Positions 1-64,000 of a stretch of 64,000 bases of DNA are shown here, in pieces. Made by a program: the position numbers and the translations under genes. The stretch covers positions 496,001 through 560,000 of the forward strand of contig PS015009.1 in the NCBI GenBank assembly GCA_048213135.1. Reading direction: 5' to 3'. This stretch comes from Reclinomonas americana ATCC 50394. Lineage: Eukaryota. Each line of letters starts with the position of its first letter. Position 1 is the first letter of the stretch. Below the pieces are notes generated by a model, which worked only from the letters and a program-made list of their open reading frames with translations, had not been told where the DNA came from and did not search any database.

Positions 1-2
1 TG

Positions 3-416
3 GTGGCCGGATTGATCGCTTTCAAATTCACGACCAACTATCTCAGTTCCGACATCGAAAAAATAACAACAGAGAATATCATCTACCAGGCTACACTGCC
101 CGGTATACAGGAGGAGGTCATATTCCGGGGACTTTACCTGGCCCTGCTGGTCAATGCTTTTTCTGAAAGCAGCCAATCATTTCTCCGCGGAACAGGTGTT
201 TATGGTGTACTGCTCATCCTGCTGTTCGCCCTCGTACACGCTGTGGAGATCGGTAACGGGTTTAAGTTTCATTTTAATGTGGTACTGTTTTTCTCTTCCG
301 CGCTGGCCGGTTGGGTGTATACCTGGTTACGACAACGCAGCGGATCACTGGTACCGCCAATCATCGGTCATAATCTTACGAACCTGTCCATCAGCATAGC
401 CCAACTGCTCAAATGA
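3..416 (+). CDS. CPBP/CAAX (Abi) family intramembrane metalloprotease, 5'-truncated by the window edge
   Basis: Motifs QEEVIFRG, FALVH and GHNLTN match the EExxxR / FxxxH / HxxxN signature; hydrophobic helices; stop overlaps the next ATG (ATGA). Confidence 0.9.
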   Translation: MAGLIAFKFTTNYLSSDIEKITTENIIYQATLPGIQEEVIFRGLYLALLVNAFSESSQSFLRGTGVYGVLLILLFALVHAVEIGNGFKFHFNVVLFFSSALAGWVYTWLRQRSGSLVPPIIGHNLTNLSISIAQLLK

Positions 417-3400
417 AGGAGAACAGCACATATGAACATTTTGATTTCGCGGTGCTGAGAACCCCGTTGCTTCCGATGTATACGGCAGTGAACGGGAAAA
501 AACGGTTGTTTATTTCCGATTCGGATGATTATGCTACCTTATTCAGTAAATTATCATCCCCTCACTTTGAAGAAGCATTGCTCATCTCTTCATCTGACCT
601 GTACCAGGAATACCTGAAAATAAAATCCGAAGGCGTTAACGAGGAAAATAAAAGTGCTCTGCGTAAACTGATCTGTTATTTCCTCCGCATGTCGGCACGG
701 GCCACCCCTTATGGTATATCTGCCGGTGTTTCGGCGCTGACCATTAGCGACCAGACCTCAATCCGGATCGGCAATATGGAGGAGCACCGGAAAAAAGCCA
801 GCATCAACTTCGATTACATCACGGGCAAAATGAAAGGGTTGATGAAAGAGGAGGCTTTTGTAAAAAAGCAGACCTACTATGCCAACAATACCGTTTACGT
901 CAACTTTAATGGCATACACTTTAACCGCATCAACCTCCCACCCTATACACAATCCGTAATCGGTTACTCACAGCTGATCATGGACCTCCTCGGTTTTGCA
1001 AAGCATGGCAAACATTTCGATGAGCTGGTCGGCTATATCACCACTGCCCTGCAGCAACCGGCCGACGCAGCAGCAGCTTTCATTATTAAACTGGTCTCGA
1101 TTGAACTGCTGACGCCGGATATTCTGCCTTCGCTTTTTTCAAAAGACATCAATGGCGCTTTCTGGGGCAAACTGAATAACGCCGCATCATTGAATGGATT
1201 GGGTAAAGTTGCCCTGCAAATGGAAACAATCAAACAGGAAAGTATCGGCAACAGCATCGGCACGTTCAAAGACATCACCGAATCTCTTTCACTTGAAGGC
1301 ATAAATAATTACCTGCATTTTACATCTGCCTATTGCCTGGAAGATAACCGGGTTGATGCCCGTGTCGCAAATGATATCAGCAACCTGCTTGTTTTTCTTT
1401 GTAAACTGCGCGGGCAGAAAGGCAATGCCTACCTCCGGCAGTTCACCCGGCAGTTTGAGGAACGCTATGGCGATAAACAGGTATTGCTCGCCGAAGCGCT
1501 TAATGAACGTACGGGTATCGGCTATCCTCCGAGGGCAACACCGTTCATTAAAAATGATATTACCCTTGCTTTAAAGAATATCGATTTCCTGCAATCTCCC
1601 GATGGTCACCAGTGGGACAACTTCATCATCTACCTGCTCAACCGGCGGCGTTCGGTTAACAGTAAGGAGATCATACTTACAGAAGAGGACCTCAGTCTTT
1701 ACAATTGCGGATTAGCGGAAGAGGACCTCAGCAGTTCCCTTTACTGTACGTTCGGACTTATTTCAGAAAAAGAAACAGGCACAAAGGATGGCGAATACCT
1801 CATTGACTTTATGTATGCCGGCGGACCTTCCTGTATCAATTCACTTAACCGGTTTTCGGGATTGGGTGAAGAACTGGGAAGGAATATCGCGGCCTGCGCA
1901 CAGTGGGAGAATGATTATTATAAAGACCAGGGCATTAATCTGGCGGAGATCAATTTCCTGCCCCGCAATGGCATTGCCGGTAATATACTGCAACGCGGCA
2001 ATCCAAGACAATACGAGATACCCATACTCACCTGCCCTACCCCGGGAAAGCACATCATTCACCTTAACCAGGTTTACCTGGGCCTCGAAAACGGTGAACT
2101 CGTTGCCATTGATAAGGAAACCAACGAAAGAATATTGCCGGTAGCAACGGTTTTGTACGATAATCACAACACCAATTCTGTCAGCTTTAACTCCTTTCTT
2201 ACCGATCTCAATCACCAGGAAAAAATATACAACGTTCAGTGGGACTGGGGTAATATGGAGCAGGTGCTGGACCATTTCCCAAGGGTCTGCTTCAGGAATT
2301 GCGTATTGTCCAAAGAAACCTGGGTCATCAGGGTAGAAGAAAGCGGCCAGGCCGGCAGGGAAGCACTCCGATCGCTGCTGCGCCGCCGCAATATTCCTTC
2401 AAGTGTTTATTATATCGAAAAGGAAGATCATTTGCTTTTCCTGAACCTTAATAATGATCCCTGCCTTGACATCCTTGAATCGAAACTGAGAAAATACGGC
2501 AAGGTTACTTTGGTTGAAAACCTTTATACCAAAGAAGGAACTTTTATCGGCAGTCCCTCGGGATATCATGCCAATGAATTCATTCTTCCCCTGCGCTTGG
2601 GCGATGATTGTATTGCCCGAAAAAGAAGTAAGATAAAAGATGCCGGCCGGGCATTATCTTTTTCCACCAACCGAACCCGGGTAAAATTATTTTGTAATCT
2701 TTTACTGGCCGATGAACTGCTCGACAAGTTTACCGGGCATTTCTGCACTGGTCAGCCAGCCAGGCGGTTACTCCATTTTGAAAGGGTGGCGCAATCACCG
2801 CATTTGTTGCTGGTATTGGAAGACGACAGCAATAATCCTCTTACGGCCTCCCTGCTGGAAGAAGTATTCGGAGAGTACATTAAAGTCAGCCACCTGTACA
2901 GGTGGGAGATAAGCGAGGAAACAATCACATGGCCGCATATTCATGTAACCTCGCCGGATTTACAGGAAGCAGTAATGGAACAGAACACTTCCGTGATATG
3001 CGACCTGCTAAAAACAATAAAACCGCTGAAGACGCCGGATCCTTATACACTTCGCCTGCTCTGCCTGGCCGCCTTAACTGTACGGTATATAAAGATCATC
3101 AGCAAAGAAGATGTGGTAACCGCCAAACACCTGGCTGACCTGCTGCTTCAAAAAGTTGGCCGGCACGTAACAAGCGGCGGCGGCGTAATCAGGAAAAAGA
3201 TACTGGCGGGCACTTATAAAAAAATGATTGACCAGGTAGCCGGTCATTACAACTCAGAGATAAAACAGGTTAAAGATGTGATCGATACCCATGTACCATT
3301 AAGCACCCGGTTCGATTTCGGTGAAAAAGAATTACCAGTAACGGAGATGGCCAATATACTGGAAACAATAATACAATTCACCGGCAATAAATTATTGTAC

Positions 3401-3502
3401 GCTGATATGGAGCGAAGCGAATGGCTGGTATTACTTGATTTCTTAAAACAATATTTTCATTACGAACCGGTACTGGCCTTACACAGGAAAATTTCTTTGT
3501 AA
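413..3502 (+). CDS. LanB-like (class I lanthipeptide/thiopeptide-type) dehydratase with a divergent C-terminal elimination domain
   Basis: 1029 aa; LRTPLLP, YFLRMSARATPYG, FEERYG, LAEINFLP, FPRV and ANEFILPL motifs are typical of the glutamylation domain. Confidence 0.85.
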   Translation: MKENSTYEHFDFAVLRTPLLPMYTAVNGKKRLFISDSDDYATLFSKLSSPHFEEALLISSSDLYQEYLKIKSEGVNEENKSALRKLICYFLRMSARATPYGISAGVSALTISDQTSIRIGNMEEHRKKASINFDYITGKMKGLMKEEAFVKKQTYYANNTVYVNFNGIHFNRINLPPYTQSVIGYSQLIMDLLGFAKHGKHFDELVGYITTALQQPADAAAAFIIKLVSIELLTPDILPSLFSKDINGAFWGKLNNAASLNGLGKVALQMETIKQESIGNSIGTFKDITESLSLEGINNYLHFTSAYCLEDNRVDARVANDISNLLVFLCKLRGQKGNAYLRQFTRQFEERYGDKQVLLAEALNERTGIGYPPRATPFIKNDITLALKNIDFLQSPDGHQWDNFIIYLLNRRRSVNSKEIILTEEDLSLYNCGLAEEDLSSSLYCTFGLISEKETGTKDGEYLIDFMYAGGPSCINSLNRFSGLGEELGRNIAACAQWENDYYKDQGINLAEINFLPRNGIAGNILQRGNPRQYEIPILTCPTPGKHIIHLNQVYLGLENGELVAIDKETNERILPVATVLYDNHNTNSVSFNSFLTDLNHQEKIYNVQWDWGNMEQVLDHFPRVCFRNCVLSKETWVIRVEESGQAGREALRSLLRRRNIPSSVYYIEKEDHLLFLNLNNDPCLDILESKLRKYGKVTLVENLYTKEGTFIGSPSGYHANEFILPLRLGDDCIARKRSKIKDAGRALSFSTNRTRVKLFCNLLLADELLDKFTGHFCTGQPARRLLHFERVAQSPHLLLVLEDDSNNPLTASLLEEVFGEYIKVSHLYRWEISEETITWPHIHVTSPDLQEAVMEQNTSVICDLLKTIKPLKTPDPYTLRLLCLAALTVRYIKIISKEDVVTAKHLADLLLQKVGRHVTSGGGVIRKKILAGTYKKMIDQVAGHYNSEIKQVKDVIDTHVPLSTRFDFGEKELPVTEMANILETIIQFTGNKLLYADMERSEWLVLLDFLKQYFHYEPVLALHRKISL

Positions 3503-3530
3503 AGCATAAACGGCATAAAACAACTGATCA

Positions 3531-3977
3531 ATGACAAGAAAGTTATCGGCATCCAACCAGATTGAAGTACGGTTCAATGAAGTGGACTCTTACAATATTG
3601 TATGGCATGGCAACTATGCGGCTTACTTCGAATCAGGAAGGCAGGCTTTTTCCAACAAGTACGGCCTGGGGCAGAAAGAAATGATGGAAGAGGGATTTTA
3701 CCTGCCGCTTACCAAACTTGATTTCGAATTTAAAGGTCCGCTGCTGTATAACGACCGTGTCAACGTCATTACCTCTTACCGGGACTGTTTTGAAGCAAGG
3801 CTGCTGTTCGATTATGAAGTGTACCGCATATCCGACGATAAACTGGTTTGCAGGGGCACAAGCGAGCAGGCCATTGTGGGGCTCGACTGGAAGATCAGGA
3901 TATTCCCCCCGGCTTACCTGGTAGCCTGGAAGAAAAAATGGCTTGTTGAAGAAACCGTTAATAACCACATCGATTAA
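3531..3977 (+). CDS. Acyl-CoA/acyl-ACP thioesterase (4HBT/YbgC hotdog fold)
   Basis: VRFNEVDSYNIVWHGNYAAYFESGR motif. Confidence 0.9.
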   Translation: MTRKLSASNQIEVRFNEVDSYNIVWHGNYAAYFESGRQAFSNKYGLGQKEMMEEGFYLPLTKLDFEFKGPLLYNDRVNVITSYRDCFEARLLFDYEVYRISDDKLVCRGTSEQAIVGLDWKIRIFPPAYLVAWKKKWLVEETVNNHID

Positions 3978-3988
3978 AAATACGAACC

Positions 3989-5254
3989 ATGAGCGTAAGC
4001 TACTCCATTGAGAAAGTTGAGTCATCCTCCAAAGAGCCGTTGTATGTGCTGACCGTTGCAGACAGTAAAGTGTTTTATGTGGGTGAGCTTATCTGCCGGA
4101 TCATTGAAAAACTCGCGGAAGGAAAATCGAAGAACCAGATACAAAATGACCTGAATGAGCAATTCAGGGGATTGCACGAGTTCAATAAGGCGCAGATAGA
4201 TCATATCGTAGATGAGAAGATCGCCAAACTGGGCATTTTCGGGAAAGGCGGCGATGTTGCCAGGTCGACCAACTCCCCGCTTTCCAACATAAAAGGGAAA
4301 TGGACCATTACCACGTTTGAGATGATCAAACCGCTTTTGAGTGTAATGCAATATCTTTTCCGGCCTACCACCTACCTGGTGTTGTTCATTGCCTTGCTGG
4401 CCATTAACAGCTATTACATGTATATTGTTTTTACCCAGCATATACAAACCGTGAACCACATCACCAACCTGAAAGGCTGTGGAAAGGGCATGGATTTCCT
4501 GCTGATGTTCTACCCCTGCGCTTTCCTCATACTGTACATGCATGAATTGGGCCATGCTGCCGCCTCATATTGTTTTAAGGTGATCCCAAAAAATATCGGC
4601 ATGGGTTTTTACCTCATCTTTCCTGTGCTGTATACAGAACTCAATGGAGTGTGGAAGTTATCCAGGACAAAAAGAACGATCATCAATACCGCCGGCATAT
4701 TTGTTCAACTCCTGCTGAACCTTATTCTTATCGCCATCGTGTTCAATGTATCAGGCGACACCTCTAAAAAGGTTTCCCAATACCTGATACAGATGAACAT
4801 ATTTACCATGCTCCTGAACATAAACCCGTTCCTCAAATTCGACGGTTACTGGATACTGAGCGATCTTTTCAAATTTCCCAACCTCCGCCAGCAATCCAAT
4901 TATTATATCATAAAAGCGATCAACTTCCTTTTCCCGAAGATCAAGCTGAAGGTTCCGCCACAGGTGGAGGCCATTGTAAGACCACGGAATCTTTTCCTGA
5001 TCATATATTCCCTGCTCAAGTATTGCTTTATCGGTTATATACTCTATGCGCTTCCGCGGGGTGCCATCTTATCTGTAGCAAAAATGTACGAACTGGTGAG
5101 TTATAACCTCATTCAGCAACACGATTACTCTACCTGCACCATTGAAGCGATCGTTAAAACAGGCTTCGGACTATTCATCATAGGCTATTTCCTGTCTAAA
5201 CCCCTGCAATCAGTCGTACAGGTAATTGCACAAAAAGTAAAAAAACGCTCATGA
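3989..5254 (+). CDS. M50 (site-2 protease) family peptidase with an N-terminal RRE/PqqD-like domain
   Basis: HELGH zinc motif; NINPFLKFDGY (NxxPxxxxDG); several TM helices; soluble ~85-aa N-terminus. Confidence 0.85.
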   Translation: MSVSYSIEKVESSSKEPLYVLTVADSKVFYVGELICRIIEKLAEGKSKNQIQNDLNEQFRGLHEFNKAQIDHIVDEKIAKLGIFGKGGDVARSTNSPLSNIKGKWTITTFEMIKPLLSVMQYLFRPTTYLVLFIALLAINSYYMYIVFTQHIQTVNHITNLKGCGKGMDFLLMFYPCAFLILYMHELGHAAASYCFKVIPKNIGMGFYLIFPVLYTELNGVWKLSRTKRTIINTAGIFVQLLLNLILIAIVFNVSGDTSKKVSQYLIQMNIFTMLLNINPFLKFDGYWILSDLFKFPNLRQQSNYYIIKAINFLFPKIKLKVPPQVEAIVRPRNLFLIIYSLLKYCFIGYILYALPRGAILSVAKMYELVSYNLIQQHDYSTCTIEAIVKTGFGLFIIGYFLSKPLQSVVQVIAQKVKKRS

Positions 5255-6486
5255 ACGGATTCCTGACCTATCGTATGTCGCCTTTCCTGAACATCCAGGA
5301 AGTGGAGAATGGCGGCGAGAAGCTGAAAGTTTTCAACTATATCTCCGGGCGTACTTTTGAGCTGGGCACTAAAGCTGTTGAAATACTGCGTTATTTCCGG
5401 AAACCGCATACCATTCCGGAAATGAGCGATCATTTTGAACTGGAGAAAAGCACGGCACAGAGTGTGGTGGAAAACCTGTTGCAGGTAAAACTGCTGCTGG
5501 AACAGGGAAAAGAGGATGAGTTCGCGAAAGAGATCACTTTACCGGCTCAAACCCTGTTTGGCGTACCCGAAAAAGTTTCACCGCTTAACCGGGATGGTGA
5601 AAAAAGAATACGCTTTACCGGCATTCCTTTTGGAAGAGGAAATGATATCGGTTACGGTACAGAAGATTTTCCCGATCACCTCCGGAGCAAGACCCATTAC
5701 CTTCATTTTACACCAACGAATGTTGAGCACATCAATTTCGACTTTCTCGACGGTACCGGAAGCGGCGGTAACCTCAGCTCACTTTTTAAAAAAGAAAGGG
5801 TGACCGATGCCGGTAATATCTTCATCGATTTCAGTGAGTCAACGGATTTTATTTATGAGAAGATCGCCGACATTTCGGCCGACCTTTTCCGTTCGGGCGA
5901 TATCCCATTCTTCATCGGCGGCGATCATTCCATTACCTACCCTATTGTAAAAGGGGCCGCGGAAATACATGAACGTTTTTCCATCCTTCATTTTGACGCA
6001 CACTCCGATACTTCTTTCAGCAAATACGATAAAATAAAACATGTCCGTAAAACATCACACACCCATGCCAATGTGATCAGCCGTTGTATGGAACTGGAAG
6101 CGGTGGAAGCGGTCTATCATTTCGGGTTAAGGGGTATCACCAACCGTTTCGTTACGGAAGACCCCGGGCAAAAAATTTGCTGGGCTGCGGACACAGACGC
6201 GGTTATAAGCGGGCGCCAGGCAATTGAGCTCGACAGATCGCAGCGGTATTATATCACCATTGATATTGATGTCATTGATCCTTCCTATGCACCCGGCACC
6301 GGAAGCCCCACCATCAACGGAATCAGTCCGCGGCAGTTGTTTGACCTGATGAAGAAATTGTTGCCCGGGCTGGACATTATTGGCGCTGATATCGTGGAAG
6401 TAAATCCGTCAAAAGACCCGTCGGGCATTACTACGCAAACCGCCACGGAAGTGATCCTGCACCTGATGAATTACATGTACAAATGA
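5251..6486 (+). CDS. Arginase/agmatinase (ureohydrolase) family protein with an N-terminal RRE-like winged-helix extension
   Basis: GGDHS, FDAHSD, DIDVIDP, PGTGSP and DIVEVNP motifs; about 85 extra N-terminal residues. Confidence 0.9.
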   Translation: MNGFLTYRMSPFLNIQEVENGGEKLKVFNYISGRTFELGTKAVEILRYFRKPHTIPEMSDHFELEKSTAQSVVENLLQVKLLLEQGKEDEFAKEITLPAQTLFGVPEKVSPLNRDGEKRIRFTGIPFGRGNDIGYGTEDFPDHLRSKTHYLHFTPTNVEHINFDFLDGTGSGGNLSSLFKKERVTDAGNIFIDFSESTDFIYEKIADISADLFRSGDIPFFIGGDHSITYPIVKGAAEIHERFSILHFDAHSDTSFSKYDKIKHVRKTSHTHANVISRCMELEAVEAVYHFGLRGITNRFVTEDPGQKICWAADTDAVISGRQAIELDRSQRYYITIDIDVIDPSYAPGTGSPTINGISPRQLFDLMKKLLPGLDIIGADIVEVNPSKDPSGITTQTATEVILHLMNYMYK

Positions 6487-6544
6487 TACATCCCGCAATG
6501 GGGCTGATGAAACAGTGAATGAGAAGCGGGACTGGGGATGCTCC

Positions 6545-7414
6545 TTATTTACATTTATAGGAGAACAATATTTTGCTTTTGGTGGCCGGTATACTGAACT
6601 GGTCGTCGCCGTTCATCACTACGCTCAGCACATAGTTATCGCGGCTGAGCACATAAGTGCCGAATGCGGAAACGGAAGAATCCCCCCTCACCACGTTACC
6701 CGGGTCGTAATTCCTTACCACCATATTTTTCACACCATTGGAAGGGCGGTTACCGAAGTTGTAGAACTGCGTAAAGTTTTGCAGTATCCTTTCATCGGGA
6801 AAAATATAAATAAACCTTTTGGGTATGATGTTGGTGTAATAGCTCACATCCGCGTCGGTAACCAGGTCGCCGGTAAAGGCGTCTGTGGCCGTCATATGGG
6901 TAATGTTGTTGTTGGTATAGGTATAGGTCACCACGTAATAATCAATGGCGGGAGCACTGCTCAGGCGATAGTGTTTATCGGTAAGATAGCCCGCGCTGTT
7001 GTATACATAATAAACATCGTACTGTGGCGATGTGGGATCGGAAGGATCGATAAGGCCATGGAATTTATTTACCCTTTTGGTGAACAGGTCGGTCACGAAG
7101 TACTGATCAGGGTCAATAAAAACGGTATCGTTGGAATATACAGGTTGTGCATTGAAATCAAGTACAAAAGCGAGACTGTCGAAGCGGCTGATGTCAACGG
7201 CATTATCCTGTGTATTAATGATCGCCGCCAGGGAACCAATGCCAACGCCGGTAGCGCTGTCGGTATATACCATTTTGCTGATGCGGCAGTCCACACCAAC
7301 GATCAGCGGGTTATTGGTACCGTCTCCCGTATTCTCTGTACTGTATTCTTTTTCACAGGAGTAAAGTCCTGCAGCAAGAAGGAGGATAAGGGAGTATACA
7401 GTTAATCTTTTCAT
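6545..7414 (-). CDS. Lipoprotein of unknown function, beta-rich
   Basis: Lipobox LYSC followed by EKE; Tyr/Asn/Thr-rich. Confidence 0.8.
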   Translation of the reverse strand: MKRLTVYSLILLLAAGLYSCEKEYSTENTGDGTNNPLIVGVDCRISKMVYTDSATGVGIGSLAAIINTQDNAVDISRFDSLAFVLDFNAQPVYSNDTVFIDPDQYFVTDLFTKRVNKFHGLIDPSDPTSPQYDVYYVYNSAGYLTDKHYRLSSAPAIDYYVVTYTYTNNNITHMTATDAFTGDLVTDADVSYYTNIIPKRFIYIFPDERILQNFTQFYNFGNRPSNGVKNMVVRNYDPGNVVRGDSSVSAFGTYVLSRDNYVLSVVMNGDDQFSIPATKSKILFSYKCK

Positions 7415-7506
7415 CTCTTTATTTTCTGATTGCTCTGTTAAATAACGTATTTTATTTTCTGCTGTTGCCCGTTTGCCGCAATTAGCATACCATAATTAAC
7501 ATCTTT

Positions 7507-9579
7507 TTATAACTGGGCCTTGAATTTGCCGTTGGTTACGGTAAAGCTGACAGCAGACAAATTGATCACTGTTCCGCTGAACGTTCCCTGTATAATGCCA
7601 TTAACGGTGTCATAAGTTGTTACAGTTGCGCTCAGGTTGGTCAGCCCCGAGCCGGCCAGTGAGAAGAACTGCGTTGTGTTATAGGAAAAGTTCACATACT
7701 TGCCGCTGCTGGAAGTACCGGAATAACCTCCGGTTGTTATATTTCCTGCCGAATTGAACAGATCGATATTGAGGTTGCCACCGGATGTTGAGAATATATT
7801 CAGTTGTTGTGATCCGCCGAGGTCAAAAAGGATAGCGCTGCAATCACCTTCATATTTAGTGGCCCCAACAGTAAACTCCCATTTCAGATCGGTTGGCGGC
7901 GGTGTGGTACCCACTGTTACATCAAAATTGCAGGAGCCCAGTGTAAAGCTGTTGGTACCCGCTGTGGTTGGATTGCCCGTACCATTCAGTATAACGGTTT
8001 GTACACCGGTGGTACCGAATACACCACTCTTGCTGAACGTCATGCCGCCCTGCGTGGTGGTGAGTGTATAGGTACCGGTAGAAGTTACGTTCACACCAAC
8101 ACTGACTGTATTACCCGCAGTTAAAGCCGTACCCACGGTATAAGTTCCGTTTACGGTAATCGCCCCGCAGTTGATGGTATAAGCCGCTGCAGGCGGGGCG
8201 GTAACCGGTACAGAGAAAGTACAGGTGCTGCCTGCGCCATTATTGGCTGTATAATTATTGGTACCCACGGAGGCAGGTGTGCCAGTGCCTGTCAGTACAA
8301 CAGTCTGCACGCCTGTGCCGGCGAAAATGCCCGTCTTTGAAAATGAAATACCATTTACAGAGTTGGTGGTAATGGTATAAGCACCGGCCGTAGTTACGTT
8401 CACCTGCAGGCTTACTGTATTGGAAGCGCCGAGCGGGTTGCCGGTATAATAAGATCCTGCCAGCACAGCACCGGAACATGTTCCCGGAGCTCCCTGCAAT
8501 ACATAGGATGCAGGCGGCGGCGGTGGATTATAGTTCACGCTGAAAGTACAGGAAGTGCTTCCCGTACCGCTGCTGATCACATGATTGAATGCGCCCGCCG
8601 CGGCTGGTGTGCCATTGCCGGTAAGCGTAATCGTTTGTGGTCCCAGCGTGGTAAAGTTGCCGGAACCGGCGTATGTAACACCATTAACCGGCGCGGTGGT
8701 AAGGCTGTAAGAGCCCAGCGCAGTAACAGTAGCGCTTACCGTAACCGTGTTGGCAGCAGTAAGCGGTACGCCCTGGATATAAGTCCCCGCAAGCACAGCG
8801 CCGGTACAGTTACCCGGGCTGCCGCCCAATGTATAGGCGGAAGTACCCGGACCAGGCGCATTGGTATGAACAGTAAAACTGCAATTACCTGTTGGAACGG
8901 TTGCGGTATAATTGAAATCGCCTTCGGCCATGGGTGTACCCGACGCGGTGAGGGTAACGCCCTGCGTACCGGTGGTGGTAAATACACCACTGCCGGAGAA
9001 AGTAATACCGTTCAGTGAATTGGTGGTTACCGTATAGGTGCCGAGCGTGGTCACGTTCACCACAAAATTGACGAAGTTGGTATTATCAGTCGTAGTGCCC
9101 GCCTGGTAAGTACCGCCAAGCGTGAAACCCGTACAGTTACTGCCTGCGCCGCCGAGTGTATAGATGGCCGCACCGGTGGTTGTACCAAAAACAGTGATAT
9201 CGAAAGTACAGATGCTGGTACCGAATTGTATGGTGAAGGTTGACGTTCCTGCCGCGGTGGGTTTACCGCTGGCATACAAACGTATCGTATTAAGACCGGC
9301 TCCTACGGTGCCGGATTTACTGAATGAAAAACCATTGATGGTATCCGATTTGATATCGAAAGCGCCGATATTGTCGGCGGTCAGCTGTACATCCACATAA
9401 TGATCGGAAGTGAGCACACTGTCTACCCGGTAAATGCCATTCACGGCGATGGGAGCACAATTGCCGGCGCCATCTTTCTGAAACCTGCCGGTAACCACAT
9501 CGGAAGTCAGTTCTTTATTACATGCGCCCAGCAGCAGGGCCAGCAGCATCATTCCCAGGAACCAGTGTAATCTTTTCAT
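7507..9579 (-). CDS. Surface lipoprotein with five ~110-aa Cys-paired beta repeats and a distinct C-terminal domain
   Basis: Lipobox LGAC-NKE; repeats of C..GTY..G..NTV..VNVT..G.Y..NG..FS..G..Q..L..GTP..C.F.V. Confidence 0.85.
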   Translation of the reverse strand: MKRLHWFLGMMLLALLLGACNKELTSDVVTGRFQKDGAGNCAPIAVNGIYRVDSVLTSDHYVDVQLTADNIGAFDIKSDTINGFSFSKSGTVGAGLNTIRLYASGKPTAAGTSTFTIQFGTSICTFDITVFGTTTGAAIYTLGGAGSNCTGFTLGGTYQAGTTTDNTNFVNFVVNVTTLGTYTVTTNSLNGITFSGSGVFTTTGTQGVTLTASGTPMAEGDFNYTATVPTGNCSFTVHTNAPGPGTSAYTLGGSPGNCTGAVLAGTYIQGVPLTAANTVTVSATVTALGSYSLTTAPVNGVTYAGSGNFTTLGPQTITLTGNGTPAAAGAFNHVISSGTGSTSCTFSVNYNPPPPPASYVLQGAPGTCSGAVLAGSYYTGNPLGASNTVSLQVNVTTAGAYTITTNSVNGISFSKTGIFAGTGVQTVVLTGTGTPASVGTNNYTANNGAGSTCTFSVPVTAPPAAAYTINCGAITVNGTYTVGTALTAGNTVSVGVNVTSTGTYTLTTTQGGMTFSKSGVFGTTGVQTVILNGTGNPTTAGTNSFTLGSCNFDVTVGTTPPPTDLKWEFTVGATKYEGDCSAILFDLGGSQQLNIFSTSGGNLNIDLFNSAGNITTGGYSGTSSSGKYVNFSYNTTQFFSLAGSGLTNLSATVTTYDTVNGIIQGTFSGTVINLSAVSFTVTNGKFKAQL

Positions 9580-9613
9580 TGTTGTGTTCTGTATTGATTG
9601 GTGATGTATATCG

Positions 9614-11266
9614 TCAGAATATCGCTATCCTGGTGGTTTCAAATTCCTGTGTCGTGCTCAGCTGGAGATTATCCAATTTATCATAAATAAGACCAAAACC
9701 TTTGGCATACCATCTTTCTTCTTCAGCCACAGCAATATCGCCCAGGCCTATATTAGCGAGGTAGGTATATTTCACTTTAATGACCCTGGTGTAGGTATTC
9801 CCGGCCACGGTAGCGCTTACACCTTTGGCGATGATCTCCGCGGTAATTTTCGCGGTAAGCGGTATACCGCCCGAGCTGTTGCTGCCCAGGTTATCGGTCC
9901 AGGTAGCGCCCACATTCAGTGACGAGTCCAGCAGTTTGATTTCTTTATTGATGGGATTGTCGAGTAAGCCGAAGTCGCCATCGAGGAACTGGTAATACGA
10001 GTTGACCGCTTTACGCTGGTACAGCGAATCGGTGGGTGTGCCGGTATCGAGTGTTTCGAAGATACGGTATACCTGGCCTGAAAAGGTTTTGGTATCGGTG
10101 CTGGCTTTTATATAAGTGGTGTCGCCTGGTGCTCCGCCAACGAGCCTTGCCGACCAGTTGCTGAATGGTGTTTGCGGTAAATAATCGAGGTTGGTCACCG
10201 GTGGCGGTGTGGTGCCGGAACTGGTAATGGAAAAAGTACAGTTGCTGCCCGGCGCTGCGGCGGTATAGTTGAAAGTGCCAGCAGCTGTTGGTGTACCGCT
10301 GGCATCAAGTACGATGGTTTGTACACCTGTGGACGTAAAGGTCCCGTTCTTGCTGAACGAAATGCCATTCACCATGGCGGCGGTAATACTGTAGGTGCCG
10401 ATGGTGGTTACATTTGCTTTGAGGCTTACGGTATTGGTAGCATTGGTAGCTGTGCCGGCAGTATAGGTTCCGTTGGAAACAGCGCCTGAACAGTTGCCGG
10501 GGCTGCCTTCAAGCGAGTATACAGCCGATCCGGAGCCTGCGGGTAATACAGTAATATCATAGCTGCAGGTGGTGCCTGCATTGGAAGGCGTGAAAGCGAA
10601 TGTTCCGCCTGCAACCGGTGTTCCCGAAGCCTGCAGGGTAATGCCTTGTGTACCGGTAGTGGTAAAACCGCCCGAACCGCTGAACGTAATGCCGTTCACC
10701 GTGGTGGTGGTTAAACTATAGGTGCCGATGGTGGTCACGTTCACGGAAAAGTTCACCCAGTTGGTGGCGTCGGTGGGTATACCGGCAGTATACGTACCGT
10801 TAACGGTGAAACCCACGCAGTTGCCGGGTGAGCCGTCGAGGGTAAAGATGGCGGCGCCGGTACTGGGACCAAAAACGGTAACATCAAAAGTACAGGTGCT
10901 GGTGCCGAAGGTAACGGTGAAAGTATGGGTGCCTGCGGCGAGTGGTTTACCGCTGCCCAAAAGCCGTATGGTATTGAGACCGGTACCCATGGTGCCCGTC
11001 TTGCTGAAGGAATAACCGTTGATGGTGTCGGATTTAATCTCGAAAGTACCGCCGTTAACGGCATTCACCTGCACATCTACAAAATTGTCAGCTTTAAGGG
11101 TGCTGTCTACCCGGTAGATGCCGTTGATCGTAACGGGAGCACAGTTACCTGCTCCGTCTTTCTTAAATGCCCCGGTAGCTATGCCATCACCTTCCAGTTC
11201 CTTCTGGCAGGCGGAAAAACCCGCCACTGCCACGGCCAGCCCCAACAACCATTTAAGCAGTCTCAT
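9614..11266 (-). CDS. Surface lipoprotein paralog with three of the same repeats and a different C-terminal domain
   Basis: Lipobox FSAC-QKE; first repeat closely similar to that of 7507-9579 (KDGAGNCAP..NGIYRVDS). Confidence 0.85.
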   Translation of the reverse strand: MRLLKWLLGLAVAVAGFSACQKELEGDGIATGAFKKDGAGNCAPVTINGIYRVDSTLKADNFVDVQVNAVNGGTFEIKSDTINGYSFSKTGTMGTGLNTIRLLGSGKPLAAGTHTFTVTFGTSTCTFDVTVFGPSTGAAIFTLDGSPGNCVGFTVNGTYTAGIPTDATNWVNFSVNVTTIGTYSLTTTTVNGITFSGSGGFTTTGTQGITLQASGTPVAGGTFAFTPSNAGTTCSYDITVLPAGSGSAVYSLEGSPGNCSGAVSNGTYTAGTATNATNTVSLKANVTTIGTYSITAAMVNGISFSKNGTFTSTGVQTIVLDASGTPTAAGTFNYTAAAPGSNCTFSITSSGTTPPPVTNLDYLPQTPFSNWSARLVGGAPGDTTYIKASTDTKTFSGQVYRIFETLDTGTPTDSLYQRKAVNSYYQFLDGDFGLLDNPINKEIKLLDSSLNVGATWTDNLGSNSSGGIPLTAKITAEIIAKGVSATVAGNTYTRVIKVKYTYLANIGLGDIAVAEEERWYAKGFGLIYDKLDNLQLSTTQEFETTRIAIF

Positions 11267-11298
11267 GTAATTGTTATTATGGAATAAAGATAAGTGTT

Positions 11299-12006
11299 TT
11301 ACGAGACCTGCGATTCATCGTTCACCAATGCCCCGGTTTCTACTGTATGACTTTGCTGGTCCTTATTTCGCTGCCTGAAAAACCTTTTCTGGAAAACCAG
11401 TATGGTGAGTACGCCGGTGGTAATGGAGGCGTCGGCAATATTAAATATCGGCCGGAAAAATTCAAAGTCCTGCCCGCCCCAGAAAGGCACCCAGGAAGGG
11501 AAAGTACCCCTGAAAACGGGGAAATACAGCATATCCACTACGTTGCCATGCAGGAAGGATGAATACCCCCTTGACGAAAATTTGGCCAGGTAAGGCTGCA
11601 TATCATTAGCTATTACATTATACATATTAGTGGCGGGGTCCATCCCCTTGTCAAAGATCATACCGTAAAAACAGCTGTCTATGAGGTTGCCCAGCGCTCC
11701 GGCATATACCAGCCCGGCACAGATAATAAAGCCTTTGTGGTATTTTTCTTTGATGATCTTACCGAGGTACCAGGTACCAAAGATCACCGCCAGCAGCCTG
11801 AAGATGGTCAGCGCCATTTTGCCCAGGTTACCCCCGAATTTCCAGCCATAGGCCATACCCGGATTTTCCACGAAATACAACTGGAAACGACTGCCGATCA
11901 CGTTATGATGTTCATTAAGTCCGTAATGGGTCTTGATCCAGATTTTAAGCACCTGGTCGGCGGCTACAATAAGAAAAATAATAAAGGCTATATGTCTTGC
12001 TTTCAT
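11299..12006 (-). CDS. lspA: Lipoprotein signal peptidase II
   Basis: DQVLK, ENPGMA, GALGNLID, VVDM and FNIAD motifs. Confidence 0.95.
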   Translation of the reverse strand: MKARHIAFIIFLIVAADQVLKIWIKTHYGLNEHHNVIGSRFQLYFVENPGMAYGWKFGGNLGKMALTIFRLLAVIFGTWYLGKIIKEKYHKGFIICAGLVYAGALGNLIDSCFYGMIFDKGMDPATNMYNVIANDMQPYLAKFSSRGYSSFLHGNVVDMLYFPVFRGTFPSWVPFWGGQDFEFFRPIFNIADASITTGVLTILVFQKRFFRQRNKDQQSHTVETGALVNDESQVS

Positions 12007-12070
12007 AATCGGTGTAAAGATATGGGTTTAGGAGATGTGAGATGCAGGAGACAGGATGCCGGATAACACA

Positions 12071-12093
12071 TTCGTAATTGATAATTCGTAATT
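12071..12093. repeat. Heptamer ladder TTCGTAA-TTGATAA-TTCGTAA
   Basis: Read directly; the same motif occurs at 56664-56691 and, reversed, at 63194-63214. Confidence 0.7.
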
Positions 12094-12098
12094 ATTTA

Positions 12099-14615
12099 TC
12101 ATTCTTCATAATACACCCGTTTCACCCTTTGCGATATACCGGTGAGTATCTCATAAGCGATCGTCTGCGCCCCCCGGGCCATGTCGCTCACGGACAGCTG
12201 TTCACCAAAAACGATCACCTCATCACCTTCCCGGGCATCGGCGCCGGTTATATCCAGCATCGTCATGTCCATACACACATTGCCGATCACGGGAACCAGG
12301 CTGCCGTTCACCCACATCTTCCCTGTCCCGTTGCTCAGCAGCCTCGGGTAACCGTCGGCATAACCGATACGTACTGTGGCAATAATGGAATCTTTTGTGG
12401 CTACGCCTTTGCGGCTGTACCCTACACTGTCTCCTGCCTTCACCCTTTTTACCTGCGAAATGGTGGTCTTTAATGTTGTTACGTTGCGCAACTGCTGCTG
12501 CATGGCGGCATTGCCATCAACGCCGTACAGGCCAATGCCCAGGCGCACCATGTCAAACTGCAATTGTTTATGCCGGTGAATGGCGGAGGTATTGGCAATA
12601 TGGCGGATGAAGGGATAACCTATCGCTTCTTTCAACTGATCCGAAGAAGCGATGAATGACGCGGCCTGCGCCTGTGTAAAGCCATCATGCTCGGCGGCAT
12701 CGCTGGCAGCCAGGTGCGAAAACACGGATTGTATTTTGAAAGCCTGTGTTTGCCGCAAACGGTTACAGAGTTCTCCTATATCGGATGGTTCAAAACCCAG
12801 GCGGCGCATACCGGTGTCCAGTTTTATGTGTACCGGATAGTTGCGTATGCCCAGCGCATTCAGGTATTGTTCAAACGCGTTCCAGATGGAAAAAGCGTAC
12901 AGTTCGGGCTCCAGGTTGTGCTGCACCATGACGTCGAAGCTGCTTTCCTCGGCGTTCATTACCATGATGGGCAGACTGATGCCTGCTTTGCGCAGCTCCA
13001 CGCCTTCATCGGCATAGGCCACAGCGAGGTAATCTACTTTATGGAACTGCAGCAGGTTGGCGATCTCGAAACTGCCGCTGCCATAACTGAAGGCTTTCAC
13101 CATGGCCATCAGTTTCACCCCGGGATCGAGCTGCTGCTGGTATTGCCTGAGGTTATGGGTTATGGCGTTGAGGTTGATCTCGAGTACGGTTTGGTGCACT
13201 TGCTGTTCGAGCAGGTGAACGATCTGTTCAAAGCCAAATACCCGTGCGCCTTTCAGCAGGATGGTCTCCTGGTTGAAATGCAGGGAATGGAACTGCTGCC
13301 TGAATTCAGCTGTCGATAAAAAGAAAGCGGTCTGCGGTATGTTGTCAAATAATGATTGCCAGCGGCTGATGGCGGGACCAATACCAATAAAGCGGTTGAT
13401 CTTTTTTTGCCCGATGATACCGGCCACGGCTTTATACAACGCTTCTTCATCTTTACCTGATTGCAATATATCACTGAGGATAACAGTACGTTTGGGATAC
13501 TGTTGCTGCTGCTGCAAAAAGTCGAGCGCTATGGTAAGTGAATTGATATCGGCACTGTAACTGTCGTTGATCACCGATGTATGGTTGATGCCCTGTTTCA
13601 GCTCCAGCCGCATTTCCACGGGCTTCAGCCTGGCCATCCTCTCCCTGATCAGGTCGGTGGCTGTACCCATGTAGCAGAGTACGGCACAGCAGGTAATGGC
13701 GTTGGCAATGGAAGCTTCATCAGTAAAGGGTATGGTAAAACTGAACTGTTCACCGGGCGGAAAAACAGAACCTGCCGGCGCATTGTATATCATTTCAAGC
13801 GTGGTCTTCCCCGCCTTTCTTTCCATACGAATCATTTTCAGCCGGCAATCGCTGTTGATGGCTGTACCCCAGGGAAAGAGTGCTGTAGTTCCTTCAGGAA
13901 ATATTTGTTGCAACTCCCGGTTGAGCAGGGGATTTTCCGCTCCGTAAATAAGCACTTCGGCGCTGGTGAACAGTTTCGCTTTTTCACTGATCTTTTGCTC
14001 CATGCTGCTGAAGCCTTCATCATGCGCTTCGCCGATATTGGTGAATACGCCAATGGTAGGTTGTATCACCTGCTGCAGGTGTTCCATTTCACCGGGCTGT
14101 GAAATACCGGCTTCAAAAATGGCAAGGGTATGCGTTTCATTCATCTCCCACACACTCAGGGGTACACCCGTTTGCGAATTATAACTCCTGGGACTGCGTA
14201 CAATTACATAGTCATCCTGCAACAGTTGACAAAGCCATTCTTTCACGATGGTTTTGCCATTACTTCCGGTGATGCCGATAACGGGAATGGAGAAACGCTT
14301 ACGGTGATGAGCGGCTACCGCCTGTAACGCCAACAGTACATTTTCAACCAATAAAAAATTGGCGCCGGGAAACGATGCGGCCTGTTGTGATGAGAAGTGG
14401 CTGTCCACAATAAAAACACGTACGCCTTTCTGGTACAGCTCCTCAATAAAAGCGCCCCCGCTCCTGCGTGGTCCGCCGAGAGCAAAAAAGGCGGTACTGC
14501 CGGGGAACAATAATTTGCGGCTGTCAGTCAGCAGGTGTACCACTTCCACCGGTTCGCCTTCCTGCAGCGCCCGGGCATTGATGACCGTTCTTATTTCGTG
14601 CGTGTTGTAAGCCAC
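12099..14615 (-). CDS. alr: Bifunctional MurF-like / alanine racemase
   Basis: GITGSNGKT P-loop; INDSYS; MVKAFSYGSG (PLP lysine); GYADG; CMDM; GTG start. Confidence 0.95.
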   Translation of the reverse strand: MAYNTHEIRTVINARALQEGEPVEVVHLLTDSRKLLFPGSTAFFALGGPRRSGGAFIEELYQKGVRVFIVDSHFSSQQAASFPGANFLLVENVLLALQAVAAHHRKRFSIPVIGITGSNGKTIVKEWLCQLLQDDYVIVRSPRSYNSQTGVPLSVWEMNETHTLAIFEAGISQPGEMEHLQQVIQPTIGVFTNIGEAHDEGFSSMEQKISEKAKLFTSAEVLIYGAENPLLNRELQQIFPEGTTALFPWGTAINSDCRLKMIRMERKAGKTTLEMIYNAPAGSVFPPGEQFSFTIPFTDEASIANAITCCAVLCYMGTATDLIRERMARLKPVEMRLELKQGINHTSVINDSYSADINSLTIALDFLQQQQQYPKRTVILSDILQSGKDEEALYKAVAGIIGQKKINRFIGIGPAISRWQSLFDNIPQTAFFLSTAEFRQQFHSLHFNQETILLKGARVFGFEQIVHLLEQQVHQTVLEINLNAITHNLRQYQQQLDPGVKLMAMVKAFSYGSGSFEIANLLQFHKVDYLAVAYADEGVELRKAGISLPIMVMNAEESSFDVMVQHNLEPELYAFSIWNAFEQYLNALGIRNYPVHIKLDTGMRRLGFEPSDIGELCNRLRQTQAFKIQSVFSHLAASDAAEHDGFTQAQAASFIASSDQLKEAIGYPFIRHIANTSAIHRHKQLQFDMVRLGIGLYGVDGNAAMQQQLRNVTTLKTTISQVKRVKAGDSVGYSRKGVATKDSIIATVRIGYADGYPRLLSNGTGKMWVNGSLVPVIGNVCMDMTMLDITGADAREGDEVIVFGEQLSVSDMARGAQTIAYEILTGISQRVKRVYYEE

Positions 14616-14649
14616 TTGATGTACTTATAAATAGGGAACGACCGGAAAC

Positions 14650-15639
14650 TTATTCGGGCTCATCGCCATGCGGTATTCCCTTTCGTTTATGATAGATAGA
14701 ATAAATGATCGATCCTGAAATACATACCACGATCATCAACAACGATACCCATACAGGCACATGCAGCCAGCTGCCTTCCACACCGGCATAATGCAGCAGG
14801 GGCAGCAGCATTTTCACCCCGATGAACAGCAGTACGATCGCGATGCCCTGCTGGAGGTAATCGAATTTATTGGCGGCGCCTTCCAGTAAAAAGAAGAGGC
14901 TGCGCAGGCCGAGTACGGCAAAAATATTGGAAGAGTAGATCAGCAGTTTTTTACTGGGATCGGGGATGATGGAGAATACCGCGGGAATAGAGTCTACGGC
15001 AAAAACAATATCGATCAGCCCAAGCATTACCACCACCATGGCCAGGCGGGTGAAAAAAACCTTGTTGTCTTTTTTAATGATGAAACGGCCGTTGGGTTCG
15101 TCATCGGTAGTACGCAGCAATTTGCGCATCAGTTTATAAGCCCAGTTCTTACCGGGGTCAAACTCTTCCTCATCGCCGGCACTGAACATTTTAATACCGG
15201 TGATCACCAGGAAGATGCCAAATACATACATGATCCAGTCGAAGCGGGCCACCAGCTGGCTGCCCAGCGCGATGAACAATATGCGGAAGATAATGGCCAT
15301 GAGTATACCCATGAGCAGTACCCTCGACTGATTGCTTTTCTTTACTTTAAAGAAATCAAAGATGATAATGAAAACAAAAATATTGTCGATCGACAAAGAC
15401 CACTCCAGCAGGTAGGCGGAAATAAAGGAAATGGCGTCGGACTTACCCTGGCCATTCTCATTCTGCAGCCAGACAAATCCGCAGAAAGCGAATGAAAGTC
15501 CCACCCAGAACAATGTCTGCAGTAACGCGGTCTTTAAACTGATCACCGCGTTCTTCTTGCTCAGCAGTCCCAGGTCGAAAGCCAGTGCGGCCACGATCAC
15601 AGCGCTGAAAACGATATAAAAAACCTGGGTCTTATCCAT
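14650..15639 (-). CDS. TerC/Alx family metal homeostasis membrane protein
   Basis: LEWSLSIDN, DIVFAVDSIPA and SNIFAVLGLR motifs; start moved to the ATG just after the gldG stop. Confidence 0.92.
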   Translation of the reverse strand: MDKTQVFYIVFSAVIVAALAFDLGLLSKKNAVISLKTALLQTLFWVGLSFAFCGFVWLQNENGQGKSDAISFISAYLLEWSLSIDNIFVFIIIFDFFKVKKSNQSRVLLMGILMAIIFRILFIALGSQLVARFDWIMYVFGIFLVITGIKMFSAGDEEEFDPGKNWAYKLMRKLLRTTDDEPNGRFIIKKDNKVFFTRLAMVVVMLGLIDIVFAVDSIPAVFSIIPDPSKKLLIYSSNIFAVLGLRSLFFLLEGAANKFDYLQQGIAIVLLFIGVKMLLPLLHYAGVEGSWLHVPVWVSLLMIVVCISGSIIYSIYHKRKGIPHGDEPE

Positions 15640-15641
15640 AC

Positions 15642-17348
15642 TTAACGTGTATATTTTCTTTTGCGCAGCAACTGGTAGATCACCGCGAACAGGAATACTA
15701 ATAATATTGGCACGGCAATATTGATGAACTGCCACATACCGCGTTGCGCTTCCATTTTTTTAGGATCGAGCAAACGCAGTTTATAATCTTTCGCTTTTAC
15801 TTCCGCCAGCCCGGAAGGGTTGACCAGGTAATCGAGACAATTCTGTAAAAAATCGCGGTTGGCAAACTGGTACTCATGCTGCGATCCTACAGTAAAAGGG
15901 TTCATACCCATCGACAGGGGCTGGCCCTGCGACATGCTGTTGAGCACCATATCGCCGTCGGCTACTACAATGATCTTGTTGTCGTAAATATTATTGGACT
16001 GGTAAGTGGCGCCGTAGGCAGACAGGCTGTCGGCCATCTCTTTCGACAACCGGTTCCGGAACAGCGATGTAAACTTTCCTTCCAGCAGAACCGCTACAGG
16101 GATATTCGCCGTTTTGAATTTTTCATCTTCCGGCGCATTCACATTTTCCTTACCGCTGATGAGTGCCGGTGTTCCTATTTTTCTTGCATTGACGGAAGAA
16201 CTGAGCAGCACCGTTTTTTTGATGCCTTCCGCTTCCACTGTGTCGATCGAGTTCACGAATTTACCTGAAACAAAACCAAGGTTTTTATTGATGGGATGAT
16301 TGGAGCGGGAACTGAACACCGGGAAATAATTCCAGGAAAGGAATTCATATTGGCCGTTGCCGTTCACATCAAAAGGAAGGCGGTCGCTCTGCAGGTCCAT
16401 CACCAGGTCGTTGTTAACACGTATGCCATACCTGAACAACAGGTCGTTCAGCTCAAGCCCGCGGTCATAAGCGATCACTTCATTTTTAATGCGCAGGCTG
16501 TCCATTTCCGCTTCCAGTTTATCCACGAACATCAGCAGTTTGCCGCCCCGCATCACAAACTGGTCGATCTTCAGCTTTTCCTGATCGGTGAAAGCCTGTG
16601 TGGGTTTCACGATCAGCATTACTTTGAAGGTATCGGGTACCAGCGGTTGTGTGGCCAGGTTAAAGGTGAAGAGATTATAATCGGGGCGTAATACATTTTC
16701 TACCAAATCATAATTAACATAACTGCCTACCTGCGGCTCACCGTTACCGGTAGCGTAGGCCAGCATGGGTTTAACGGGGTTGCTGAGCTTGCTGATGGCA
16801 TTGGCGAATTCAAATTCCATCATAGCCTCAGCACTGTTGATCTCCTGACGGCTGATGTTGGGTATACCGTTGTACAAACGCAGGGGCATCACCTGTCCTT
16901 TATAACGCACCAGCGCGACAGGAAATACCAGTTGTTGTTTTTCGCCCGACTTCAGCTGCGACTTCAGGTTGATGGGATACAGGCCCAGTGCCGACAGTGT
17001 GTCGCCCCATTTTACATTTGTGCCGTCCATATCCTCTTCCGGGCTTACAAAATCGTAGCGCAGTTTATTACCCGCCACCTCGCGGAATTCCTGTAATGTT
17101 TCAGAAGTGCTGTTGGCCAGTTTTTTAAACCCGCTGGGGAATTCGCCTTTGAGGAAGACCTTTATTTCCACCACATCATCCAGCTGGCGGAGTATTTTTT
17201 TGGTAGGTGCCGAAAGCGTAAATCTTTTTTCGTTGGTAAGGTCGATACGGGCATGGAACATGGATGCCAGCCAGTTGATGGCTACCAGTATGACCAGAGT
17301 GATGGGCAACCAGATCGAACTTCTTCCTATTTTTTTCGCCAGGCTCAT
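15642..17348 (-). CDS. gldG: Gliding motility ABC transporter auxiliary component GldG
   Basis: RIDLTNEKRFTLS, KIDQFVMRGG and ANRDFLQNCLDYL; adjacent to gldF. Confidence 0.92.
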   Translation of the reverse strand: MSLAKKIGRSSIWLPITLVILVAINWLASMFHARIDLTNEKRFTLSAPTKKILRQLDDVVEIKVFLKGEFPSGFKKLANSTSETLQEFREVAGNKLRYDFVSPEEDMDGTNVKWGDTLSALGLYPINLKSQLKSGEKQQLVFPVALVRYKGQVMPLRLYNGIPNISRQEINSAEAMMEFEFANAISKLSNPVKPMLAYATGNGEPQVGSYVNYDLVENVLRPDYNLFTFNLATQPLVPDTFKVMLIVKPTQAFTDQEKLKIDQFVMRGGKLLMFVDKLEAEMDSLRIKNEVIAYDRGLELNDLLFRYGIRVNNDLVMDLQSDRLPFDVNGNGQYEFLSWNYFPVFSSRSNHPINKNLGFVSGKFVNSIDTVEAEGIKKTVLLSSSVNARKIGTPALISGKENVNAPEDEKFKTANIPVAVLLEGKFTSLFRNRLSKEMADSLSAYGATYQSNNIYDNKIIVVADGDMVLNSMSQGQPLSMGMNPFTVGSQHEYQFANRDFLQNCLDYLVNPSGLAEVKAKDYKLRLLDPKKMEAQRGMWQFINIAVPILLVFLFAVIYQLLRKRKYTR

Positions 17349-18067
17349 TATTTTTTGTGCAAGTTTTTAACGGTGATCAATAAGAAAAGGAAGATCACAC
17401 TGCCGAAATAAACAATATCGCGGCTGTCGACCACACCCCGGCTGATGCTCCTGTAATGAAAATCAATACCCAGCATCTCCACGTAATAATCCGGTCCGTT
17501 GGACAGGAAAGGTACCCGGCTCAATGCGCTGAAACCAAAGTACAGCACCAGGCAGGCAAAGGCACTGACCAGGAAGGCCACTACCGCGTTCTGTGTAAAA
17601 CCGCTGCAGCACAGGCCTACCGCCGCAAATACGGCACCCAGTAAAAAGAGGCCGATATAGCTGCCGGTGATACCGCCCGTATCAATGCCCTGTGTGCTCA
17701 GCATTTTGATGCAGATCACATATATAAAAGTAGGAACGATAACGAAGAAGAGGACCAGCAGTATGGCCATGTATTTGCCCAGTACCACCTGCCAGCGGGT
17801 AAGCGGCCGGGTTTGCAGTATCTCGAAAGTACCGGTGCGGAACTCATCCGACAGGGAGCGCATGGTAATGGCAGGCACGAGGAACATGAGGATCCAGGGT
17901 GCCAGTTCAAAGAATTTATCGAGAGACGCGTATCCGAATTCGAACAGGCTGCTGTCGGGCAGAAAAAAAAGAAAAAGCCCGTTGACCGCCAGGAAAAGGA
18001 CGATCGCGATATAACCCGTAAGATTGCTGAAAAACTGCTGTAACTCTTTTTTACAGATGCTCCGCAT
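17348..18067 (-). CDS. gldF: Gliding motility ABC transporter permease GldF
   Basis: PAITMRSLSDEFRTGTFEIL and HYRSISRGVVDSRD motifs. Confidence 0.92.
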   Translation of the reverse strand: MRSICKKELQQFFSNLTGYIAIVLFLAVNGLFLFFLPDSSLFEFGYASLDKFFELAPWILMFLVPAITMRSLSDEFRTGTFEILQTRPLTRWQVVLGKYMAILLVLFFVIVPTFIYVICIKMLSTQGIDTGGITGSYIGLFLLGAVFAAVGLCCSGFTQNAVVAFLVSAFACLVLYFGFSALSRVPFLSNGPDYYVEMLGIDFHYRSISRGVVDSRDIVYFGSVIFLFLLITVKNLHKK

Positions 18068-18221
18068 AAGGAATAAAATTGCTGCAATTTACTGATTACA
18101 ACCGTATAAAGCAGGATGGTTTTGATTTATAACTTTTTATATAGGCGACAGCCGTTTTTTTATTTACAAAAAGATAATCCCCGCTTCGGTTAATACGCAT
18201 TTTCCCCGTAGGCGAATACCC

Positions 18222-18229
18222 TATCTTTG
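18222..18229 (+). promoter_or_regulatory. Bacteroidota -7 promoter element (TATCTTTG)
   Basis: Matches TAnnTTTG about 70 bp upstream of the T9SS cargo gene. Confidence 0.5.
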
Positions 18230-18296
18230 GCGCTCATTCCAACATCTTATATCCTGAAAGACTTCGGTCCTTACCCCTGCATTTAAAATATTGAGA

Positions 18297-21200
18297 ATGA
18301 GAAAAATTTGCCTTGCATTGCTTGCCGTGCTCCTTTTGTCATCTGCCAGGAGCCAGTCTACCACCTTAGTGATCAGCCAGGTATATGGCGGCGGCCAGTC
18401 GGCCAGTGCTACTTACAACGCCGATTACGTTGAATTACACAACATTTCCAATGCCGCTATCAGCCTTAATGGCAAATCAGTGCAATATGGTGCTTCCGGC
18501 AATACCACCTGGACCGGGAATTTTGCCCTTCCCAATGTTTCCATACCTGCCGGAGGTTATTACCTGATCAGGATGAGCGCTACGGGTACAGGAGCAGCAC
18601 TACCCACCCCCGACGCCGTTTCGGGAACAATAGGCATGTCTGCAACCGCAGGCAAAGTGGCACTCGTAAATGGCACCAGCACTTTAGCCAACTGTTCTTC
18701 GGCATCTATTATTGATATGGTAGGATACGGTTCTGCCGTATGTTTTGAAGGTTCCGCAGCTTGTCCCGCCCTTACTGTAACCACTGCCGGGTTCCGGGCA
18801 TTAAATGGTTGCCAGGATACGGACCAGAATGGCACCGACTTCAGTACCGCAGCAGCCGCGCCACGCAACAGCGCCAGTGCGGTGAACCTGTGTTCGGCCT
18901 CCTGTTCCACCCCGTCGCAAAAACCAACGGATATGCGTTACGGAGGCTCTCCCACGTCTACCAGCATGACCGTTTATTTTACCAGAGGCAATGGCACCGG
19001 TTCGCTGGTGGTTTGCCGCCAGGGCGCACCCGTAAATGCTGTACCCACAGGCGGTACCGCGTATACGGCCAATACCACTTTCGGCTCAGGTACCGACCTG
19101 GGTGGAGGTAACTATGCGGTATTCAGCACCGCGTTCAAAGGTGTGAACGCTTTTACTGTAACCGGGCTCACAGCCGGTACCCAATATTATTTCTCCGCTT
19201 TTGAATATAACGACCCGGGTAAATGTTATACCGCCACCGGGCTGGTTGACAGCTTTACAGTTGGCAGTACCATTTTACATACCGGGGATATGGCGTTCAT
19301 CGGTTGGGATAATACCGCAGCTGCCAGCGGGGAAGACAAACTCTATATCATGAATACGGTTGACATCAGCAAAGGCACCCGCTTTTCCCTGGTCAACAGC
19401 CGTTTTGAGTCGGGCGCTGCTGCCAATACCCGTACCAACCGCTGGTACAGTGGCGGCGATGATCCTTACCAGAATCCGTATTGTTTTGAATTTGAATACG
19501 CGGGCGCTTCAGCAATAGCCAAGGGTTCCGTGATCTCTGTACAATCCAATTCTGTTTCAGGATTTACCGGTTTTACAATAAATGGTACCAGTGTTCCGTC
19601 CAGTGATTTTATCGTGATCAGTTCGGGTGTGAACAGTAACTTTTTATCAACCGCCGGCGGCGACCAGGTTTATATTGTGCAGGGCAGGTTTACACCTTAT
19701 GGCACTGCCGGTACCGACCGTTATAACCTGCTGAGTGGTGTTGTTCTTCATGGCTTCACAGCGGGCTTATCATGGGTGCCACTGACCAGCAGCGTGAGTG
19801 CAGCCACCAATGGCACGGGCCGTGAATCCCGTATTCCGCCGGATATCCTTTGCACCGCACTGGAATTCCCGCTGGCAGGCGATGCGTATGGTGTGTACAA
19901 ACGCAGCGCCGGTACTGCAGGCACCAAGAATGAATTGTTGTCGACTATACGCAACACCGCATCCAACTGGACCTCGGGAGCAGGCACCGCTACCGTGAAT
20001 GATGTACCCTTAAGCGAGCCGAACGTAAATAATAGTTATACCATTAATTTGTCCGCCAATGCCGACGGTGACTGGATAGGCACTACAAGCAGCGACTGGT
20101 TTGATTGTAATAACTGGGAAAGTCTGCATGTACCCGACAGCACCACCGATGCCGGTGCCGGGCAGGGGCTTCCTTTTTTCGCACAGATCAATGCAGCCAC
20201 AAGCACTTACGCGAAGCAATATGATTACATAGCCAGGGCAGGTTCACTTACCGTTGCCAATAATGGCAATGGCACACTTACCTTAACCGGCAGCGGCAAT
20301 GATAAGCTGGTGGTGGAAAAAAATCTTTCCGTAAGCCTGTGGGGCGGGCTGATATTTGAAAATAATGCCAATGCCCTTGGCGATACCATCTGGGTACATG
20401 GCGCTTTTTATTGCTCCCAGCCTGTGTTCGGTTTTACAAAAGGGATGGGCACCATAGTGATGGATGAAGCCCGCTTCAATGTTACACCTAATGTAATCCA
20501 GGCATCTGTTGGTACAAATGGTTTTTATACGCTGGTCATGAACAATACCCGCAGCGTGAATATCACAACTCCTGTAACAGTCAGCAACAACCTGAACCTG
20601 CAGAACGGTTACATCAATACCAGCACAGCAGGCACTTTTACGCTGGCGTCAACTGCAGGTATCACCAGCCCTGTAAATGTGTACGGACAAACCAACAAAG
20701 GCTGGTTCGGCAGTTTCGTGAATGGAAAAATGTATTATGATGCCGACGCGTCTTCCACCAATATGGTATTCCCCGTTGGTAAGTATACCACTACCGATAC
20801 CGCTTACGCACCGGCAGAACTCACCAAAACCAATACAACCGCAGCTACTTACGACGCGGAATATTTCCCCGTTGCGTACAGTGACCTCACCGTGGATATT
20901 GCCCAGCTGCACCATGTGAGCAAAGTGGAACACTGGCTCATCAACAGTACCGTAACCAGTGCCGACGCGAAAGTAACCCTCAGCTGGCGCCCCCGCAGCC
21001 AGGTGGGTAACGGCACCGCCAGCCTGGCTCCGCTGGACAGCCTTATGGTAAGCCATTACTTTGACGACGACGGTGCGGGTGGTAATCCTTACCTCTGGCA
21101 TGTGGATGGTGGCAGCAATGTGATCATGCCTAAAAATGCGGGGTATAATCTTAATTATGGCCTTATTACCACCATAGCATCAACCAGCACCTATTCACCC

Positions 21201-21764
21201 TTTACGCTGGGTACCCGTGGTAATTACAATATCCTTCCTGTTCAACTGCTTAGTTTCAGGGCTTACTGGAACAATGGACAGGCCAGGCTGCAGTGGATCA
21301 CGGAACAGGAGCAACTGGTTGATCATTACGAGATTGAAAAGAGTACCGACGGTAATTCCTTCTATCGTATCGGAAGTGAAAACGCGTTCAATAACCCCCA
21401 GCGTTACACGTATAACAGCCTGGATACCAATCCTGTAAGCGGTTGGAACTACTACCGCCTGAAAGTGGTGGACAAAAACGGAAAAGCATCTTACTCATTG
21501 ATTGCCAGGCTTTGGGCTGGTGCTGCAGACCAGCAACTGCTCGTATATCCCAACCCGGTTAAGGACGAACTGAAAATAAATTTGCCGCAAACAAGCAGCA
21601 TTTCCATTATACAGGTTGTCAATATGAGCGGACAGGTTGCTAAACAACTGGCAACCACGGATCAGTCCCTTACCATTAATGTTGGATTTTTGAGTAGCGG
21701 CTCTTATATATTGAGGGTCATCACCGACCGACAAACAATCTCTCAAAAATTCATCAAGCAATAA
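18297..21764 (+). CDS. T9SS-secreted protein with N-terminal lamin-tail domain, Fn3-like module and type A C-terminal sorting domain
   Basis: Signal peptide; LVISQVYGGG..DYVELHN; LTAGTQYYF; LPVQLLSF..VYPNP..KFIKQ. Confidence 0.9.
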   Translation: MRKICLALLAVLLLSSARSQSTTLVISQVYGGGQSASATYNADYVELHNISNAAISLNGKSVQYGASGNTTWTGNFALPNVSIPAGGYYLIRMSATGTGAALPTPDAVSGTIGMSATAGKVALVNGTSTLANCSSASIIDMVGYGSAVCFEGSAACPALTVTTAGFRALNGCQDTDQNGTDFSTAAAAPRNSASAVNLCSASCSTPSQKPTDMRYGGSPTSTSMTVYFTRGNGTGSLVVCRQGAPVNAVPTGGTAYTANTTFGSGTDLGGGNYAVFSTAFKGVNAFTVTGLTAGTQYYFSAFEYNDPGKCYTATGLVDSFTVGSTILHTGDMAFIGWDNTAAASGEDKLYIMNTVDISKGTRFSLVNSRFESGAAANTRTNRWYSGGDDPYQNPYCFEFEYAGASAIAKGSVISVQSNSVSGFTGFTINGTSVPSSDFIVISSGVNSNFLSTAGGDQVYIVQGRFTPYGTAGTDRYNLLSGVVLHGFTAGLSWVPLTSSVSAATNGTGRESRIPPDILCTALEFPLAGDAYGVYKRSAGTAGTKNELLSTIRNTASNWTSGAGTATVNDVPLSEPNVNNSYTINLSANADGDWIGTTSSDWFDCNNWESLHVPDSTTDAGAGQGLPFFAQINAATSTYAKQYDYIARAGSLTVANNGNGTLTLTGSGNDKLVVEKNLSVSLWGGLIFENNANALGDTIWVHGAFYCSQPVFGFTKGMGTIVMDEARFNVTPNVIQASVGTNGFYTLVMNNTRSVNITTPVTVSNNLNLQNGYINTSTAGTFTLASTAGITSPVNVYGQTNKGWFGSFVNGKMYYDADASSTNMVFPVGKYTTTDTAYAPAELTKTNTTAATYDAEYFPVAYSDLTVDIAQLHHVSKVEHWLINSTVTSADAKVTLSWRPRSQVGNGTASLAPLDSLMVSHYFDDDGAGGNPYLWHVDGGSNVIMPKNAGYNLNYGLITTIASTSTYSPFTLGTRGNYNILPVQLLSFRAYWNNGQARLQWITEQEQLVDHYEIEKSTDGNSFYRIGSENAFNNPQRYTYNSLDTNPVSGWNYYRLKVVDKNGKASYSLIARLWAGAADQQLLVYPNPVKDELKINLPQTSSISIIQVVNMSGQVAKQLATTDQSLTINVGFLSSGSYILRVITDRQTISQKFIKQ

Positions 21765-21793
21765 GTTGTTTACCCAAAACCAACTGCCTGAAG

Positions 21794-21820
21794 TCCCGCC
21801 CAAGTGGCGGGATTTTTTTT
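21794..21820 (+). terminator. Rho-independent terminator
   Basis: TCCCGCC-caagt-GGCGGGA followed by T8. Confidence 0.9.
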
Positions 21821-21924
21821 GCCACCTTGTTCCTTTTTCTACCCAATATTGGTCATTTTCATGTGTGTGAACAGCACTGGTTTGCTTTTTGCAACTTAAA
21901 GAGCAGAATCAAACCAGTTTTATT

Positions 21925-22188
21925 ATGAAAAAGACATTATTAATAGTATTGATCATTGCCGCTTGTTTTCATCTGCCTGCACAGGTTGTGGTACCGGTTC
22001 CACCGCCGCCACCGGGTGCGCCTTTACCACCTGCACCCCCGGGTGTGAAACATGTGGTGGTAAGACCACCTCATCCAAGAGTAGTGAGACCGGCACACCC
22101 CAGGTATTATTACAAAAAGCATTACTACTACAAACGCCATTATACTTATAAAAGGCATTATTACTACAAGAAACACCGCAGGTGGTAA
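21925..22188 (+). CDS. Small secreted Pro-rich protein with a His/Tyr/Lys hexapeptide-repeat tail
   Basis: Signal peptide MKKTLL..PAQ; RYYYKK-HYYYKR-HYTYKR-HYYYKK; followed by a hairpin. Confidence 0.7.
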   Translation: MKKTLLIVLIIAACFHLPAQVVVPVPPPPPGAPLPPAPPGVKHVVVRPPHPRVVRPAHPRYYYKKHYYYKRHYTYKRHYYYKKHRRW

Positions 22189-22206
22189 CAGCAGCTTACC
22201 TTTATA

Positions 22207-22236
22207 AACAAGGCCCCGCAGAAACGGGGCTTTGTT
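22207..22236 (+). terminator. Terminator-like hairpin
   Basis: AACAAGGCCCCG-cagaaa-CGGGGCTTTGTT. Confidence 0.75.
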
Positions 22237-22307
22237 GTGTCTGAAAAAAATAATGACTTTTGTATGGATTATTTCACCCCTTGCATCTAAACATCAAAAC
22301 CAACTAC

Positions 22308-22688
22308 ATGAAACGAATACTCCTGCTTGCAGTTCTGCCCTGCATAGCACTGCAGCTGGCTGCACAGAGCAGTTCAAAAAAAGTTCCGCCACCGCCGCCG
22401 CCGCCAAAAGTAGCAACACCACCACCTCCTCCTCCTCCCGGTCATCCGCCACCTCCACCGCCACCGGGCAAAACAGTCAAGCAAGTCAGGTTCACTCCGC
22501 CGGTCATTGTAAACAGTAAAGGTTATGCCATGAGTGTAAGACGCATCAATGGTGTTGAGAATGTACAGGTGAAGAAGGGTAAAATGAGCAAACTGGTCAA
22601 ACTCAGCGACTGGAATGCCAGGCAGGCCTACTATGAAAATCTTTATGGTGAACTGCCACCACCGCCACCACCACCGGTAAAACAATAG
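22308..22688 (+). CDS. Small secreted poly-proline protein
   Basis: Signal peptide MKRILL..LAAQ; four poly-Pro tracts around a small globular segment. Confidence 0.75.
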   Translation: MKRILLLAVLPCIALQLAAQSSSKKVPPPPPPPKVATPPPPPPPGHPPPPPPPGKTVKQVRFTPPVIVNSKGYAMSVRRINGVENVQVKKGKMSKLVKLSDWNARQAYYENLYGELPPPPPPPVKQ

Positions 22689-22704
22689 AGTTAAGCCATG
22701 TTAT

Positions 22705-22742
22705 AAAAAAGCCCCCGTGTTGACAGGGGGCTTTAATTTTTT
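22705..22742. terminator. Bidirectional terminator between convergent genes
   Basis: AAAGCCCCC...GGGGGCTTT with A-tract and T-tract flanks. Confidence 0.85.
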
Positions 22743-22754
22743 GTATGGTATCTC

Positions 22755-23105
22755 TTATACTGCGAAACTTTCGCCGCAACCGCAGCTCCTGCTGGCGTTG
22801 GGATTGTTGAAGTAAAATCCTTTACCGTTCAGTCCGTCGCTGAATTCCAGTTCTGTATTCACCAGGTAAAGAAAACTCTTCAGATCGGTAACGATCTTCA
22901 ATCCTTTATCTTCGAACACCTGGTCCATAGGTTTTACTTCATTATCAAAATCGAGCTTATAACTTAAGCCGCTGCAACCACCACCAACAACACCTACCCT
23001 CAGGAAGTAGGCATCATCACCGGCAACGCCTGCCTCTTCCATCAGCCTGGTCACTTTGTCTTTGGCTTTGTCGCTAATGTATATAGAATTATCTGTTGCC
23101 ACCAT
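22755..23105 (-). CDS. iscA: HesB/IscA Fe-S cluster assembly protein
   Basis: GGCSG and CGCGESF motifs. Confidence 0.93.
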   Translation of the reverse strand: MVATDNSIYISDKAKDKVTRLMEEAGVAGDDAYFLRVGVVGGGCSGLSYKLDFDNEVKPMDQVFEDKGLKIVTDLKSFLYLVNTELEFSDGLNGKGFYFNNPNASRSCGCGESFAV

Positions 23106-23166
23106 AATCGTAACTTTTGCTTTTGTATGTAAAGAATAGCAAAGTCCTGCGTTCAGCTGATCCTTC

Positions 23167-23586
23167 TTAGTGTACTACGCTTTCTTCAAACTTGATCGCT
23201 TCCATACCGTTCTTAACGCGGTAGTCATTGATCGCCGCTTTGATCGCATCTTCAGCCAGTACGCTGCAGTGGATCTTCACGGGCGGAAGGTTCAGTTCTT
23301 CCACGATGTCCATGTTATCGATCTTCAGCGCTTCATCAACAGTTTTGCCTTTCAGCCATTCTGTTGCCAGCGAGGAAGAAGCGATTGCGGAACCGCAACC
23401 AAAGGTTTTGAATTTAGCATCGGTGATCATACCGGTGGTTTCGTCTACCTGTATCTGCAGACGCATAACGTCGCCGCATTCAGGAGCACCTACCAGGCCT
23501 GTTCCCACAGCTTTGTCTGATTTATCAAGCGTACCTACATTCTTAGGATTCTGATAGTGATCTATTACTTTTTCTGAGTATGCCAT
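23167..23586 (-). CDS. iscU: Fe-S cluster scaffold IscU
   Basis: GAPECGD, FGCGSAIASSS and LPPVKIHCS motifs. Confidence 0.96.
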   Translation of the reverse strand: MAYSEKVIDHYQNPKNVGTLDKSDKAVGTGLVGAPECGDVMRLQIQVDETTGMITDAKFKTFGCGSAIASSSLATEWLKGKTVDEALKIDNMDIVEELNLPPVKIHCSVLAEDAIKAAINDYRVKNGMEAIKFEESVVH

Positions 23587-23652
23587 TGTATTAATTTGAA
23601 AATTTTAAAATTTATCAATGTGATCATTTGCATTGCCACATTGGTTCTTGTT

Positions 23653-24870
23653 TTAATGAGCCGCCCACTCAATAGTATTGAGGTCGATTCCGTCTTTATA
23701 CATTTCCCAGAGCGGGCTCATTTCACGCAACTTCAGTACAGTATCACCTACCGCTTTGATGGTGTATTCGATCTGCTCCTGCGTGGTAAACCTGCCCAAC
23801 CCAAAACGCAGCGAACTGTGTGCCAGGTCGTCGCCCAGGCCAAGCGCTTTCAGCACATAACTGGGTTCCAGTGAAGCTGAAGTACAGGCGCTTCCGCTGC
23901 TGAGGGCAATATTTTTGTTGAAGCCCATCATCAGGCCTTCACCTTCCACGTGTTTAAAAGAGATATTGGCCACATGCGGCAAACGGTGCTCGCGGCTGCC
24001 GTTAACATAGGCCTCTTCCAGTTTCAGGAGTTCTGTTTCCAGGTAGTCACGCATTTTGCTGATGCGTTTGGTATCTTCTTCCATATCCAGGCGGCAGAGT
24101 TCGCAGGCCTTACCAAACCCAACAATGCCGGGTACATTAAGGGTACCGCTGCGCATACCGCGTTCGTGACCGCCACCGTCCATTTGTGCGGTAACTTTTA
24201 CCCTTGGATTCTTACGGCGAACATAAAGAGCGCCGATACCTTTGGGTCCGTATATTTTATGGGCGGTCATCGCCATCAGGTCGATTCCGTCCTTATTTAC
24301 GTCAACAGGAATTTTACCTACCGCCTGCACACCGTCGGTAAAGAACAGTACACCATGTTTTTTGGCGATGGCGCTGATCTCTTTCACCGGTTGTATTACA
24401 CCAATCTCGTTGTTGGCATACATGATGGCGATAAGGATGGTAGTGGGTTTGATGGCCGCTTCCAGTTCTTTCAGGTCGATAAGACCTTCCGCATTTACCT
24501 GCAGGTAGGTTACTTCGCCACCGGCTTTCTCTACATGTTTACAGGTATCCAGCACCGCTTTGTGTTCGGTAGTGGCGGTAATGATATGGTTGCCCTTGCT
24601 GGCATACATTTCAAATACGCCTTTAATGGCCAGGTTATCGGCTTCGGTAGCGCCGGAAGTAAAAATGATCTCTTTTGGATCGGCGCCAATCAGTTTGGCC
24701 ACCTGTTCACGGGCATAGTCCACGGCTTCTTCCGCTTCCCATCCAAAGGGGTGGTTACGGCTGGCAGCGTTGCCAAAATGTTCCAGGAAATAGGGCGTCA
24801 TAGCTTCCAGCACCCTTGGATCCATGGGTGTGGTAGCGTTGTTATCTAAATAAATCGGCAGTTTCAACAT
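23653..24870 (-). CDS. iscS: Cysteine desulfurase IscS
   Basis: [18 protein letters not shown] and [17 protein letters not shown] motifs. Confidence 0.97.
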
Positions 24871-24896
24871 AATCCTCTTGGTGTTTTTATTACAGG

Positions 24897-24904
24897 CAAA
24901 ATTA
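24897..24904 (-). promoter_or_regulatory. -7 promoter element (TAATTTTG) of iscSUA
   Basis: TAnnTTTG on the minus strand, 27 bp upstream of the iscS ATG. Confidence 0.55.
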
Positions 24905-25096
24905 CTACAAAAGCGCCGATTTCAGGTATCAATTTACCCCGGCGGCATTAAATTACCGATTTCGAAAAGGCCCGGCTTTTTTATGTAAAAGGGCGGGAAC
25001 CGGCATCGCCATCGTACAGCCGGGGCGGGTTTTACCAGTCATTTGACAGTGCTGCTGTCCGCTAAGGCTCACCAAATCACATTAAAACTTACTGCC

Positions 25097-27373
25097 ATGC
25101 AACAAACCTCCCGTTTTTTGCCCGCTCCCCTGTTCATCTTTGTCATGTTGTGTTTTTTTATTTCGGTGACAAGGGCCGGATCGCCGGGGTTATACCTCGT
25201 TACCGATAAAGAGAAGTACACCGACGGAGAACAGGTTCGTTTCCAGGCATTTATACTTTATCCTGCTCCTACTACCAACAATTCTCTTTTTGTAGGCCTG
25301 CTCGATTGTAAAGGCCGGGAAGTTTCCCGCAAAATTCTTCCGGCGGGTTCCGGATCGGCCTGGGGAAGTTTTGAGCTGCCGGAAAAATCGGAAGGCGACT
25401 TTTACCTGTACTGCTATATTACCGATAACCGGAACCAGGTACAATCTTACCTGACCCGAAAGATCGCGGTTACGGAAAACGGGGTTGCCACGACCGGGGC
25501 CACATCACCGGGCAATAGCCTTACCCTGTCGCTGGCCTGCGAGGGCAATACTTTTGTGGCGGAATGCCCTAACAACATCCTCATCAGGTGCACCGATGGT
25601 AATGGTGATCCTGCTGCTGCGGCCGGGCTGCTGCTCGACGATAAAGGAGCGCAGCTCTCCCGTTTCGAGACCAATGCCGGTGGTTATGTACGGATGCTGT
25701 TCAGCCCTGAAGAAAATGGCCGTTATCATATTGTAGCTACAGGCAAGAACGGGGCCACCACGCGGCAGGACCTGCCTGCCGTTGCCTCGTCGGGCGTAAG
25801 CATGAAAATAGCACTAACGGATACCAGTGTACGCTATACCGTTTTCTCTTATTCCGACAGTGCCGCGTTACCTGAATACATCTTCAGCGCCATATCCCGA
25901 ACCGATACAGTATACGCATCGGCCATCAGTTTTACCGGCGGACTAAGTGTTATTAAGGAAGACATCAGTTTCAATAAACTTCCCAAAGGGTTTCTTACTT
26001 TTTCGGTAACGGATAAAAAAGGAAACGTGGCAGCCAAAAGGATCTTTTACAATTGGAAAGAAACGTCGAAAAACAGTTTCATCAGGGTGATGGATACCGT
26101 TGCCCAAAGGGAAGCCCTGGTTACACTGCCGGCTTATGTCAATGGCGATGCCTGTTTGACCATTGCTCCTGGTCAACCCGCCGCAGCTGTGAAAGGACCA
26201 CAGCCAACCGAAGCCTACAGTTTCATCGACAATACCGGCAACAATGATGCTGCCTTCAACGATTACCTCATCGCCTGCCAGCTGGCGCCGGTATACTATA
26301 CGGCTGTCCGCGACAGCATCAACCGGTTCCTAGCCCTCGACGGAATAATGCATTACGCTGACAACAAGATCGTCAAAAACAAAGCCGTAACACTGGTGAT
26401 CACACAAAAGGACCAGGGAAAAAGTTTCCTGTCAACCGCAACAGATAAAACCGGCAGGCTGAAACTGAATAACCTCGTATTCTTTGATTCCGCCACGGTG
26501 TATTACCAGTTGGCTGACAAATCGGATGAGAATAACAACTATGTATCGCTTGACCTTGCCATAACACCCGCCCGGCAGGATATTCCCCACGAATGGCTGC
26601 CCAAAGATGCAGGTTGTATACCTGTACCGGTTGGTGGTAAAGAAACCGCAGGCAACTCTTCTGTTCAAAACGGAAATAACATCAACAGCAGCGGTTTGCC
26701 GGGTGAAAAAACACTGCAGGGTGTAACCGTTACCGCTGAAAAGCCAAAGCAAAAAACATTAACGGAACAATACCTGGAAAAGAGAGGCCCGGGCCAGTTC
26801 GACAGGCAGACTTTCCTGCGCAGCCAGTTCAACTTTCTCGAAAACCCGCAACTGATCGACAATACCAACCTGCTCGATTTCATCCGCGGCAGAATGGGCG
26901 GCTTCACTGTTACCTATTATAAAGGACGTCCCATCATTATGGGTTCATCGGGCCTGGCTGCAAGTATTTTCCTTGATGATATAGAACTGGACTCCACCGA
27001 CCTCGATCTTATTTCTCAATTGTCTATACGGGAAATAGCCATGGTAAAATACTACAGCCTGGGTGTGAAGCCCGGCTATAATGGTGGCGGCTCGCTTATG
27101 ATCTATACCCTCAGGGGTTTTTCGACACCTGAAACAGCGGTAAGAGGTATGCCCAAAACTGTTATCACCGGTTATGCTTCGGAAAAACGCCTGCCTGCTT
27201 CCGGCAATAACGGTTACTCCTTATACTGGCAGCCCGGCTATGATCCGGAGAGGGAACCCGTTATTTATATGCGGTTGCCCGACAATTATAAACAAGGCAT
27301 TCGTCTTACGCTGGAAGGAGTGAACAACCAGATGGCTCCTTACCGTTTTACGCAGGAGCTGGTATTCCGGTAA
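25097..27373 (+). CDS. Secreted hypothetical protein with MG2-like N-terminus and TonB-plug-like C-terminal region
   Basis: Signal peptide; LYLVTDKEKYTDGEQV (MG2-like start); LQGVTVTA and GGSLMIYT plug-like motifs. Confidence 0.6.
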   Translation: MQQTSRFLPAPLFIFVMLCFFISVTRAGSPGLYLVTDKEKYTDGEQVRFQAFILYPAPTTNNSLFVGLLDCKGREVSRKILPAGSGSAWGSFELPEKSEGDFYLYCYITDNRNQVQSYLTRKIAVTENGVATTGATSPGNSLTLSLACEGNTFVAECPNNILIRCTDGNGDPAAAAGLLLDDKGAQLSRFETNAGGYVRMLFSPEENGRYHIVATGKNGATTRQDLPAVASSGVSMKIALTDTSVRYTVFSYSDSAALPEYIFSAISRTDTVYASAISFTGGLSVIKEDISFNKLPKGFLTFSVTDKKGNVAAKRIFYNWKETSKNSFIRVMDTVAQREALVTLPAYVNGDACLTIAPGQPAAAVKGPQPTEAYSFIDNTGNNDAAFNDYLIACQLAPVYYTAVRDSINRFLALDGIMHYADNKIVKNKAVTLVITQKDQGKSFLSTATDKTGRLKLNNLVFFDSATVYYQLADKSDENNNYVSLDLAITPARQDIPHEWLPKDAGCIPVPVGGKETAGNSSVQNGNNINSSGLPGEKTLQGVTVTAEKPKQKTLTEQYLEKRGPGQFDRQTFLRSQFNFLENPQLIDNTNLLDFIRGRMGGFTVTYYKGRPIIMGSSGLAASIFLDDIELDSTDLDLISQLSIREIAMVKYYSLGVKPGYNGGGSLMIYTLRGFSTPETAVRGMPKTVITGYASEKRLPASGNNGYSLYWQPGYDPEREPVIYMRLPDNYKQGIRLTLEGVNNQMAPYRFTQELVFR

Positions 27374-27408
27374 AAGGCAAATGCCTACTTTTGCGAAAAC
27401 AGGAAACT

Positions 27409-27813
27409 ATGCTGAAAGTAGAACATATTGGTATCGCCGTAAAGAACATGAAGGACGCTGTGCCCCTGTATGAAAAATTACTCAACAGTCCCTGTTATAA
27501 AACCGAAGCCGTGGAATCGGAGAAGGTGAACACCGCTTTTTTCCGCCAGGGCGAAACTAAAATTGAATTGCTCGAAAGCACCGACCCCGATGGGGTTATC
27601 GCCCGTTTCATTGAAAAGAAAGGCGAAGGATTGCACCACATTGCTTTTGATGTGGCCGATATTAAGGCCGAAATGGCCAGGTTACAATCAGAAGGATTCA
27701 CGCTTTTAAATGCGGAACCCAAGAGGGGTGCCGATAATAAACTGGTTTGTTTTCTTCATCCTAAAGGTACTGCAGGTGTGCTGGTGGAGTTGTGCCAGGA
27801 GATTAAGGATTGA
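27409..27813 (+). CDS. mce: Methylmalonyl-CoA epimerase
   Basis: EHIGIAV, GEGLHHIAF and FLHPK..GVLVELCQ; TACTTTTG -7 box at 27386-27393 supports this start. Confidence 0.93.
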   Translation: MLKVEHIGIAVKNMKDAVPLYEKLLNSPCYKTEAVESEKVNTAFFRQGETKIELLESTDPDGVIARFIEKKGEGLHHIAFDVADIKAEMARLQSEGFTLLNAEPKRGADNKLVCFLHPKGTAGVLVELCQEIKD

Positions 27814-27949
27814 ACTGCAGTAAAGCCACTGTAATAACATCGTAAACTTTTATACCCGGGCAAAGTCCGGAAGAATTACCTGTCACAAGTGACCGCTGAA
27901 TCGGAACATTTGCGCCGGAGAGTTATTTAGCAAAGATTAGTAACCAGGA

Positions 27950-28303
27950 ATGAAACCTTATAAATTTATTAAGACCGGGAACGACTGGTACATAGACCTT
28001 CCTGAGTTCCTTGAACAGGGTGGCAGCATTGGCGATTTGCAAATGGTCGATGGTGCGGACAAAATGCTCGATATGATGTCCGGCAATGAGAGTTCCGTTA
28101 TTGTTTATGCGGCCAGAGAAAAATTTGAAGGTGCAGACATACTTACCTTAACAGAAAAGTGCGAGCCTTATGTTGGTGGCGGATATTACATGATGAAATA
28201 TTATGAAGGGCAGGAAATTAACCAAACATTGTGGCTATGCCAGGTGACGGAATTCGTATTTGGCGATATCCCTCAACAAATCTTTGTAAAAAAAGAAATC
28301 TGA
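27950..28303 (+). CDS. Hypothetical protein (DUF6717-like)
   Basis: WYIDLP, MVDGADKMLD and LWLCQVTEFVFG pattern. Confidence 0.6.
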   Translation: MKPYKFIKTGNDWYIDLPEFLEQGGSIGDLQMVDGADKMLDMMSGNESSVIVYAAREKFEGADILTLTEKCEPYVGGGYYMMKYYEGQEINQTLWLCQVTEFVFGDIPQQIFVKKEI

Positions 28304-28379
28304 TTTAACCCGGCTTAGTTACAAATGAGTATTGCGGCAACAGCTTTGCGAACTCTGCGCAAACTTCGCTTCTTTGCGG

Positions 28380-29225
28380 TTACAACACACTCATCACATC
28401 CGTTATTTTGAACTGGCTGAGATCGAAATATTTTTCGTCGGCAGACAGGCTGTACGCTTTCAGGTCGCGTTGTGAAACGGGTACGCCGTTCTTATCATAG
28501 ATCACCATACGCACCATGAAACCATTGGGTACGTCTTTACTGGTGGCACTGCCTTTGTATTTGTATTCACTCAGCCGGGCTCCCATCATGTAGTTATCGC
28601 CCAGGTCAACTTTCACATCTTTGGAAATCCACGCGTCGAAGCTGCGGTTATGATAGTCTTTGGTATAGGTGTATTTGTAGAGTGTGCAGTTGTACCCGTT
28701 GATCACCTGCATTTCACCGGTATTTTTCCAGCCGTCATTAATGGCACGGTTCTCCGCATCTTTCTTTGCCGATGCTTCCGCCATCTTCTGCATATTAATC
28801 AGCGGCATCTTGGTTGCCCGCTTATCCCGTACGTTCACCATGTAATTGGCTTTGTCGGCATAGTTGTAGATCATCCAGCTTTCATTTTTGCTCCCTTCAT
28901 CAGATACAATACATTCTCCTGTTTTGCCAAATATCATTTTTTGTACCATTGTTCTTTTCACTTCTCCTTTTTTGTTCAGGTCCTTATGTTCGAATACCAG
29001 GGTAGCCTGCACTTTATTGGTGGGGTCTTTATAGCGCTTATCATTTTCGTACGTGACCTTTTTCAGTTCCTCCCGTCCTTTGGTACGTTGTGAATCGGCG
29101 TATTTGTGTTCCATGTCTTTTTCAATAGCACGGCGCACTTGTCCGCGCTGGGCAGATGTGGTGGCAATCGCAGATAAAAAGACCAGGAAAAGAAAGGCAA
29201 AGCGTAAGTGTTGATGCGGTTTCAT
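28380..29225 (-). CDS. Secreted DUF4412/GLPGLI-like protein
   Basis: Signal peptide; TGEMQVINGYNC..Y..W motif. Confidence 0.65.
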   Translation of the reverse strand: MKPHQHLRFAFLFLVFLSAIATTSAQRGQVRRAIEKDMEHKYADSQRTKGREELKKVTYENDKRYKDPTNKVQATLVFEHKDLNKKGEVKRTMVQKMIFGKTGECIVSDEGSKNESWMIYNYADKANYMVNVRDKRATKMPLINMQKMAEASAKKDAENRAINDGWKNTGEMQVINGYNCTLYKYTYTKDYHNRSFDAWISKDVKVDLGDNYMMGARLSEYKYKGSATSKDVPNGFMVRMVIYDKNGVPVSQRDLKAYSLSADEKYFDLSQFKITDVMSVL

Positions 29226-29752
29226 AAAGCTGCATTTGGTGTTACAGGAAATTACGGGGTAAAACTATTTTTTTCTGGCGGGATGGACTATACCCTTTTA
29301 GGGTAATAAGGATAAAACATTGAGAATAAGCAACTAACTGTGTAAGAACTCAGAGTAAATTTGTAAAAAGGGGAATAAATTCTCTAAAAGAGGGAAATAG
29401 ATGCATGTAATTGGTAAATACTATTGTAAGAAGTGAAACAACTTCGCTAACGCTTGTAAAACAATAGCAAAAAATAAAAATGAGGAGTGAATTTACGCAA
29501 CGGAGGATGGAGAAGATAAAAATAAATTGTGGATTGGATAACCCGGTAGAATTATTTGTCACAAGTGATTTGCCTAGACAGGACACTTGCACCAGAGAGA
29601 CATTACTCGGAGATTAGGGTTATTTCTACCGGAAAATCCCTCTAAATTGAATTTAGAGATTATTAATTGCATTTTTTTTGTAATATTGTCTCAAAGTATC
29701 TTGTTTGAAAGATACATTACCCTAAAATGAATACCTAAATCCGTCTGAGCTT

Positions 29753-31291
29753 ATGAGAATGAGGTATCAGTGTGCAGTTTTATCTTTTTGCATTCTAACC
29801 TTGCCTGTTGAGGCACAGATCAGAGATACTGCGAAACCAGCAATACAGGTAAATTATATCCCACAGGCGAACCTTTCTATTGCTCATTCTTTGCAAGAGG
29901 TTAATAAAATTAGCTCCGTAGTAGATAGTGCTTTTAATACGCTACAATCTATCCCTACTAAATATATCCGACAGGTTGAAGATAAGATCGATAAATACAG
30001 TAGTCGTGTTACCGCTAAAACCATAAAGACGCTGGAAAGATTAAGCAGGTGGGAAGAAAAGATTAAAACACTTCTTGAAAAAGCAAGCCCCGAAACAGCC
30101 CAGCGACTATTCGCAAATGGGCAACTGACTTTCTCCTCCTTACTTCAGAAAGTAAAACTGGGTGAAGAATTGGCCAAACAATATAAAACAAAATATGACG
30201 GCTACCGTGACCAGCTAACCGGTAGTTTGAAATACCTCCTGGAACAAAAAGATCAATTAAAAACAAGTCTTATACAACCTCTTGAAGATGCATCAAAGAA
30301 GATGGGAGAGCTGGAGCAAGATATTGCCAATACGGAAGCTGTAGAAAAGTACATCAGGCAAAGAAAACGTCAGTTGATCGACCAGGCTATTAAATATATT
30401 GGTAACTGCAAATACCTGTCGAAGATTGATAAAGAAAGCTACTACTATATAGAAACACTCCGCAACTATAGAGAATTATTCAGTGATAGCAAAAAAACGG
30501 AAGAGCTGGCCGTTAAGTTACTCAATAAGATCCCCGATTTTCAACAATTTCTCCAGCAGAATAGCCGGGCTTCCGGTCTGTTCGGATTTGCTTCCAGCAA
30601 TGCCAATACCAGTATTGCAGGCCTTCAAACGAGGGAGAGTATCAATGCGCTGATACAGGAACGTATTGCTGTTGGTGGCCCCAATGCCCGGCGACAAATA
30701 TCAGAGGGATTGCAGCAGGCAAAAGCGGAACAGGCCAACCTGAAGAACAGGGTGTTGAAAGCAGGAGGAACCAGCAGCGATGCAGAAATCCCCAATTTCA
30801 AACCCAATGGGCAGCGGTCAAAAACCTTTATGCAGCGCTTGGAGTTTGGCAGTAATGTTCAGTTTGCCAAAAACAACCGCCTTGTTCCTACAACTGCTGA
30901 TATCGCATTAAGTCTGGGTTATAAACTCAATGACAAATCTATTATTGGTTTGGGTGCCAGTTATCGCCTGGGTATGGGCACTTTACAACGTATACGGTTT
31001 ACACATGAAGGAATAGGTGTCAGAAGTTTTGTTGACTGGAAGCTGAAGAAAAATTTCTCATTAAGCGGAGGATTTGAGATGAACTACAACGCACAGTTTA
31101 AAAATATCACGCAATTGCAATCCTACAATGCATGGCAACGGTCGGGATTGATAGGATTGACGAAGAAAGTAAATATCAATACAAAGTTGTTTAAAGGTTC
31201 GAGTATTCAACTGCTTTTCGATATGATGTATAAGCAACACACCCCGGTAAGCCAACCCATCCTGTTTAGAACAGGATATACATTTAAATAG
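29753..31291 (+). CDS. Secreted protein with long helical N-terminus and putative C-terminal beta-barrel
   Basis: Signal peptide; K/E/Q-rich helical region, then alternating beta strands ending FRTGYTFK. Confidence 0.65.
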   Translation: MRMRYQCAVLSFCILTLPVEAQIRDTAKPAIQVNYIPQANLSIAHSLQEVNKISSVVDSAFNTLQSIPTKYIRQVEDKIDKYSSRVTAKTIKTLERLSRWEEKIKTLLEKASPETAQRLFANGQLTFSSLLQKVKLGEELAKQYKTKYDGYRDQLTGSLKYLLEQKDQLKTSLIQPLEDASKKMGELEQDIANTEAVEKYIRQRKRQLIDQAIKYIGNCKYLSKIDKESYYYIETLRNYRELFSDSKKTEELAVKLLNKIPDFQQFLQQNSRASGLFGFASSNANTSIAGLQTRESINALIQERIAVGGPNARRQISEGLQQAKAEQANLKNRVLKAGGTSSDAEIPNFKPNGQRSKTFMQRLEFGSNVQFAKNNRLVPTTADIALSLGYKLNDKSIIGLGASYRLGMGTLQRIRFTHEGIGVRSFVDWKLKKNFSLSGGFEMNYNAQFKNITQLQSYNAWQRSGLIGLTKKVNINTKLFKGSSIQLLFDMMYKQHTPVSQPILFRTGYTFK

Positions 31292-31336
31292 ACCAAGTCT
31301 AAAGAATAAAGTATAGAAACGATAAATTTCTGAGAG

Positions 31337-34300
31337 ATGAACAAGGTTATTTTACTTCCCGCGTTTTTATTATTAACTGCCTGCCTCACTGCGCAAAATG
31401 AAGTGCATAGCTCTGCCATACAGATTATTGAAAGAATGACAAAAGCGCCGAATACAGCCTCGTTGGGCAAGTACTTTGAAGTGCCGGTTAATATGTCAAC
31501 CGGTATTCCCAGCATACAAATACCCATTTATACGATCAAGTCAGGCAATGCAACTATTCCTATCTCCATAAGTTATCATGCCGGAGGCGTTAAAGTAAAT
31601 GATCCGGCCAGTTATGTAGGTCTGGGTTGGTCGCTCAATGCAGGAGGTGTTGTGACGAAGAAGATAAACGGCCTGGATGACGATTATGCAAACATCCAGA
31701 TTCCACCTGGTCAGAACTGGGTACCGCCTTATAATTACTACACTCCGGATTATTATATTGACGGAGATCTTGGTTTTAATAGTATGACAGAAGCGGTAGA
31801 CAGCTTTAACTCACCATATACGTATACGCATGCAAATGACTTGTGTAAATTTTTCGGAAGGGTGATCAGGAATCAATATGATGGTGAGGCAGATGAATAT
31901 TTTTACAACACTCCTGAAGGTGGAGGCACGATTTACTGGAATCAGAAGCAGAACAAATTTCAACTGGACAAAATAAATGGCTGGCAGGCATATAAGATTG
32001 ATGATTATTGGAACCTTGATAATAAAACTGGACTGACCTATCAGTTCAATGGCAAGGAACGAACCTTGTCATCTATGTACCCACCGCCTTCTACGCCGCC
32101 TACCACTAATTTCAACGACTATTTTTTTTCTGCGTGGTATCTCACACGCATTACCGATCGTGTGAACAGTAAGTATATAGATTTTAACTATCAATCATCT
32201 TCTTATTATACTACCAACCAGGGATATGATCAATACCTTGATTATAAAGGGTATGGAGGCGGATGGTTATATTTCAGGGAGAGAAATGAGCCGAGCAAGC
32301 GCTATGGATTTGATCTCTGGCTAACGGGTATTGAATACGATGGAGGTAAGGTGGAATTTATACAGGATACGGCTTCCCGACTCGATATTGCGAATGCGCC
32401 CAAAGCGCTCAAGACTATCCTGGTATATGACAAAAATGATTCCTTAGTAAAGAAATTTGAGCTGAGTCACTTTTATGCTTCCGGCAGGCTATTCCTTAAA
32501 TCCATACAGGAAGTAAATTACCAGACAGGCTCTTCAGGTGAGAGTAAACCCTATGTATTTAATTATGATACGGCAGTACATCTACCAGCCATGTACTCTT
32601 ACGGACAAGATATTTATGGGTACAACAATGGCGTAACAACAAATACAACCAGTATTCCCACTGAGTATGAAGCTTTGGCATTGGGGCTGCCTGCATTTGC
32701 CAATCGATTTGTAGACACAAGTTATACCCGTGCCTGTATGTTAAAGCAGATCGTCTATCCCATGGGTGGTTCGCTGAATTTTGAATTCGAGAATAATCGC
32801 AATGTGGAAGATAGCTTAACAGGCGGTATGCGGGTGAAACGGATTGTAAATTATGACAGTGTAGCGGGTAAAAGCCTAGTTACAACGTATAAATACAAAT
32901 TACCTAACGGTACTCCTTCGGGGGAAGTAATGTACCGGCCGAAATTTCATTATTTCTTTAATTATCAGGATGCTCCAACTGATTTCACCATTGCTCATAT
33001 TGGAGCAACCCCAACACGCCCGTTGTTTACCAACCAGGGCTGCGCAGTATTCTACACTTGTGTAGAAAAAACTGAGATTGGAGATAATAGCGACAGTATT
33101 CGGTCGAGACATTATTTTATGAACTATTTTACTTCAGGTAACGATGTGCCAACAGATGTTCACGCTCAGGAACCAGGCGATTACTACGGTGTACCATATA
33201 GCAAGTATCCCAACTCCCAGAACTACACCGGAATTGAGTACAGAACTGAGCGGTTTAAATACAAAAATGGTCAATTTAAATTGCAGACTGTTGATTCATT
33301 GGAATTTTCTACATTAAATCATTTCAAAAACTATGTATGGAATGTACAGGCGGCCTGGGGATTCAGCGGCCTTTGGATAGAATGGCCGGATAATGATCCT
33401 TATACCGTAACGCCTATGAACTCCTGCGCCAACCTTAACCTTTACAAACTATTTAATGAGTCGCTGGTTAACCATCAAACCTATAACAAGATCTATGATG
33501 ATAACAATATAAAATCTGAACAGGCCGTCTATAAATACTTTGATAGTACGAATGGTAACCTGAAAAAGACAGTGACGATTGCCAGTAACGGTGATACGCT
33601 CAAAAGCTATTATACCTATGTCATCGATATCGGAACAACGACATCTTCAAACCCCATTAATGTTGAGGTTAATACGCTGATCGAGCATAACATGACTGAC
33701 CTGCCGGTAGAGGTAATTACTACTAGAAAAAAACCGGGTGGAAATGAAGCTGTGATCAATGCCAATCTTTATCTCTATGATAGTAAAAGAATAAAGAAGA
33801 TATACAAGATCAACCAGGATATGCTGTATTCTGCCATGACGAAAGCGCATGCTGACAATGGTGGTTTCTATTATGATACTACCTATACGCTTGAGAGTGA
33901 GGTGGTGTCATATAATACGGATGGTAATCCACTGGAAATAAAACTGGTCAATAAAACACAATCGCTGCTTTGGGATGGAGAGGACATGACGGCAACAGCT
34001 TTGAATACGACACAATCCAAAATTGCCGCTACTTCTTTTGAGTCTGCAGAAAAAGGCGGCTGGTCTTATTCGGGATCGACGGCTTCCGATGCTACTGCAC
34101 CTACCGGGAAAAAATGTTATAGCCTTTCGGGTGGCAATATTACCCGTACCGGATTGCCCAATACCACGTATATCATTTCTTACTGGAGCAAGAACGGGGC
34201 TTATACCGTAACCAGTACTTCACCGGTGCGAACAGGGAAAACCATCAATGGCTGGACTTATTATGAGCATGAGGTGACCGGCACTTCCATTACAGTATCG

Positions 34301-34522
34301 GGTAGTGGGTATATTGATGAACTGCGTTTGTATCCCAAAGGCGCACAGATGAATACTTATACTTATTTCCCGGCAATCGGTATGGCAACACAATGTGATA
34401 TCAATAACCGGATCATACGATATGAATATGACGGCTTCAACCGGTTGAAACTTATTAAAGACGAAGACGGAAATATCTTGAAACGTATTGACTATAAAAA
34501 TCAAGCCACGACAACGGAATAA
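31337..34522 (+). CDS. YD/Rhs-repeat protein with SpvB/TcB-like N-terminus
   Basis: Signal peptide; [24 protein letters not shown]-terminal YEYDGFNRL. Confidence 0.8.
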
Positions 34523-34539
34523 CTGTAAAACGAATTTTT

Positions 34540-37500
34540 ATGAAGATGATTTTCCGGGCTTTGCCGCAACTGATCATACTGCTACTGATACTGGTTGTCA
34601 GTCAAGGGCAGACCTTGTATCCGTCGCCGTACAGCGGCAGTGCAAAAGTGAATTATATCAGGACCTGGGATGCTACCTCCCCCCAATCCAATGCGGATAC
34701 ACTGGTGGGCAGAACGATCAAGGATGTTAAGCAGACCACCCAATATTTCGACGGACTGGGGAGGCTGCTGCAAACGGTGATAAAACAAGGGTCGATGCTA
34801 ACAGGCTATTCGGCATTCGACCTTGTGCAACCTGTAAGCTATGATCAGTTGGGCAGGGAAAAATATCGGTTCATGCCTTTTGTTGCCAATTATACCGGCG
34901 GTAATACGTCTGTTAATGATGGGTATTTCAAATTAAATCCTTTCCAGCAAGATTCCGCTTTCAATAAGCTACAATACAAATTGGACGCTTATTATTATTA
35001 CAGCCAGGTAAATTATGAAGTTTCTGCCATGAACCGGGCGCTGGAGGCTTTTGCTCCTGGCGAGAACTGGGTAGGGACGGCATCAGAAAGTATAGATACT
35101 AACAGGAGGTCAGTAAAAACAAGATATTGGTTCAATACGATTGCTGATTCTGTAAGGATCTGGAATGTGACCCATGTGTCCAACAGCTTTGGAACATATG
35201 CCAGCAGCAGCCTATACCCGGCCGGCGCTTTATCAAAAATGGTATCTATTGATGAGCAAAACAACCAGGTCGTTGAGTTTAAAGATAACGAAGGAAAGGT
35301 CATCCTGAAAAAGATACAACTTACTGCCGCCCCCGACACAGGAACCGGCAAGGGCTATACTGGGTGGCTAAGTACCATATATGTTTACGATGACTACAAC
35401 CGCCTGCGTTGTGTGGTGCAACCTAAGGGTGTAGAATGGCTGGCTGCTAATAGTTGGACTTTCAGCAGCTCGGATGTGTTGAATGAGCTGTGTTTCCGTT
35501 ATGAGTACGACGGCAGAGGAAGGATGATCCTTAAAAAAGTACCCGGCGCCGGTACGATTTATATGGTCTATGACGTCAAGGATCGCCTGGTAATGGTACA
35601 GGATTCGATTACGAGAAGCAATCATAAATGGACTTATAGTCAGTATGACGAGCTGAACCGATTAATTACCACAGGGCTGGTCACGGACAATACCAATTAC
35701 AATAACGCCGCTTATCACCGGGCACAAGCATCGGTTAGTAATGCCTATCCCGATACTTCATCTTATACAAACGAAGTGCTTACCCGCACTTTTTATGATG
35801 ATTACAGTTGGCGATCTGCAGAAGGCAACCCCCTCAGCGATACCCGCAGTACAACGTACGATAGTTATTTACAAACTCCCTCCAACTCAACCTGGCCCTA
35901 TCCCCAATCTGTTAACCAGTCAGTACAAGTAAGGGGTATGGTAACCGGAACAAAAACTAAAGTGTTGGGTGTAACCAACACTTACCTGTACGGGGTGAAC
36001 TTTTATGACGAAAAGGGAAAATTGGCGCAGGTGCAGAGTACCAACATAGCAACCGGAACAGATATCGTTACCACGCAGTATGGCTTTATCGGGCAGCCGT
36101 TGGTATCCGTTATTAAGAATGAAAAGCCCGGTACGAATGCACAGACCAATATCGTATTGACGAAAATGAGTTACGACAACCTGAACCGGCTGTCGAAGAT
36201 CGAGAAAAAGATATCCAATACACTGGTCAACGGTGGCAGTATGCCAGGGAGCTGGACGACCACGATGGAAAATGAATACAACTCATTAGGACAGTTGCGA
36301 AATAAAAAGCTCGGGGATAACCTGGAATCACTTGAATACACTTATAATGTAAGAGGATGGCTAACCGGTATCAATCAAAACTATGTAAGTGGAAGTACAA
36401 CTCATTGGTTTGGTCTTGACCTGGGGTATGATAAGGATACCTATGTTTCGTTCAGCAACAAACAGTATAATGGTAATATCGCAGGGATGATCTGGAGAGC
36501 AAGGGGGAATGGAGTACGGTGCAAGTATGATTTCATTTACGACAAAACCAATCGCCTTACTAAAGCCGATTGGTCGGGTGGCCCCAATTCAGCAAATGAT
36601 GTGGCGCTATGGGCGGCTGAAGATTATAATGTAAAAGGGATCACATACGATGCCAATGGTAATATCCTTACCCTGACTCAAAAGGGATTGCTTTTCACCA
36701 GTAATATGACAATTGATTCACTGAGCTACAGCTACCTCAGCAACAGCAATAAGCTCATGCGGGTAACTGATGGAATTGTTGATCCCGATACACGGCTAGG
36801 CGATTTCAAAAATGGAACCAATGGCAGCGATGATTACAATTATGACGGTAATGGAAATATGATGTCGGACAGCAATAAGCATATCCAGTCCATTACCTAT
36901 AACCTGCTTAATCTGCCACAAACCATCACCGTGTCGGGTAAGGGTACTATTGAGTATCTCTATGATGCCACTGGTAATAAACTGGAAAAGAAGACAATAG
37001 AAGGATCAAAGATCACAACGACAAAATACGTCAACGGCTTTGTGTATCAGAATGATACATTGCAATATACCGCTCATGAAGAAGGTAGTATACGTTTCGT
37101 GAAAAAGTATTATCTTAACGGCGATAGTACTCAAGCACTGTACTATAATTATTTTTTAAAAGACCACTTGGGCAATATAAGAACCGTGCTCACTGAACAG
37201 CAGGATACCGCGAAATACATAGCCTCCTTTGAAGCGGCTTACCGTACAAAGGAGAATGCGCTATTTTATAATATCGATGAAACCTCCAAAGCGGTTTCCG
37301 CCGTGCCGGGTTATCCCACCGACAATACCACATCGCCTAATGATTCCACTTCCGAGTTGAAAGGGAATGGTCATGCCGTTGGTGCAGCGATCACATTAAA
37401 AGTAATGGCAGGGGATAAATACGATCTGGGGGTTAAATCCTTTTACAACAATTTCATCCCCCGCAATGCCTATAATATAGGAGACCAGATCGTGGAAGCC

Positions 37501-38841
37501 CTGCTGAATACCATGAGCGGATCTGTTGCGACTGTTGCCGGGGGCAAAGCCACGGTAGATGAGCTGAAAAATGATAAAGGACCACTCCTTAGTGCCATCG
37601 ATAATTTCAGGAGTACGCAAACCTATAATACGGCTTATCCCCGGGCTTACCTGAACTGGATATTGCTCGACGAACAGTTCCGGTATGTGCCGGAAGGCAG
37701 CGGTTTTACGCAGGTGACTAATTCAGGTGTGCTGAATACGATTTACCACAGTGATGTAGAGATACCGAAGAGCGGCTACCTATTTGTTTACGTAAGCAAC
37801 GCCGATAGCGGGTTTAAGGTGTATTTTGATAACCTGGCTGTGCAGCATTATACGGGACCGCTGGTGGAGGAAACACAGTATTACCCGTTTGGTATGACAA
37901 TGCAGGGTATTAGTTCTAAAGCGGCAGGACGGCAGGAGAATAAGCTGAAATATAATGGCAAAGAAGAACAGAGAAAAGAGTTTACAGATGGCGTTGGTTT
38001 AGACTGGTATGATTACGGAGCGAGGATGTATGATGTGCAGATTGGAAGGTGGCTGACAGTAGATCCCAGGTCTGATTTAATGCGAAGATGGAGCCCATAT
38101 AACTATTGCTTTGATAACCCGATACGTTATATCGATCCCGATGGCATGGCTCCTCTTGGCCCTGGAGATTTGTATAAATCTGCAGATGCCGCAGCAATAG
38201 CATGGGCATTAGAACATTATCCACTAACCATGGCGAAAGATAATCAAGCTGAGTTTTCTTCGTTGATTTATGAAATTAAAAAGAATGGTAAGGCTTATTA
38301 TTCTTATACTCCTGGTGAAACCTTTGATGGAGATGAAAAAATGAAAAGTTCAAGCCCTGGTCCTGGAAATAAACTCAATACAAGGCATTTGCCAAAAGAT
38401 GCAAAAGTTGTAGGCCATATTCATTCCCATTTGCCGACTCCAGATGCTTATGGAGGGCAGAATAACAACTTTAGCGAATCCGATAGAGCGAGTTTTGCCA
38501 ATGTGCAGTCTTATCAAGGGCTTAACGCATATCTAGTTCAACCTAATGGAATTTTACGTGTCAGCCGAAGAGGAAGCAGCGTTGACGCTATATTAGCTAC
38601 AGGATTGGGTACTGACAATTTCAAGGTAAATACAAAGGAAACTAGAGGCCCGAATACATATCCTCTAGATTACTCTCCGTTACCAAAAGAACCGCCAAAA
38701 TGGTGGCACCCACCTATGACATGGCCCCCAAACTACAATAGCACCGACAATCCTGACAGGCCGGATTATAAAAAATGGTGGAATCCATGGAATAATAAAA
38801 TAGGTCAAAGCGACCTTCTAAATAATAATATTAAAGCATAG
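34540..38841 (+). CDS. Rhs core protein (DUF6443-type N-terminus) with C-terminal JAB/DUF4329-like toxin domain
   Basis: Signal peptide; [43 protein letters not shown]; tip E..HSH..FSESD. Confidence 0.92.
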
Positions 38842-38846
38842 AAGGT

Positions 38847-39551
38847 ATGAAAAACAGCATCTGGCTAATGCATTATTTTTTAGCGATAGTATTACTTCAA
38901 ATTGTCTCTTGTAAAGAGAAGGTCAGAGAAGAAACCTTTGTGTATAAAAAGATCACGGAGAATGAGTCATTTTTTACAAAAAACTATCCCAAGAGTGATG
39001 CAGACAGAGGTTCTTATTTTTATCCAGTAATTGCTGATTATGCTAAAAAGGCTAATCTTAAATCACTTACAAAAGGATTTGATTCGATTGCATATCGAAT
39101 TTGGTATATGCCTGTGAATGGCAAGTATAATATCATAGAACTGTATTATAGTGACGAAAATTGGAAAGGAGATCAGATTTCATTAAAAGGGCTCTTTACA
39201 GAGCAAGATTCTACTATCACGTTGACCAAGGCAGTGCATGCACTTAACCCAAAATCAGGATGGGGAGACTTAATTGAGAATCTGGAAAAGCTAGACATCA
39301 AAACATTGCCCGATGAATCAGAAATTAAAAATTATGACTCACCTACAGATGGAATATCAATTGTTATAGAATATGCCACTAAATATACATACCGAATCTA
39401 CTCTTATAATAACCCATTCTATAATGAAAACGAGATTAAGGAAGCTAAAAGTGTTATGGAAATTTTGAACTTACTCGAAAGAGAGTTTTCATTTAAATTT
39501 GATAGTAGATTAAATTATTCAGGATCCGACTATGCTTCTAGTTGTAAATAA
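38847..39551 (+). CDS. Putative immunity lipoprotein
   Basis: Starts 5 bp after the Rhs stop; lipobox IVSC; AT-rich like the toxin tip. Confidence 0.6.
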   Translation: MKNSIWLMHYFLAIVLLQIVSCKEKVREETFVYKKITENESFFTKNYPKSDADRGSYFYPVIADYAKKANLKSLTKGFDSIAYRIWYMPVNGKYNIIELYYSDENWKGDQISLKGLFTEQDSTITLTKAVHALNPKSGWGDLIENLEKLDIKTLPDESEIKNYDSPTDGISIVIEYATKYTYRIYSYNNPFYNENEIKEAKSVMEILNLLEREFSFKFDSRLNYSGSDYASSCK

Positions 39552-39623
39552 CAATTATTCGTAATTATGGATTGTTGCTAGATGAACAGTTTTATTAAGT
39601 GGCAGAGGCCTTGGGTCATAAAA

Positions 39624-40825
39624 TGTAATAGCTAGTACTTAATCTGACAGTCAAGGATTTTTTTTCGTTTAACATGGGAAACGGATTAATTTATTAAGCT
39701 GCTGTGTGAGTTTCATCCAGCAACTATTGTTTTGCTAAAGGTAAAGATTCTAAAAATGTTTGCATAGGAGTTTTGCCATAGCAGCACTTGCCGCTGTGAG
39801 GTCGTTGATTGTTATAGTACTCTATCCATTCATCAAGGTCCTGTTGGAGAAGTTCCAGGTTATCGTACAGTTTTTTCCTGAAGGCAACGGCATAGAACTC
39901 TTCCTGCATAGTACGATGCAGACGTTCGCAGATGCCATTGCTTTGCGGATGGCGGACCTAGGTTTTACTGTGCTCGATCCCTTCCAGGTTCAGGTATAAC
40001 TCAAACTCATGATGCTCGGGCTTACCGTTGTATTCGGTTCCGCGATCAGTAAGGATACGCAGCAAGGGTATCTGCTGTTGTTCAAAGAATGGTAATACCC
40101 GGCCATTGAGTATGTCTGCAGATGTGATAGCATGCTTACTGGTATAGAGCGTAGCAAAAGCAACCCGGCTGTACGTATCAATAAAGGTTTGCTGGTAGAT
40201 CCTTCCAACACCTTTGATATTGCCAACGTAATAAGTGTCCTGGGAGCCAAGATAGCCGGGATGTTCTGTTTCTATCTCTCCATGAGCTTCCCGATGCTCC
40301 CTTTTACGCTCCAGCGCTATGACCTGAGCTTCGGTCAGAACAATGCCATCCTGCGCTACGTGGGCTTCCAGTGCCTTTAAACGTTTGGAGAAGATCTCAA
40401 GATCATGGCACTGCCATACACAACGAACACCTGCCGGGGAGATGAAGACGCCCTGTTTGCGCAGCTCGTTACTGGCACGCACCTGGCCAAAGGCGGGCTG
40501 ATCAAAAGCGATCTTTACAACAGCTTCTTCGATTGCCGGCTCGACCCGGTTTTTAGGGATGGGCTTGCGGCGGCTTATCTCCTGCAGCGCCATATCTCCT
40601 CCGGTATCGTACAACTCTTTTAAACGGTAAAAACTATCACGGCTGTAACCCATGATCTTGCAGGCCTGCGATACATTGCCCAATTGCTGGGCTAGTGCTA
40701 GTAATCCTAACTTGGCTTTAATTGACTTAGACTCTTGATTCATAATCTGACTTTTTGGGGTTAACGATAGTTTGTAGTTACTCTAAAGTTAATCCCAACT
40801 GTCAGATTAAGTCTTGACTATTTCA
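39624..40825 (-). mobile_element. IS481-family insertion sequence (about 1.2 kb, inactivated)
   Basis: 28-bp imperfect terminal inverted repeats at 39624-39651 (TGTAATAGCTAGTACTTAATCTGACAGT) and 40798-40825; DDE transposase inside. Confidence 0.88.
39694..40743 (-). pseudogene. IS481-family transposase with in-frame nonsense codon(s)
   Basis: LGNVSQAC HTH; QDT; TDRGTEY; reads HSKT*VRHPQSNGICERLHRT across TAG at 39958-39960; possible second internal TAG at 39724-39726. Confidence 0.88.
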
Positions 40826-41237
40826 CTTAAAACGCAATCAATTTCGGCATACTTATACACACATTATATCTATGCCACCAATCTTCTTCCCAAGAATAGT
40901 AAATGGTTCTTTTTTCCAAAAAATGTTTGAACACGACTATACTCTTTAAAAAATGTTCTATAAAATCCTGTCTAAACGAAGAAAAATTAAATAACTACTT
41001 TACAGCCTGATCTTCTGACATTAAAGTATCACTAACCTCTTCCGTCTCGGTAAAAAGGATATTTCTGTTTCTCCGGTAAAAACTTTGCTATCATAATAAA
41101 TTTGCCTAAAAATCATAGAACGTTTCATACATCATTTTAGTTTGAAACATTTTAGCGATTTCCTCTAACACGAGTATTACATTCTAGCAGATCATTTGTA
41201 CCCAATAGTCCTATTAGCTGTGACAATGTAAGAAACT

Positions 41238-41292
41238 TCCCATACCGCCGGTGGGCATCTTTACTTTATACTCACTTCTCACTACTTTATAC
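41238..41292 (+). repeat. 55-bp repeat, copy 1 (palindromic CCCATACCGCCGGTGGG plus TACTnnn heptamer ladder)
   Basis: 46 of 55 positions identical to 51278-51332 by manual alignment. Confidence 0.8.
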
Positions 41293-41331
41293 CAACATAC
41301 TCCTACATTTGTTAACCTAACCGCCGCTGTT

Positions 41332-44289
41332 TTGAGATACCTTTTCCTGATCGGTCTGCTGCTGGCCTCTGCAAGGCTGGCCGCCCGGCAACATCCGCTG
41401 CCGCTGGTTACTTATTCCATTACAGAGAAAGACGGGCTTTGCGATAACAACATCAACTGTTTTTTCCAAGACCACCGTGGTGTGATGTGGATGGGCACGG
41501 GTTACGGGCTCAACAGCATCGATGGTTCCGCGGTAAGAGCTTACCATTCCGGCACACCGGGCAAAGGGCTGAGCAACAACGCGGTGAATGATATTATTGA
41601 AGATGATCAGCAGGCACTGTGGCTGGCCACAGGGTACGGGCTGAATGCTTATGACCTGCGCACGGGGAGATTCTCTCATTATTTTATGCCGGATGTTACA
41701 GAATCTTCTAACAGGTTTTACTCGCTTTGCCTGTACAGGCAATACCTGTTCATTGGCACGGAGTATGGATTACTGCGGTTCGACAGGGTAACACATCAAT
41801 TTGTTCCTTACAACAACAAGAAGGGCAATGCGCAGGACAACCACATCAGCAAATTGTTTGCAGACAGTAAAAAAAGAATATGGATCGGCAGCTTCAATGG
41901 CTTGTGGTTGTTTGATCCTGCAGAGCAATCTTTTTCCCTGCAAAACAATTCAGCAGGCGAGTTGATCACCGATATTTATGAGGACCACCATGGCAAAATA
42001 TGGGCAGGTACCTGGGACAAAGGTTTGAAAAAACTGGATGAGGTAACGCACACTTTAATCACCTCGCTTCATTTCAGCAACAGCAGTACCAATGTTACTA
42101 CCATTACCGAATTGCAGGACACCAAAGGCAACTACAGCCTCTGGTGCGGCCCCGGCCCTTTTATATTGGACAGCAGCAACCATTCGTTCGCTATGGTAAC
42201 GCCCGGAAAAAAGAATGACCGGGAACCCGTTACCTGCACCCGTCTTTATACAGACAGGAACAAACTGCTGTGGATGGGTACGAGTGAAGGTGTGAAGATA
42301 TATGACCCGGCACGGCAGTATTTCCGCACATATGTATTATCGGGGTACGTACCGCTTACTTCGCAGGGCATTTCGCTCTATCCGTTGAATGGCCGCTTTT
42401 TGCTTGGGGCTGAAGGCTCCAACGCACTGGGCTTGTATAACGACACCCTGAAAGTTTTGCGTAACCTCTCCTCGGTTATTCCTTCCGCCGCGGCGGTAAT
42501 GAATATTTACCGCGACAGGCAGGGTGATACCTGGCTCTGTACCTCGCAGGGACTGGTACAACTGGATTCATCGCTCAGGCAAAAAAAAGTATATCGTCAC
42601 AATGACAACGATCCTTCTTCCTTACCTAAGAATTTTCTCAACTGCTTTATTGAACGATCCAACGGCGAAAAATGGGTCATGCCCTGGCGGAAAGGGATCT
42701 GGCGTTTGGATGCCACCAGCGGGCATTTCAGCAGGATACTGCTTCCGTCGGGCGACACCCTTTTGCCGAACGCCAATATCTCCAAAGCCATGGAAGACGC
42801 GGATGGCAACACCTGGTTTACGGATTACTTCAATGGTCTGTACCGGCTCGATGCACGCAACGGAACACTGCGCCCCATCACCGGTAATATGCGCCTGACC
42901 AATATGGTGATGGATGGCGACAACCTGTGGACGGTTTCGGCACAAACGATCTACTGCACCGACACCCGTTCGGGCAAAACCAGGCAATGGCCCTTGCCGG
43001 AAGGAAAGAACAAATACGAGTACGACTGCATTATGGGTGATGGTGGCTGGTTGTGGATCGCCACACGTACGGGTTTGCTGGCTTTTCATACAGGCAGGCA
43101 TGTGTTCAAAAGTTATACGGAAGAAGATGGTCTGTTTACCGACAATATGGATGTAACGCTCACGCGGCTGTCGAATGGCAGCATCCTTTGCGCAGGCAAT
43201 ACCTATGCCACCGTTTTCTCACCCGGCATCATTGATCATGTACAACCTGTGCCAGCATTGATTTTTACCGGAGCCTCTACTGATAATGAAGAAAAGATCA
43301 TCAGCAACGATCGCATTTCCATTGCCTGGAACGAACACAATATTCGACTGACCTGGGCATTGGTCAACCTTTCCAACCCGCTGGCCAACCAGTACTACTG
43401 CAAAATGGAAGGCATTGACAAAGAATGGCGCTCAACCGGTCATAAGGGGGAGATGGTGTACAACAACCTGCCGGAGGGTTCTTATACTTTTTATTACCGC
43501 GCTGCCACATCTGACGGACTGGAAAGTGAGGTCAGAAGTATTCATATTGACGTGTATCCCCCCTTCTGGAAGAAGGCCTGGTTCCTGGTGCTTGTCATAC
43601 TTTTCACGTCTGTACTGTTCTATTTTATTGTCCGCTATATATCACAGCGTAACCTGAAAGAAAAATTGTTACGTCTGGAGAAAGAACAGGCCATTGAAAA
43701 AGAACGCAACCGCATCAGCCGTGATATGCACGACGAACTGGGCAGCGGCCTCACCAAAATAGCCATACTCAGTGAAGTGGTGAAACAACAGGGAGGAACC
43801 GACAGGCAATCTGTAGACAAGATCAGCGACACGGCAAGAGGATTGATTGACAACCTCGATGAAATGGTGTGGGCCCTGAACCCACGTAACGATTCGTTCG
43901 ATAAACTCATCGCCTACATCGCCGAATATGCACACCAGTTCCTGGAAGGTACGGGCATTAACTGCGAAGTAAACCTGCCGCCCGACATTCCGCAGGACCC
44001 TGTTGGCGAGGAAAAGCGCAGGCACATTTTTATGGCCGTCAAAGAATTCCTCAACAACAGCGTAAAGCACAGCGGCACTAACAACATCAGCATTACACTG
44101 GGCATCCGCGAAAAAGAATTTGAATTGCTGTTGCAGGATGAGGGAAAAGGTTTCGATGCTTCTTTGGTCACCGGCCTGGGTAATGGGATAAAAAACATGG
44201 TGCAGCGTATAACTGAAGCGGGTGGCAGAACTGCTCTCCATTCGCAGGAAGGAAAGGGCACCAGCCTGCGTATTGTTTTTGATCGCTGA
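41332..44289 (+). CDS. Sensor histidine kinase with periplasmic beta-propeller (Reg_prop), Y_Y_Y domain and HisKA_3
   Basis: G.LW.GT..GL repeats; TM helix; ERNRISRDMHDELG; DEGKGF; TTG start supported by a TACATTTG -7 box at 41304-41311. Confidence 0.92.
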   Translation: MRYLFLIGLLLASARLAARQHPLPLVTYSITEKDGLCDNNINCFFQDHRGVMWMGTGYGLNSIDGSAVRAYHSGTPGKGLSNNAVNDIIEDDQQALWLATGYGLNAYDLRTGRFSHYFMPDVTESSNRFYSLCLYRQYLFIGTEYGLLRFDRVTHQFVPYNNKKGNAQDNHISKLFADSKKRIWIGSFNGLWLFDPAEQSFSLQNNSAGELITDIYEDHHGKIWAGTWDKGLKKLDEVTHTLITSLHFSNSSTNVTTITELQDTKGNYSLWCGPGPFILDSSNHSFAMVTPGKKNDREPVTCTRLYTDRNKLLWMGTSEGVKIYDPARQYFRTYVLSGYVPLTSQGISLYPLNGRFLLGAEGSNALGLYNDTLKVLRNLSSVIPSAAAVMNIYRDRQGDTWLCTSQGLVQLDSSLRQKKVYRHNDNDPSSLPKNFLNCFIERSNGEKWVMPWRKGIWRLDATSGHFSRILLPSGDTLLPNANISKAMEDADGNTWFTDYFNGLYRLDARNGTLRPITGNMRLTNMVMDGDNLWTVSAQTIYCTDTRSGKTRQWPLPEGKNKYEYDCIMGDGGWLWIATRTGLLAFHTGRHVFKSYTEEDGLFTDNMDVTLTRLSNGSILCAGNTYATVFSPGIIDHVQPVPALIFTGASTDNEEKIISNDRISIAWNEHNIRLTWALVNLSNPLANQYYCKMEGIDKEWRSTGHKGEMVYNNLPEGSYTFYYRAATSDGLESEVRSIHIDVYPPFWKKAWFLVLVILFTSVLFYFIVRYISQRNLKEKLLRLEKEQAIEKERNRISRDMHDELGSGLTKIAILSEVVKQQGGTDRQSVDKISDTARGLIDNLDEMVWALNPRNDSFDKLIAYIAEYAHQFLEGTGINCEVNLPPDIPQDPVGEEKRRHIFMAVKEFLNNSVKHSGTNNISITLGIREKEFELLLQDEGKGFDASLVTGLGNGIKNMVQRITEAGGRTALHSQEGKGTSLRIVFDR

Positions 44290-44295
44290 CTTTTT

Positions 44296-44311
44296 TACTA
44301 CCTGTGTAGTA
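44296..44311. promoter_or_regulatory. Candidate NarL-type operator TACTAC-N4-GTAGTA
   Basis: Perfect 6-4-6 inverted repeat upstream of the response regulator. Confidence 0.55.
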
Positions 44312-44347
44312 TGGTTTATTCACTTCTTTTACCGTAACATTGTCACC

Positions 44348-44971
44348 ATGAATATCAGGATCGCCATAGCTGAAGATGTGGATGAGATCAGGACCGGCCT
44401 GCAACTCATCATCAATGGCACTGCCGGTTATGAATGCGGTTGCGTATGCCGTAATGGCGATGAAGCATTGCGTCTTATCCCGGCCTATGCACCTGACGTG
44501 GTGCTGATGGACATCAACATGCCCGGCACGAACGGCGTGGAAGCGGTACGGCTTCTTAAACAGCAATTACCCGTCACGCAATTCATGATGTGTACCGTTT
44601 ATGAAGAAGACGAACATGTATTTGAATCATTGAAAGCAGGCGCTACAGGATATATCCTCAAAAAAACAGCGCCCGCCCGCCTGCTGGAAGCCATACAGGA
44701 AATATACAATGGCGGCTCGCCCATGAGCAGCACCATTGCCCGTAAAGTGCTTACTTCTTTCGCTGAACACCGGCCCGGGCTTCCGGTCGATGAACTTACC
44801 ACCCGTGAAAAAGAAATACTGCAACACCTGGGAAGAGGGCTTCAATATAAAGCGATAGCCGATCTTCTATCATTAAGCACAGAGACCGTGCGCACCCACA
44901 TCCGCAACATTTACGAGAAATTACAGGTACACAATAAGACCGAAGCCCTGCGCAAAGCTTACGGCCGTTAA
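44348..44971 (+). CDS. NarL/LuxR family response regulator
   Basis: PDVVLMDINMP; GATGYILK; LTTREKEIL..TVRTHIRNIYEKL. Confidence 0.95.
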   Translation: MNIRIAIAEDVDEIRTGLQLIINGTAGYECGCVCRNGDEALRLIPAYAPDVVLMDINMPGTNGVEAVRLLKQQLPVTQFMMCTVYEEDEHVFESLKAGATGYILKKTAPARLLEAIQEIYNGGSPMSSTIARKVLTSFAEHRPGLPVDELTTREKEILQHLGRGLQYKAIADLLSLSTETVRTHIRNIYEKLQVHNKTEALRKAYGR

Positions 44972-44990
44972 CTACTTTCTACTACTTTTT

Positions 44991-45006
44991 TACTACTCCC
45001 GTGTTA
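44991..45006. promoter_or_regulatory. Second candidate operator TACTAC-N4-GTGTTA
   Basis: Imperfect copy upstream of a TAGATTTG -7 box (45030-45037) and the OmpA operon. Confidence 0.45.
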
Positions 45007-45056
45007 TTGATGCGACTGACGCGTACGGATAGATTTGCATGCATAAACCACCATGT

Positions 45057-46073
45057 ATGAAAAAAATACTGACCGTACTCTTCTCCTTCCCGCTATTCTG
45101 CGCAGCACAGGAAATGAAGACCTACCAGAACTATGATTTTGTTGCCGGAGAAAAAATAATTTTCCAGGATGATTTCCGCAATGACCAGGATGGCGAGTTT
45201 CCCGCTCACTGGAAACTGGAAGGCGGGCAGGCCGTAGTGAACCAGCAGGGAGATGACCGTTTGCTGGCCGTGCTGAAATATTATACTGCTATGAGCCCGC
45301 TCATCAAAACAAAGAACTACCTGCCCGATGAATATACCATTGAGTTCGATACCTGGCTTGACGCGGCTTATGATTCCAATAACGGCATCAGCATCGGGTT
45401 CAGGAGTGGCGGCGAAAAAGTGGCAGTCATCACCACCAATCATGCTGCTTTCACCTGCGACTTCCCCGGTGGCCGGCTCAGCGGCGATCTGCCAAAAGCC
45501 GTTGCCGGCGACACTTATCACAACAAGTGGCACCACATCGCCATCGCCGTAAAAGGCAAACAACTGAAAGTGTATTGCGATCAGTACCGTATACTTACCG
45601 TTCCCGATAACAATTTCAAAGCCGTTTCCATTATCGTAAGCGGTGACGCCAGCGAGAATATGAACATGTATATCAAAAATTTCAAACTGGCCGCAGGCGG
45701 AGGTATGAATATGCTGGGCAAAAAATTCACCGATACCAAACTGGTTACCCATGGCATCAATTTCGATTACAACAAGGCCAGCATAAGAGCGGAAAGTATG
45801 GGCACTTTGAATATGATCGTACAACTGCTGAAAGATAATCCTGACGTCAAATTTGAGATCGGCGGGCATACCGACAGTGATGGCGACAATGCTTATAACC
45901 TCAAACTCTCCCAGCAAAGAGCCGACGCGGTAAAGGAGCAACTGGTAAAGATGAAGATCGATGCATCAAGACTCACCTGCAAAGGTTATGGCGAGACGAA
46001 ACCCATCGGCGAAAACAACACCCCCGAAGGGAAGGCCAATAACCGCCGTGTTGAGTTTGTTGTGATCAAATAA
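45057..46073 (+). CDS. OmpA-family peptidoglycan-binding protein with N-terminal beta-sandwich domain
   Basis: Signal peptide; GHTD..N.KLSQQRA and NNRRVEF motifs. Confidence 0.92.
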   Translation: MKKILTVLFSFPLFCAAQEMKTYQNYDFVAGEKIIFQDDFRNDQDGEFPAHWKLEGGQAVVNQQGDDRLLAVLKYYTAMSPLIKTKNYLPDEYTIEFDTWLDAAYDSNNGISIGFRSGGEKVAVITTNHAAFTCDFPGGRLSGDLPKAVAGDTYHNKWHHIAIAVKGKQLKVYCDQYRILTVPDNNFKAVSIIVSGDASENMNMYIKNFKLAAGGGMNMLGKKFTDTKLVTHGINFDYNKASIRAESMGTLNMIVQLLKDNPDVKFEIGGHTDSDGDNAYNLKLSQQRADAVKEQLVKMKIDASRLTCKGYGETKPIGENNTPEGKANNRRVEFVVIK

Positions 46074-46084
46074 AACTACTGCGC

Positions 46085-46711
46085 ATGAAAAGAGTACTCA
46101 TTACCGGCAGCACTTTACTGATGCTGCTGCAGGAAGTCCGTTCGCAAACCATACCCAACGGCGATTTTAAAAAATGGGGCAATGAATATGATAAGTGCCC
46201 CGCAGGCTGGGGTTGCAATAATGATGAAGATTGTCCTGGTAAAGTAACGCAGGCCGACAAAGTAAAAGGCGGCGCCAAACTGACTGTGACCCATTGCTGG
46301 GATATTAAAAAAGACGACAGGAGTAATAATGTTAATCTTAACTACGATGACCTTACTGCCAAGATACCCAAAGGCAAAAAGGCGAAGATCAGTTTTGATT
46401 ACAGTTATACACCCGTTGGCAGCGACCAGGCTTATATCAAAATTGATGTCGACATACAGGAAGAACTGGAAGAAGCTCCCGCTTTTGTCTACAACAACGC
46501 TGCCGAAGGGTGGCTAAAACCCGCTACCGCCGGGCATATGGAATGCTATATCAACTTCTCTCCCGCATCGGGGAAAAACTTTACTGCACCGCAATCCGTC
46601 TTTGCCAATTCCATTCGCACCACATTCGGCATTATGCCTGCTTCCGGCAAGACCGATGTAAACAAAGGCAGCACCCTCATCATTAATCATGTCAAATTCA
46701 CCGTAGAATGA
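46085..46711 (+). CDS. Secreted Cys-containing hypothetical protein (carbohydrate-binding-module-like)
   Basis: Signal peptide; IPNGDFKKW..PAGW start typical of CBM-like domains. Confidence 0.55.
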   Translation: MKRVLITGSTLLMLLQEVRSQTIPNGDFKKWGNEYDKCPAGWGCNNDEDCPGKVTQADKVKGGAKLTVTHCWDIKKDDRSNNVNLNYDDLTAKIPKGKKAKISFDYSYTPVGSDQAYIKIDVDIQEELEEAPAFVYNNAAEGWLKPATAGHMECYINFSPASGKNFTAPQSVFANSIRTTFGIMPASGKTDVNKGSTLIINHVKFTVE

Positions 46712-47691
46712 TCAAAAAAATACAATTGCTCTTAGCGTTATGCCTGTCGGCAATACATGGTTTCGCCCAAAATAATTACGGTGTAAAAGGATTTTACCCG
46801 CAAAGCTTTACGCTAAGCGATACCGTAACCAGTGTAACCTATGGCACACTGAAAGCCGGTTTCGAGATCAGGGATACCGATACGGAAAGCAAAAAGAGTA
46901 ATCAAAGCCGTTACAAAATCTACTTCTACCTGACCAATACCGGCACCGAAGCGAAGATCATGTACAGGAATATGAGTTTTCTTGGTCATGCTGGGCCTAT
47001 CAACAACAACATTGCCCAGTTCAATTGCAGCAATGCCACCGGTGCACGCCTCACCAACAAAATGGCTACCATGGAAATGCAGCCCTGCGTGATGGAAGGC
47101 ACCGTAACGGAAAAAGACTGTAGCTCGGGTAAAGAAGTGCAGAATACCAAGCTGGTAAATATCGGTTACTGGATAAAGCCGGGCGAAACAATTTCCAAGA
47201 CCTATCCCATGTATGTACCGCAAAATGAAAGGCCAAAAATATCGGTGACCTTCTACCCCGAAGTGGCTAACCAGACCGGTGGTTTTATGCAGGTGAACAG
47301 CCAGCAGGTTAACCCGCAAAATTTTGCACGCGTCAAAAACTTCGCTTCCGGCACTTACCTCAACAACCAACCCGGCTACCTGCAGTGCTCCGTGATTGAG
47401 AATGGCTGGTGGAGCGCCGATTGGGAGATCAGCCCTGTTTCGGGAACAGAAAATTTTTACATCCGCAACCGCTGGAAAAATAATTACCTGTCGGCCACCA
47501 ATGGCTGGCTGACGGAGGACGCCAATAACCCCGCTGCCATGTGGACCATCCAGGAAACCGGCATGCCCAACGTCTACTATATCAAAAATGTAAGCAACAA
47601 TGCCAGACTGTATGCAGAAGGCGGGCAGTTAAAGATATCCGGCAGTTTTATCAGCAACGATAACCTCAGCAAATGGCTGATCGAAAAATAA
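46708..47691 (+). CDS. Secreted protein with C-terminal ricin-B-like beta-trefoil
   Basis: Signal peptide; three IxN..L..W subrepeats (GWWSADW, AAMW, LSKW). Confidence 0.6.
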   Translation: MIKKIQLLLALCLSAIHGFAQNNYGVKGFYPQSFTLSDTVTSVTYGTLKAGFEIRDTDTESKKSNQSRYKIYFYLTNTGTEAKIMYRNMSFLGHAGPINNNIAQFNCSNATGARLTNKMATMEMQPCVMEGTVTEKDCSSGKEVQNTKLVNIGYWIKPGETISKTYPMYVPQNERPKISVTFYPEVANQTGGFMQVNSQQVNPQNFARVKNFASGTYLNNQPGYLQCSVIENGWWSADWEISPVSGTENFYIRNRWKNNYLSATNGWLTEDANNPAAMWTIQETGMPNVYYIKNVSNNARLYAEGGQLKISGSFISNDNLSKWLIEK

Positions 47692-47695
47692 AAAC

Positions 47696-48955
47696 ATGAA
47701 AATTTTTCTTTTACTGCTTACCTTCTCCATTATATACAGCGGCAGTTTCGCTCAGCGGGCCGCCACTAAAGCTGAACGCGATGAAGATGCCCGGGTACTG
47801 AAAGTGTTATCTGCCGCTATGCCACACAACCTGGAAGGTGGCTCAGAATCGGAGCGGTCTTTCGGCGAGTCCAGCCTGGAAGGATTGTCTGGTTTTCATA
47901 ACGACATGAACTTTACTACGCGGGACGTTTTCGATCACCAGTACACCATCAATTATTCTTTCACCCAGGCCATTCCTGAATTGAAAGACAAGGTGGAGGC
48001 AGCCCGCAGCAGGAATGACATCGAATACCTGATGGGTGTTTCGGAATGTGAGATAGGGATATGGGTGAACAGCACTTTTACAGCAGACAATTTTCCATAC
48101 GCCTCTTCTCCTGTAAAAAAGATCAGCAGGAGCTATTGCCCTGAAGTGTACCGCGATGAAAAAGGAAACCAGTTTACCTTTTTATTTTTTGGAAAGAACT
48201 GGTCAGTTACGCCCGCTTCTTACCAGTTCGACGACGGGTACAGTAAACCGCAAAACAGGTATACCCTGAAAACAAAGACCAGCCTGCATTATGGCACAGA
48301 CGTGCAAAGCATTATGGTCTACGTGAAGGGGCATGCCGATCTGGCCGACATCATCCTCAAACAGGTTGACTGGGCAGCCATCAGTCAACTCATCGGCACT
48401 GGCAGAATACAGGATGATGAAACAGAGTCTGACCTCAAAAAATATTTTCCAGAAAAAACGGTGGCACCCGTTGCCGGCAACAACACCCTTTCGTTTACGT
48501 ACATTGATAAAGACGGGGTGGAAAAACAATTCAGTATCAGTTCATCCAAACATGACCTGACCAACTGCGCCCTGCTGCGCAACCACAATGAGAATCCGAA
48601 AGTAATGCAGGAGGCGCATATTGATTTCCGCATAGCGGATGATAAAGACCCCAACAGGCTGTTCCACTTGTCCCTGCCCATCATACGCACAGCAGGAGCC
48701 GTTACCGCCACTTTTGAAAGCGACTACGATTACCAGGTCATGTGGCGGGGCAATACAGATGCCAGTCATTCTTTCAGTCCGGCCACCATTGAAATACAGC
48801 TGCTGAAATGGGCACCTGTTGGCGGTTTTATGGAAGGAACTTTTTCAGGAACTGCTACCATGAAAAACCACAATGACTTCTCTTCCGAAAAACCAGTATA
48901 TACGATTAAGAACGGGAAGTTCAGGATCAGAAGGATTCCCGACGAAATGAGATAA
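47696..48955 (+). CDS. Secreted hypothetical protein
   Basis: Signal peptide; long ORF within the operon; C-terminal EGTFSG..IKNGKF. Confidence 0.75.
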   Translation: MKIFLLLLTFSIIYSGSFAQRAATKAERDEDARVLKVLSAAMPHNLEGGSESERSFGESSLEGLSGFHNDMNFTTRDVFDHQYTINYSFTQAIPELKDKVEAARSRNDIEYLMGVSECEIGIWVNSTFTADNFPYASSPVKKISRSYCPEVYRDEKGNQFTFLFFGKNWSVTPASYQFDDGYSKPQNRYTLKTKTSLHYGTDVQSIMVYVKGHADLADIILKQVDWAAISQLIGTGRIQDDETESDLKKYFPEKTVAPVAGNNTLSFTYIDKDGVEKQFSISSSKHDLTNCALLRNHNENPKVMQEAHIDFRIADDKDPNRLFHLSLPIIRTAGAVTATFESDYDYQVMWRGNTDASHSFSPATIEIQLLKWAPVGGFMEGTFSGTATMKNHNDFSSEKPVYTIKNGKFRIRRIPDEMR

Positions 48956-48968
48956 CCGCGTTTAAATC

Positions 48969-50081
48969 ATGATCATGAAAAATATATTTTACGCCGTGCT
49001 GATATGGCTTTTGCCCTGTACACTCACAGCACAGCGGTACAACCCCGAAGCATTTGACCTGCAGCATAAAAAATACACCGCCGAAGCAGGAATGCTGTCG
49101 CTGATGGCGGAAAAGAGCCTGCTCGAATTGCGGGAAGTAACGATGATCACCGTTCGCGTCAACTGGGTGAACAGTGAAGAGGACATGACTGTTCCGCAGC
49201 AGTACGACTATCGTTTCCAGGACCCATCCAAAGCACCCTGGAAGATAACCGAATGGAAGATACTGGAAGGCACCGGCGAGTTACGCCCGGGTTCAGAAAA
49301 TTATTACGCCACGTTTACCGCCCCGGATAAAATGCCCGCCGGCAAACATGCCACCATACTGGTGACCCTTATGCCACAGGACCCCACCAAACCCAAAGTA
49401 CAGTTGCTGCAGACCATTTACCTGGCCGACAACGACAATGTATTTTATTTCGATTGCAAATACCTGGGCATTAACCAGGAGAAGTATGTGATCAAAGGCA
49501 ATGGCGGGGCGCTGGCATCAAGTGACGCTTCGGCAAAAAAAGTAAACCAGGAGAACAGGCAGGAAGCTATGAAGCAGGCTGCAGCCTATTACCAGAAAGC
49601 GATTGAGGCGGGCATCAAAACAGAAGCTCATGGTTTTGACCTGGATGCACTCACCAGCAATACCCGGGCCGTGTACGCGAAAGATGAAAACGTAACCACC
49701 ATTACCATCAACGACGATAAAGTAGCCATGGTGGCAGGAAAGGAATCCAATACGAAAAGGATATTCAACATCGTGCTGAGCATTCCCGGAAGATCAACAG
49801 GAACCTTTAAAATAAGATCAGATAAAAAGATAACCGCTTCGGTATTGCTGCCCAGGTCACTTATGGGCATCACCTGTGCCTGCGCTGAAGACCCTACAGA
49901 CCCCAATCATATACCGCCCACCTGCACCGGGGGTACCATCACCATCACCAAATACGACGACAAAATTGTGGAAGGTTATATCAGTGCCGGGCTGGAAGCG
50001 CAGGATTATACCAAAGATCCTCCGCCCACTTTTTACAGTACGATCAACGGGAAGTTTAAAGTGCTGGTGGCGAACAGGTGA
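48969..50081 (+). CDS. Secreted hypothetical protein
   Basis: Signal peptide; C-terminal GTITITKYD..VEG..INGKFKV. Confidence 0.75.
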   Translation: MIMKNIFYAVLIWLLPCTLTAQRYNPEAFDLQHKKYTAEAGMLSLMAEKSLLELREVTMITVRVNWVNSEEDMTVPQQYDYRFQDPSKAPWKITEWKILEGTGELRPGSENYYATFTAPDKMPAGKHATILVTLMPQDPTKPKVQLLQTIYLADNDNVFYFDCKYLGINQEKYVIKGNGGALASSDASAKKVNQENRQEAMKQAAAYYQKAIEAGIKTEAHGFDLDALTSNTRAVYAKDENVTTITINDDKVAMVAGKESNTKRIFNIVLSIPGRSTGTFKIRSDKKITASVLLPRSLMGITCACAEDPTDPNHIPPTCTGGTITITKYDDKIVEGYISAGLEAQDYTKDPPPTFYSTINGKFKVLVANR

Positions 50082-50188
50082 GCAATGATCAATTTCAAAC
50101 AAGCTGCTCAACAATTGACTTCTTCTGCATAATATAACTGCCGCTGCAACTATTGCAACGGCAGTATTGTTTTACATGGCTTGTTGCA

Positions 50189-50632
50189 CTACATTTCTTT
50201 GGGTTGTGTTACGCTGAACCAGTTGCCGCAACCGTCGAACATAACGGCCTCAATACCGTAGAACTGTTCTTTTGGTTCGCCCCTGAATTGCACACCTTTG
50301 CTTTTAAGTTCCTCATAAGTGGCCCGGCAATCGTTGGTGTGCATGACCCCGGCACCAAGGATCCCTTTTTGCAGAAGTACCCTGAAAGCGTTTCTGCTTT
50401 CCTCGTCTATTCCTTCAGGACAGGTTTCGGATTTGATCATACTTTCATGAAGAATGTCCATCAACACAATCTCCAGGTCGGGCTGCTCCGGCGGGTTGAG
50501 CGTCAGCCAGCGGAAGCCATTGCCCATGGGCGCATCAGTATTGACCTTAAAGCCCAGCGTATTGACATAGAAATCGTAGGCCTTTTGCTGGTCGAGAACA
50601 AAAAGCGTGGTGTGTGAGAATTTTGTGATCAT
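50189..50632 (-). CDS. VOC/glyoxalase family protein
   Basis: DQQKAYDFYVNTLGF, RWLT and DGCGNWF motifs. Confidence 0.9.
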   Translation of the reverse strand: MITKFSHTTLFVLDQQKAYDFYVNTLGFKVNTDAPMGNGFRWLTLNPPEQPDLEIVLMDILHESMIKSETCPEGIDEESRNAFRVLLQKGILGAGVMHTNDCRATYEELKSKGVQFRGEPKEQFYGIEAVMFDGCGNWFSVTQPKEM

Positions 50633-50720
50633 ACAACAATTGATTTTGTACCATGAAGATAGGATGGGAGACGGGTAACGATTTCTCGAATCTTGCTTTT
50701 TTACAAAGGACCGCCGGATG

Positions 50721-51143
50721 TTACAGGGAGCCGCCTACCTTATACTGATCGATAAAACAATGAGGGATGAAGCGTTTCGGTTGTTCCCGTATAAGTTTTT
50801 TCTTCAGCCAGGCAATATTGCGGTAGTACTGTGGTGAATAGCCGCTTTGTTTACTGAACAGGGTACTGAAGGAGCCCAGGCTTTCAAAACCAATGCTGTT
50901 GCAGGCGTCGGTAATACTGATGCCTTCCCGGGCCAGTAATACTTTGGCAGCTTCAAGACGGGTATAGGTAAGGTATTGATGCGGTGTTTTTTTGTAGATG
51001 CGGGTAAAGAGCCGATGAAAATGGAACCGCGACATGAACGCCTGCTTCGCCACCGCGTCGAGATTAACAGGCATATGGAAATTTTCATCGATGAAAATTT
51101 TTGCCCGGGCAATACGCTGGTATGTATCTGTGGAGATTTGCAA
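50721..51143 (-). CDS. Single-domain AraC family regulator
   Basis: SRFHFHRLF..TPHQYL..GFESLGSFS; TTG start inferred. Confidence 0.88.
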   Translation of the reverse strand: MQISTDTYQRIARAKIFIDENFHMPVNLDAVAKQAFMSRFHFHRLFTRIYKKTPHQYLTYTRLEAAKVLLAREGISITDACNSIGFESLGSFSTLFSKQSGYSPQYYRNIAWLKKKLIREQPKRFIPHCFIDQYKVGGSL

Positions 51144-51277
51144 AGCGAGATAAAAGTAAGAATTTGTTTTTTGTTTAAAAATCACCCGGTGCTGTATTAA
51201 GTTCCAAGGCAAATATTCCGAGAGACGGGGCACTTGTCACAAATAATTCTATCGGATTATACCTTGCATCAGTCGCC

Positions 51278-51332
51278 TCCCACACCGCCGGTGGGTATCT
51301 GTACTATATACTCACTACTTGCTACTCTCTAC
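51278..51332 (+). repeat. 55-bp repeat, copy 2
   Basis: Direct repeat of 41238-41292; lies next to the stop codon of the MBL-fold gene. Confidence 0.8.
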
Positions 51333-51335
51333 TCA

Positions 51336-51974
51336 TCACACCAGCCACGGATTACTCCTCCGTTCTTCACCCACCGTTGTCGCCGGTCCATGCCCGCTGT
51401 ATACTTTGGTTTCATCAGGGAGTACCAATAATTGGGTGCGGATGCTTTCGATGAGGGTATCGTGATCACCACCCGGCAGATCGCTGCGGCCGATGCTGCC
51501 CCTGAACAACACATCGCCACCAATAACAAACCCCTGCTCCCGGCAGTAAAAAGAAACACTGCCCGGCGAATGACCCGGCGTGAACAGGATATCCAGTTCA
51601 TCGGCACCCAACTGTATTTTTTCGCCTTCCTTCAGGTAAACGAAGTCGCCTTTGTAATTGTCGAATGGTATATTGTACATCAGTCCGGAGGTAGGCGCAT
51701 AAGCCAGCAGGGTTTCCTCATTGGGGTGCAGGTGAAGGGTAAGTCCCCAGGTTTCAGCCACGAACTTATTGCCGAACACATGATCGAGGTGGCAATGGGT
51801 ATTAAGCAGCAATACCGGTTTTAACCCCATCTGTGTAATATAGTCTTTCAGCTCATCCTGTTCTTCGGGGAAATAGCAACCGGGGTCGATAATGGCGGCT
51901 TCCCCGGAATTGTTATGCAACACATACGTATTTTCCTGTATAGGATTGAAAACAAAGGCCTTAACATTTAACAT
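51336..51974 (-). CDS. MBL-fold metallo-hydrolase (glyoxalase II/YcbL-like)
   Basis: THCHLDH, TPGHSPG, GDVLF and SGHG motifs. Confidence 0.93.
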   Translation of the reverse strand: MLNVKAFVFNPIQENTYVLHNNSGEAAIIDPGCYFPEEQDELKDYITQMGLKPVLLLNTHCHLDHVFGNKFVAETWGLTLHLHPNEETLLAYAPTSGLMYNIPFDNYKGDFVYLKEGEKIQLGADELDILFTPGHSPGSVSFYCREQGFVIGGDVLFRGSIGRSDLPGGDHDTLIESIRTQLLVLPDETKVYSGHGPATTVGEERRSNPWLV

Positions 51975-52046
51975 TTGATACGTTTAAATTGATTTTAACG
52001 ATTAGACCGAAACAAGTAATTTAGTAGTGAATCTCAAAATCTCAGT

Positions 52047-55000
52047 ATGGCAAAGTTCAGCAGAATCTTTTTAATTTCCTGCTTTCTCCTTGCCTGCGGC
52101 CTTTTTACCCGGGCCCAGGTCAATACGGTGGAATTCGGGAAAAACAGGGTTCAATTCAGGACATTCAAATGGCAGTATTACCAAACCAAGAATTTCAATG
52201 TTTATTATTACGATAACGGCCAGGAACTGGCCAAATTCATAGCCCAGAGCGCCGAAAAAGAGCTGCCCCAGATTGAGACTGCGGCGGAATACAGCCTTCA
52301 GCGCAGGGCCAACATCGTTCTGTACAACCAGTACTCAGATATGCAGCAAAGCAATATTGGTATTGGCATCGACTGGCAGAACAATGGCGGCACCAAGCTG
52401 GTGAACAATAAAATGGTGGTGTATTTTGAGGCTGACCACGCCAAACTGCGCCTGCAGGTACGGAAGGGTATTGCGCAGGTGATCACCGAAAACCGCCTCT
52501 TTGGCGACGACCTGGGTGAAGTGGCGGGCAACCAGGCCCTGCTGGACCTCCCCAAATGGCTTACCGACGGTTATATCGCCTACCTGGCCGAGAACTGGAG
52601 TACCGACCTGGACGATGAACTGAAAAGTGAAATGCTGAGCGGCAACTATTCCAGTTTCAACCGTTTTGTGAATGAAAGACCTGTGATCGCCGGGCACGCT
52701 TTCTGGTATTATATCGAAGAAAAATTCAAGAAAGAGAATGTAACCTACCTGCTCTACCTGGCCACCGTTTACAAAAGCCTGAACAAAGCCACCATGCAGG
52801 TGTGCAAGATGAAGTTCAGGGAAGTGCTCGACGGTTTCATGGAGTACAACGAGGAAAAATATTATAAAGATATCGCCCGCAGGAAACCTTATCCAAAGGG
52901 TAACTATATCGACGGTTTCGACATCAGCCCCAGGCTGGATTATTTCCGCTTTAACGTAAACCCCAACAAAAAAAATAATTCCTACGTTGTTTCCCAATAC
53001 AAAAAAGGTATTGTAAGGGTGATCTATAATGATGATTTTGAGAACAAGACCATCCTCAAATTCGGTGTTCGCAGTTATAAGAACGAGATCAACCCGCATT
53101 ATCCCATGATGGCCTGGGACCCCAAGGGCACCCGCTTTGCCGTTATGTATGTACACGAAGGCAAACTCAGGCTTTTCATTTACGATGTGATCAACAGGCA
53201 GAAAAACATTAAGATCGACCTCACCAAACAGTTCGACCAGGTGCAGGATATGAAGTATATGCTCAACAGCAATACCCTGCTGCTGAGTGCCGTGAAGAAC
53301 GGGCAGACGGATCTTTTCTCATTCGACATCCAGAAGGAAAAAGTAACGCAGATTACCAATGATGTGTACGATGACCTCGACGCTTCTTTTGTGGCTTTCC
53401 CTAACAAAACAGGCATCATATTTTCCAGTAACCGCCCCAGTGCATCCGCCAAAACAGGCGACACCATTCTGCCCAGCGATCACCGTTACAATATTTTCCT
53501 GATCACCAATTTCGGCGACAAACCGGAACTGAACCAGATATCACAATTGTCTGACCTGGCCTTTGGCAATGCCCGTTATCCCATGCAGTACAATACCAAT
53601 CACTTTACATTTGTGAGTGATCTCAATGGTGTGGGCAACCGCTATGCCGGCTTCTTTACTACCGAAAAAACCGGGCTCGATACACTGGTGCTCATCGGCA
53701 GCGATATACTCCGCAATCCTTCCGCCAAAGACGTAGACAGTACCCTGCGGGTATATAAGAAAACTGATGTGGATTCCGTGGCCGTAGTATCCATATCAAA
53801 AGACTCGGCCTATACCTTCCCGCTCACCAACTACCAGAGTACGCTGGGCGAAACCCGCATTGCTGGTGACAACAACCAGGTAAGTGAAGTAACCCGCCAG
53901 AGCGATGAAAAAGTTTTGTACAAACTGAAGATAGACGAGATGACCCTGCGCAGGCGTAACGTAACCGCACAACCTACGGAGTACATGAAAAAACTGATGG
54001 CGGAACACAAAGCAGCCGACGCCACGCTTGAAAAAGTTGAAAAGGGAAAAGACTCGGCGGTAAAGAAACAGGACGATTTCTTCCAGACGGAGTTTGCCAA
54101 TGAAAAGAAAGACAGCAGTTACCAGTCCACACCATTCGAAGCCACACAGGCTGCGAAATATGATGTACTGAAAACCATCAAACAATTCAAATACAAACCC
54201 AAGAAATTCTATATCGAAAGCGGCGCTTTCTCCTTCTTCAATAACATGAACCTCATCACCCGGTACCAGCCTTATGGCGGTGGTGCAGGCCCTGTTCGCC
54301 TGGGCTCTTCCAGCGTGATCAGCGGTTTTACCAAAGTAACCGTTTCGGAACTGATGGAAGACATTAAACTGCTGGGCGGTGTGCGGGTATCAGGCAACCT
54401 GAAAGACATTGAGTGGGTAGGCAGTTACCAGAACCTGAGGAGGCGCATCGACTGGGGCTTTACTTACTACCGCAGTGTAATGGGCGGCATCGCCAGCGAC
54501 TCTTCCGGCTTTCCTTTCGATGCTAAAATGTATACCAACCTGTACATGGGCAATATCTCCTATCCGTTTGACGTAAACAGGAGTATCCGTTTCTCTACCG
54601 GTGTACGGTCCGATAAAATGGTCATCCTTGGCGTGCAGGTACCACCCTTCTCTGTTGCCATAGAAGACAGTAAAACACTCTACTCCGTATCGCATCTTGA
54701 ATATGTGCATGACAATACGCTCAACCCGGTTATGAACATTTGGAACGGGTTGCGTTATAAAGTATATTTCGATTACAATGCACAGATCAGCAAACTGGCC
54801 AATAATGAAGGCAGGAACACGTTTAACCTCGGTTTCGACGCCCGTTACTACTATCCTATCTACCGCAACTTCATCTGGGCCGGCAGGGCGGCGGGTGATT
54901 TCAGCTGGGGTAACCAGAAGATCGTGTATTACCTGGGTGGCGTAGACGGCTGGGCCATGTTTGGCGACAATATCAAAACCAATTCGCAGGGCGGATTCCA

Positions 55001-55463
55001 GAAGTACAGGTACTTCAACGAAGCCAACAGGCCTGCACCCGACCAGACTTACGCGTTCCAGAGCCTGGCCGTGAACATGCGTGGCTTTATCCAGAACGTT
55101 GCCAATGGTAATAATGCTGTAGTGATCAACAGTGAGTTCAGGTTGCCTGTGTTCACCACTTTCCTCAACAGGCCCATCAACAATGCTTTCCTGCGCAACT
55201 TCCAGGTAGTGCAGTTCATTGACCTGGGTACCGCCTGGAATGGCAGCTACAATGGCATCAAACGCCCGGAAGTAACACATGGTGAAGATCCGGTAACAGC
55301 AGTGGTAAAAGCCGGTGGTGTGGGACCTTTTGCCGGTGGTTATGGTTTTGGCGCCCGCAGTACGCTGCTCGGCTATTTTGTGAAGTTTGACGCGGCCTGG
55401 GAAATGAAAGGTTTCTTCAAAGGCAAACCTATCCTGTATATCGCGTTTGGGCTTGACTTCTAA
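52047..55463 (+). CDS. Omp85-family outer-membrane protein with zincin-like N-domain and TolB/WD40-like propeller
   Basis: Signal peptide; PKWLTDG; IFSSNR (PD40-like); MRGF; GFGARS..FGLDF barrel C-terminus. Confidence 0.7.
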   Translation: MAKFSRIFLISCFLLACGLFTRAQVNTVEFGKNRVQFRTFKWQYYQTKNFNVYYYDNGQELAKFIAQSAEKELPQIETAAEYSLQRRANIVLYNQYSDMQQSNIGIGIDWQNNGGTKLVNNKMVVYFEADHAKLRLQVRKGIAQVITENRLFGDDLGEVAGNQALLDLPKWLTDGYIAYLAENWSTDLDDELKSEMLSGNYSSFNRFVNERPVIAGHAFWYYIEEKFKKENVTYLLYLATVYKSLNKATMQVCKMKFREVLDGFMEYNEEKYYKDIARRKPYPKGNYIDGFDISPRLDYFRFNVNPNKKNNSYVVSQYKKGIVRVIYNDDFENKTILKFGVRSYKNEINPHYPMMAWDPKGTRFAVMYVHEGKLRLFIYDVINRQKNIKIDLTKQFDQVQDMKYMLNSNTLLLSAVKNGQTDLFSFDIQKEKVTQITNDVYDDLDASFVAFPNKTGIIFSSNRPSASAKTGDTILPSDHRYNIFLITNFGDKPELNQISQLSDLAFGNARYPMQYNTNHFTFVSDLNGVGNRYAGFFTTEKTGLDTLVLIGSDILRNPSAKDVDSTLRVYKKTDVDSVAVVSISKDSAYTFPLTNYQSTLGETRIAGDNNQVSEVTRQSDEKVLYKLKIDEMTLRRRNVTAQPTEYMKKLMAEHKAADATLEKVEKGKDSAVKKQDDFFQTEFANEKKDSSYQSTPFEATQAAKYDVLKTIKQFKYKPKKFYIESGAFSFFNNMNLITRYQPYGGGAGPVRLGSSSVISGFTKVTVSELMEDIKLLGGVRVSGNLKDIEWVGSYQNLRRRIDWGFTYYRSVMGGIASDSSGFPFDAKMYTNLYMGNISYPFDVNRSIRFSTGVRSDKMVILGVQVPPFSVAIEDSKTLYSVSHLEYVHDNTLNPVMNIWNGLRYKVYFDYNAQISKLANNEGRNTFNLGFDARYYYPIYRNFIWAGRAAGDFSWGNQKIVYYLGGVDGWAMFGDNIKTNSQGGFQKYRYFNEANRPAPDQTYAFQSLAVNMRGFIQNVANGNNAVVINSEFRLPVFTTFLNRPINNAFLRNFQVVQFIDLGTAWNGSYNGIKRPEVTHGEDPVTAVVKAGGVGPFAGGYGFGARSTLLGYFVKFDAAWEMKGFFKGKPILYIAFGLDF

Positions 55464-55481
55464 ACGATCCCGTTTAACACA

Positions 55482-56132
55482 TTATACTGCCCGGTCCTGG
55501 TGACCGGGCATTTTTTTTATGACCGTATACAGCAGGGCGAATAAACCCGTCAGCATAAAAGTGGTGCCCCAGGTGCGGGAATGATCTAAAGGATAGATCA
55601 AACGGTTAAGGATACCCGAAAATAAGGACAGCGGATCGCTGATCACATCCCAGCTGTTCCACCGCATGAAACGGCCCAGGTAAACACCGAAAGAACCCAG
55701 GAAAAGAAAAAGAAAGCTACACGTGGTGGCCACCCATGGTTGGTACCGGCTGCGGAGGTATTGTTCCACTTTATACAAAGAAGCAAATCCCAGTATCAAA
55801 CCCAGCACCGAAGCGGAGAACAGCAGTACGGCGTCGAACCATTTCGGCATAATGCCCCCGGGTCCTTCCAGGTGAATGAGGTCGGTTACGATGTACAGCG
55901 CATTGGGAAAGAACAGCAGCCAGGCCAGCAGCACTGCCCAGGTACCTGCAGCCTGTCGTGTGGCAGGAAGTGCATAACGCGTAAGCAGGTAAGGTATCCC
56001 GGCCAGGAAAAGATTCCACACCAGGAAAAGATAACGGCCACTTCCTGTGTATACCACACGGGTGCCGATAAGCACCGCGATAAAAGTGCCGAATAAGATC
56101 AGTAACATTTCAAATGAAAGGGACTTTGACAT
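55482..56132 (-). CDS. DUF1361 family membrane protein
   Basis: WNLFLA, FFPNALYIVTDLIHL and YLGRFMRWNSWD motifs. Confidence 0.88.
   Translation of the reverse strand: MSKSLSFEMLLILFGTFIAVLIGTRVVYTGSGRYLFLVWNLFLAGIPYLLTRYALPATRQAAGTWAVLLAWLLFFPNALYIVTDLIHLEGPGGIMPKWFDAVLLFSASVLGLILGFASLYKVEQYLRSRYQPWVATTCSFLFLFLGSFGVYLGRFMRWNSWDVISDPLSLFSGILNRLIYPLDHSRTWGTTFMLTGLFALLYTVIKKMPGHQDRAV
55488..55518 (+). terminator. Rho-independent terminator embedded in the 3' end of the convergent gene
   Basis: TGCCCGGTC-ctggt-GACCGGGCA followed by T8. Confidence 0.85.
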
Positions 56133-56134
56133 GG

Positions 56135-56482
56135 CTATGCTGTTAAATGAGGTATAAAAACGAGGGCTCCTGTAACTATGGCCGCCGTTGCCGCTACGAG
56201 TACTGCCGCGGCGCTGATGTCTTTGATTTTTTTAATGAGCGGATGCGTGGCCGGGTGCAGCCAGTCGCATAGCATTTCAATTACCGTATTGATCATCTCG
56301 GTCACCATCACCAATGCCATACACAATACGAGCATCACCCACTCCCGCCGCGACACGCCCAGGAACGCCGCTGTTACCGACACGGCAATAACCGCGAAAA
56401 TGTGTATCCTGAAATTGCGTTGTGTGAGAAAGCAGGTTCGCAATCCCTCAATGGCATACTGAAATGAGTGCAGGAGTTTCAT
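56135..56482 (-). CDS. dgkA: Diacylglycerol/undecaprenol kinase (DgkA family)
   Basis: NFRIH, EMINTVIE and KDISAAAV motifs. Confidence 0.88.
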   Translation of the reverse strand: MKLLHSFQYAIEGLRTCFLTQRNFRIHIFAVIAVSVTAAFLGVSRREWVMLVLCMALVMVTEMINTVIEMLCDWLHPATHPLIKKIKDISAAAVLVAATAAIVTGALVFIPHLTA

Positions 56483-56663
56483 ACTTTATTAATGAGATGA
56501 TATGCAAATATGCGGATGTGAAAATTGGGTCATACAACACCCATTTGTAATTCATAATTTGAAAATGTGACAATTCAGCAACTCACTCATTTCCCGCCCA
56601 TTCGTCGACCCGCCACATAATGGCAGCGAAAAACGCCTGCACCCTAAAAATGAAAACCTCCCA

Positions 56664-56691
56664 TTCGTAATTCATAATTGATAATTCGTAA
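56664..56691. repeat. Heptamer ladder TTCGTAA-TTCATAA-TTGATAA-TTCGTAA
   Basis: Read directly; abuts the stop codon of the Coq4-like gene. Confidence 0.75.
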
Positions 56692-57168
56692 TTAATGATT
56701 GTCTATTTTCTTTTTCAGCGTTTCCGTCTGCTCCCCTACCAGTTCCGCCCATTTCCATTGCGCTATACGGTTAGCCCTGCGTCCTCTTTTATAGGCCTTC
56801 CGGAAAGTGGGCCAGTACTCGGGCATGGTGAAAATGGCATACAGCACCGTAGCGATCACCGGGAAAGATAGATGACCATTACCCAGCATAAAACACTGCA
56901 GGCTGCCTTCTCCTTCATCGGTGGTATCATAATCCAGCAGGATGTGTTTCATATCATGACGGGCATAGTAAGCCAGCAGCTGCAGGTCACGTTCATCCAG
57001 GAAAGCAGCCAGGTCTTTACCCAGGCTGCCATCCGGGAAAAAGGCAAGATCGGCACGGGTGTAAGGGAATACTTCCGAACGGCGGACCAGCCGCAGCACC
57101 GGCAATGCCATATGGTGCGTCAGGAATACCAGGCACCGCGAACGTAATTTGACGAGTAGTTTATACAT
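56692..57168 (-). CDS. Coq4-like protein
   Basis: PDGSLG and HDMKH-x11-E motifs. Confidence 0.7.
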   Translation of the reverse strand: MYKLLVKLRSRCLVFLTHHMALPVLRLVRRSEVFPYTRADLAFFPDGSLGKDLAAFLDERDLQLLAYYARHDMKHILLDYDTTDEGEGSLQCFMLGNGHLSFPVIATVLYAIFTMPEYWPTFRKAYKRGRRANRIAQWKWAELVGEQTETLKKKIDNH

Positions 57169-57178
57169 ATTAGAAAGT

Positions 57179-57195
57179 GCTTTGAATTTCAAAGT
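57179..57195. promoter_or_regulatory. Candidate operator GCTTTG-N5-CAAAGT
   Basis: Inverted repeat about 10 bp upstream of the ATG at 57168; matches 58301-58317. Confidence 0.65.
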
Positions 57196-57212
57196 AAAAA
57201 GACAAAAAAATA

Positions 57213-57518
57213 TTACTTTACCGAACCGATCATTTTTGTCAGTGCATCCAGGTGCAGTTTAAACTCTTTCTCCCCTGTTTTGGTAATAGAATACGTAGTG
57301 TTCGTCTTGCGCCCGATAAATCCTTTCTGCATCTTCACATACTCCGCCTCTTCAAGTGTTTTCAGGTGACTGGCCAGGTTGCCATCTGTTATATCCAGCA
57401 GCGTCTTCAGCTCGTTGAAGCTCACGGCATCGTTCACCATGAGCGCACTCATGATGCCCAGCCGTATCCGGCTGTCAAATACCTTGTTCAACTGTGCTAT
57501 CGGGTTTTTCAAACTCAA
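57213..57518 (-). CDS. Winged-helix transcriptional regulator (HTH_34, ArsR/MarR-like)
   Basis: RIRLGIMSAL and TDGNLASHLKTLE motifs. Confidence 0.9.
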   Translation of the reverse strand: MSLKNPIAQLNKVFDSRIRLGIMSALMVNDAVSFNELKTLLDITDGNLASHLKTLEEAEYVKMQKGFIGRKTNTTYSITKTGEKEFKLHLDALTKMIGSVK

Positions 57519-57647
57519 AATTTAAAAATCAACATTCAAAATCATCACATCCGCACCTCTTCACATTTGTATAACTTGTCCCGTACCGGATGGCCGGTAT
57601 CCACACATTTTCTCATTCGCACATTCACTCATCCGCACATCTCCGAA

Positions 57648-58292
57648 TCATACCATCTTCACATTGCGTTCATATTTATACCACATCACCACTCCATACA
57701 CAATATGCAGCACACCAAAGCCCATGGCCCAGCACTGCAGCCCGTAACCAATGAACCACAGGTTCAGCAAGCCCAGCAGTATTTGTCCGTAACCCAGGTA
57801 ACGGATCTCGCCCAGTGTGTACTTGCTGGCATTCACCAGTGCCAGTCCGTAAAAAATAAGACAGCCCGGCGCCACCAGTTCATATTCACCCAACTGCATC
57901 ATGCGCAGCAGGAAAATGGCGCCCACACCCAGCGGTATCACCATGTTCCAGAACAGGCGCATGGTAGTAGCGCCCCACATAGGCGTGTTCGTGCGCTTGC
58001 TGCGTATATACGTAAACGTAAAAGCGGAAATAAAGGCCGCAATGAATGTCAGTGTAGCGATCCAGAACAATTCATTGATCAGCGCCGTTGACCCTTCCTG
58101 TATCACCCTGCCCAGCTGGCAATCGCCCTTAACCCAGCATTGTATCTTACTGCTCGCAAACCAGGCCCCCACCAGGGCGCAGGTACCGGCGGCAATACCG
58201 CTCAAACCACTCAGGCTGATGAAACGACTGCTGCGCTCCATCATCTGCTTAATGTGCTGGAGATCGCTAAGGGATTGTTGTTGCTCGTCCAT
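57648..58292 (-). CDS. Conserved membrane protein
   Basis: MMERSSRFISLSGLSG, LIFYGLAL and GFGVLHIVYG; several TM helices. Confidence 0.8.
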   Translation of the reverse strand: MDEQQQSLSDLQHIKQMMERSSRFISLSGLSGIAAGTCALVGAWFASSKIQCWVKGDCQLGRVIQEGSTALINELFWIATLTFIAAFISAFTFTYIRSKRTNTPMWGATTMRLFWNMVIPLGVGAIFLLRMMQLGEYELVAPGCLIFYGLALVNASKYTLGEIRYLGYGQILLGLLNLWFIGYGLQCWAMGFGVLHIVYGVVMWYKYERNVKMV

Positions 58293-58300
58293 AAAAAAGC

Positions 58301-58317
58301 ACTTTGAAATACAAAGT
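58301..58317. promoter_or_regulatory. Candidate operator ACTTTG-N5-CAAAGT
   Basis: Perfect 6-5-6 inverted repeat 8 bp upstream of the ATG at 58292. Confidence 0.7.
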
Positions 58318-58439
58318 AAATAGTTGCGGCTGACTTTCGCAAAATTATTTTTTGTACCGGCAGCGGTATTTCTGCCCGGCATCGTTGTGTCACTCACTTT
58401 TACGGCATAACTTTAGTCAGCTTTTTTTGCCCTGTATCT

Positions 58440-60506
58440 ATGATCAAATATTTTACCGCGGTCATCCTGCTTTGTTCAGGCTATGCCGCCATTGCCCAGG
58501 ATCGCATCGATCCTTCCCGTATTGATATTGTCCGTGATTCCTTTGGCGTACCCCATATTTACGCCGCCACCGACGCGGAGGTGGCTTACGGACTGGCCTA
58601 TGCGCATGCCGAGGATGATTTTCAAACCCTGCAAACCTCTTTCCTGGCCGGCAAATCCATGCTGGGCCGCTACAGCGGTAAAAAGGGCGCCACCATCGAT
58701 TACATCTGCCTGCTGTTACGCTGCCGCGACATTGTGGAAGAAAAATATGAGCAGGATATTTCCGCTGAATATAAAAAAGTACTGGCAGGGTATTGCCAGG
58801 GCTTCAACAGCTACGCCCTGCACCACCCCGGAGAAGTGCTGGTAAAAAAACTGTTCCCCCTCACACCAAAAGACATGCTGACGTATTCCCTGCTGCAGCT
58901 GAGCATTTCCTGCGGTGCCGACAGGGCCCTGCAACAGATCTTTGGTGGCAGCGTGGCGGTCATCAGCAATTTCAAACCCGGTGGCAGCAATGCCTATGCC
59001 TTCAATTCCCGCAAAACTACCGATGGCAGCACCTTTCTTAACATCAATCCCCACCAGCCGCTGGAAGGGCCGGTAAGCTGGTACGAAGCCCACCTCTGCA
59101 GCAATGAAGGCTGGAATATACTGGGCGCCCTTTTCCCCTGCGCACCCAGCATACTGCTCGGCGTTAACGAAAACCTGGGCTGGGGCCATACGGTGAACAA
59201 CCCCGATAAACTGGATGTATATCAGCTGGAGATGAACCCGGAAAATAAACTACAGTACCGTTTCGATAATGAATGGCTAACACTTGAAGAAGACAAAGCC
59301 CATTTGAAAGTGAAGATGTACGGTTTGAAAATAGGTGTGAAAAGAAAGATATGGCGCAGCAAATACGGACCAACCGTAGTTACCGACCGCGGTGTATTCG
59401 CTATACGCACCGGCGCACTCATGGACATACGCGGACTGGAACAATGGTACCGCATGAACAAGGCCCGCAACTTCTCCGAATTTTACAAAGCCCTGCAAAT
59501 GGGTGCCATACCGGGTTACAACGTTATGTACGCCGACAGGTTCGATACCATTTACTACCTCAGCAACGGTAAAATGCCTTACCGCGAAAAAGGATACAAC
59601 TGGCGAAGCACCATACCGGGCAATACGTCGCGAACCTTATGGACCCGCTTCCATCCCATCAATGAACTGCCGCATTACCTCAATCCGGCGTCGGGTTACC
59701 TGTTCAACAGCAACCACTCACCGTTTAACGCGTCGGCACGAGCCGATAACATCCGCGAACAGGATTATGATCCCACGATGAGTTACGAGAACTGGGACAA
59801 CAACCGCAGCAAGCGTTTTATGGATCTGCTGGCACCACTGGAAAAGATCAGCTACGAAGATTTCAAACGCATCAAATTTGACCGGAGATTGCCGCAACAA
59901 TTGTGGTACCCCGGCTGCAAATGCGATACGCTTTTCCTGCTCGATGAAAAACAATATCCCGCCATTGCGGATGTCATCCTTTGCCTGAAACAATGGGACC
60001 GCGTTGCCGATGTGAACAGCAAGGGCGCTACCGCGTTTTCGATCGCTTTCTATTATACCGTAAAGCAATTGGCGGGGCCATCGGCGGCAACTTACCGTAA
60101 CCTGTCCACTGCCACCTGTGTGGAAGTGCTCACATATGTAAAGGATTACCTTATGAAGTATTTCGGCAAAACGGATGTGCCGCTCGGCGATTACCAGAAA
60201 CTGGTGCGTGGTGATAAGGTTATTCCCTTACCCGGCATACCGGATGTAATTGCCAGTATGGAAAGCGAACCCTGGAAGGACGGCAGGGTGAAAGGCAGGC
60301 AGGGTGAAAGTTATACTGAACTGGTACGTTTTACCAAAGCCGGTCCCGAAATAGAAAGCATACACAGTTACGGCGCTTCCAATAAAAAAGAGAGTCCGCA
60401 CTACGACGACCAGATGGAAATGTATGTGCAGCAGAAAATGAAAAAGATGACCCTCAATAAGAAGGAGGTATATGCCGCTGCCGAGCGGATTTATCACCCG
60501 TTGTGA
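58440..60506 (+). CDS. Penicillin acylase family (Ntn hydrolase) protein
   Basis: Signal peptide; RDSFGVPHI; GSNAYAF (Ser nucleophile); NPHQP. Confidence 0.93.
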   Translation: MIKYFTAVILLCSGYAAIAQDRIDPSRIDIVRDSFGVPHIYAATDAEVAYGLAYAHAEDDFQTLQTSFLAGKSMLGRYSGKKGATIDYICLLLRCRDIVEEKYEQDISAEYKKVLAGYCQGFNSYALHHPGEVLVKKLFPLTPKDMLTYSLLQLSISCGADRALQQIFGGSVAVISNFKPGGSNAYAFNSRKTTDGSTFLNINPHQPLEGPVSWYEAHLCSNEGWNILGALFPCAPSILLGVNENLGWGHTVNNPDKLDVYQLEMNPENKLQYRFDNEWLTLEEDKAHLKVKMYGLKIGVKRKIWRSKYGPTVVTDRGVFAIRTGALMDIRGLEQWYRMNKARNFSEFYKALQMGAIPGYNVMYADRFDTIYYLSNGKMPYREKGYNWRSTIPGNTSRTLWTRFHPINELPHYLNPASGYLFNSNHSPFNASARADNIREQDYDPTMSYENWDNNRSKRFMDLLAPLEKISYEDFKRIKFDRRLPQQLWYPGCKCDTLFLLDEKQYPAIADVILCLKQWDRVADVNSKGATAFSIAFYYTVKQLAGPSAATYRNLSTATCVEVLTYVKDYLMKYFGKTDVPLGDYQKLVRGDKVIPLPGIPDVIASMESEPWKDGRVKGRQGESYTELVRFTKAGPEIESIHSYGASNKKESPHYDDQMEMYVQQKMKKMTLNKKEVYAAAERIYHPL

Positions 60507-60517
60507 TCGCCTGGTTA

Positions 60518-61990
60518 TTATTGCTCTTTAAGAGCGGTCTCTGCAAACTTTACCAGTTGCCAGTAAGGCGGCCGGTATCCTTTTTCTTTCATGAAGGCAT
60601 CAGCCATTTGTAACGTCTTTTCTTTAGCCTTTACATGCATGGCTACAAAGGTTTGGTTGCGCAAGGCCGTGGTCGCGTTCATGCCTTCGGGGATAATACC
60701 CACTTTGCCAAACGCGTTCTTCAGTATACAATACCCTTTGACCACTCTTACCACCGGCAGTTTCCACAGGCTGTAACCGATGGTTGCACCACTGTTGGCT
60801 TTTTCGAGCATGGCATCCATTACGGCATTGTCCACATGGTCTTTGTACAGCGTTTCCGGGTTGCGCCATTCCGCCACTACCTCCAATTGAGGATCGTACT
60901 CCAGGTCAGATGGCATTTGCGTGGTGAAATGTTCCACACCAAAAGAATGCAGCCAGTTCACCACACCAGGCGAGGAAATGGTGGACGAGGATTGCCACAA
61001 CGCTATGTCCATGCGTTTGTAACCAAAGGACGCCACTTCCGAACAGAACAGGGCTGTGGAATCATAAAAATCCATTTTGAAATCGTAGGGGATATGTTTT
61101 TGCTGCGCTTTGCTAAACATATAGGCAGCGGCTTTGTGTGGCAGCATGGGATCCGCCTGCATGGCAGGGAGACCAGGCCTCAGCCGCAGTACCATAAACC
61201 GCAGTTTTTTATCTTCAATATATTCTTTGGCCGAAGCTATGGCCACACCTTTTTCTATATGCGCCTCTATCAACCAGGGTTTCTTGGTGGCGGAATCAAC
61301 ATAGAGTAACGCCACGTGTGAGAAGTTGCCCGGGTAATCATTTCCTCTTGATATCAGCGCCGACACTTCCGCACCGCCGCGTGACACCAGCATATCGCCG
61401 CTGTGCACTTCTATACCAAACAGGTTAGCCGCAGGTGTTGCAGAAGGCACGGAATCCACCGGCAGTACCGGTTGCATTTGTTGCGCCGGGTTTTGCAGCA
61501 GTACTTCTTCCGCCGCTGCCCGCATGCCATAGTTTACCATGTAGATACAGCGCTTCACACTGTCGTTGGTAATGTCCCAGTTTTGCCCATACTTTTTCAG
61601 CAGGCGCCGTACCCGGGTATAATAAGACAGGTACCAGTCCAACTGGTCATTTTTACGGGCCATGTAGGGAGCGAGTCCAAAGTAAGCGTCGGTTACTTCC
61701 ATCCACAAAGAATGTGTGGCGGGAACGGGTGCTGATTCCAGCTGGGTCAGTTTGCCATCGGCATAGACACGCATTAAGGCGATGCTGTTATCCAGGTCAG
61801 CGGGTGATAACTGGCCGGTTTCGCGGAAAGTATTTTCCAGTTGCAGCCACACGCTGTCCTGTTTCCAGGCGAATGGCGTAGCACCGGGCGATGTGGTCTT
61901 TTTTCCTTCACCACCCGGGATCATTAAAATAAAATACAACACTGCCAGTGCAGCGATGACGTAGAGGAGGCGTCGCCTTATTTTTTTCAT
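60518..61990 (-). CDS. Permuted papain-like NlpC/P60 amidase (YiiX/YebB-like)
   Basis: GDMLVSR..FSHVAL (His) precedes PYDF..FCSEV (Cys); N-terminal TM anchor. Confidence 0.8.
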   Translation of the reverse strand: MKKIRRRLLYVIAALAVLYFILMIPGGEGKKTTSPGATPFAWKQDSVWLQLENTFRETGQLSPADLDNSIALMRVYADGKLTQLESAPVPATHSLWMEVTDAYFGLAPYMARKNDQLDWYLSYYTRVRRLLKKYGQNWDITNDSVKRCIYMVNYGMRAAAEEVLLQNPAQQMQPVLPVDSVPSATPAANLFGIEVHSGDMLVSRGGAEVSALISRGNDYPGNFSHVALLYVDSATKKPWLIEAHIEKGVAIASAKEYIEDKKLRFMVLRLRPGLPAMQADPMLPHKAAAYMFSKAQQKHIPYDFKMDFYDSTALFCSEVASFGYKRMDIALWQSSSTISSPGVVNWLHSFGVEHFTTQMPSDLEYDPQLEVVAEWRNPETLYKDHVDNAVMDAMLEKANSGATIGYSLWKLPVVRVVKGYCILKNAFGKVGIIPEGMNATTALRNQTFVAMHVKAKEKTLQMADAFMKEKGYRPPYWQLVKFAETALKEQ

Positions 61991-62002
61991 AAGCGGAATA
62001 GA

Positions 62003-63184
62003 TTATTGCTGGTCGAGTACCTGCATCAGTACCTCGCAGGATTTGCGTATCTCTTCTTCGGTAATGGTGAGCGGTGGCGCTATCCGCAGGCAATGCGCCG
62101 CGAAAAGGAACCAGTCGGTGAACACGCCTTTTTCAATCAGTGCGTCGATCACTTTTTTATTGGTCTCAAAACTGTCGAATGCCACGGCGATCATCAGCCC
62201 CCTGCTGTTTACTGAACGGATAAGCGGGTGCTGCAACAGGCTGCGGAACAGTTTTTCTTTCGCCGTTACCTGGTTCACGAGATTGTCTTCGAGCAGTACC
62301 TCAAAAGCGGCAAGACCGGCCGCACAGCAAACGGGGTGCCCGCCAAAAGTACTGATATGTCCCAGCACCGGGTTGTGCGTGAACGAATCCATTATATTTT
62401 TTGCCGAGATGAAAGCGCCCAGTGGCATACCGCCGCCCAGCGCCTTACCCAGTAAAAGGATATCCGGCACTATACCCAACTGCTCAAAAGCCCACAGGCT
62501 TCCATTACGGCCGAAGCCGCATTGTATTTCATCCAGTACCAGTAAGGTACCCGTGCTGTCGCATTTTTCACGGAGCGCTTTCAGCCAGCCGGGGTTGGGC
62601 ACATTAACGCCGGCCTCGGCCTGTACCGTTTCCGCGATCACACAGGCGGTGCGGTGACTGATGGCATCCAGTTCGTCGAAATTGTTGTATTCCAGTTGCA
62701 GCACATCGGGCAGTAAGGGACGAAACGCCTGCTGCCAGTATTCGCTGCCCATGACGCTGAGCGCTCCCTGCGTGCTGCCGTGGTAAGAATTTTTGAAAGA
62801 GATGATCTGTGTACGTCCGGTGCAGCGCTTGGCCAGTTTCATAGCGCCTTCGGTGGCTTCTGTTCCCGAGGCAGTAAAGAACACCGAATTCAGCGTTTGC
62901 GGCAGGTGGCGGCAAAGCAATTCTGCATAACGCACCTGCGGGGTTTGCACCAGTTCGCCGTATACCATGATGTGCAGGTATTCGTCGGCCTGCTTTTTTA
63001 TGGCTTCCACCACTTTAGGATGGCGATGCCCCACATTACATACGCTGATACCGCCGATAAGGTCGATGTAAGACCGGCCATTGACATCGTAAAGCGTACT
63101 CCCTTCTGCCTTCACGATCTCCAGGCAAAGGGGCGCTTCGGAGGTTTGGCCCACATGGGTGAGAAATAGCTGGCGGTTGTTCAT
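62003..63184 (-). CDS. Class III aminotransferase (acetylornithine aminotransferase-like)
   Basis: SGTEA, SYHGST, DEIQCGFGR, GKALGGG and STFGG motifs. Confidence 0.92.
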   Translation of the reverse strand: MNNRQLFLTHVGQTSEAPLCLEIVKAEGSTLYDVNGRSYIDLIGGISVCNVGHRHPKVVEAIKKQADEYLHIMVYGELVQTPQVRYAELLCRHLPQTLNSVFFTASGTEATEGAMKLAKRCTGRTQIISFKNSYHGSTQGALSVMGSEYWQQAFRPLLPDVLQLEYNNFDELDAISHRTACVIAETVQAEAGVNVPNPGWLKALREKCDSTGTLLVLDEIQCGFGRNGSLWAFEQLGIVPDILLLGKALGGGMPLGAFISAKNIMDSFTHNPVLGHISTFGGHPVCCAAGLAAFEVLLEDNLVNQVTAKEKLFRSLLQHPLIRSVNSRGLMIAVAFDSFETNKKVIDALIEKGVFTDWFLFAAHCLRIAPPLTITEEEIRKSCEVLMQVLDQQ

Positions 63185-63248
63185 TGGTCAAAATTACGAA
63201 TTAGGAATTAGGAATGTGCGGATATGCGGATGTGTTCGATGTGCCTCT

Positions 63249-63399
63249 ATGTCCCGGCGGGACATGTTGTGGGTAGAACGGTAATACCGGGGTTGCCGCG
63301 TTCCGGAGGAACGCATGGTGGGTGGGGTTTTGCGTGAGGGATAGCAGCGGAAAGCCCGCATCCGCCTTTGGCGGAGAGGACTTGCAGCGGATAGCCCGA
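63249..63399. repeat. REP-like palindromic cluster
   Basis: Hairpins ATGTCCC-ggc-GGGACAT, GCGTTCC-gga-GGAACGC and TCCGCC-ttt-GGCGGA; direct repeat GCAGCGGAwAGCCCG. Confidence 0.65.
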
Positions 63400-63477
63400 C
63401 CCGCTACCGGCGGGGCACGCCCTATCAATCGTCATTTGTCAATGGTTTAAGAAGTACCTTTACGAAAAAGCGTATTT

Positions 63478-64000
63478 ATGCCAGTTATACTTCCTGTAAA
63501 AGGTGTGCTTCCGGTGTTTGGAAACAATTGTTTTATAGCTCCCAATGCCACTATTGTGGGCGATGTGATCATGGGCGACGACTGCAGCATCTGGTTCAAT
63601 GCTGTGCTGCGGGGCGACGTGAACAGCATACGCCTGGGTAACAAGGTAAATGTGCAGGACGGGGCGGTGATCCACTGCACTTACCAGAAAACAAAGGCTA
63701 TTATGGGAAATAATGTGAGCATTGGACACAATGCTATTGTGCATGGTTGCGTTATAGAAGATAACGTACTGGTTGGCATGGGCGCCATAGTAATGGACAA
63801 TGCCCGGATAGGCTCCAACAGCATCATTGCCGCCGGTGCCGTAGTTCTTGAAAATACAGTGGTGGAACCCGGCACGATCTACGCGGGCATACCAGCGAAG
63901 AAGGTAAAGGATATTTCGCAGGAGCTCATCAGCGGCGAAATTGACCGGATAGCGAATAACTACCTGATGTACAGCAGCTGGTTTAAGAAGGATGCAGGAG
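63478..64000 (+). CDS. Gamma carbonic anhydrase family (YrdA/PaaY-like) protein, runs off the window edge
   Basis: Own translation: MPVILPVKG..IWFNAVLRGDVN..NVQDGAVIH..IGHNAIVHGC; absent from the ORF track because no stop falls in the window. Confidence 0.92.
   Translation, partial: MPVILPVKGVLPVFGNNCFIAPNATIVGDVIMGDDCSIWFNAVLRGDVNSIRLGNKVNVQDGAVIHCTYQKTKAIMGNNVSIGHNAIVHGCVIEDNVLVGMGAIVMDNARIGSNSIIAAGAVVLENTVVEPGTIYAGIPAKKVKDISQELISGEIDRIANNYLMYSSWFKKDAG

Follow-up and report, generated by a model that had tools for sequence, protein, structure and literature searches.

A rare Bacteroidota gene block that joins a LanB homolog to RRE-fused enzymes, probably part of a RiPP biosynthetic cluster

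We analyzed a 64,000-nucleotide stretch of DNA (here called the window) and found that the five genes at its left end, positions 3-6486, probably, though far from certainly, form the 3′ portion of a conserved and very rare biosynthetic gene cluster of Bacteroidota, one that extends beyond them and makes a RiPP that is itself probably lipidated. The RiPP-type look of the block, to which an earlier note on this DNA had drawn attention, was borne out: predicted RRE folds on two tailoring enzymes accompany a LanB homolog and two membrane proteases. That the block makes a RiPP is, taken as a whole, what we infer; none of the DNA searched yielded a precursor. The note had also failed to recognize the gene combination from characterized clusters, and our literature searches likewise turned up no description of it.

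The five genes are co-oriented on the + strand and tightly packed in the ORF listing, at 3..416, 413..3502, 3531..3977, 3989..5254, and 5251..6486. Direct reading of the sequence confirmed that genes overlap by ATGA at 413 and at 5251, and the coordinates give gaps of 28 and 11 bp elsewhere in the block. A + strand ORF at 6515..7405 was rejected as a gene, being a shadow ORF with no family and an odd composition. The next real gene is 6545..7414, which lies on the − strand and begins with a lipoprotein signal peptide, and the convergent end at 6486 is therefore real.

The identical gene set occurs in identical order in a related locus, L001, with identities of 41% (CPBP protease), 38-32% (LanB homolog), 51% (thioesterase), 56% (M50 protease), and 45% (arginase). 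Since the order has been kept at protein identities of 38-56%, the arrangement is not a matter of chance, and the objection anticipated in the earlier note, that homologs of these genes might not co-occur in other genomes, does not hold. A frame change near 11690 interrupts the LanB gene of L001, and this copy may be broken or misassembled. A second relative, L002, shares 93% DNA identity with L001 and is alike in its left half. Every NCBIfam match obtained for genes of the block and of L001 falls under the curated cutoff.

The first gene (3..416, + strand) encodes the C-terminal 137 amino acids of a CPBP/CAAX-type (Rce1-like) intramembrane glutamic protease (Pfam PF02517, 1.5e-13). The 5′ portion of the gene falls beyond the window edge; the L001 homolog is 257 amino acids long. 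The fragment matched NCBIfam CPBP_Sphingo at 1.4e-25 (90 bits; cutoff, 225) and contains EEVIFR (residues 37-42), FALVH (75-79), and HNLTN (123-127), which we take to be motifs of the CPBP/CAAX protease family. The third gene (3531..3977, + strand) encodes a hotdog-fold (4HBT/YbgC-type) acyl thioesterase of 148 amino acids (PF13279 [4HBT_2], 2.8e-11; PF03061, 7.2e-5) that matched the NCBIfam models MenI_Staph (7.4e-20) and YbgC/FadM TIGR00051 (2.5e-15), both under cutoff.

Between them lies the gene for the LanB homolog (413..3502, + strand; 1029 amino acids), which comprises a glutamylation domain at about residues 1-740 and, over some 285 amino acids at about residues 745-1029 (2645..3499, + strand), a degenerate elimination (Lant_dehydr_C-like) domain. 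Lant_dehydr_N (PF04738) matched residues 49-688 at 5.4e-87, and the best solved relative was MadB (9g04, 8.4e-28 over residues 42-739). Y89-x2-R92-x3-R96-x-T98 was invariant in an alignment of the five-sequence clade and is spaced as Y80, R83, R87, and T89 of NisB, the match being by motif and not by direct NisB alignment; PMC4341554 assigns these NisB residues to the glutamylation site. Judged by its sequence, the tRNA-dependent glutamylation domain looks intact.

Lant_dehydr_C (PF14028) was undetected in P0002, P0007, and P0008, and the excised C-terminal 340 amino acids of the window protein gave no match to it at E ≤ 10. Remote kinship of the C-terminal domain with PF14028 was indicated by ESM features (0.96), by hhalign, and by a BLASTP match to the PF14028 region of P0267 (8e-4), although this homology is weak when the evidence is taken singly (hhalign probability, 43%). 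The domain is colinear with PF14028 and full length, though degenerate. When we aligned the five clade members with six canonical LanBs, the counterparts of NisB R784, R786, R826, and H961 proved to be replaced in all five. In the window protein, RxR has become LxV (in PHLLLVL, residues 796-802), ERYGG is absent from the elimination domain, and HMxxNR reads QFTGNK (988-993); across the clade, RxR gives way to hydrophobic pairs, ERYGG is missing, and the His is Q, Q, E, E, or A. The four NisB residues are described as lyase residues in PMC9486935 and PMC4341554; according to the latter, H961A by itself abolishes dehydration, and according to the former, syn-eliminating lyases already deviate at the Arg826 position. 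Because all the known lyase residues are missing throughout the clade, ordinary dehydration by the LanB homolog is doubtful on present sequence evidence, and with it the LanB chemistry that the earlier note had proposed, though loss of known residues is no proof of lost activity.

These replacements bear directly on the idea of an ordinary class I lanthipeptide cluster, with the usual Ser/Thr dehydration, a LanC and a Cys-rich precursor further left, and the arginase, thioesterase, and proteases as tailoring or processing extras. Such a cluster would agree with the length class of the protein, its N-terminal PF04738, its conserved glutamylation motif, and its colinear two-domain layout, all shared with NisB, MibB, and MadB, and LanB systems are common in Bacteroidota (judged from protein names and the taxa of an ESM cluster). 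Yet the protein differs from those three enzymes in its undetectable PF14028 and its lost lyase counterparts, and LanC is absent from the 10 flanking L001 proteins scanned. Neither LanC nor a Cys-containing precursor was seen in window positions 1-11266 or among those flanking proteins, both of which end short of the left end of the cluster. We regard an ordinary lanthipeptide cluster as quite improbable.

A LanB clade without usable lyase residues is also what would be expected of enzymes that add without eliminating, as in a PEARL-like scaffold pathway. There, the LanB homolog would add an amino acid from aminoacyl-tRNA to a small scaffold peptide, the residue would be remodeled by guanidine hydrolysis and acylation, and the RRE-membrane protease would release a small lipo-amino-acid-like product and recycle the scaffold. 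bioRxiv 10.1101/338681 describes a similar logic for 3-thiaglutamate, in which a small LanB works with a membrane-bound, leader-recognizing, product-releasing protease; the block likewise pairs a LanB-type, tRNA-dependent, presumably noneliminating enzyme with such a protease. An acyl branch together with an arginase could conceivably yield an ornithine-lipid-like molecule. However, PEARLs, which use ATP to extend a peptide at its C terminus, as a rule have no elimination domain (PMC11962472), whereas the window protein keeps a full-length, colinear, degenerate one. It also groups beside full-length LanBs with PF14028, its nearest relatives outside the clade (P0267, and six of the nine proteins scanned), and its best solved relatives, MadB and MibB, are true dehydratases. 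We consider a PEARL-like pathway unlikely. The clade itself is very rare, a set of 1.84 billion representative proteins containing four lineages of it, and the canonical LanB closest to the window protein is only 28% identical.

The last gene (5251..6486, + strand) encodes an RRE-fused PF00491 ureohydrolase with an arginase fold (411 amino acids; Arginase PF00491, 2.7e-53, residues 120-405). It carries GGDHS (223-227), DAHSD (249-253), and DIDVIDP (338-344); H226, D249, H251, D253, D338, and D340, which make up the full binuclear-Mn ligand set, are invariant among 40 family members. The AF2 model (pLDDT 89.6, pTM 0.90) found agmatinases as its best folds (7lba, 8.9e-22, TM 0.79 on the target), with guanidinobutyrase and proclavaminate amidinohydrolase also among the best folds. 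Against the agmatinase model TIGR01230 the protein scored 143.9, under the cutoff of 174.3, and it is therefore no agmatinase equivalog. Its family consists of about 40 sequence clusters, all uncharacterized.

The earlier note had brought up peptide arginases for this protein, a term that, according to PMC12703449, usually denotes the OspR family (PF12640). The arginase fold stood, but OspR-family identity was rejected, the sole Pfam match of the protein (P0005) being PF00491. PF12640 gave a faint match in only 2 of the 40 family members (best E, 0.025), and no OspR was present among the best 60 solved relatives. [quoted passage not shown] OspR-type enzymes thus belong to another Pfam family, although they share the ureohydrolase superfamily and the proposed reaction on peptidyl-Arg. 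A parallel by family is KgrD of enteropeptin biosynthesis, which that paper reports to be an arginase of PF00491 that depends on Mn and has a RiPP as its substrate; it differs in serving a Firmicute sactipeptide-type pathway.

In the AF2 model, the N-terminal domain of the ureohydrolase (about residues 7-84, nt 5269-5502, + strand) has strands at 7-9, 13-17, 24-29, and 34-39, followed by helices at 40-48, 55-62, and 66-78, which gives the three-stranded sheet and then three helices, with likeness to solved RREs, by which an RRE is recognized. RiPP enzymes or RRE proteins accounted for 23 of the 31 fold matches listed, including TbiB1 and lasso B1 with leader, TruD/LynD, PqqD, MibB, McbB, and MccB, as well as ThcOx, CteB, TbtB, and PbtF. 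TM-scores on stand-alone RREs were 0.57 to 0.64, and the fold-search E-values were weak, with a single match at E ≤ 0.001. Pfam PqqD matched none of the 40 family members at E ≤ 0.1, and PqqD (PF05402) gave no match at E ≤ 10 to the excised N-terminal domains of the arginase and the M50 protease. The two N-terminal domains aligned with each other in hhalign (probability, 78%; E, 1.8e-5). A predicted PqqD-like RRE fold at the arginase N terminus is supported by the model.

The partner in this comparison (3989..5254, + strand) is an RRE-fused HExxH intramembrane (site-2/M50-type) metalloprotease of 421 amino acids. Its match to Peptidase_M50 (PF02163, 2e-6) is barely above cutoff, at 27.7 against 27.2 bits. 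A soluble N-terminal domain (about residues 1-95) precedes HELGH (185-189) and NINPFLKFDG (277-286), and there are three strongly hydrophobic 19-mers. The HExxH and NxxPxxxxDG sequences, which we take to be the motifs of site-2/M50-type intramembrane metalloproteases, sit in hydrophobic segments, as expected for this type. The protein matched the NCBIfam model daptide_HExxH (NF041824) at 6.3e-24 (84.8 bits; equivalog cutoff, 300), residues 5-312 aligning with profile positions 5-302 of 379, and YydH/LiaK (NF058609) at 3.1e-14 (53.2 bits; equivalog cutoff, 225). Because the daptide RRE-peptidase profile aligns from residue 5, an N-terminal RRE is supported by sequence for this protein too. The RRE labels of the earlier note therefore survive without Pfam PqqD, through predicted structure and fold search for the arginase and through the daptide-peptidase profile for the protease. 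Daptide MpaP and the YydH/LiaK epipeptide proteases share the order of an RRE N-terminal to an HExxH intramembrane protease; in contrast, the block lacks a decarboxylase, an aminotransferase, and an rSAM epimerase, and its protease scores far under both equivalog cutoffs.

The earlier note had expected the precursor and any LanC to the left of the window. In L001 and L002, the 10 kb that precede the LanB gene contained FAS-like genes, no LanC, and no precursor; the genes abut, with zero free space for one. Pfam matches upstream in L001 were Lip_A_acyltrans, AMP-binding, ACPS, FabA, ketoacyl-synt, ADH_zinc_N, and adh_short, and NCBIfam pointed to FabZ/FabF/FabG-like genes, all under cutoff. The tail of an L002 carrier protein scored 19.5 bits against PP-binding (cutoff, 20.8). 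The C terminus of the relatives' PF03279 (lipid-A-type) acyltransferase aligned with the arginase RRE profile over 58 columns (probability, 67%; E, 5.4e-5) and gave no match with the profile of the M50 N-terminal domain (probability, 1%). The FAS-like genes, together with an acyltransferase whose tail resembles an RRE, point to a lipidated peptide; these type II FAS-like genes were seen only in relatives at about 40% identity to the window genes. No GNAT acyltransferase was present in the window block or among the L001 flanks.

FAS-like neighbors would also suit a pathway not directed at peptides, such as one to a guanidino-lipid or other small molecule trimmed by the amidinohydrolase, with the LanB homolog and proteases as unrelated neighbors or relics. 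PF00491 enzymes normally use small guanidines, as the best folds of the ureohydrolase recall, and no precursor was found in the window or in the upstream 10 kb of L001 and L002. Against this, RRE-like folds are fused to both the arginase and the protease, and ATGA translational coupling together with the conserved gene order points to one pathway. We know of no non-peptide substrate for any LanB homolog. A pathway of this kind seems very improbable.

For the peptide-directed pathway that we favor, we propose that a leader-bearing precursor encoded outside the window would be docked by the RRE domains. The LanB homolog would esterify Ser/Thr using aminoacyl-tRNA (by descent, Glu-tRNA). Since the Arg/Arg/Arg/His set is gone in every clade member, it would probably not eliminate the ester, which may be retained, handed on, or removed through elimination by some unseen factor. 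The RRE-ureohydrolase would hydrolyze a peptide-bound guanidine, converting Arg to Orn and urea. In relatives, a dedicated carrier-protein/KS/FabZ/ER/KR/AMP-ligase/PPTase set would make an acyl chain, and the lipid-A-type acyltransferase with its RRE-like tail would transfer it to a peptide amine, the Orn side chain being the obvious acceptor; the window's hotdog thioesterase may belong to this acyl branch. The RRE-M50 protease would remove the leader at the membrane, and the CPBP protease may make a second cut or provide self-protection.

The most novel form of this proposal, which we regard as rather unlikely, is a new lipidated-RiPP class in Bacteroidota, combining a LanB descendant that acts purely as a tRNA-dependent aminoacyl-transferase whose ester is used and not eliminated, a PF00491 arginase guided by its RRE, and a lipid-A-type acyltransferase that is ACP dependent and RRE tagged. 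The acyl chain would then sit either on ornithine derived from Arg or on the amine of the residue that the tRNA delivers. Taken to its extreme, this form would have a small molecule resembling an ornithine lipid built on a reusable scaffold peptide and freed by the RRE-M50 protease. The selidamides kamptornamide and phaeornamide offer a precedent for a RiPP cluster that unites an arginase with a branch for acyl transfer, an amine handle being made and then lipidated: according to PMC13647313 and PMC12703449, a pathway arginase makes Orn, and fatty acylation follows. They differ in that their arginase belongs to PF12640 and their GNAT takes its acyl groups from the fatty acid pool of the host, whereas here the arginase is of PF00491 with an RRE and the relatives have a PF03279 acyltransferase and their own FAS-like genes. 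The lipo-RiPPs named in PMC13647313 all use GNATs.

If the proposal is true, RiPP enzymology would gain three novelties. An agmatinase-type PF00491 ureohydrolase would be recruited to peptides through a fused RRE and would constitute a second, leader-guided route to peptide ornithine. The LanB homolog would be a naturally occurring LanB whose tRNA-dependent transfer half persists while its lyase half decayed, intermediate between true dehydratases and PEARLs and informative about the divergence of both. Lipidation, in turn, would rely on FAS-like genes dedicated to it and on an acyltransferase of the lipid-A type, not on GNATs.

The longest contigs bearing arginase and M50 homologs were of equal size in six cases (68313, 12306, 7808, 65540, 14835, and 17760), two of which were also matched by LanB homologs, a hint that these genes share contigs. 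Near-identical DNA was found in several unrelated metagenome studies, so testable material exists despite the rarity of the clade.

The block comprises five forward-strand ORFs (3..416, 413..3502, 3531..3977, 3989..5254, and 5251..6486), the first of which is cut by the window start. ORF coordinates and a direct reading of the sequence agreed on the compact, co-oriented layout described in the earlier note, with start and stop codons overlapping as ATGA at 413 and 5251 and gaps of 28 and 11 bp at the remaining two junctions. Pfam assigned the products, in order, to Rce1-like/CPBP, Lant_dehydr_N without Lant_dehydr_C, 4HBT_2 thioesterase, Peptidase_M50 (barely above the cutoff), and Arginase; NCBIfam gave sub-threshold matches only. 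Catalytic motifs were found in the CPBP fragment, the M50 protein, and the arginase. The convergent end at 6486 is also real: the next genuine gene lies on the reverse strand (6545..7414) and encodes a lipoprotein that has both a signal peptide and a lipobox-like Cys, and the right border of the cluster is 6486. An opposing forward ORF of 296 aa (6515..7405) was considered as a sixth operon gene and rejected; having no family match and an implausible composition, it is most likely a shadow ORF. A scan for sigma-70 promoters and terminators, using a model ill-suited to Bacteroidota, found nothing usefully above shuffled sequences.

The LanB homologue (P0002, 1,029 aa) is rare. A word-based search gave 18 relatives among 7,999 scored candidates, and the only close ones were the database LanB-type proteins P0006 (95% identity), P0007 (42%), and P0008 (38%) and the fragment P0009 (38%). 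An exhaustive search of 1.84 billion representative proteins, which returned 4,877 LanB-type proteins at an E value of ≤0.001, recovered the same four plus P0279, a 434-aa piece with the length of the second LanB ORF in the metagenome locus L001 described below. The next match outside this clade, P0267, was 28% identical. Judged from these sequences, the clade appears to consist of four lineages, namely, window/P0006, P0007, P0008, and L001 with a second metagenome locus, L002. Genome-contig scans with P0002 and with the LanB alignment produced 15 and 360 pattern matches, respectively, none of which was a relative; this result is pattern-limited and leaves absence unproven. On viral contigs, the LanB alignment gave no relative among 278 matches. 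Separately, PF14028 likewise went undetected in another LanB-type protein, P0268 (1,036 aa, 31% identical to P0002). The lyase half may have decayed repeatedly, or the clade may extend beyond the four lineages counted here.

Conservation is good in the glutamylation half, whose closest solved relatives are the true dehydratases MibB and MadB (9g04; PMC12241602). A Y-x2-R-x3-R-x-T motif is invariant in the clade, and PMC4341554 describes its NisB counterparts, Y80, R83, R87, and T89, as important for dehydration. The last 285 to 340 residues matched no Pfam family. They nonetheless appear to be a diverged elimination domain: all 30 ESM-feature matches of this region fell in PF14028-carrying clusters (best score, 0.96), profile alignment with 12 canonical LanBs was colinear (5-1013 to 2-1042), and BLASTP aligned the domain to P0267 within its PF14028 region (8e-4). 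By hhalign, the C-terminal domain alone gave an E value of 2.5e-4 with a probability of only 43%. We then compared lyase residues in an alignment of five clade members and six canonical LanBs. All five clade members have substitutions at the RxR pair, at the arginine of ERYGG, and at the histidine of HMxxNR; GNK(L/F)L and LDF(L/I)(K/R)QY are newly conserved among them. The substituted positions correspond to NisB R784/R786, R826, and H961 by motif and spacing rather than by direct alignment with NisB. According to PMC9486935, R784/R786 bind the glutamyl carboxylate and R826 activates the alpha-proton; according to PMC4341554, H961A abolished dehydration. We infer that the homologue would have retained transfer and lost canonical elimination. 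The LanB chemistry previously proposed is doubtful, since every known lyase residue is lost across the clade members compared. An ordinary lanthipeptide cluster, which the conserved glutamylation half would suit and the substituted lyase residues would not, is accordingly quite improbable. Transfer without canonical elimination would also suit a PEARL-like scaffold pathway, which we consider unlikely.

The arginase (P0005, 411 aa) is a member of PF00491 with an N-terminal excess of about 115 residues. This architecture is common to about 40 sequence clusters (388 to 442 aa), one of which carries a species name, Sungkyunkwania multivorans. All six Mn ligands were invariant in a 40-sequence alignment, and the AF2 model built from it (pLDDT, 89.6; pTM, 0.90) has a catalytic part that matches agmatinases and other guanidine hydrolases. 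According to PMC12703449, the peptide arginases of landornamide, the selidamides, and related RiPPs belong to PF12640, the PF00491 exception being the enteropeptin enzyme KgrD. The earlier assignment as a peptide arginase converting Arg to Orn must therefore be adjusted: the window enzyme is not in the usual family and shares PF00491 with KgrD. A search of viral contigs with the arginase alignment gave 54 loci, every one matched over the catalytic domain only (query residues 101 onward); they are ordinary viral agmatinases and were set aside.

Because a fold search with the full-length arginase returned ureohydrolases only, the N-terminal domain was modelled alone (pLDDT, 79); in this model, three helices follow a small sheet. 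Among the matches listed, 23 of 31 were RiPP enzymes or stand-alone RREs, with RRE-type fold matches to TbiB1, a leader-bound lasso B1 protein, TruD/LynD, PqqD, MibB, McbB, MccB, ThcOx, CteB, TbtB, and PbtF; five were unrelated hydroxylases or methyltransferases. The sole match under an E value of 0.001 was TigE (6.4e-5). The domain is thus likely to have an RRE fold, as predicted from the model, so that this part of the earlier description is supported, but Pfam PqqD matched none of the 40 arginase-family members and none of the excised N-domains.

The M50 protein (P0004) may carry a similar domain. A profile of its N-terminal domain from 30 homologues aligned with the arginase N-domain profile over 44 columns (hhalign probability, 78%; E value, 1.8e-5). 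Sub-threshold NCBIfam matches were to the daptide HExxH peptidase (6.3e-24, protein residue 5 falling on profile position 5) and to YydH/LiaK (3.1e-14). Homologues with organism names came from Lewinella sp., Spirosoma terrae, Arcicella sp., and Fibrella sp.

A metagenome search with LanB found three loci. L001, on a 67-kb contig, carries homologues of all five window genes in identical order, which bears out their co-occurrence as a cluster, and L002 is 92.9% identical to it over 10.9 kb. L003 proved to be a distant, ordinary LanB locus missing the remaining four genes. The L001 contig continues for about 50 kb further upstream. In this locus, a frame change near 11690 divides the LanB gene (9983-12993) into two ORFs, one of 569 and one of 434 aa. 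Either the assembly is at fault here or the gene is broken; each piece is recorded as a separate protein of matching length (P0009 and P0279). The upstream genes of L001/L002 run in the following order. The first encodes a carrier-protein tail, which was seen in L002 and scored 19.5 bits for PP-binding (cutoff, 20.8), and the second a protein of 401 to 425 aa that carries a lipid-A acyltransferase domain. Genes for an AMP-binding ligase and then a phosphopantetheinyl transferase come next, followed by those for a FabZ-like dehydratase and a FabF-like ketosynthase. After these are a TonB-receptor-like outer membrane protein (CarboxypepD_reg plus Plug) and a family-less secreted protein of 217 aa (both within L001 5249-8212), an MDR-type reductase, and then the CPBP gene; in L001, a FabG-like SDR follows the arginase. 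The TonB-receptor-like and secreted proteins, between ketosynthase and reductase, may serve product export or uptake. A cispentacin-type pathway was rejected for the FAS-like genes: NCBIfam AmcH/AmcF/AmcE matches fell far below cutoff and were no stronger than those to generic FabF/FabZ. A lipid pathway making no peptide, to which such genes could belong, is very improbable beside the RRE-type domains.

Roughly the final 60 acyltransferase residues aligned with the RRE profile of the arginase (probability, 67%; E value, 5.4e-5) and gave no alignment with the M50 N-domain profile. The lipo-RiPPs listed in PMC13647313 all have GNATs, whereas the acyltransferase of the L001-type relatives is of the lipid-A type and ends in an RRE-like tail, which would be an alternative solution, seen in the relatives only.

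Taken together, the block is probably a RiPP cluster, and its product probably a lipidated peptide. An RRE would guide Arg-to-Orn conversion, the LanB homologue would perform tRNA-dependent esterification without canonical elimination, and acylation would depend on an ACP; the RRE-M50 protease would remove the leader, and the second membrane protease would act in trimming or immunity. The chief weakness of every peptide reading is the missing precursor; in L001/L002, the upstream genes abut and leave no space for a small ORF. Full-text literature searches found no account of an RRE-fused PF00491 arginase, of a LanB whose lyase domain has decayed, or of the window gene combination, which agrees with the earlier statement that the combination is unrecognised among characterised clusters. 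It would nonetheless be a form of RiPP biosynthetic cluster rather than another kind of system.

Near-identical DNA occurred in seven runs at no less than half of the sampled words, two of them >99% alike over 1-7600, and the whole stretch or part of it in 20 rows from 13 studies, with labels including bioreactor and moss metagenomes. Contigs of two DNA runs extend left of window position 1, by 613 nt in run X1 and about 2.5 kb in run X2, the X2 contig covering window 1-2769. Contigs of runs X19 and X20, both metatranscriptome libraries from a single biofilm study, covered 29 and 28 of the 30 bins of 1-7600 at 90 to 99% identity, so that study contains a strain with about 93% identity. They were rejected as evidence of transcription, since the convergent lipoprotein gene was covered too and DNA carry-over is possible.

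To the right, three consecutive reverse-strand lipoprotein genes (289, 690, and 550 aa; 6545-11266) matched no Pfam family. The 690- and 550-aa proteins are paralogues that share almost the same N-terminal region (about 140 aa) and carry Thr/Gly-rich repeats of about 100 aa, and the stretch has a G+C content of 0.50 to 0.55, versus 0.44 to 0.47 in the cluster. Beyond lie lspA, a MurF-alanine racemase fusion (Mur ligase domain plus complete alanine racemase, 838 aa; 12099-14615, reverse strand), TerC, an ABC auxiliary/ABC-2 pair, and a protein carrying a T9SS sorting domain; the host thus belongs to the Bacteroidota. Further along, a forward-strand gene (34540-38841) encodes a DUF6443/RHS-repeat protein of 1,433 aa. 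Its neighbours, of 512 and 1,061 aa before it and 234 aa after it, have no Pfam family, and this region looks like a polymorphic-toxin-type locus.

Follow-up and report, generated by a model that had tools for sequence, protein, structure and literature searches.

A conventional-type arginase fused to a predicted RiPP recognition element, a candidate leader-guided peptide arginase in a LanB operon

Known peptide arginases and the operon

RiPP pathways are known to include peptide arginases, among them the PF00491 enzyme KgrD (PMC12703449, available text). According to the same text, the OspR-type enzymes (OspR, KspR, FlmR, OhkR and PbsE; PF12640) use a binuclear-metal arginase fold to convert peptide arginine into ornithine and urea during RiPP maturation. 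It describes KgrD, the enteropeptin arginase, as a Mn-dependent ureohydrolase whose peptide arginine adjoins a cysteine. In selidamides, the ornithine made by OspR-type enzymes is then fatty-acylated (PMC13647313, available text). The enzymes to which ornithine in ribosomal peptides has so far been traced are those of the OspR type and, from PF00491, KgrD alone. An arginase of the conventional type with a RiPP recognition element (RRE) of its own would add a further lineage for this conversion, with KgrD being known here by description only.

The gene studied lies in the window, by which we mean the whole 64,000-nucleotide stretch analysed; all coordinates given are on its + strand. The RRE-arginase gene (5251..6486) is an open reading frame of 411 aa plus stop. 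The genes upstream of it encode a CPBP (Rce1-like) intramembrane protease whose 5′ end is cut by the window edge (3..416; Pfam, NCBIfam), a class I LanB-type dehydratase of 1029 aa (413..3502; Lant_dehydr_N, 5.4e-87; MadB 9G04, E 8.4e-28), a 4HBT-type (hot-dog) thioesterase (3531..3977; Pfam, NCBIfam) and an HExxH intramembrane metalloprotease (3989..5254; HELGH at aa 185; Peptidase_M50, 2e-6). The C-terminal third of the LanB protein resembled Lant_dehydr_C by language-model features only (0.96). The RRE-arginase start ATG and the TGA stop of the HExxH protease gene share the sequence ATGA, and the same 4-nt overlap was found in the G696 genome. The order of protease followed by arginase was kept in six loci (the window, L081, L082, G696, G737 and G734, the last counted by position and length only), all of which also contain a LanB gene, with the arginase gene within or adjoining the LanB cluster. 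The HExxH protein is likely the leader protease, with its gene translationally coupled to that of the arginase. Its NCBIfam matches to daptide_HExxH (6.3e-24) and the LiaK type (3.1e-14) were both under cut-off, and comparison of its N-terminus with the RRE profile gave E 0.025 and a probability of 1.9% (hhalign), which does not support an RRE there.

The N-terminal domain

The arginase is preceded by a domain of aa 1-95 (5251..5535), joined to the catalytic core by a poorly conserved linker of aa 96-119 (5536..5607) modelled at lower confidence (pLDDT 75-86). AlphaFold2 (pLDDT 90.2, pTM 0.90) predicted strands at residues 7-9, 13-16, 24-29 and 34-39, helices at 40-48, 55-62 and 66-78, and a further strand at 82-84. 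This layout of strands followed by three helices, with a conserved N29..SG33.F36 at the beta2-beta3 turn, reproduces in the models the secondary structure given for the RRE fold in the available text of PMC12710340, plus one extra short N-terminal strand. The sequence-only reading of this stretch had described such a pattern over about 85 residues; the pattern was indeed present, but the domain proved to be about 95 aa long, with a linker of about 25 aa in addition.

Three independent comparisons, one by sequence profile and two by structure, pointed to RREs. The domain profile matched TigE, a radical-SAM enzyme (8VPO), over residues 4-96 with E 4.3e-7; the crystallographically defined RRE of TigE is placed at residues 3-85 (PMC10878394, available text). 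With the domain model as query, TigE, TbiB1, lasso B1, LynD, MibB, PqqD and TruD were within the first nine Foldseek matches, which included duplicate entries of LynD (ranks 4 and 7) and TbiB1 (ranks 2 and 5). TigE was also the closest relative by fold in VIA-align (Z 13.2, rmsd 2.2 Å over 89 residues), and Z values of 5.2-9.9 were obtained for another fifteen chains with an RRE, among them MibB, MccB, TbiB1, lasso B1, TbtB, MadB, PbtF, LynD, NisB, CteB and PqqD. Matches of the modelled domain to solved structures were almost exclusively RREs. The profile also recognised the N-termini of three radical-SAM/SPASM enzymes (P0234, P0237, P0246) and of three M50 HExxH proteases (P0241, P0253, P0256). 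TigE differs from the protein studied here in that its RRE is fused to a radical-SAM/SPASM cyclopropyl synthase and not to a hydrolase.

The PqqD affiliation suggested in the sequence-only reading was borne out as to fold (TigE profile, Foldseek and VIA-align) but not as to family: the Pfam PqqD model PF05402 matched none of 40 family members at E <= 1, and so we refer to an RRE fold rather than to the PqqD family. A Pfam scan of the N-terminus alone returned only HTH matches, all sub-threshold, and the language-model look-alikes named PqqD (0.76) and MftB (0.75) were treated as a lead only. On the strength of its profile match and predicted fold, the assignment of the N-terminus as an RRE is supported, and leader binding by it is predicted.

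The catalytic domain and the fusion family

The ureohydrolase (arginase/agmatinase) domain occupies aa 120-411 (5608..6483). Pfam placed the PF00491 Arginase match at aa 120-405 (E 2.7e-53; 181.7 bits versus a cut-off of 22), and the best fold match was the E. coli agmatinase SpeB (7LBA; Foldseek E 4e-22, 25% identity), which was also the best match in sequence. The metal-site motifs, defined as in PMC10028609 (GGDHS, DAHxD and SxDxDxxDP-type), were represented by GGDH at aa 223-226 (5917..5928; ligand H226), DAHSD at aa 249-253 (5995..6009; ligands D249, H251 and D253) and DIDVID at aa 338-343 (6262..6279; ligands D338 and D340). These residues supply all six His/Asp ligands of a ureohydrolase binuclear-metal site, and since the three motifs lie inside the PF00491 match, they are no chance pattern. 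Residues G223, G224, D225, H226, D249, A250, H251, D253, D338, D340 and E383 were invariant in 40/40 aligned family members, and the six ligands and E383 also in the 50/50 sequences of a second family alignment. We take E383 (6397..6399), going by arginase structures, to be the guanidinium-binding residue. The full ureohydrolase metal-ligand set claimed in the sequence-only reading is therefore confirmed, and as judged from these alignments the catalytic set is intact.

Such invariance of the metal ligands and E383 argues for selection on catalysis. It thereby speaks against the view that the protein is mainly a scaffold or chaperone, presenting the leader-bound peptide to LanB, the protease or an acyltransferase with its hydrolase activity dispensable. 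This proposal draws on the observation that discrete and fused RREs often serve as delivery modules (PMC12710340, available text), and we consider it highly improbable.

A second alternative is that the enzyme is an ordinary polyamine agmatinase or another small-molecule ureohydrolase, whose winged-helix N-terminus is regulatory, DNA-binding or oligomerising and whose place in the cluster is incidental. It gains from the best named NCBIfam match, which was agmatinase (E 7.1e-42), from the annotation of relatives as "agmatinase" and from winged-helix regulators found further down the fold lists (Z about 5 in VIA-align). However, the score for the agmatinase SpeB equivalog TIGR01230 was 143.9 bits, below its cut-off of 174.3, RRE structures ranked 3-8 Z units above DNA-binding winged helices and were matched over the strands too, and in all six loci the gene comes directly after that of the HExxH protease, with the 4-nt overlap in two of them. 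The fused proteins, moreover, form a clade of their own, as described below, which leaves this alternative very unlikely. The arginase RocF equivalog TIGR01229 scored 69.7 bits against a cut-off of 227.6.

In a profile search of 1.84 billion representatives we obtained 155 matches at E <= 0.001 and 76 at <= 1e-10, mostly proteins of about 400 aa labelled "agmatinase". Of the 141 N-extended proteins in a tree of 217 catalytic domains, 108 belonged to a single clade with 110 members (support 0.78), containing an inner clade of 91 that includes the window protein (support 0.96), while 74 short agmatinases fell outside. The GIPFGRGN loop past the first core strand (5620..5643) carries the clade-specific residues G128, G130 and N131. 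Whereas SpeB and other small-molecule ureohydrolases share the metal-ligand motifs, they are without the N-terminal domain, and position 128, Gly in the RRE-arginase, is Asp in 97% of short agmatinases. The clade also differed from these at positions 130, 131, 140 and 196. As the profile search and the tree indicate, the RRE-arginase fusion is a conserved family and not an accident. An RRE together with the GIPFGxGN loop in genes labelled "agmatinase" could serve as a mining marker for FAS-linked lanthipeptide-type clusters in Bacteroidota, and the fused RRE as a portable substrate-recognition handle useful in peptide engineering.

The metagenome-contig profile search returned L081 and L082 only. 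The genome-contig search with the whole-family alignment gave mostly ordinary agmatinases, with patterns drawn from the catalytic core; L001 was the sole match covering the N-terminus among the matches listed. This protein belongs to the outer group, has the standard PFD loop and has no RiPP genes in its neighbourhood. Among 401 sampled Bacteroidota genomes there was no full-length match, and four gave weak matches to the RRE part only (E 1.1e-6 to 8.5e-4). The literature searched did not describe any PF00491 arginase fused to an RRE; in PMC12710340, a survey of RREs, the main text contains none of the terms "arginase", "agmatinase", "ureohydrolase" or "PF00491", and its large data sets may list the fusion.

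The OspR-type enzymes, alike in fold and in the reaction proposed here, differ in belonging to another Pfam family. The RRE-arginase scored 12.8 bits against PF12640 (cut-off 27; E 0.16), and OspR-type motifs were absent from its sequence. The OspR-type papers searched name no RRE or recognition element and assign leader binding to a dimer cleft. Most likely, then, the two are separate lineages. KgrD shares the family PF00491; compared by description only, it differs in acting in a radical-SAM sactipeptide pathway of Enterococcus and not in a LanB/FAS cluster.

Precursor peptides and the proposed function

Three Cytophagales genomes carry tandem precursor genes encoding 36-61 aa, 5-9 per locus, directly upstream of the protease gene (nine each in G696 and G734, five in G737). 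Their leaders have the motif IVELE-x-R in common. In 18 aligned precursors L10, I12-E16, R18, E20, T22, R30 and C31 were invariant and the tail was variable, and an Arg-Cys pair followed the leader in 23/23 precursors. The precursor genes of the window's own locus would lie beyond the window; the IVELE-type motif was found neither in the window nor in L081 or L082, and the arginases behind this precursor evidence are only 37% identical to the window protein. The leader-bearing peptide substrate proposed in the sequence-only reading is supported by context: an HExxH protease of RiPP type and a LanB at every locus, and invariant-Arg tandem precursors in three related genomes.

We consider it probable that the RRE-arginase is a leader-guided peptide arginase converting arginine to ornithine in ribosomal precursor peptides. 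The N-terminal RRE would grip the conserved leader of the small precursors, and the binuclear-metal domain would act on an arginine within the peptide, its presumed substrate, by hydrolysing the guanidino group to give ornithine and urea. In the related clusters the likely target would be the invariant arginine of the Arg-Cys pair at the leader/core junction, although with two invariant arginines in the precursors (R18 and R30) the target site is a guess. Enzymes of the same operon would complete the maturation, with LanB dehydrating Ser/Thr and the HExxH membrane protease cutting off the leader. In sequence the catalytic domain resembles agmatinases, as its TIGR01230 score indicates, so a small guanidino substrate is also conceivable.

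Fatty-acid-synthase genes and a putative acyltransferase gene were found near the precursor and arginase genes of the relatives, whose operons contain an AMP-binding ligase, an ACP, two KS-type proteins, a FabA-like dehydratase and a KR. These genes would also fit another substrate. Guanidino-polyketide pathways employ late-stage amidinohydrolases of the ureohydrolase superfamily, and here, similarly, the ligase might load an Arg-derived guanidino acid on the ACP as a starter, leaving the ureohydrolase to unmask an amine later on the lipid part of a leader-attached lipopeptide instead of acting on peptide arginine. The catalytic domain is indeed closest to agmatinases and guanidino-acid hydrolases, whose substrates lack an alpha-carboxylate. 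This explanation nevertheless leaves the junction arginine kept in all the precursors unaccounted for, and P0225, a ThiF-RRE-arginase fusion, ties the RRE-arginase to a RiPP-type enzyme. We regard it as unlikely.

If the enzyme acts as a peptide arginase, the new ornithine delta-amine could accept a fatty acyl group that the FAS-like genes of the cluster supply and the putative acyltransferase transfers. One fusion protein, P0177, joins an RRE-arginase to a 410-aa domain for which Pfam, NCBIfam and the PDB gave no match in sequence. Stand-alone homologues of this domain matched a 402-aa cluster protein of G737 and a 390-aa one of G696 (hhalign E 5e-53 and 2.8e-55, respectively). The former gave a weak Lip_A_acyltrans match (2.9e-4, below cut-off), and on this one sub-threshold Pfam match the 390-402-aa proteins are designated putative acyltransferases.

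More tentatively, the RRE-arginase may provide the amine-unmasking step of an undescribed Bacteroidota lipo-RiPP class, in which short LanB-dehydrated cores would undergo Arg-to-Orn conversion and N-acylation of the ornithine. The cores would comprise about 7-15 residues, starting with Arg-Cys, and an LpxL-like, RRE-bearing acyltransferase would use a fatty acid built on the cluster's own ACP. Such a pathway would resemble those of the selidamides kamptornamide and phaeornamide, in which ornithine generated by an arginase receives its lipid from an acyltransferase, on a core that a lanthipeptide enzyme also modifies (PMC13647313, available text). It would follow this logic with a non-homologous enzyme at each step, PF00491 with an RRE, a putative LpxL-like protein and LanB in place of PF12640, GNAT and LanM, and the P0177 fusion would be its signature. 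In further contrast to the selidamides, the RRE-arginase clusters carry their own FAS-like genes.

The N-terminal domain of the RRE-arginase

The RRE-arginase (411 aa, encoded at 5251-6486 on the + strand) joins a predicted RiPP recognition element (RRE) to a ureohydrolase. A Pfam scan of residues 1-120 returned nothing significant, and at E <= 1 the PqqD model matched none of the 40 family members. Based on an alignment of 40 sequences, AlphaFold2 gave a model (pLDDT 90.2, pTM 0.90) with N-terminal strands at residues 7-9, 13-16, 24-29, 34-39 and 82-84 and helices at 40-48, 55-62 and 66-78. When a profile covering residues 1-145 in 24 family members (the RRE profile) was searched against PDB chains, the only significant chain was TigE (8VPO, residues 4-96, E 4.3e-7), whose RRE is described in PMC10878394 as residues 3-85. 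Similarly, a domain-only model (pLDDT 83-97 over residues 1-90) searched against the PDB with Foldseek matched TigE first (E 1e-4), followed by TbiB1, lasso B1, LynD, MibB, PqqD, TruD, MccB, ThcOx, McbBCD, TbtB, CteB and MadB. VIA-align of the same model against 48,161 representative chains again gave TigE as the best match (Z 13.2, rmsd 2.2 A, 89 residues), ahead of MibB (9.9), MccB (9.1), 3DEE (8.7), TbiB1 (8.7), lasso B1 (8.2) and TbtB (8.1) and, further down, MadB (7.8), the PbtF RRE (7.7), LynD (7.4), NisB (7.4), CteB (7.2) and PqqD (6.9); DNA-binding winged helices reached only about Z 5, with coverage of the helices alone. The top matches of both searches are largely the reference RRE structures described in PMC12710340. 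A language-model atlas, used only as a lead, ranked the PqqD and MftB chaperone clusters first (0.76 and 0.75). Altogether, three lines (AlphaFold2 model, profile against the PDB and fold search) agree that the N-terminal domain is a predicted RRE. The sequence-only reading had claimed an RRE-like N-terminus, and the TigE profile match and the RRE structures heading both fold lists bear it out.

Catalytic domain and family

Residues 120-405 matched Pfam Arginase (PF00491, E 2.7e-53), and the metal-ligand motifs lie where they had been claimed (GGDH 223-226, DAHSD 249-253 and DIDVID 338-343). With this match, these motifs and the RRE fold, the initial observation of an arginase fused to an RRE-like domain held. 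The protein scored under the cut-offs of the NCBIfam agmatinase (143.9 bits, cut-off 174.3), formimidoylglutamase and arginase equivalogs, and its nearest solved proteins were agmatinases and guanidino-acid hydrolases. Compared with the short enzymes, the RRE-arginase clade kept every catalytic residue and differed in the loop that follows the first core strand (G128, a position where Asp is 97% conserved, G130, N131 and F140), and also E196.

A word-index search gathered 703 ureohydrolases, and at least 39 of the 120 listed were 388-442 aa long with alignments spanning the N-terminal domain. These N-extended proteins were mostly metagenomic, one coming from Sungkyunkwania multivorans, and were named, if at all, 'agmatinase' or 'arginase family protein'. 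When 1.84 billion representatives were searched exhaustively with a profile, 155 proteins matched at E <= 0.001 (76 at <= 1e-10), mostly of about 400 aa. A Pfam scan of 23 matches of other lengths revealed three radical-SAM/SPASM enzymes, three M50-type HExxH proteases, one TP_methylase, two larger arginase fusions and eight proteins without family, mostly stand-alone and of about 100 aa; six with repetitive or unrelated HTH/PAS-type families were taken as noise. For the FastTree analysis, 221 proteins were selected from the gathered set, leaving out those <255 or >850 aa and 13 non-arginase matches, and four were dropped for short cores. In the resulting tree of 217 catalytic domains, a sample biased by its gathering, 108 of the 141 N-extended proteins fell in one clade of 110 (support 0.78), with the window protein inside a sub-clade of 91 (0.96); the remaining 33 formed their own clade (0.97), and 74 short agmatinases lay outside the N-extended clades. 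Judged from these sequences, the fusion of RRE and arginase is a family.

The peptide arginases OspR, KspR, FlmR, OhkR and PbsE are reported as PF12640 proteins with their own motifs (PMC12703449, PMC10028609), and the RRE-arginase scored below the PF12640 cut-off. PbsE differs further, being described as TPR-containing and working alongside a distinct RRE protein, which serves an MNIO enzyme (PMC12257519). In the literature searched, which took in the main text of the 2025 RRE survey, no RRE fused to a PF00491 enzyme was described.

The operon in the window and related loci

The ATG of the RRE-arginase gene overlaps the TGA of the preceding HExxH membrane metalloprotease gene (3989-5254) in the string ATGA, an arrangement that fits translational coupling from protease to RRE-arginase in a + strand operon. 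Upstream on the same strand are genes for a CPBP protease (3-416, truncated by the window boundary), a LanB-type dehydratase of 1029 aa (413-3502) and a hot-dog thioesterase (3531-3977). Since convergent lipoprotein genes stand downstream, the operon ends at the RRE-arginase gene. Three lipoprotein-like genes follow one another on the minus strand (6545-11266) and encode proteins of 289, 690 and 550 aa; the latter two share similar N-termini and Thr/Gly-rich repeated modules, and neither Pfam nor NCBIfam matched the 289-aa protein. In the HExxH protease, the first ~110 aa (3989-4330) may also be RRE-like: three M50-type proteases from elsewhere, P0241, P0253 and P0256, matched the RRE profile (E 3e-4 to 8e-4), and hhalign of that profile against the N-terminus of the HExxH protease in the window was not significant (E 0.025).

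Two metagenome loci at 42% identity, L081 and L082, repeat the cassette in the order LanB-thioesterase-HExxH-arginase, followed by an SDR gene. In L081 the CPBP protease again lies upstream, and a ketosynthase stands at the locus edge; in L082 the contig begins within the LanB, and a MacB-type permease follows the SDR. The L081 LanB appears as two overlapping ORFs (5242-6951 and 6948-8252; 569 and 434 aa), by frameshift or true split.

Among 401 sampled Bacteroidota genomes, none carried a full match to the RRE-arginase. Three matches came from 401 genomes sampled in the order to which a Cyclobacteriaceae MAG belongs, in the Cytophagales genomes G696 (locus L093), G734 and G737 (locus L095). 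Their gene order was ACP, tandem small genes, HExxH protease, RRE-arginase and a TonB/CarboxypepD_reg outer-membrane protein, and the 4-nt protease/RRE-arginase overlap was repeated in G696. A full LanB flanked each locus. Pfam missed Lant_dehydr_C in the C-terminal third of the window LanB, where language-model features indicate it (0.96), yet strongly matched both domains in these three LanBs, so the window elimination domain is unusually divergent. None of the loci showed a LanC cyclase. G737 carries, besides its flanking LanB, a second LanB-like protein inside the operon (L095 7937-10537, 866 aa), in which the N-terminal (glutamylation) domain was matched only in part. In G696 (L093 6960-7532 and 1699-3431), a NusG-like protein heads the long operon, possibly as a specialised antiterminator, and a histidine kinase/LytTR response-regulator pair stands beside the LanB, comparable to peptide-signal-regulated bacteriocin loci.

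Candidate precursors and substrate

The tandem small genes number nine in G696, nine in G734 and five in G737, and their products are 36-61 aa long. Eighteen aligned proteins shared invariant L10, I12-V13-E14-L15-E16, R18, E20, T22, R30 and C31, and everything after C31 was variable; an Arg-Cys pair followed the leader in all 23. This conserved leader, hypervariable core and conserved modification sites make the small genes a classic multi-copy RiPP precursor pattern. Arg beside Cys is also the target of KgrD, the one PF00491 peptide arginase reported in PMC12703449, from enteropeptin biosynthesis. No precursor motif of this type occurred within the window, L081 or L082 sequences.

Upstream in G696 and G737, Pfam identified an AMP-binding ligase, a phosphopantetheinyl transferase, a FabA-like dehydratase, two KS-type proteins and a ketoreductase; G734 presented the same run of gene lengths. 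A type II thioesterase belongs to the operons of G696 (there downstream) and G737. The main rival explanation, that the RRE-arginase deguanidinates a lipid-borne guanidine, we consider rather unlikely. Fold, family and context support the interpretation originally put forward, in which the enzyme acts on Arg of a leader-bearing peptide, and the RRE-arginase is probably a leader-guided peptide arginase.

In the database protein P0177 (829 aa), an RRE-arginase is joined to another domain of 410 aa, a fusion which suggests that the two enzymes act sequentially on the same substrate. Stand-alone homologues of this domain (367-416 aa) had no Pfam, NCBIfam or PDB match, and their profile matched a 402-aa protein of the G737 operon (L095 6693-7898, E 5e-53) and a 390-aa protein of the G696 operon (L093 7600-8769, E 2.8e-55). 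The 402-aa protein gave a sub-threshold Lip_A_acyltrans match (E 2.9e-4, 20.6 bits, cut-off 22.3), hinting at a putative acyltransferase identity for it and the P0177 domain. Ornithine formation followed by N-acylation, as described for selidamides (PMC13647313), would fit the fusion. A second fusion, P0225 (775 aa), is a ThiF-RRE-arginase whose adenylating-like ThiF part resembles, with sub-threshold scores, TOMM/SagC-type leader-binding proteins; it would represent a different RiPP context for the RRE-arginase module. Finally, at L085 and L089 (G023:C40, 36361-38064), the N-termini of two tandem ~480-aa frames weakly matched the RRE profile (E 1e-6 and 2e-5), possibly as paired RiPP maturases.
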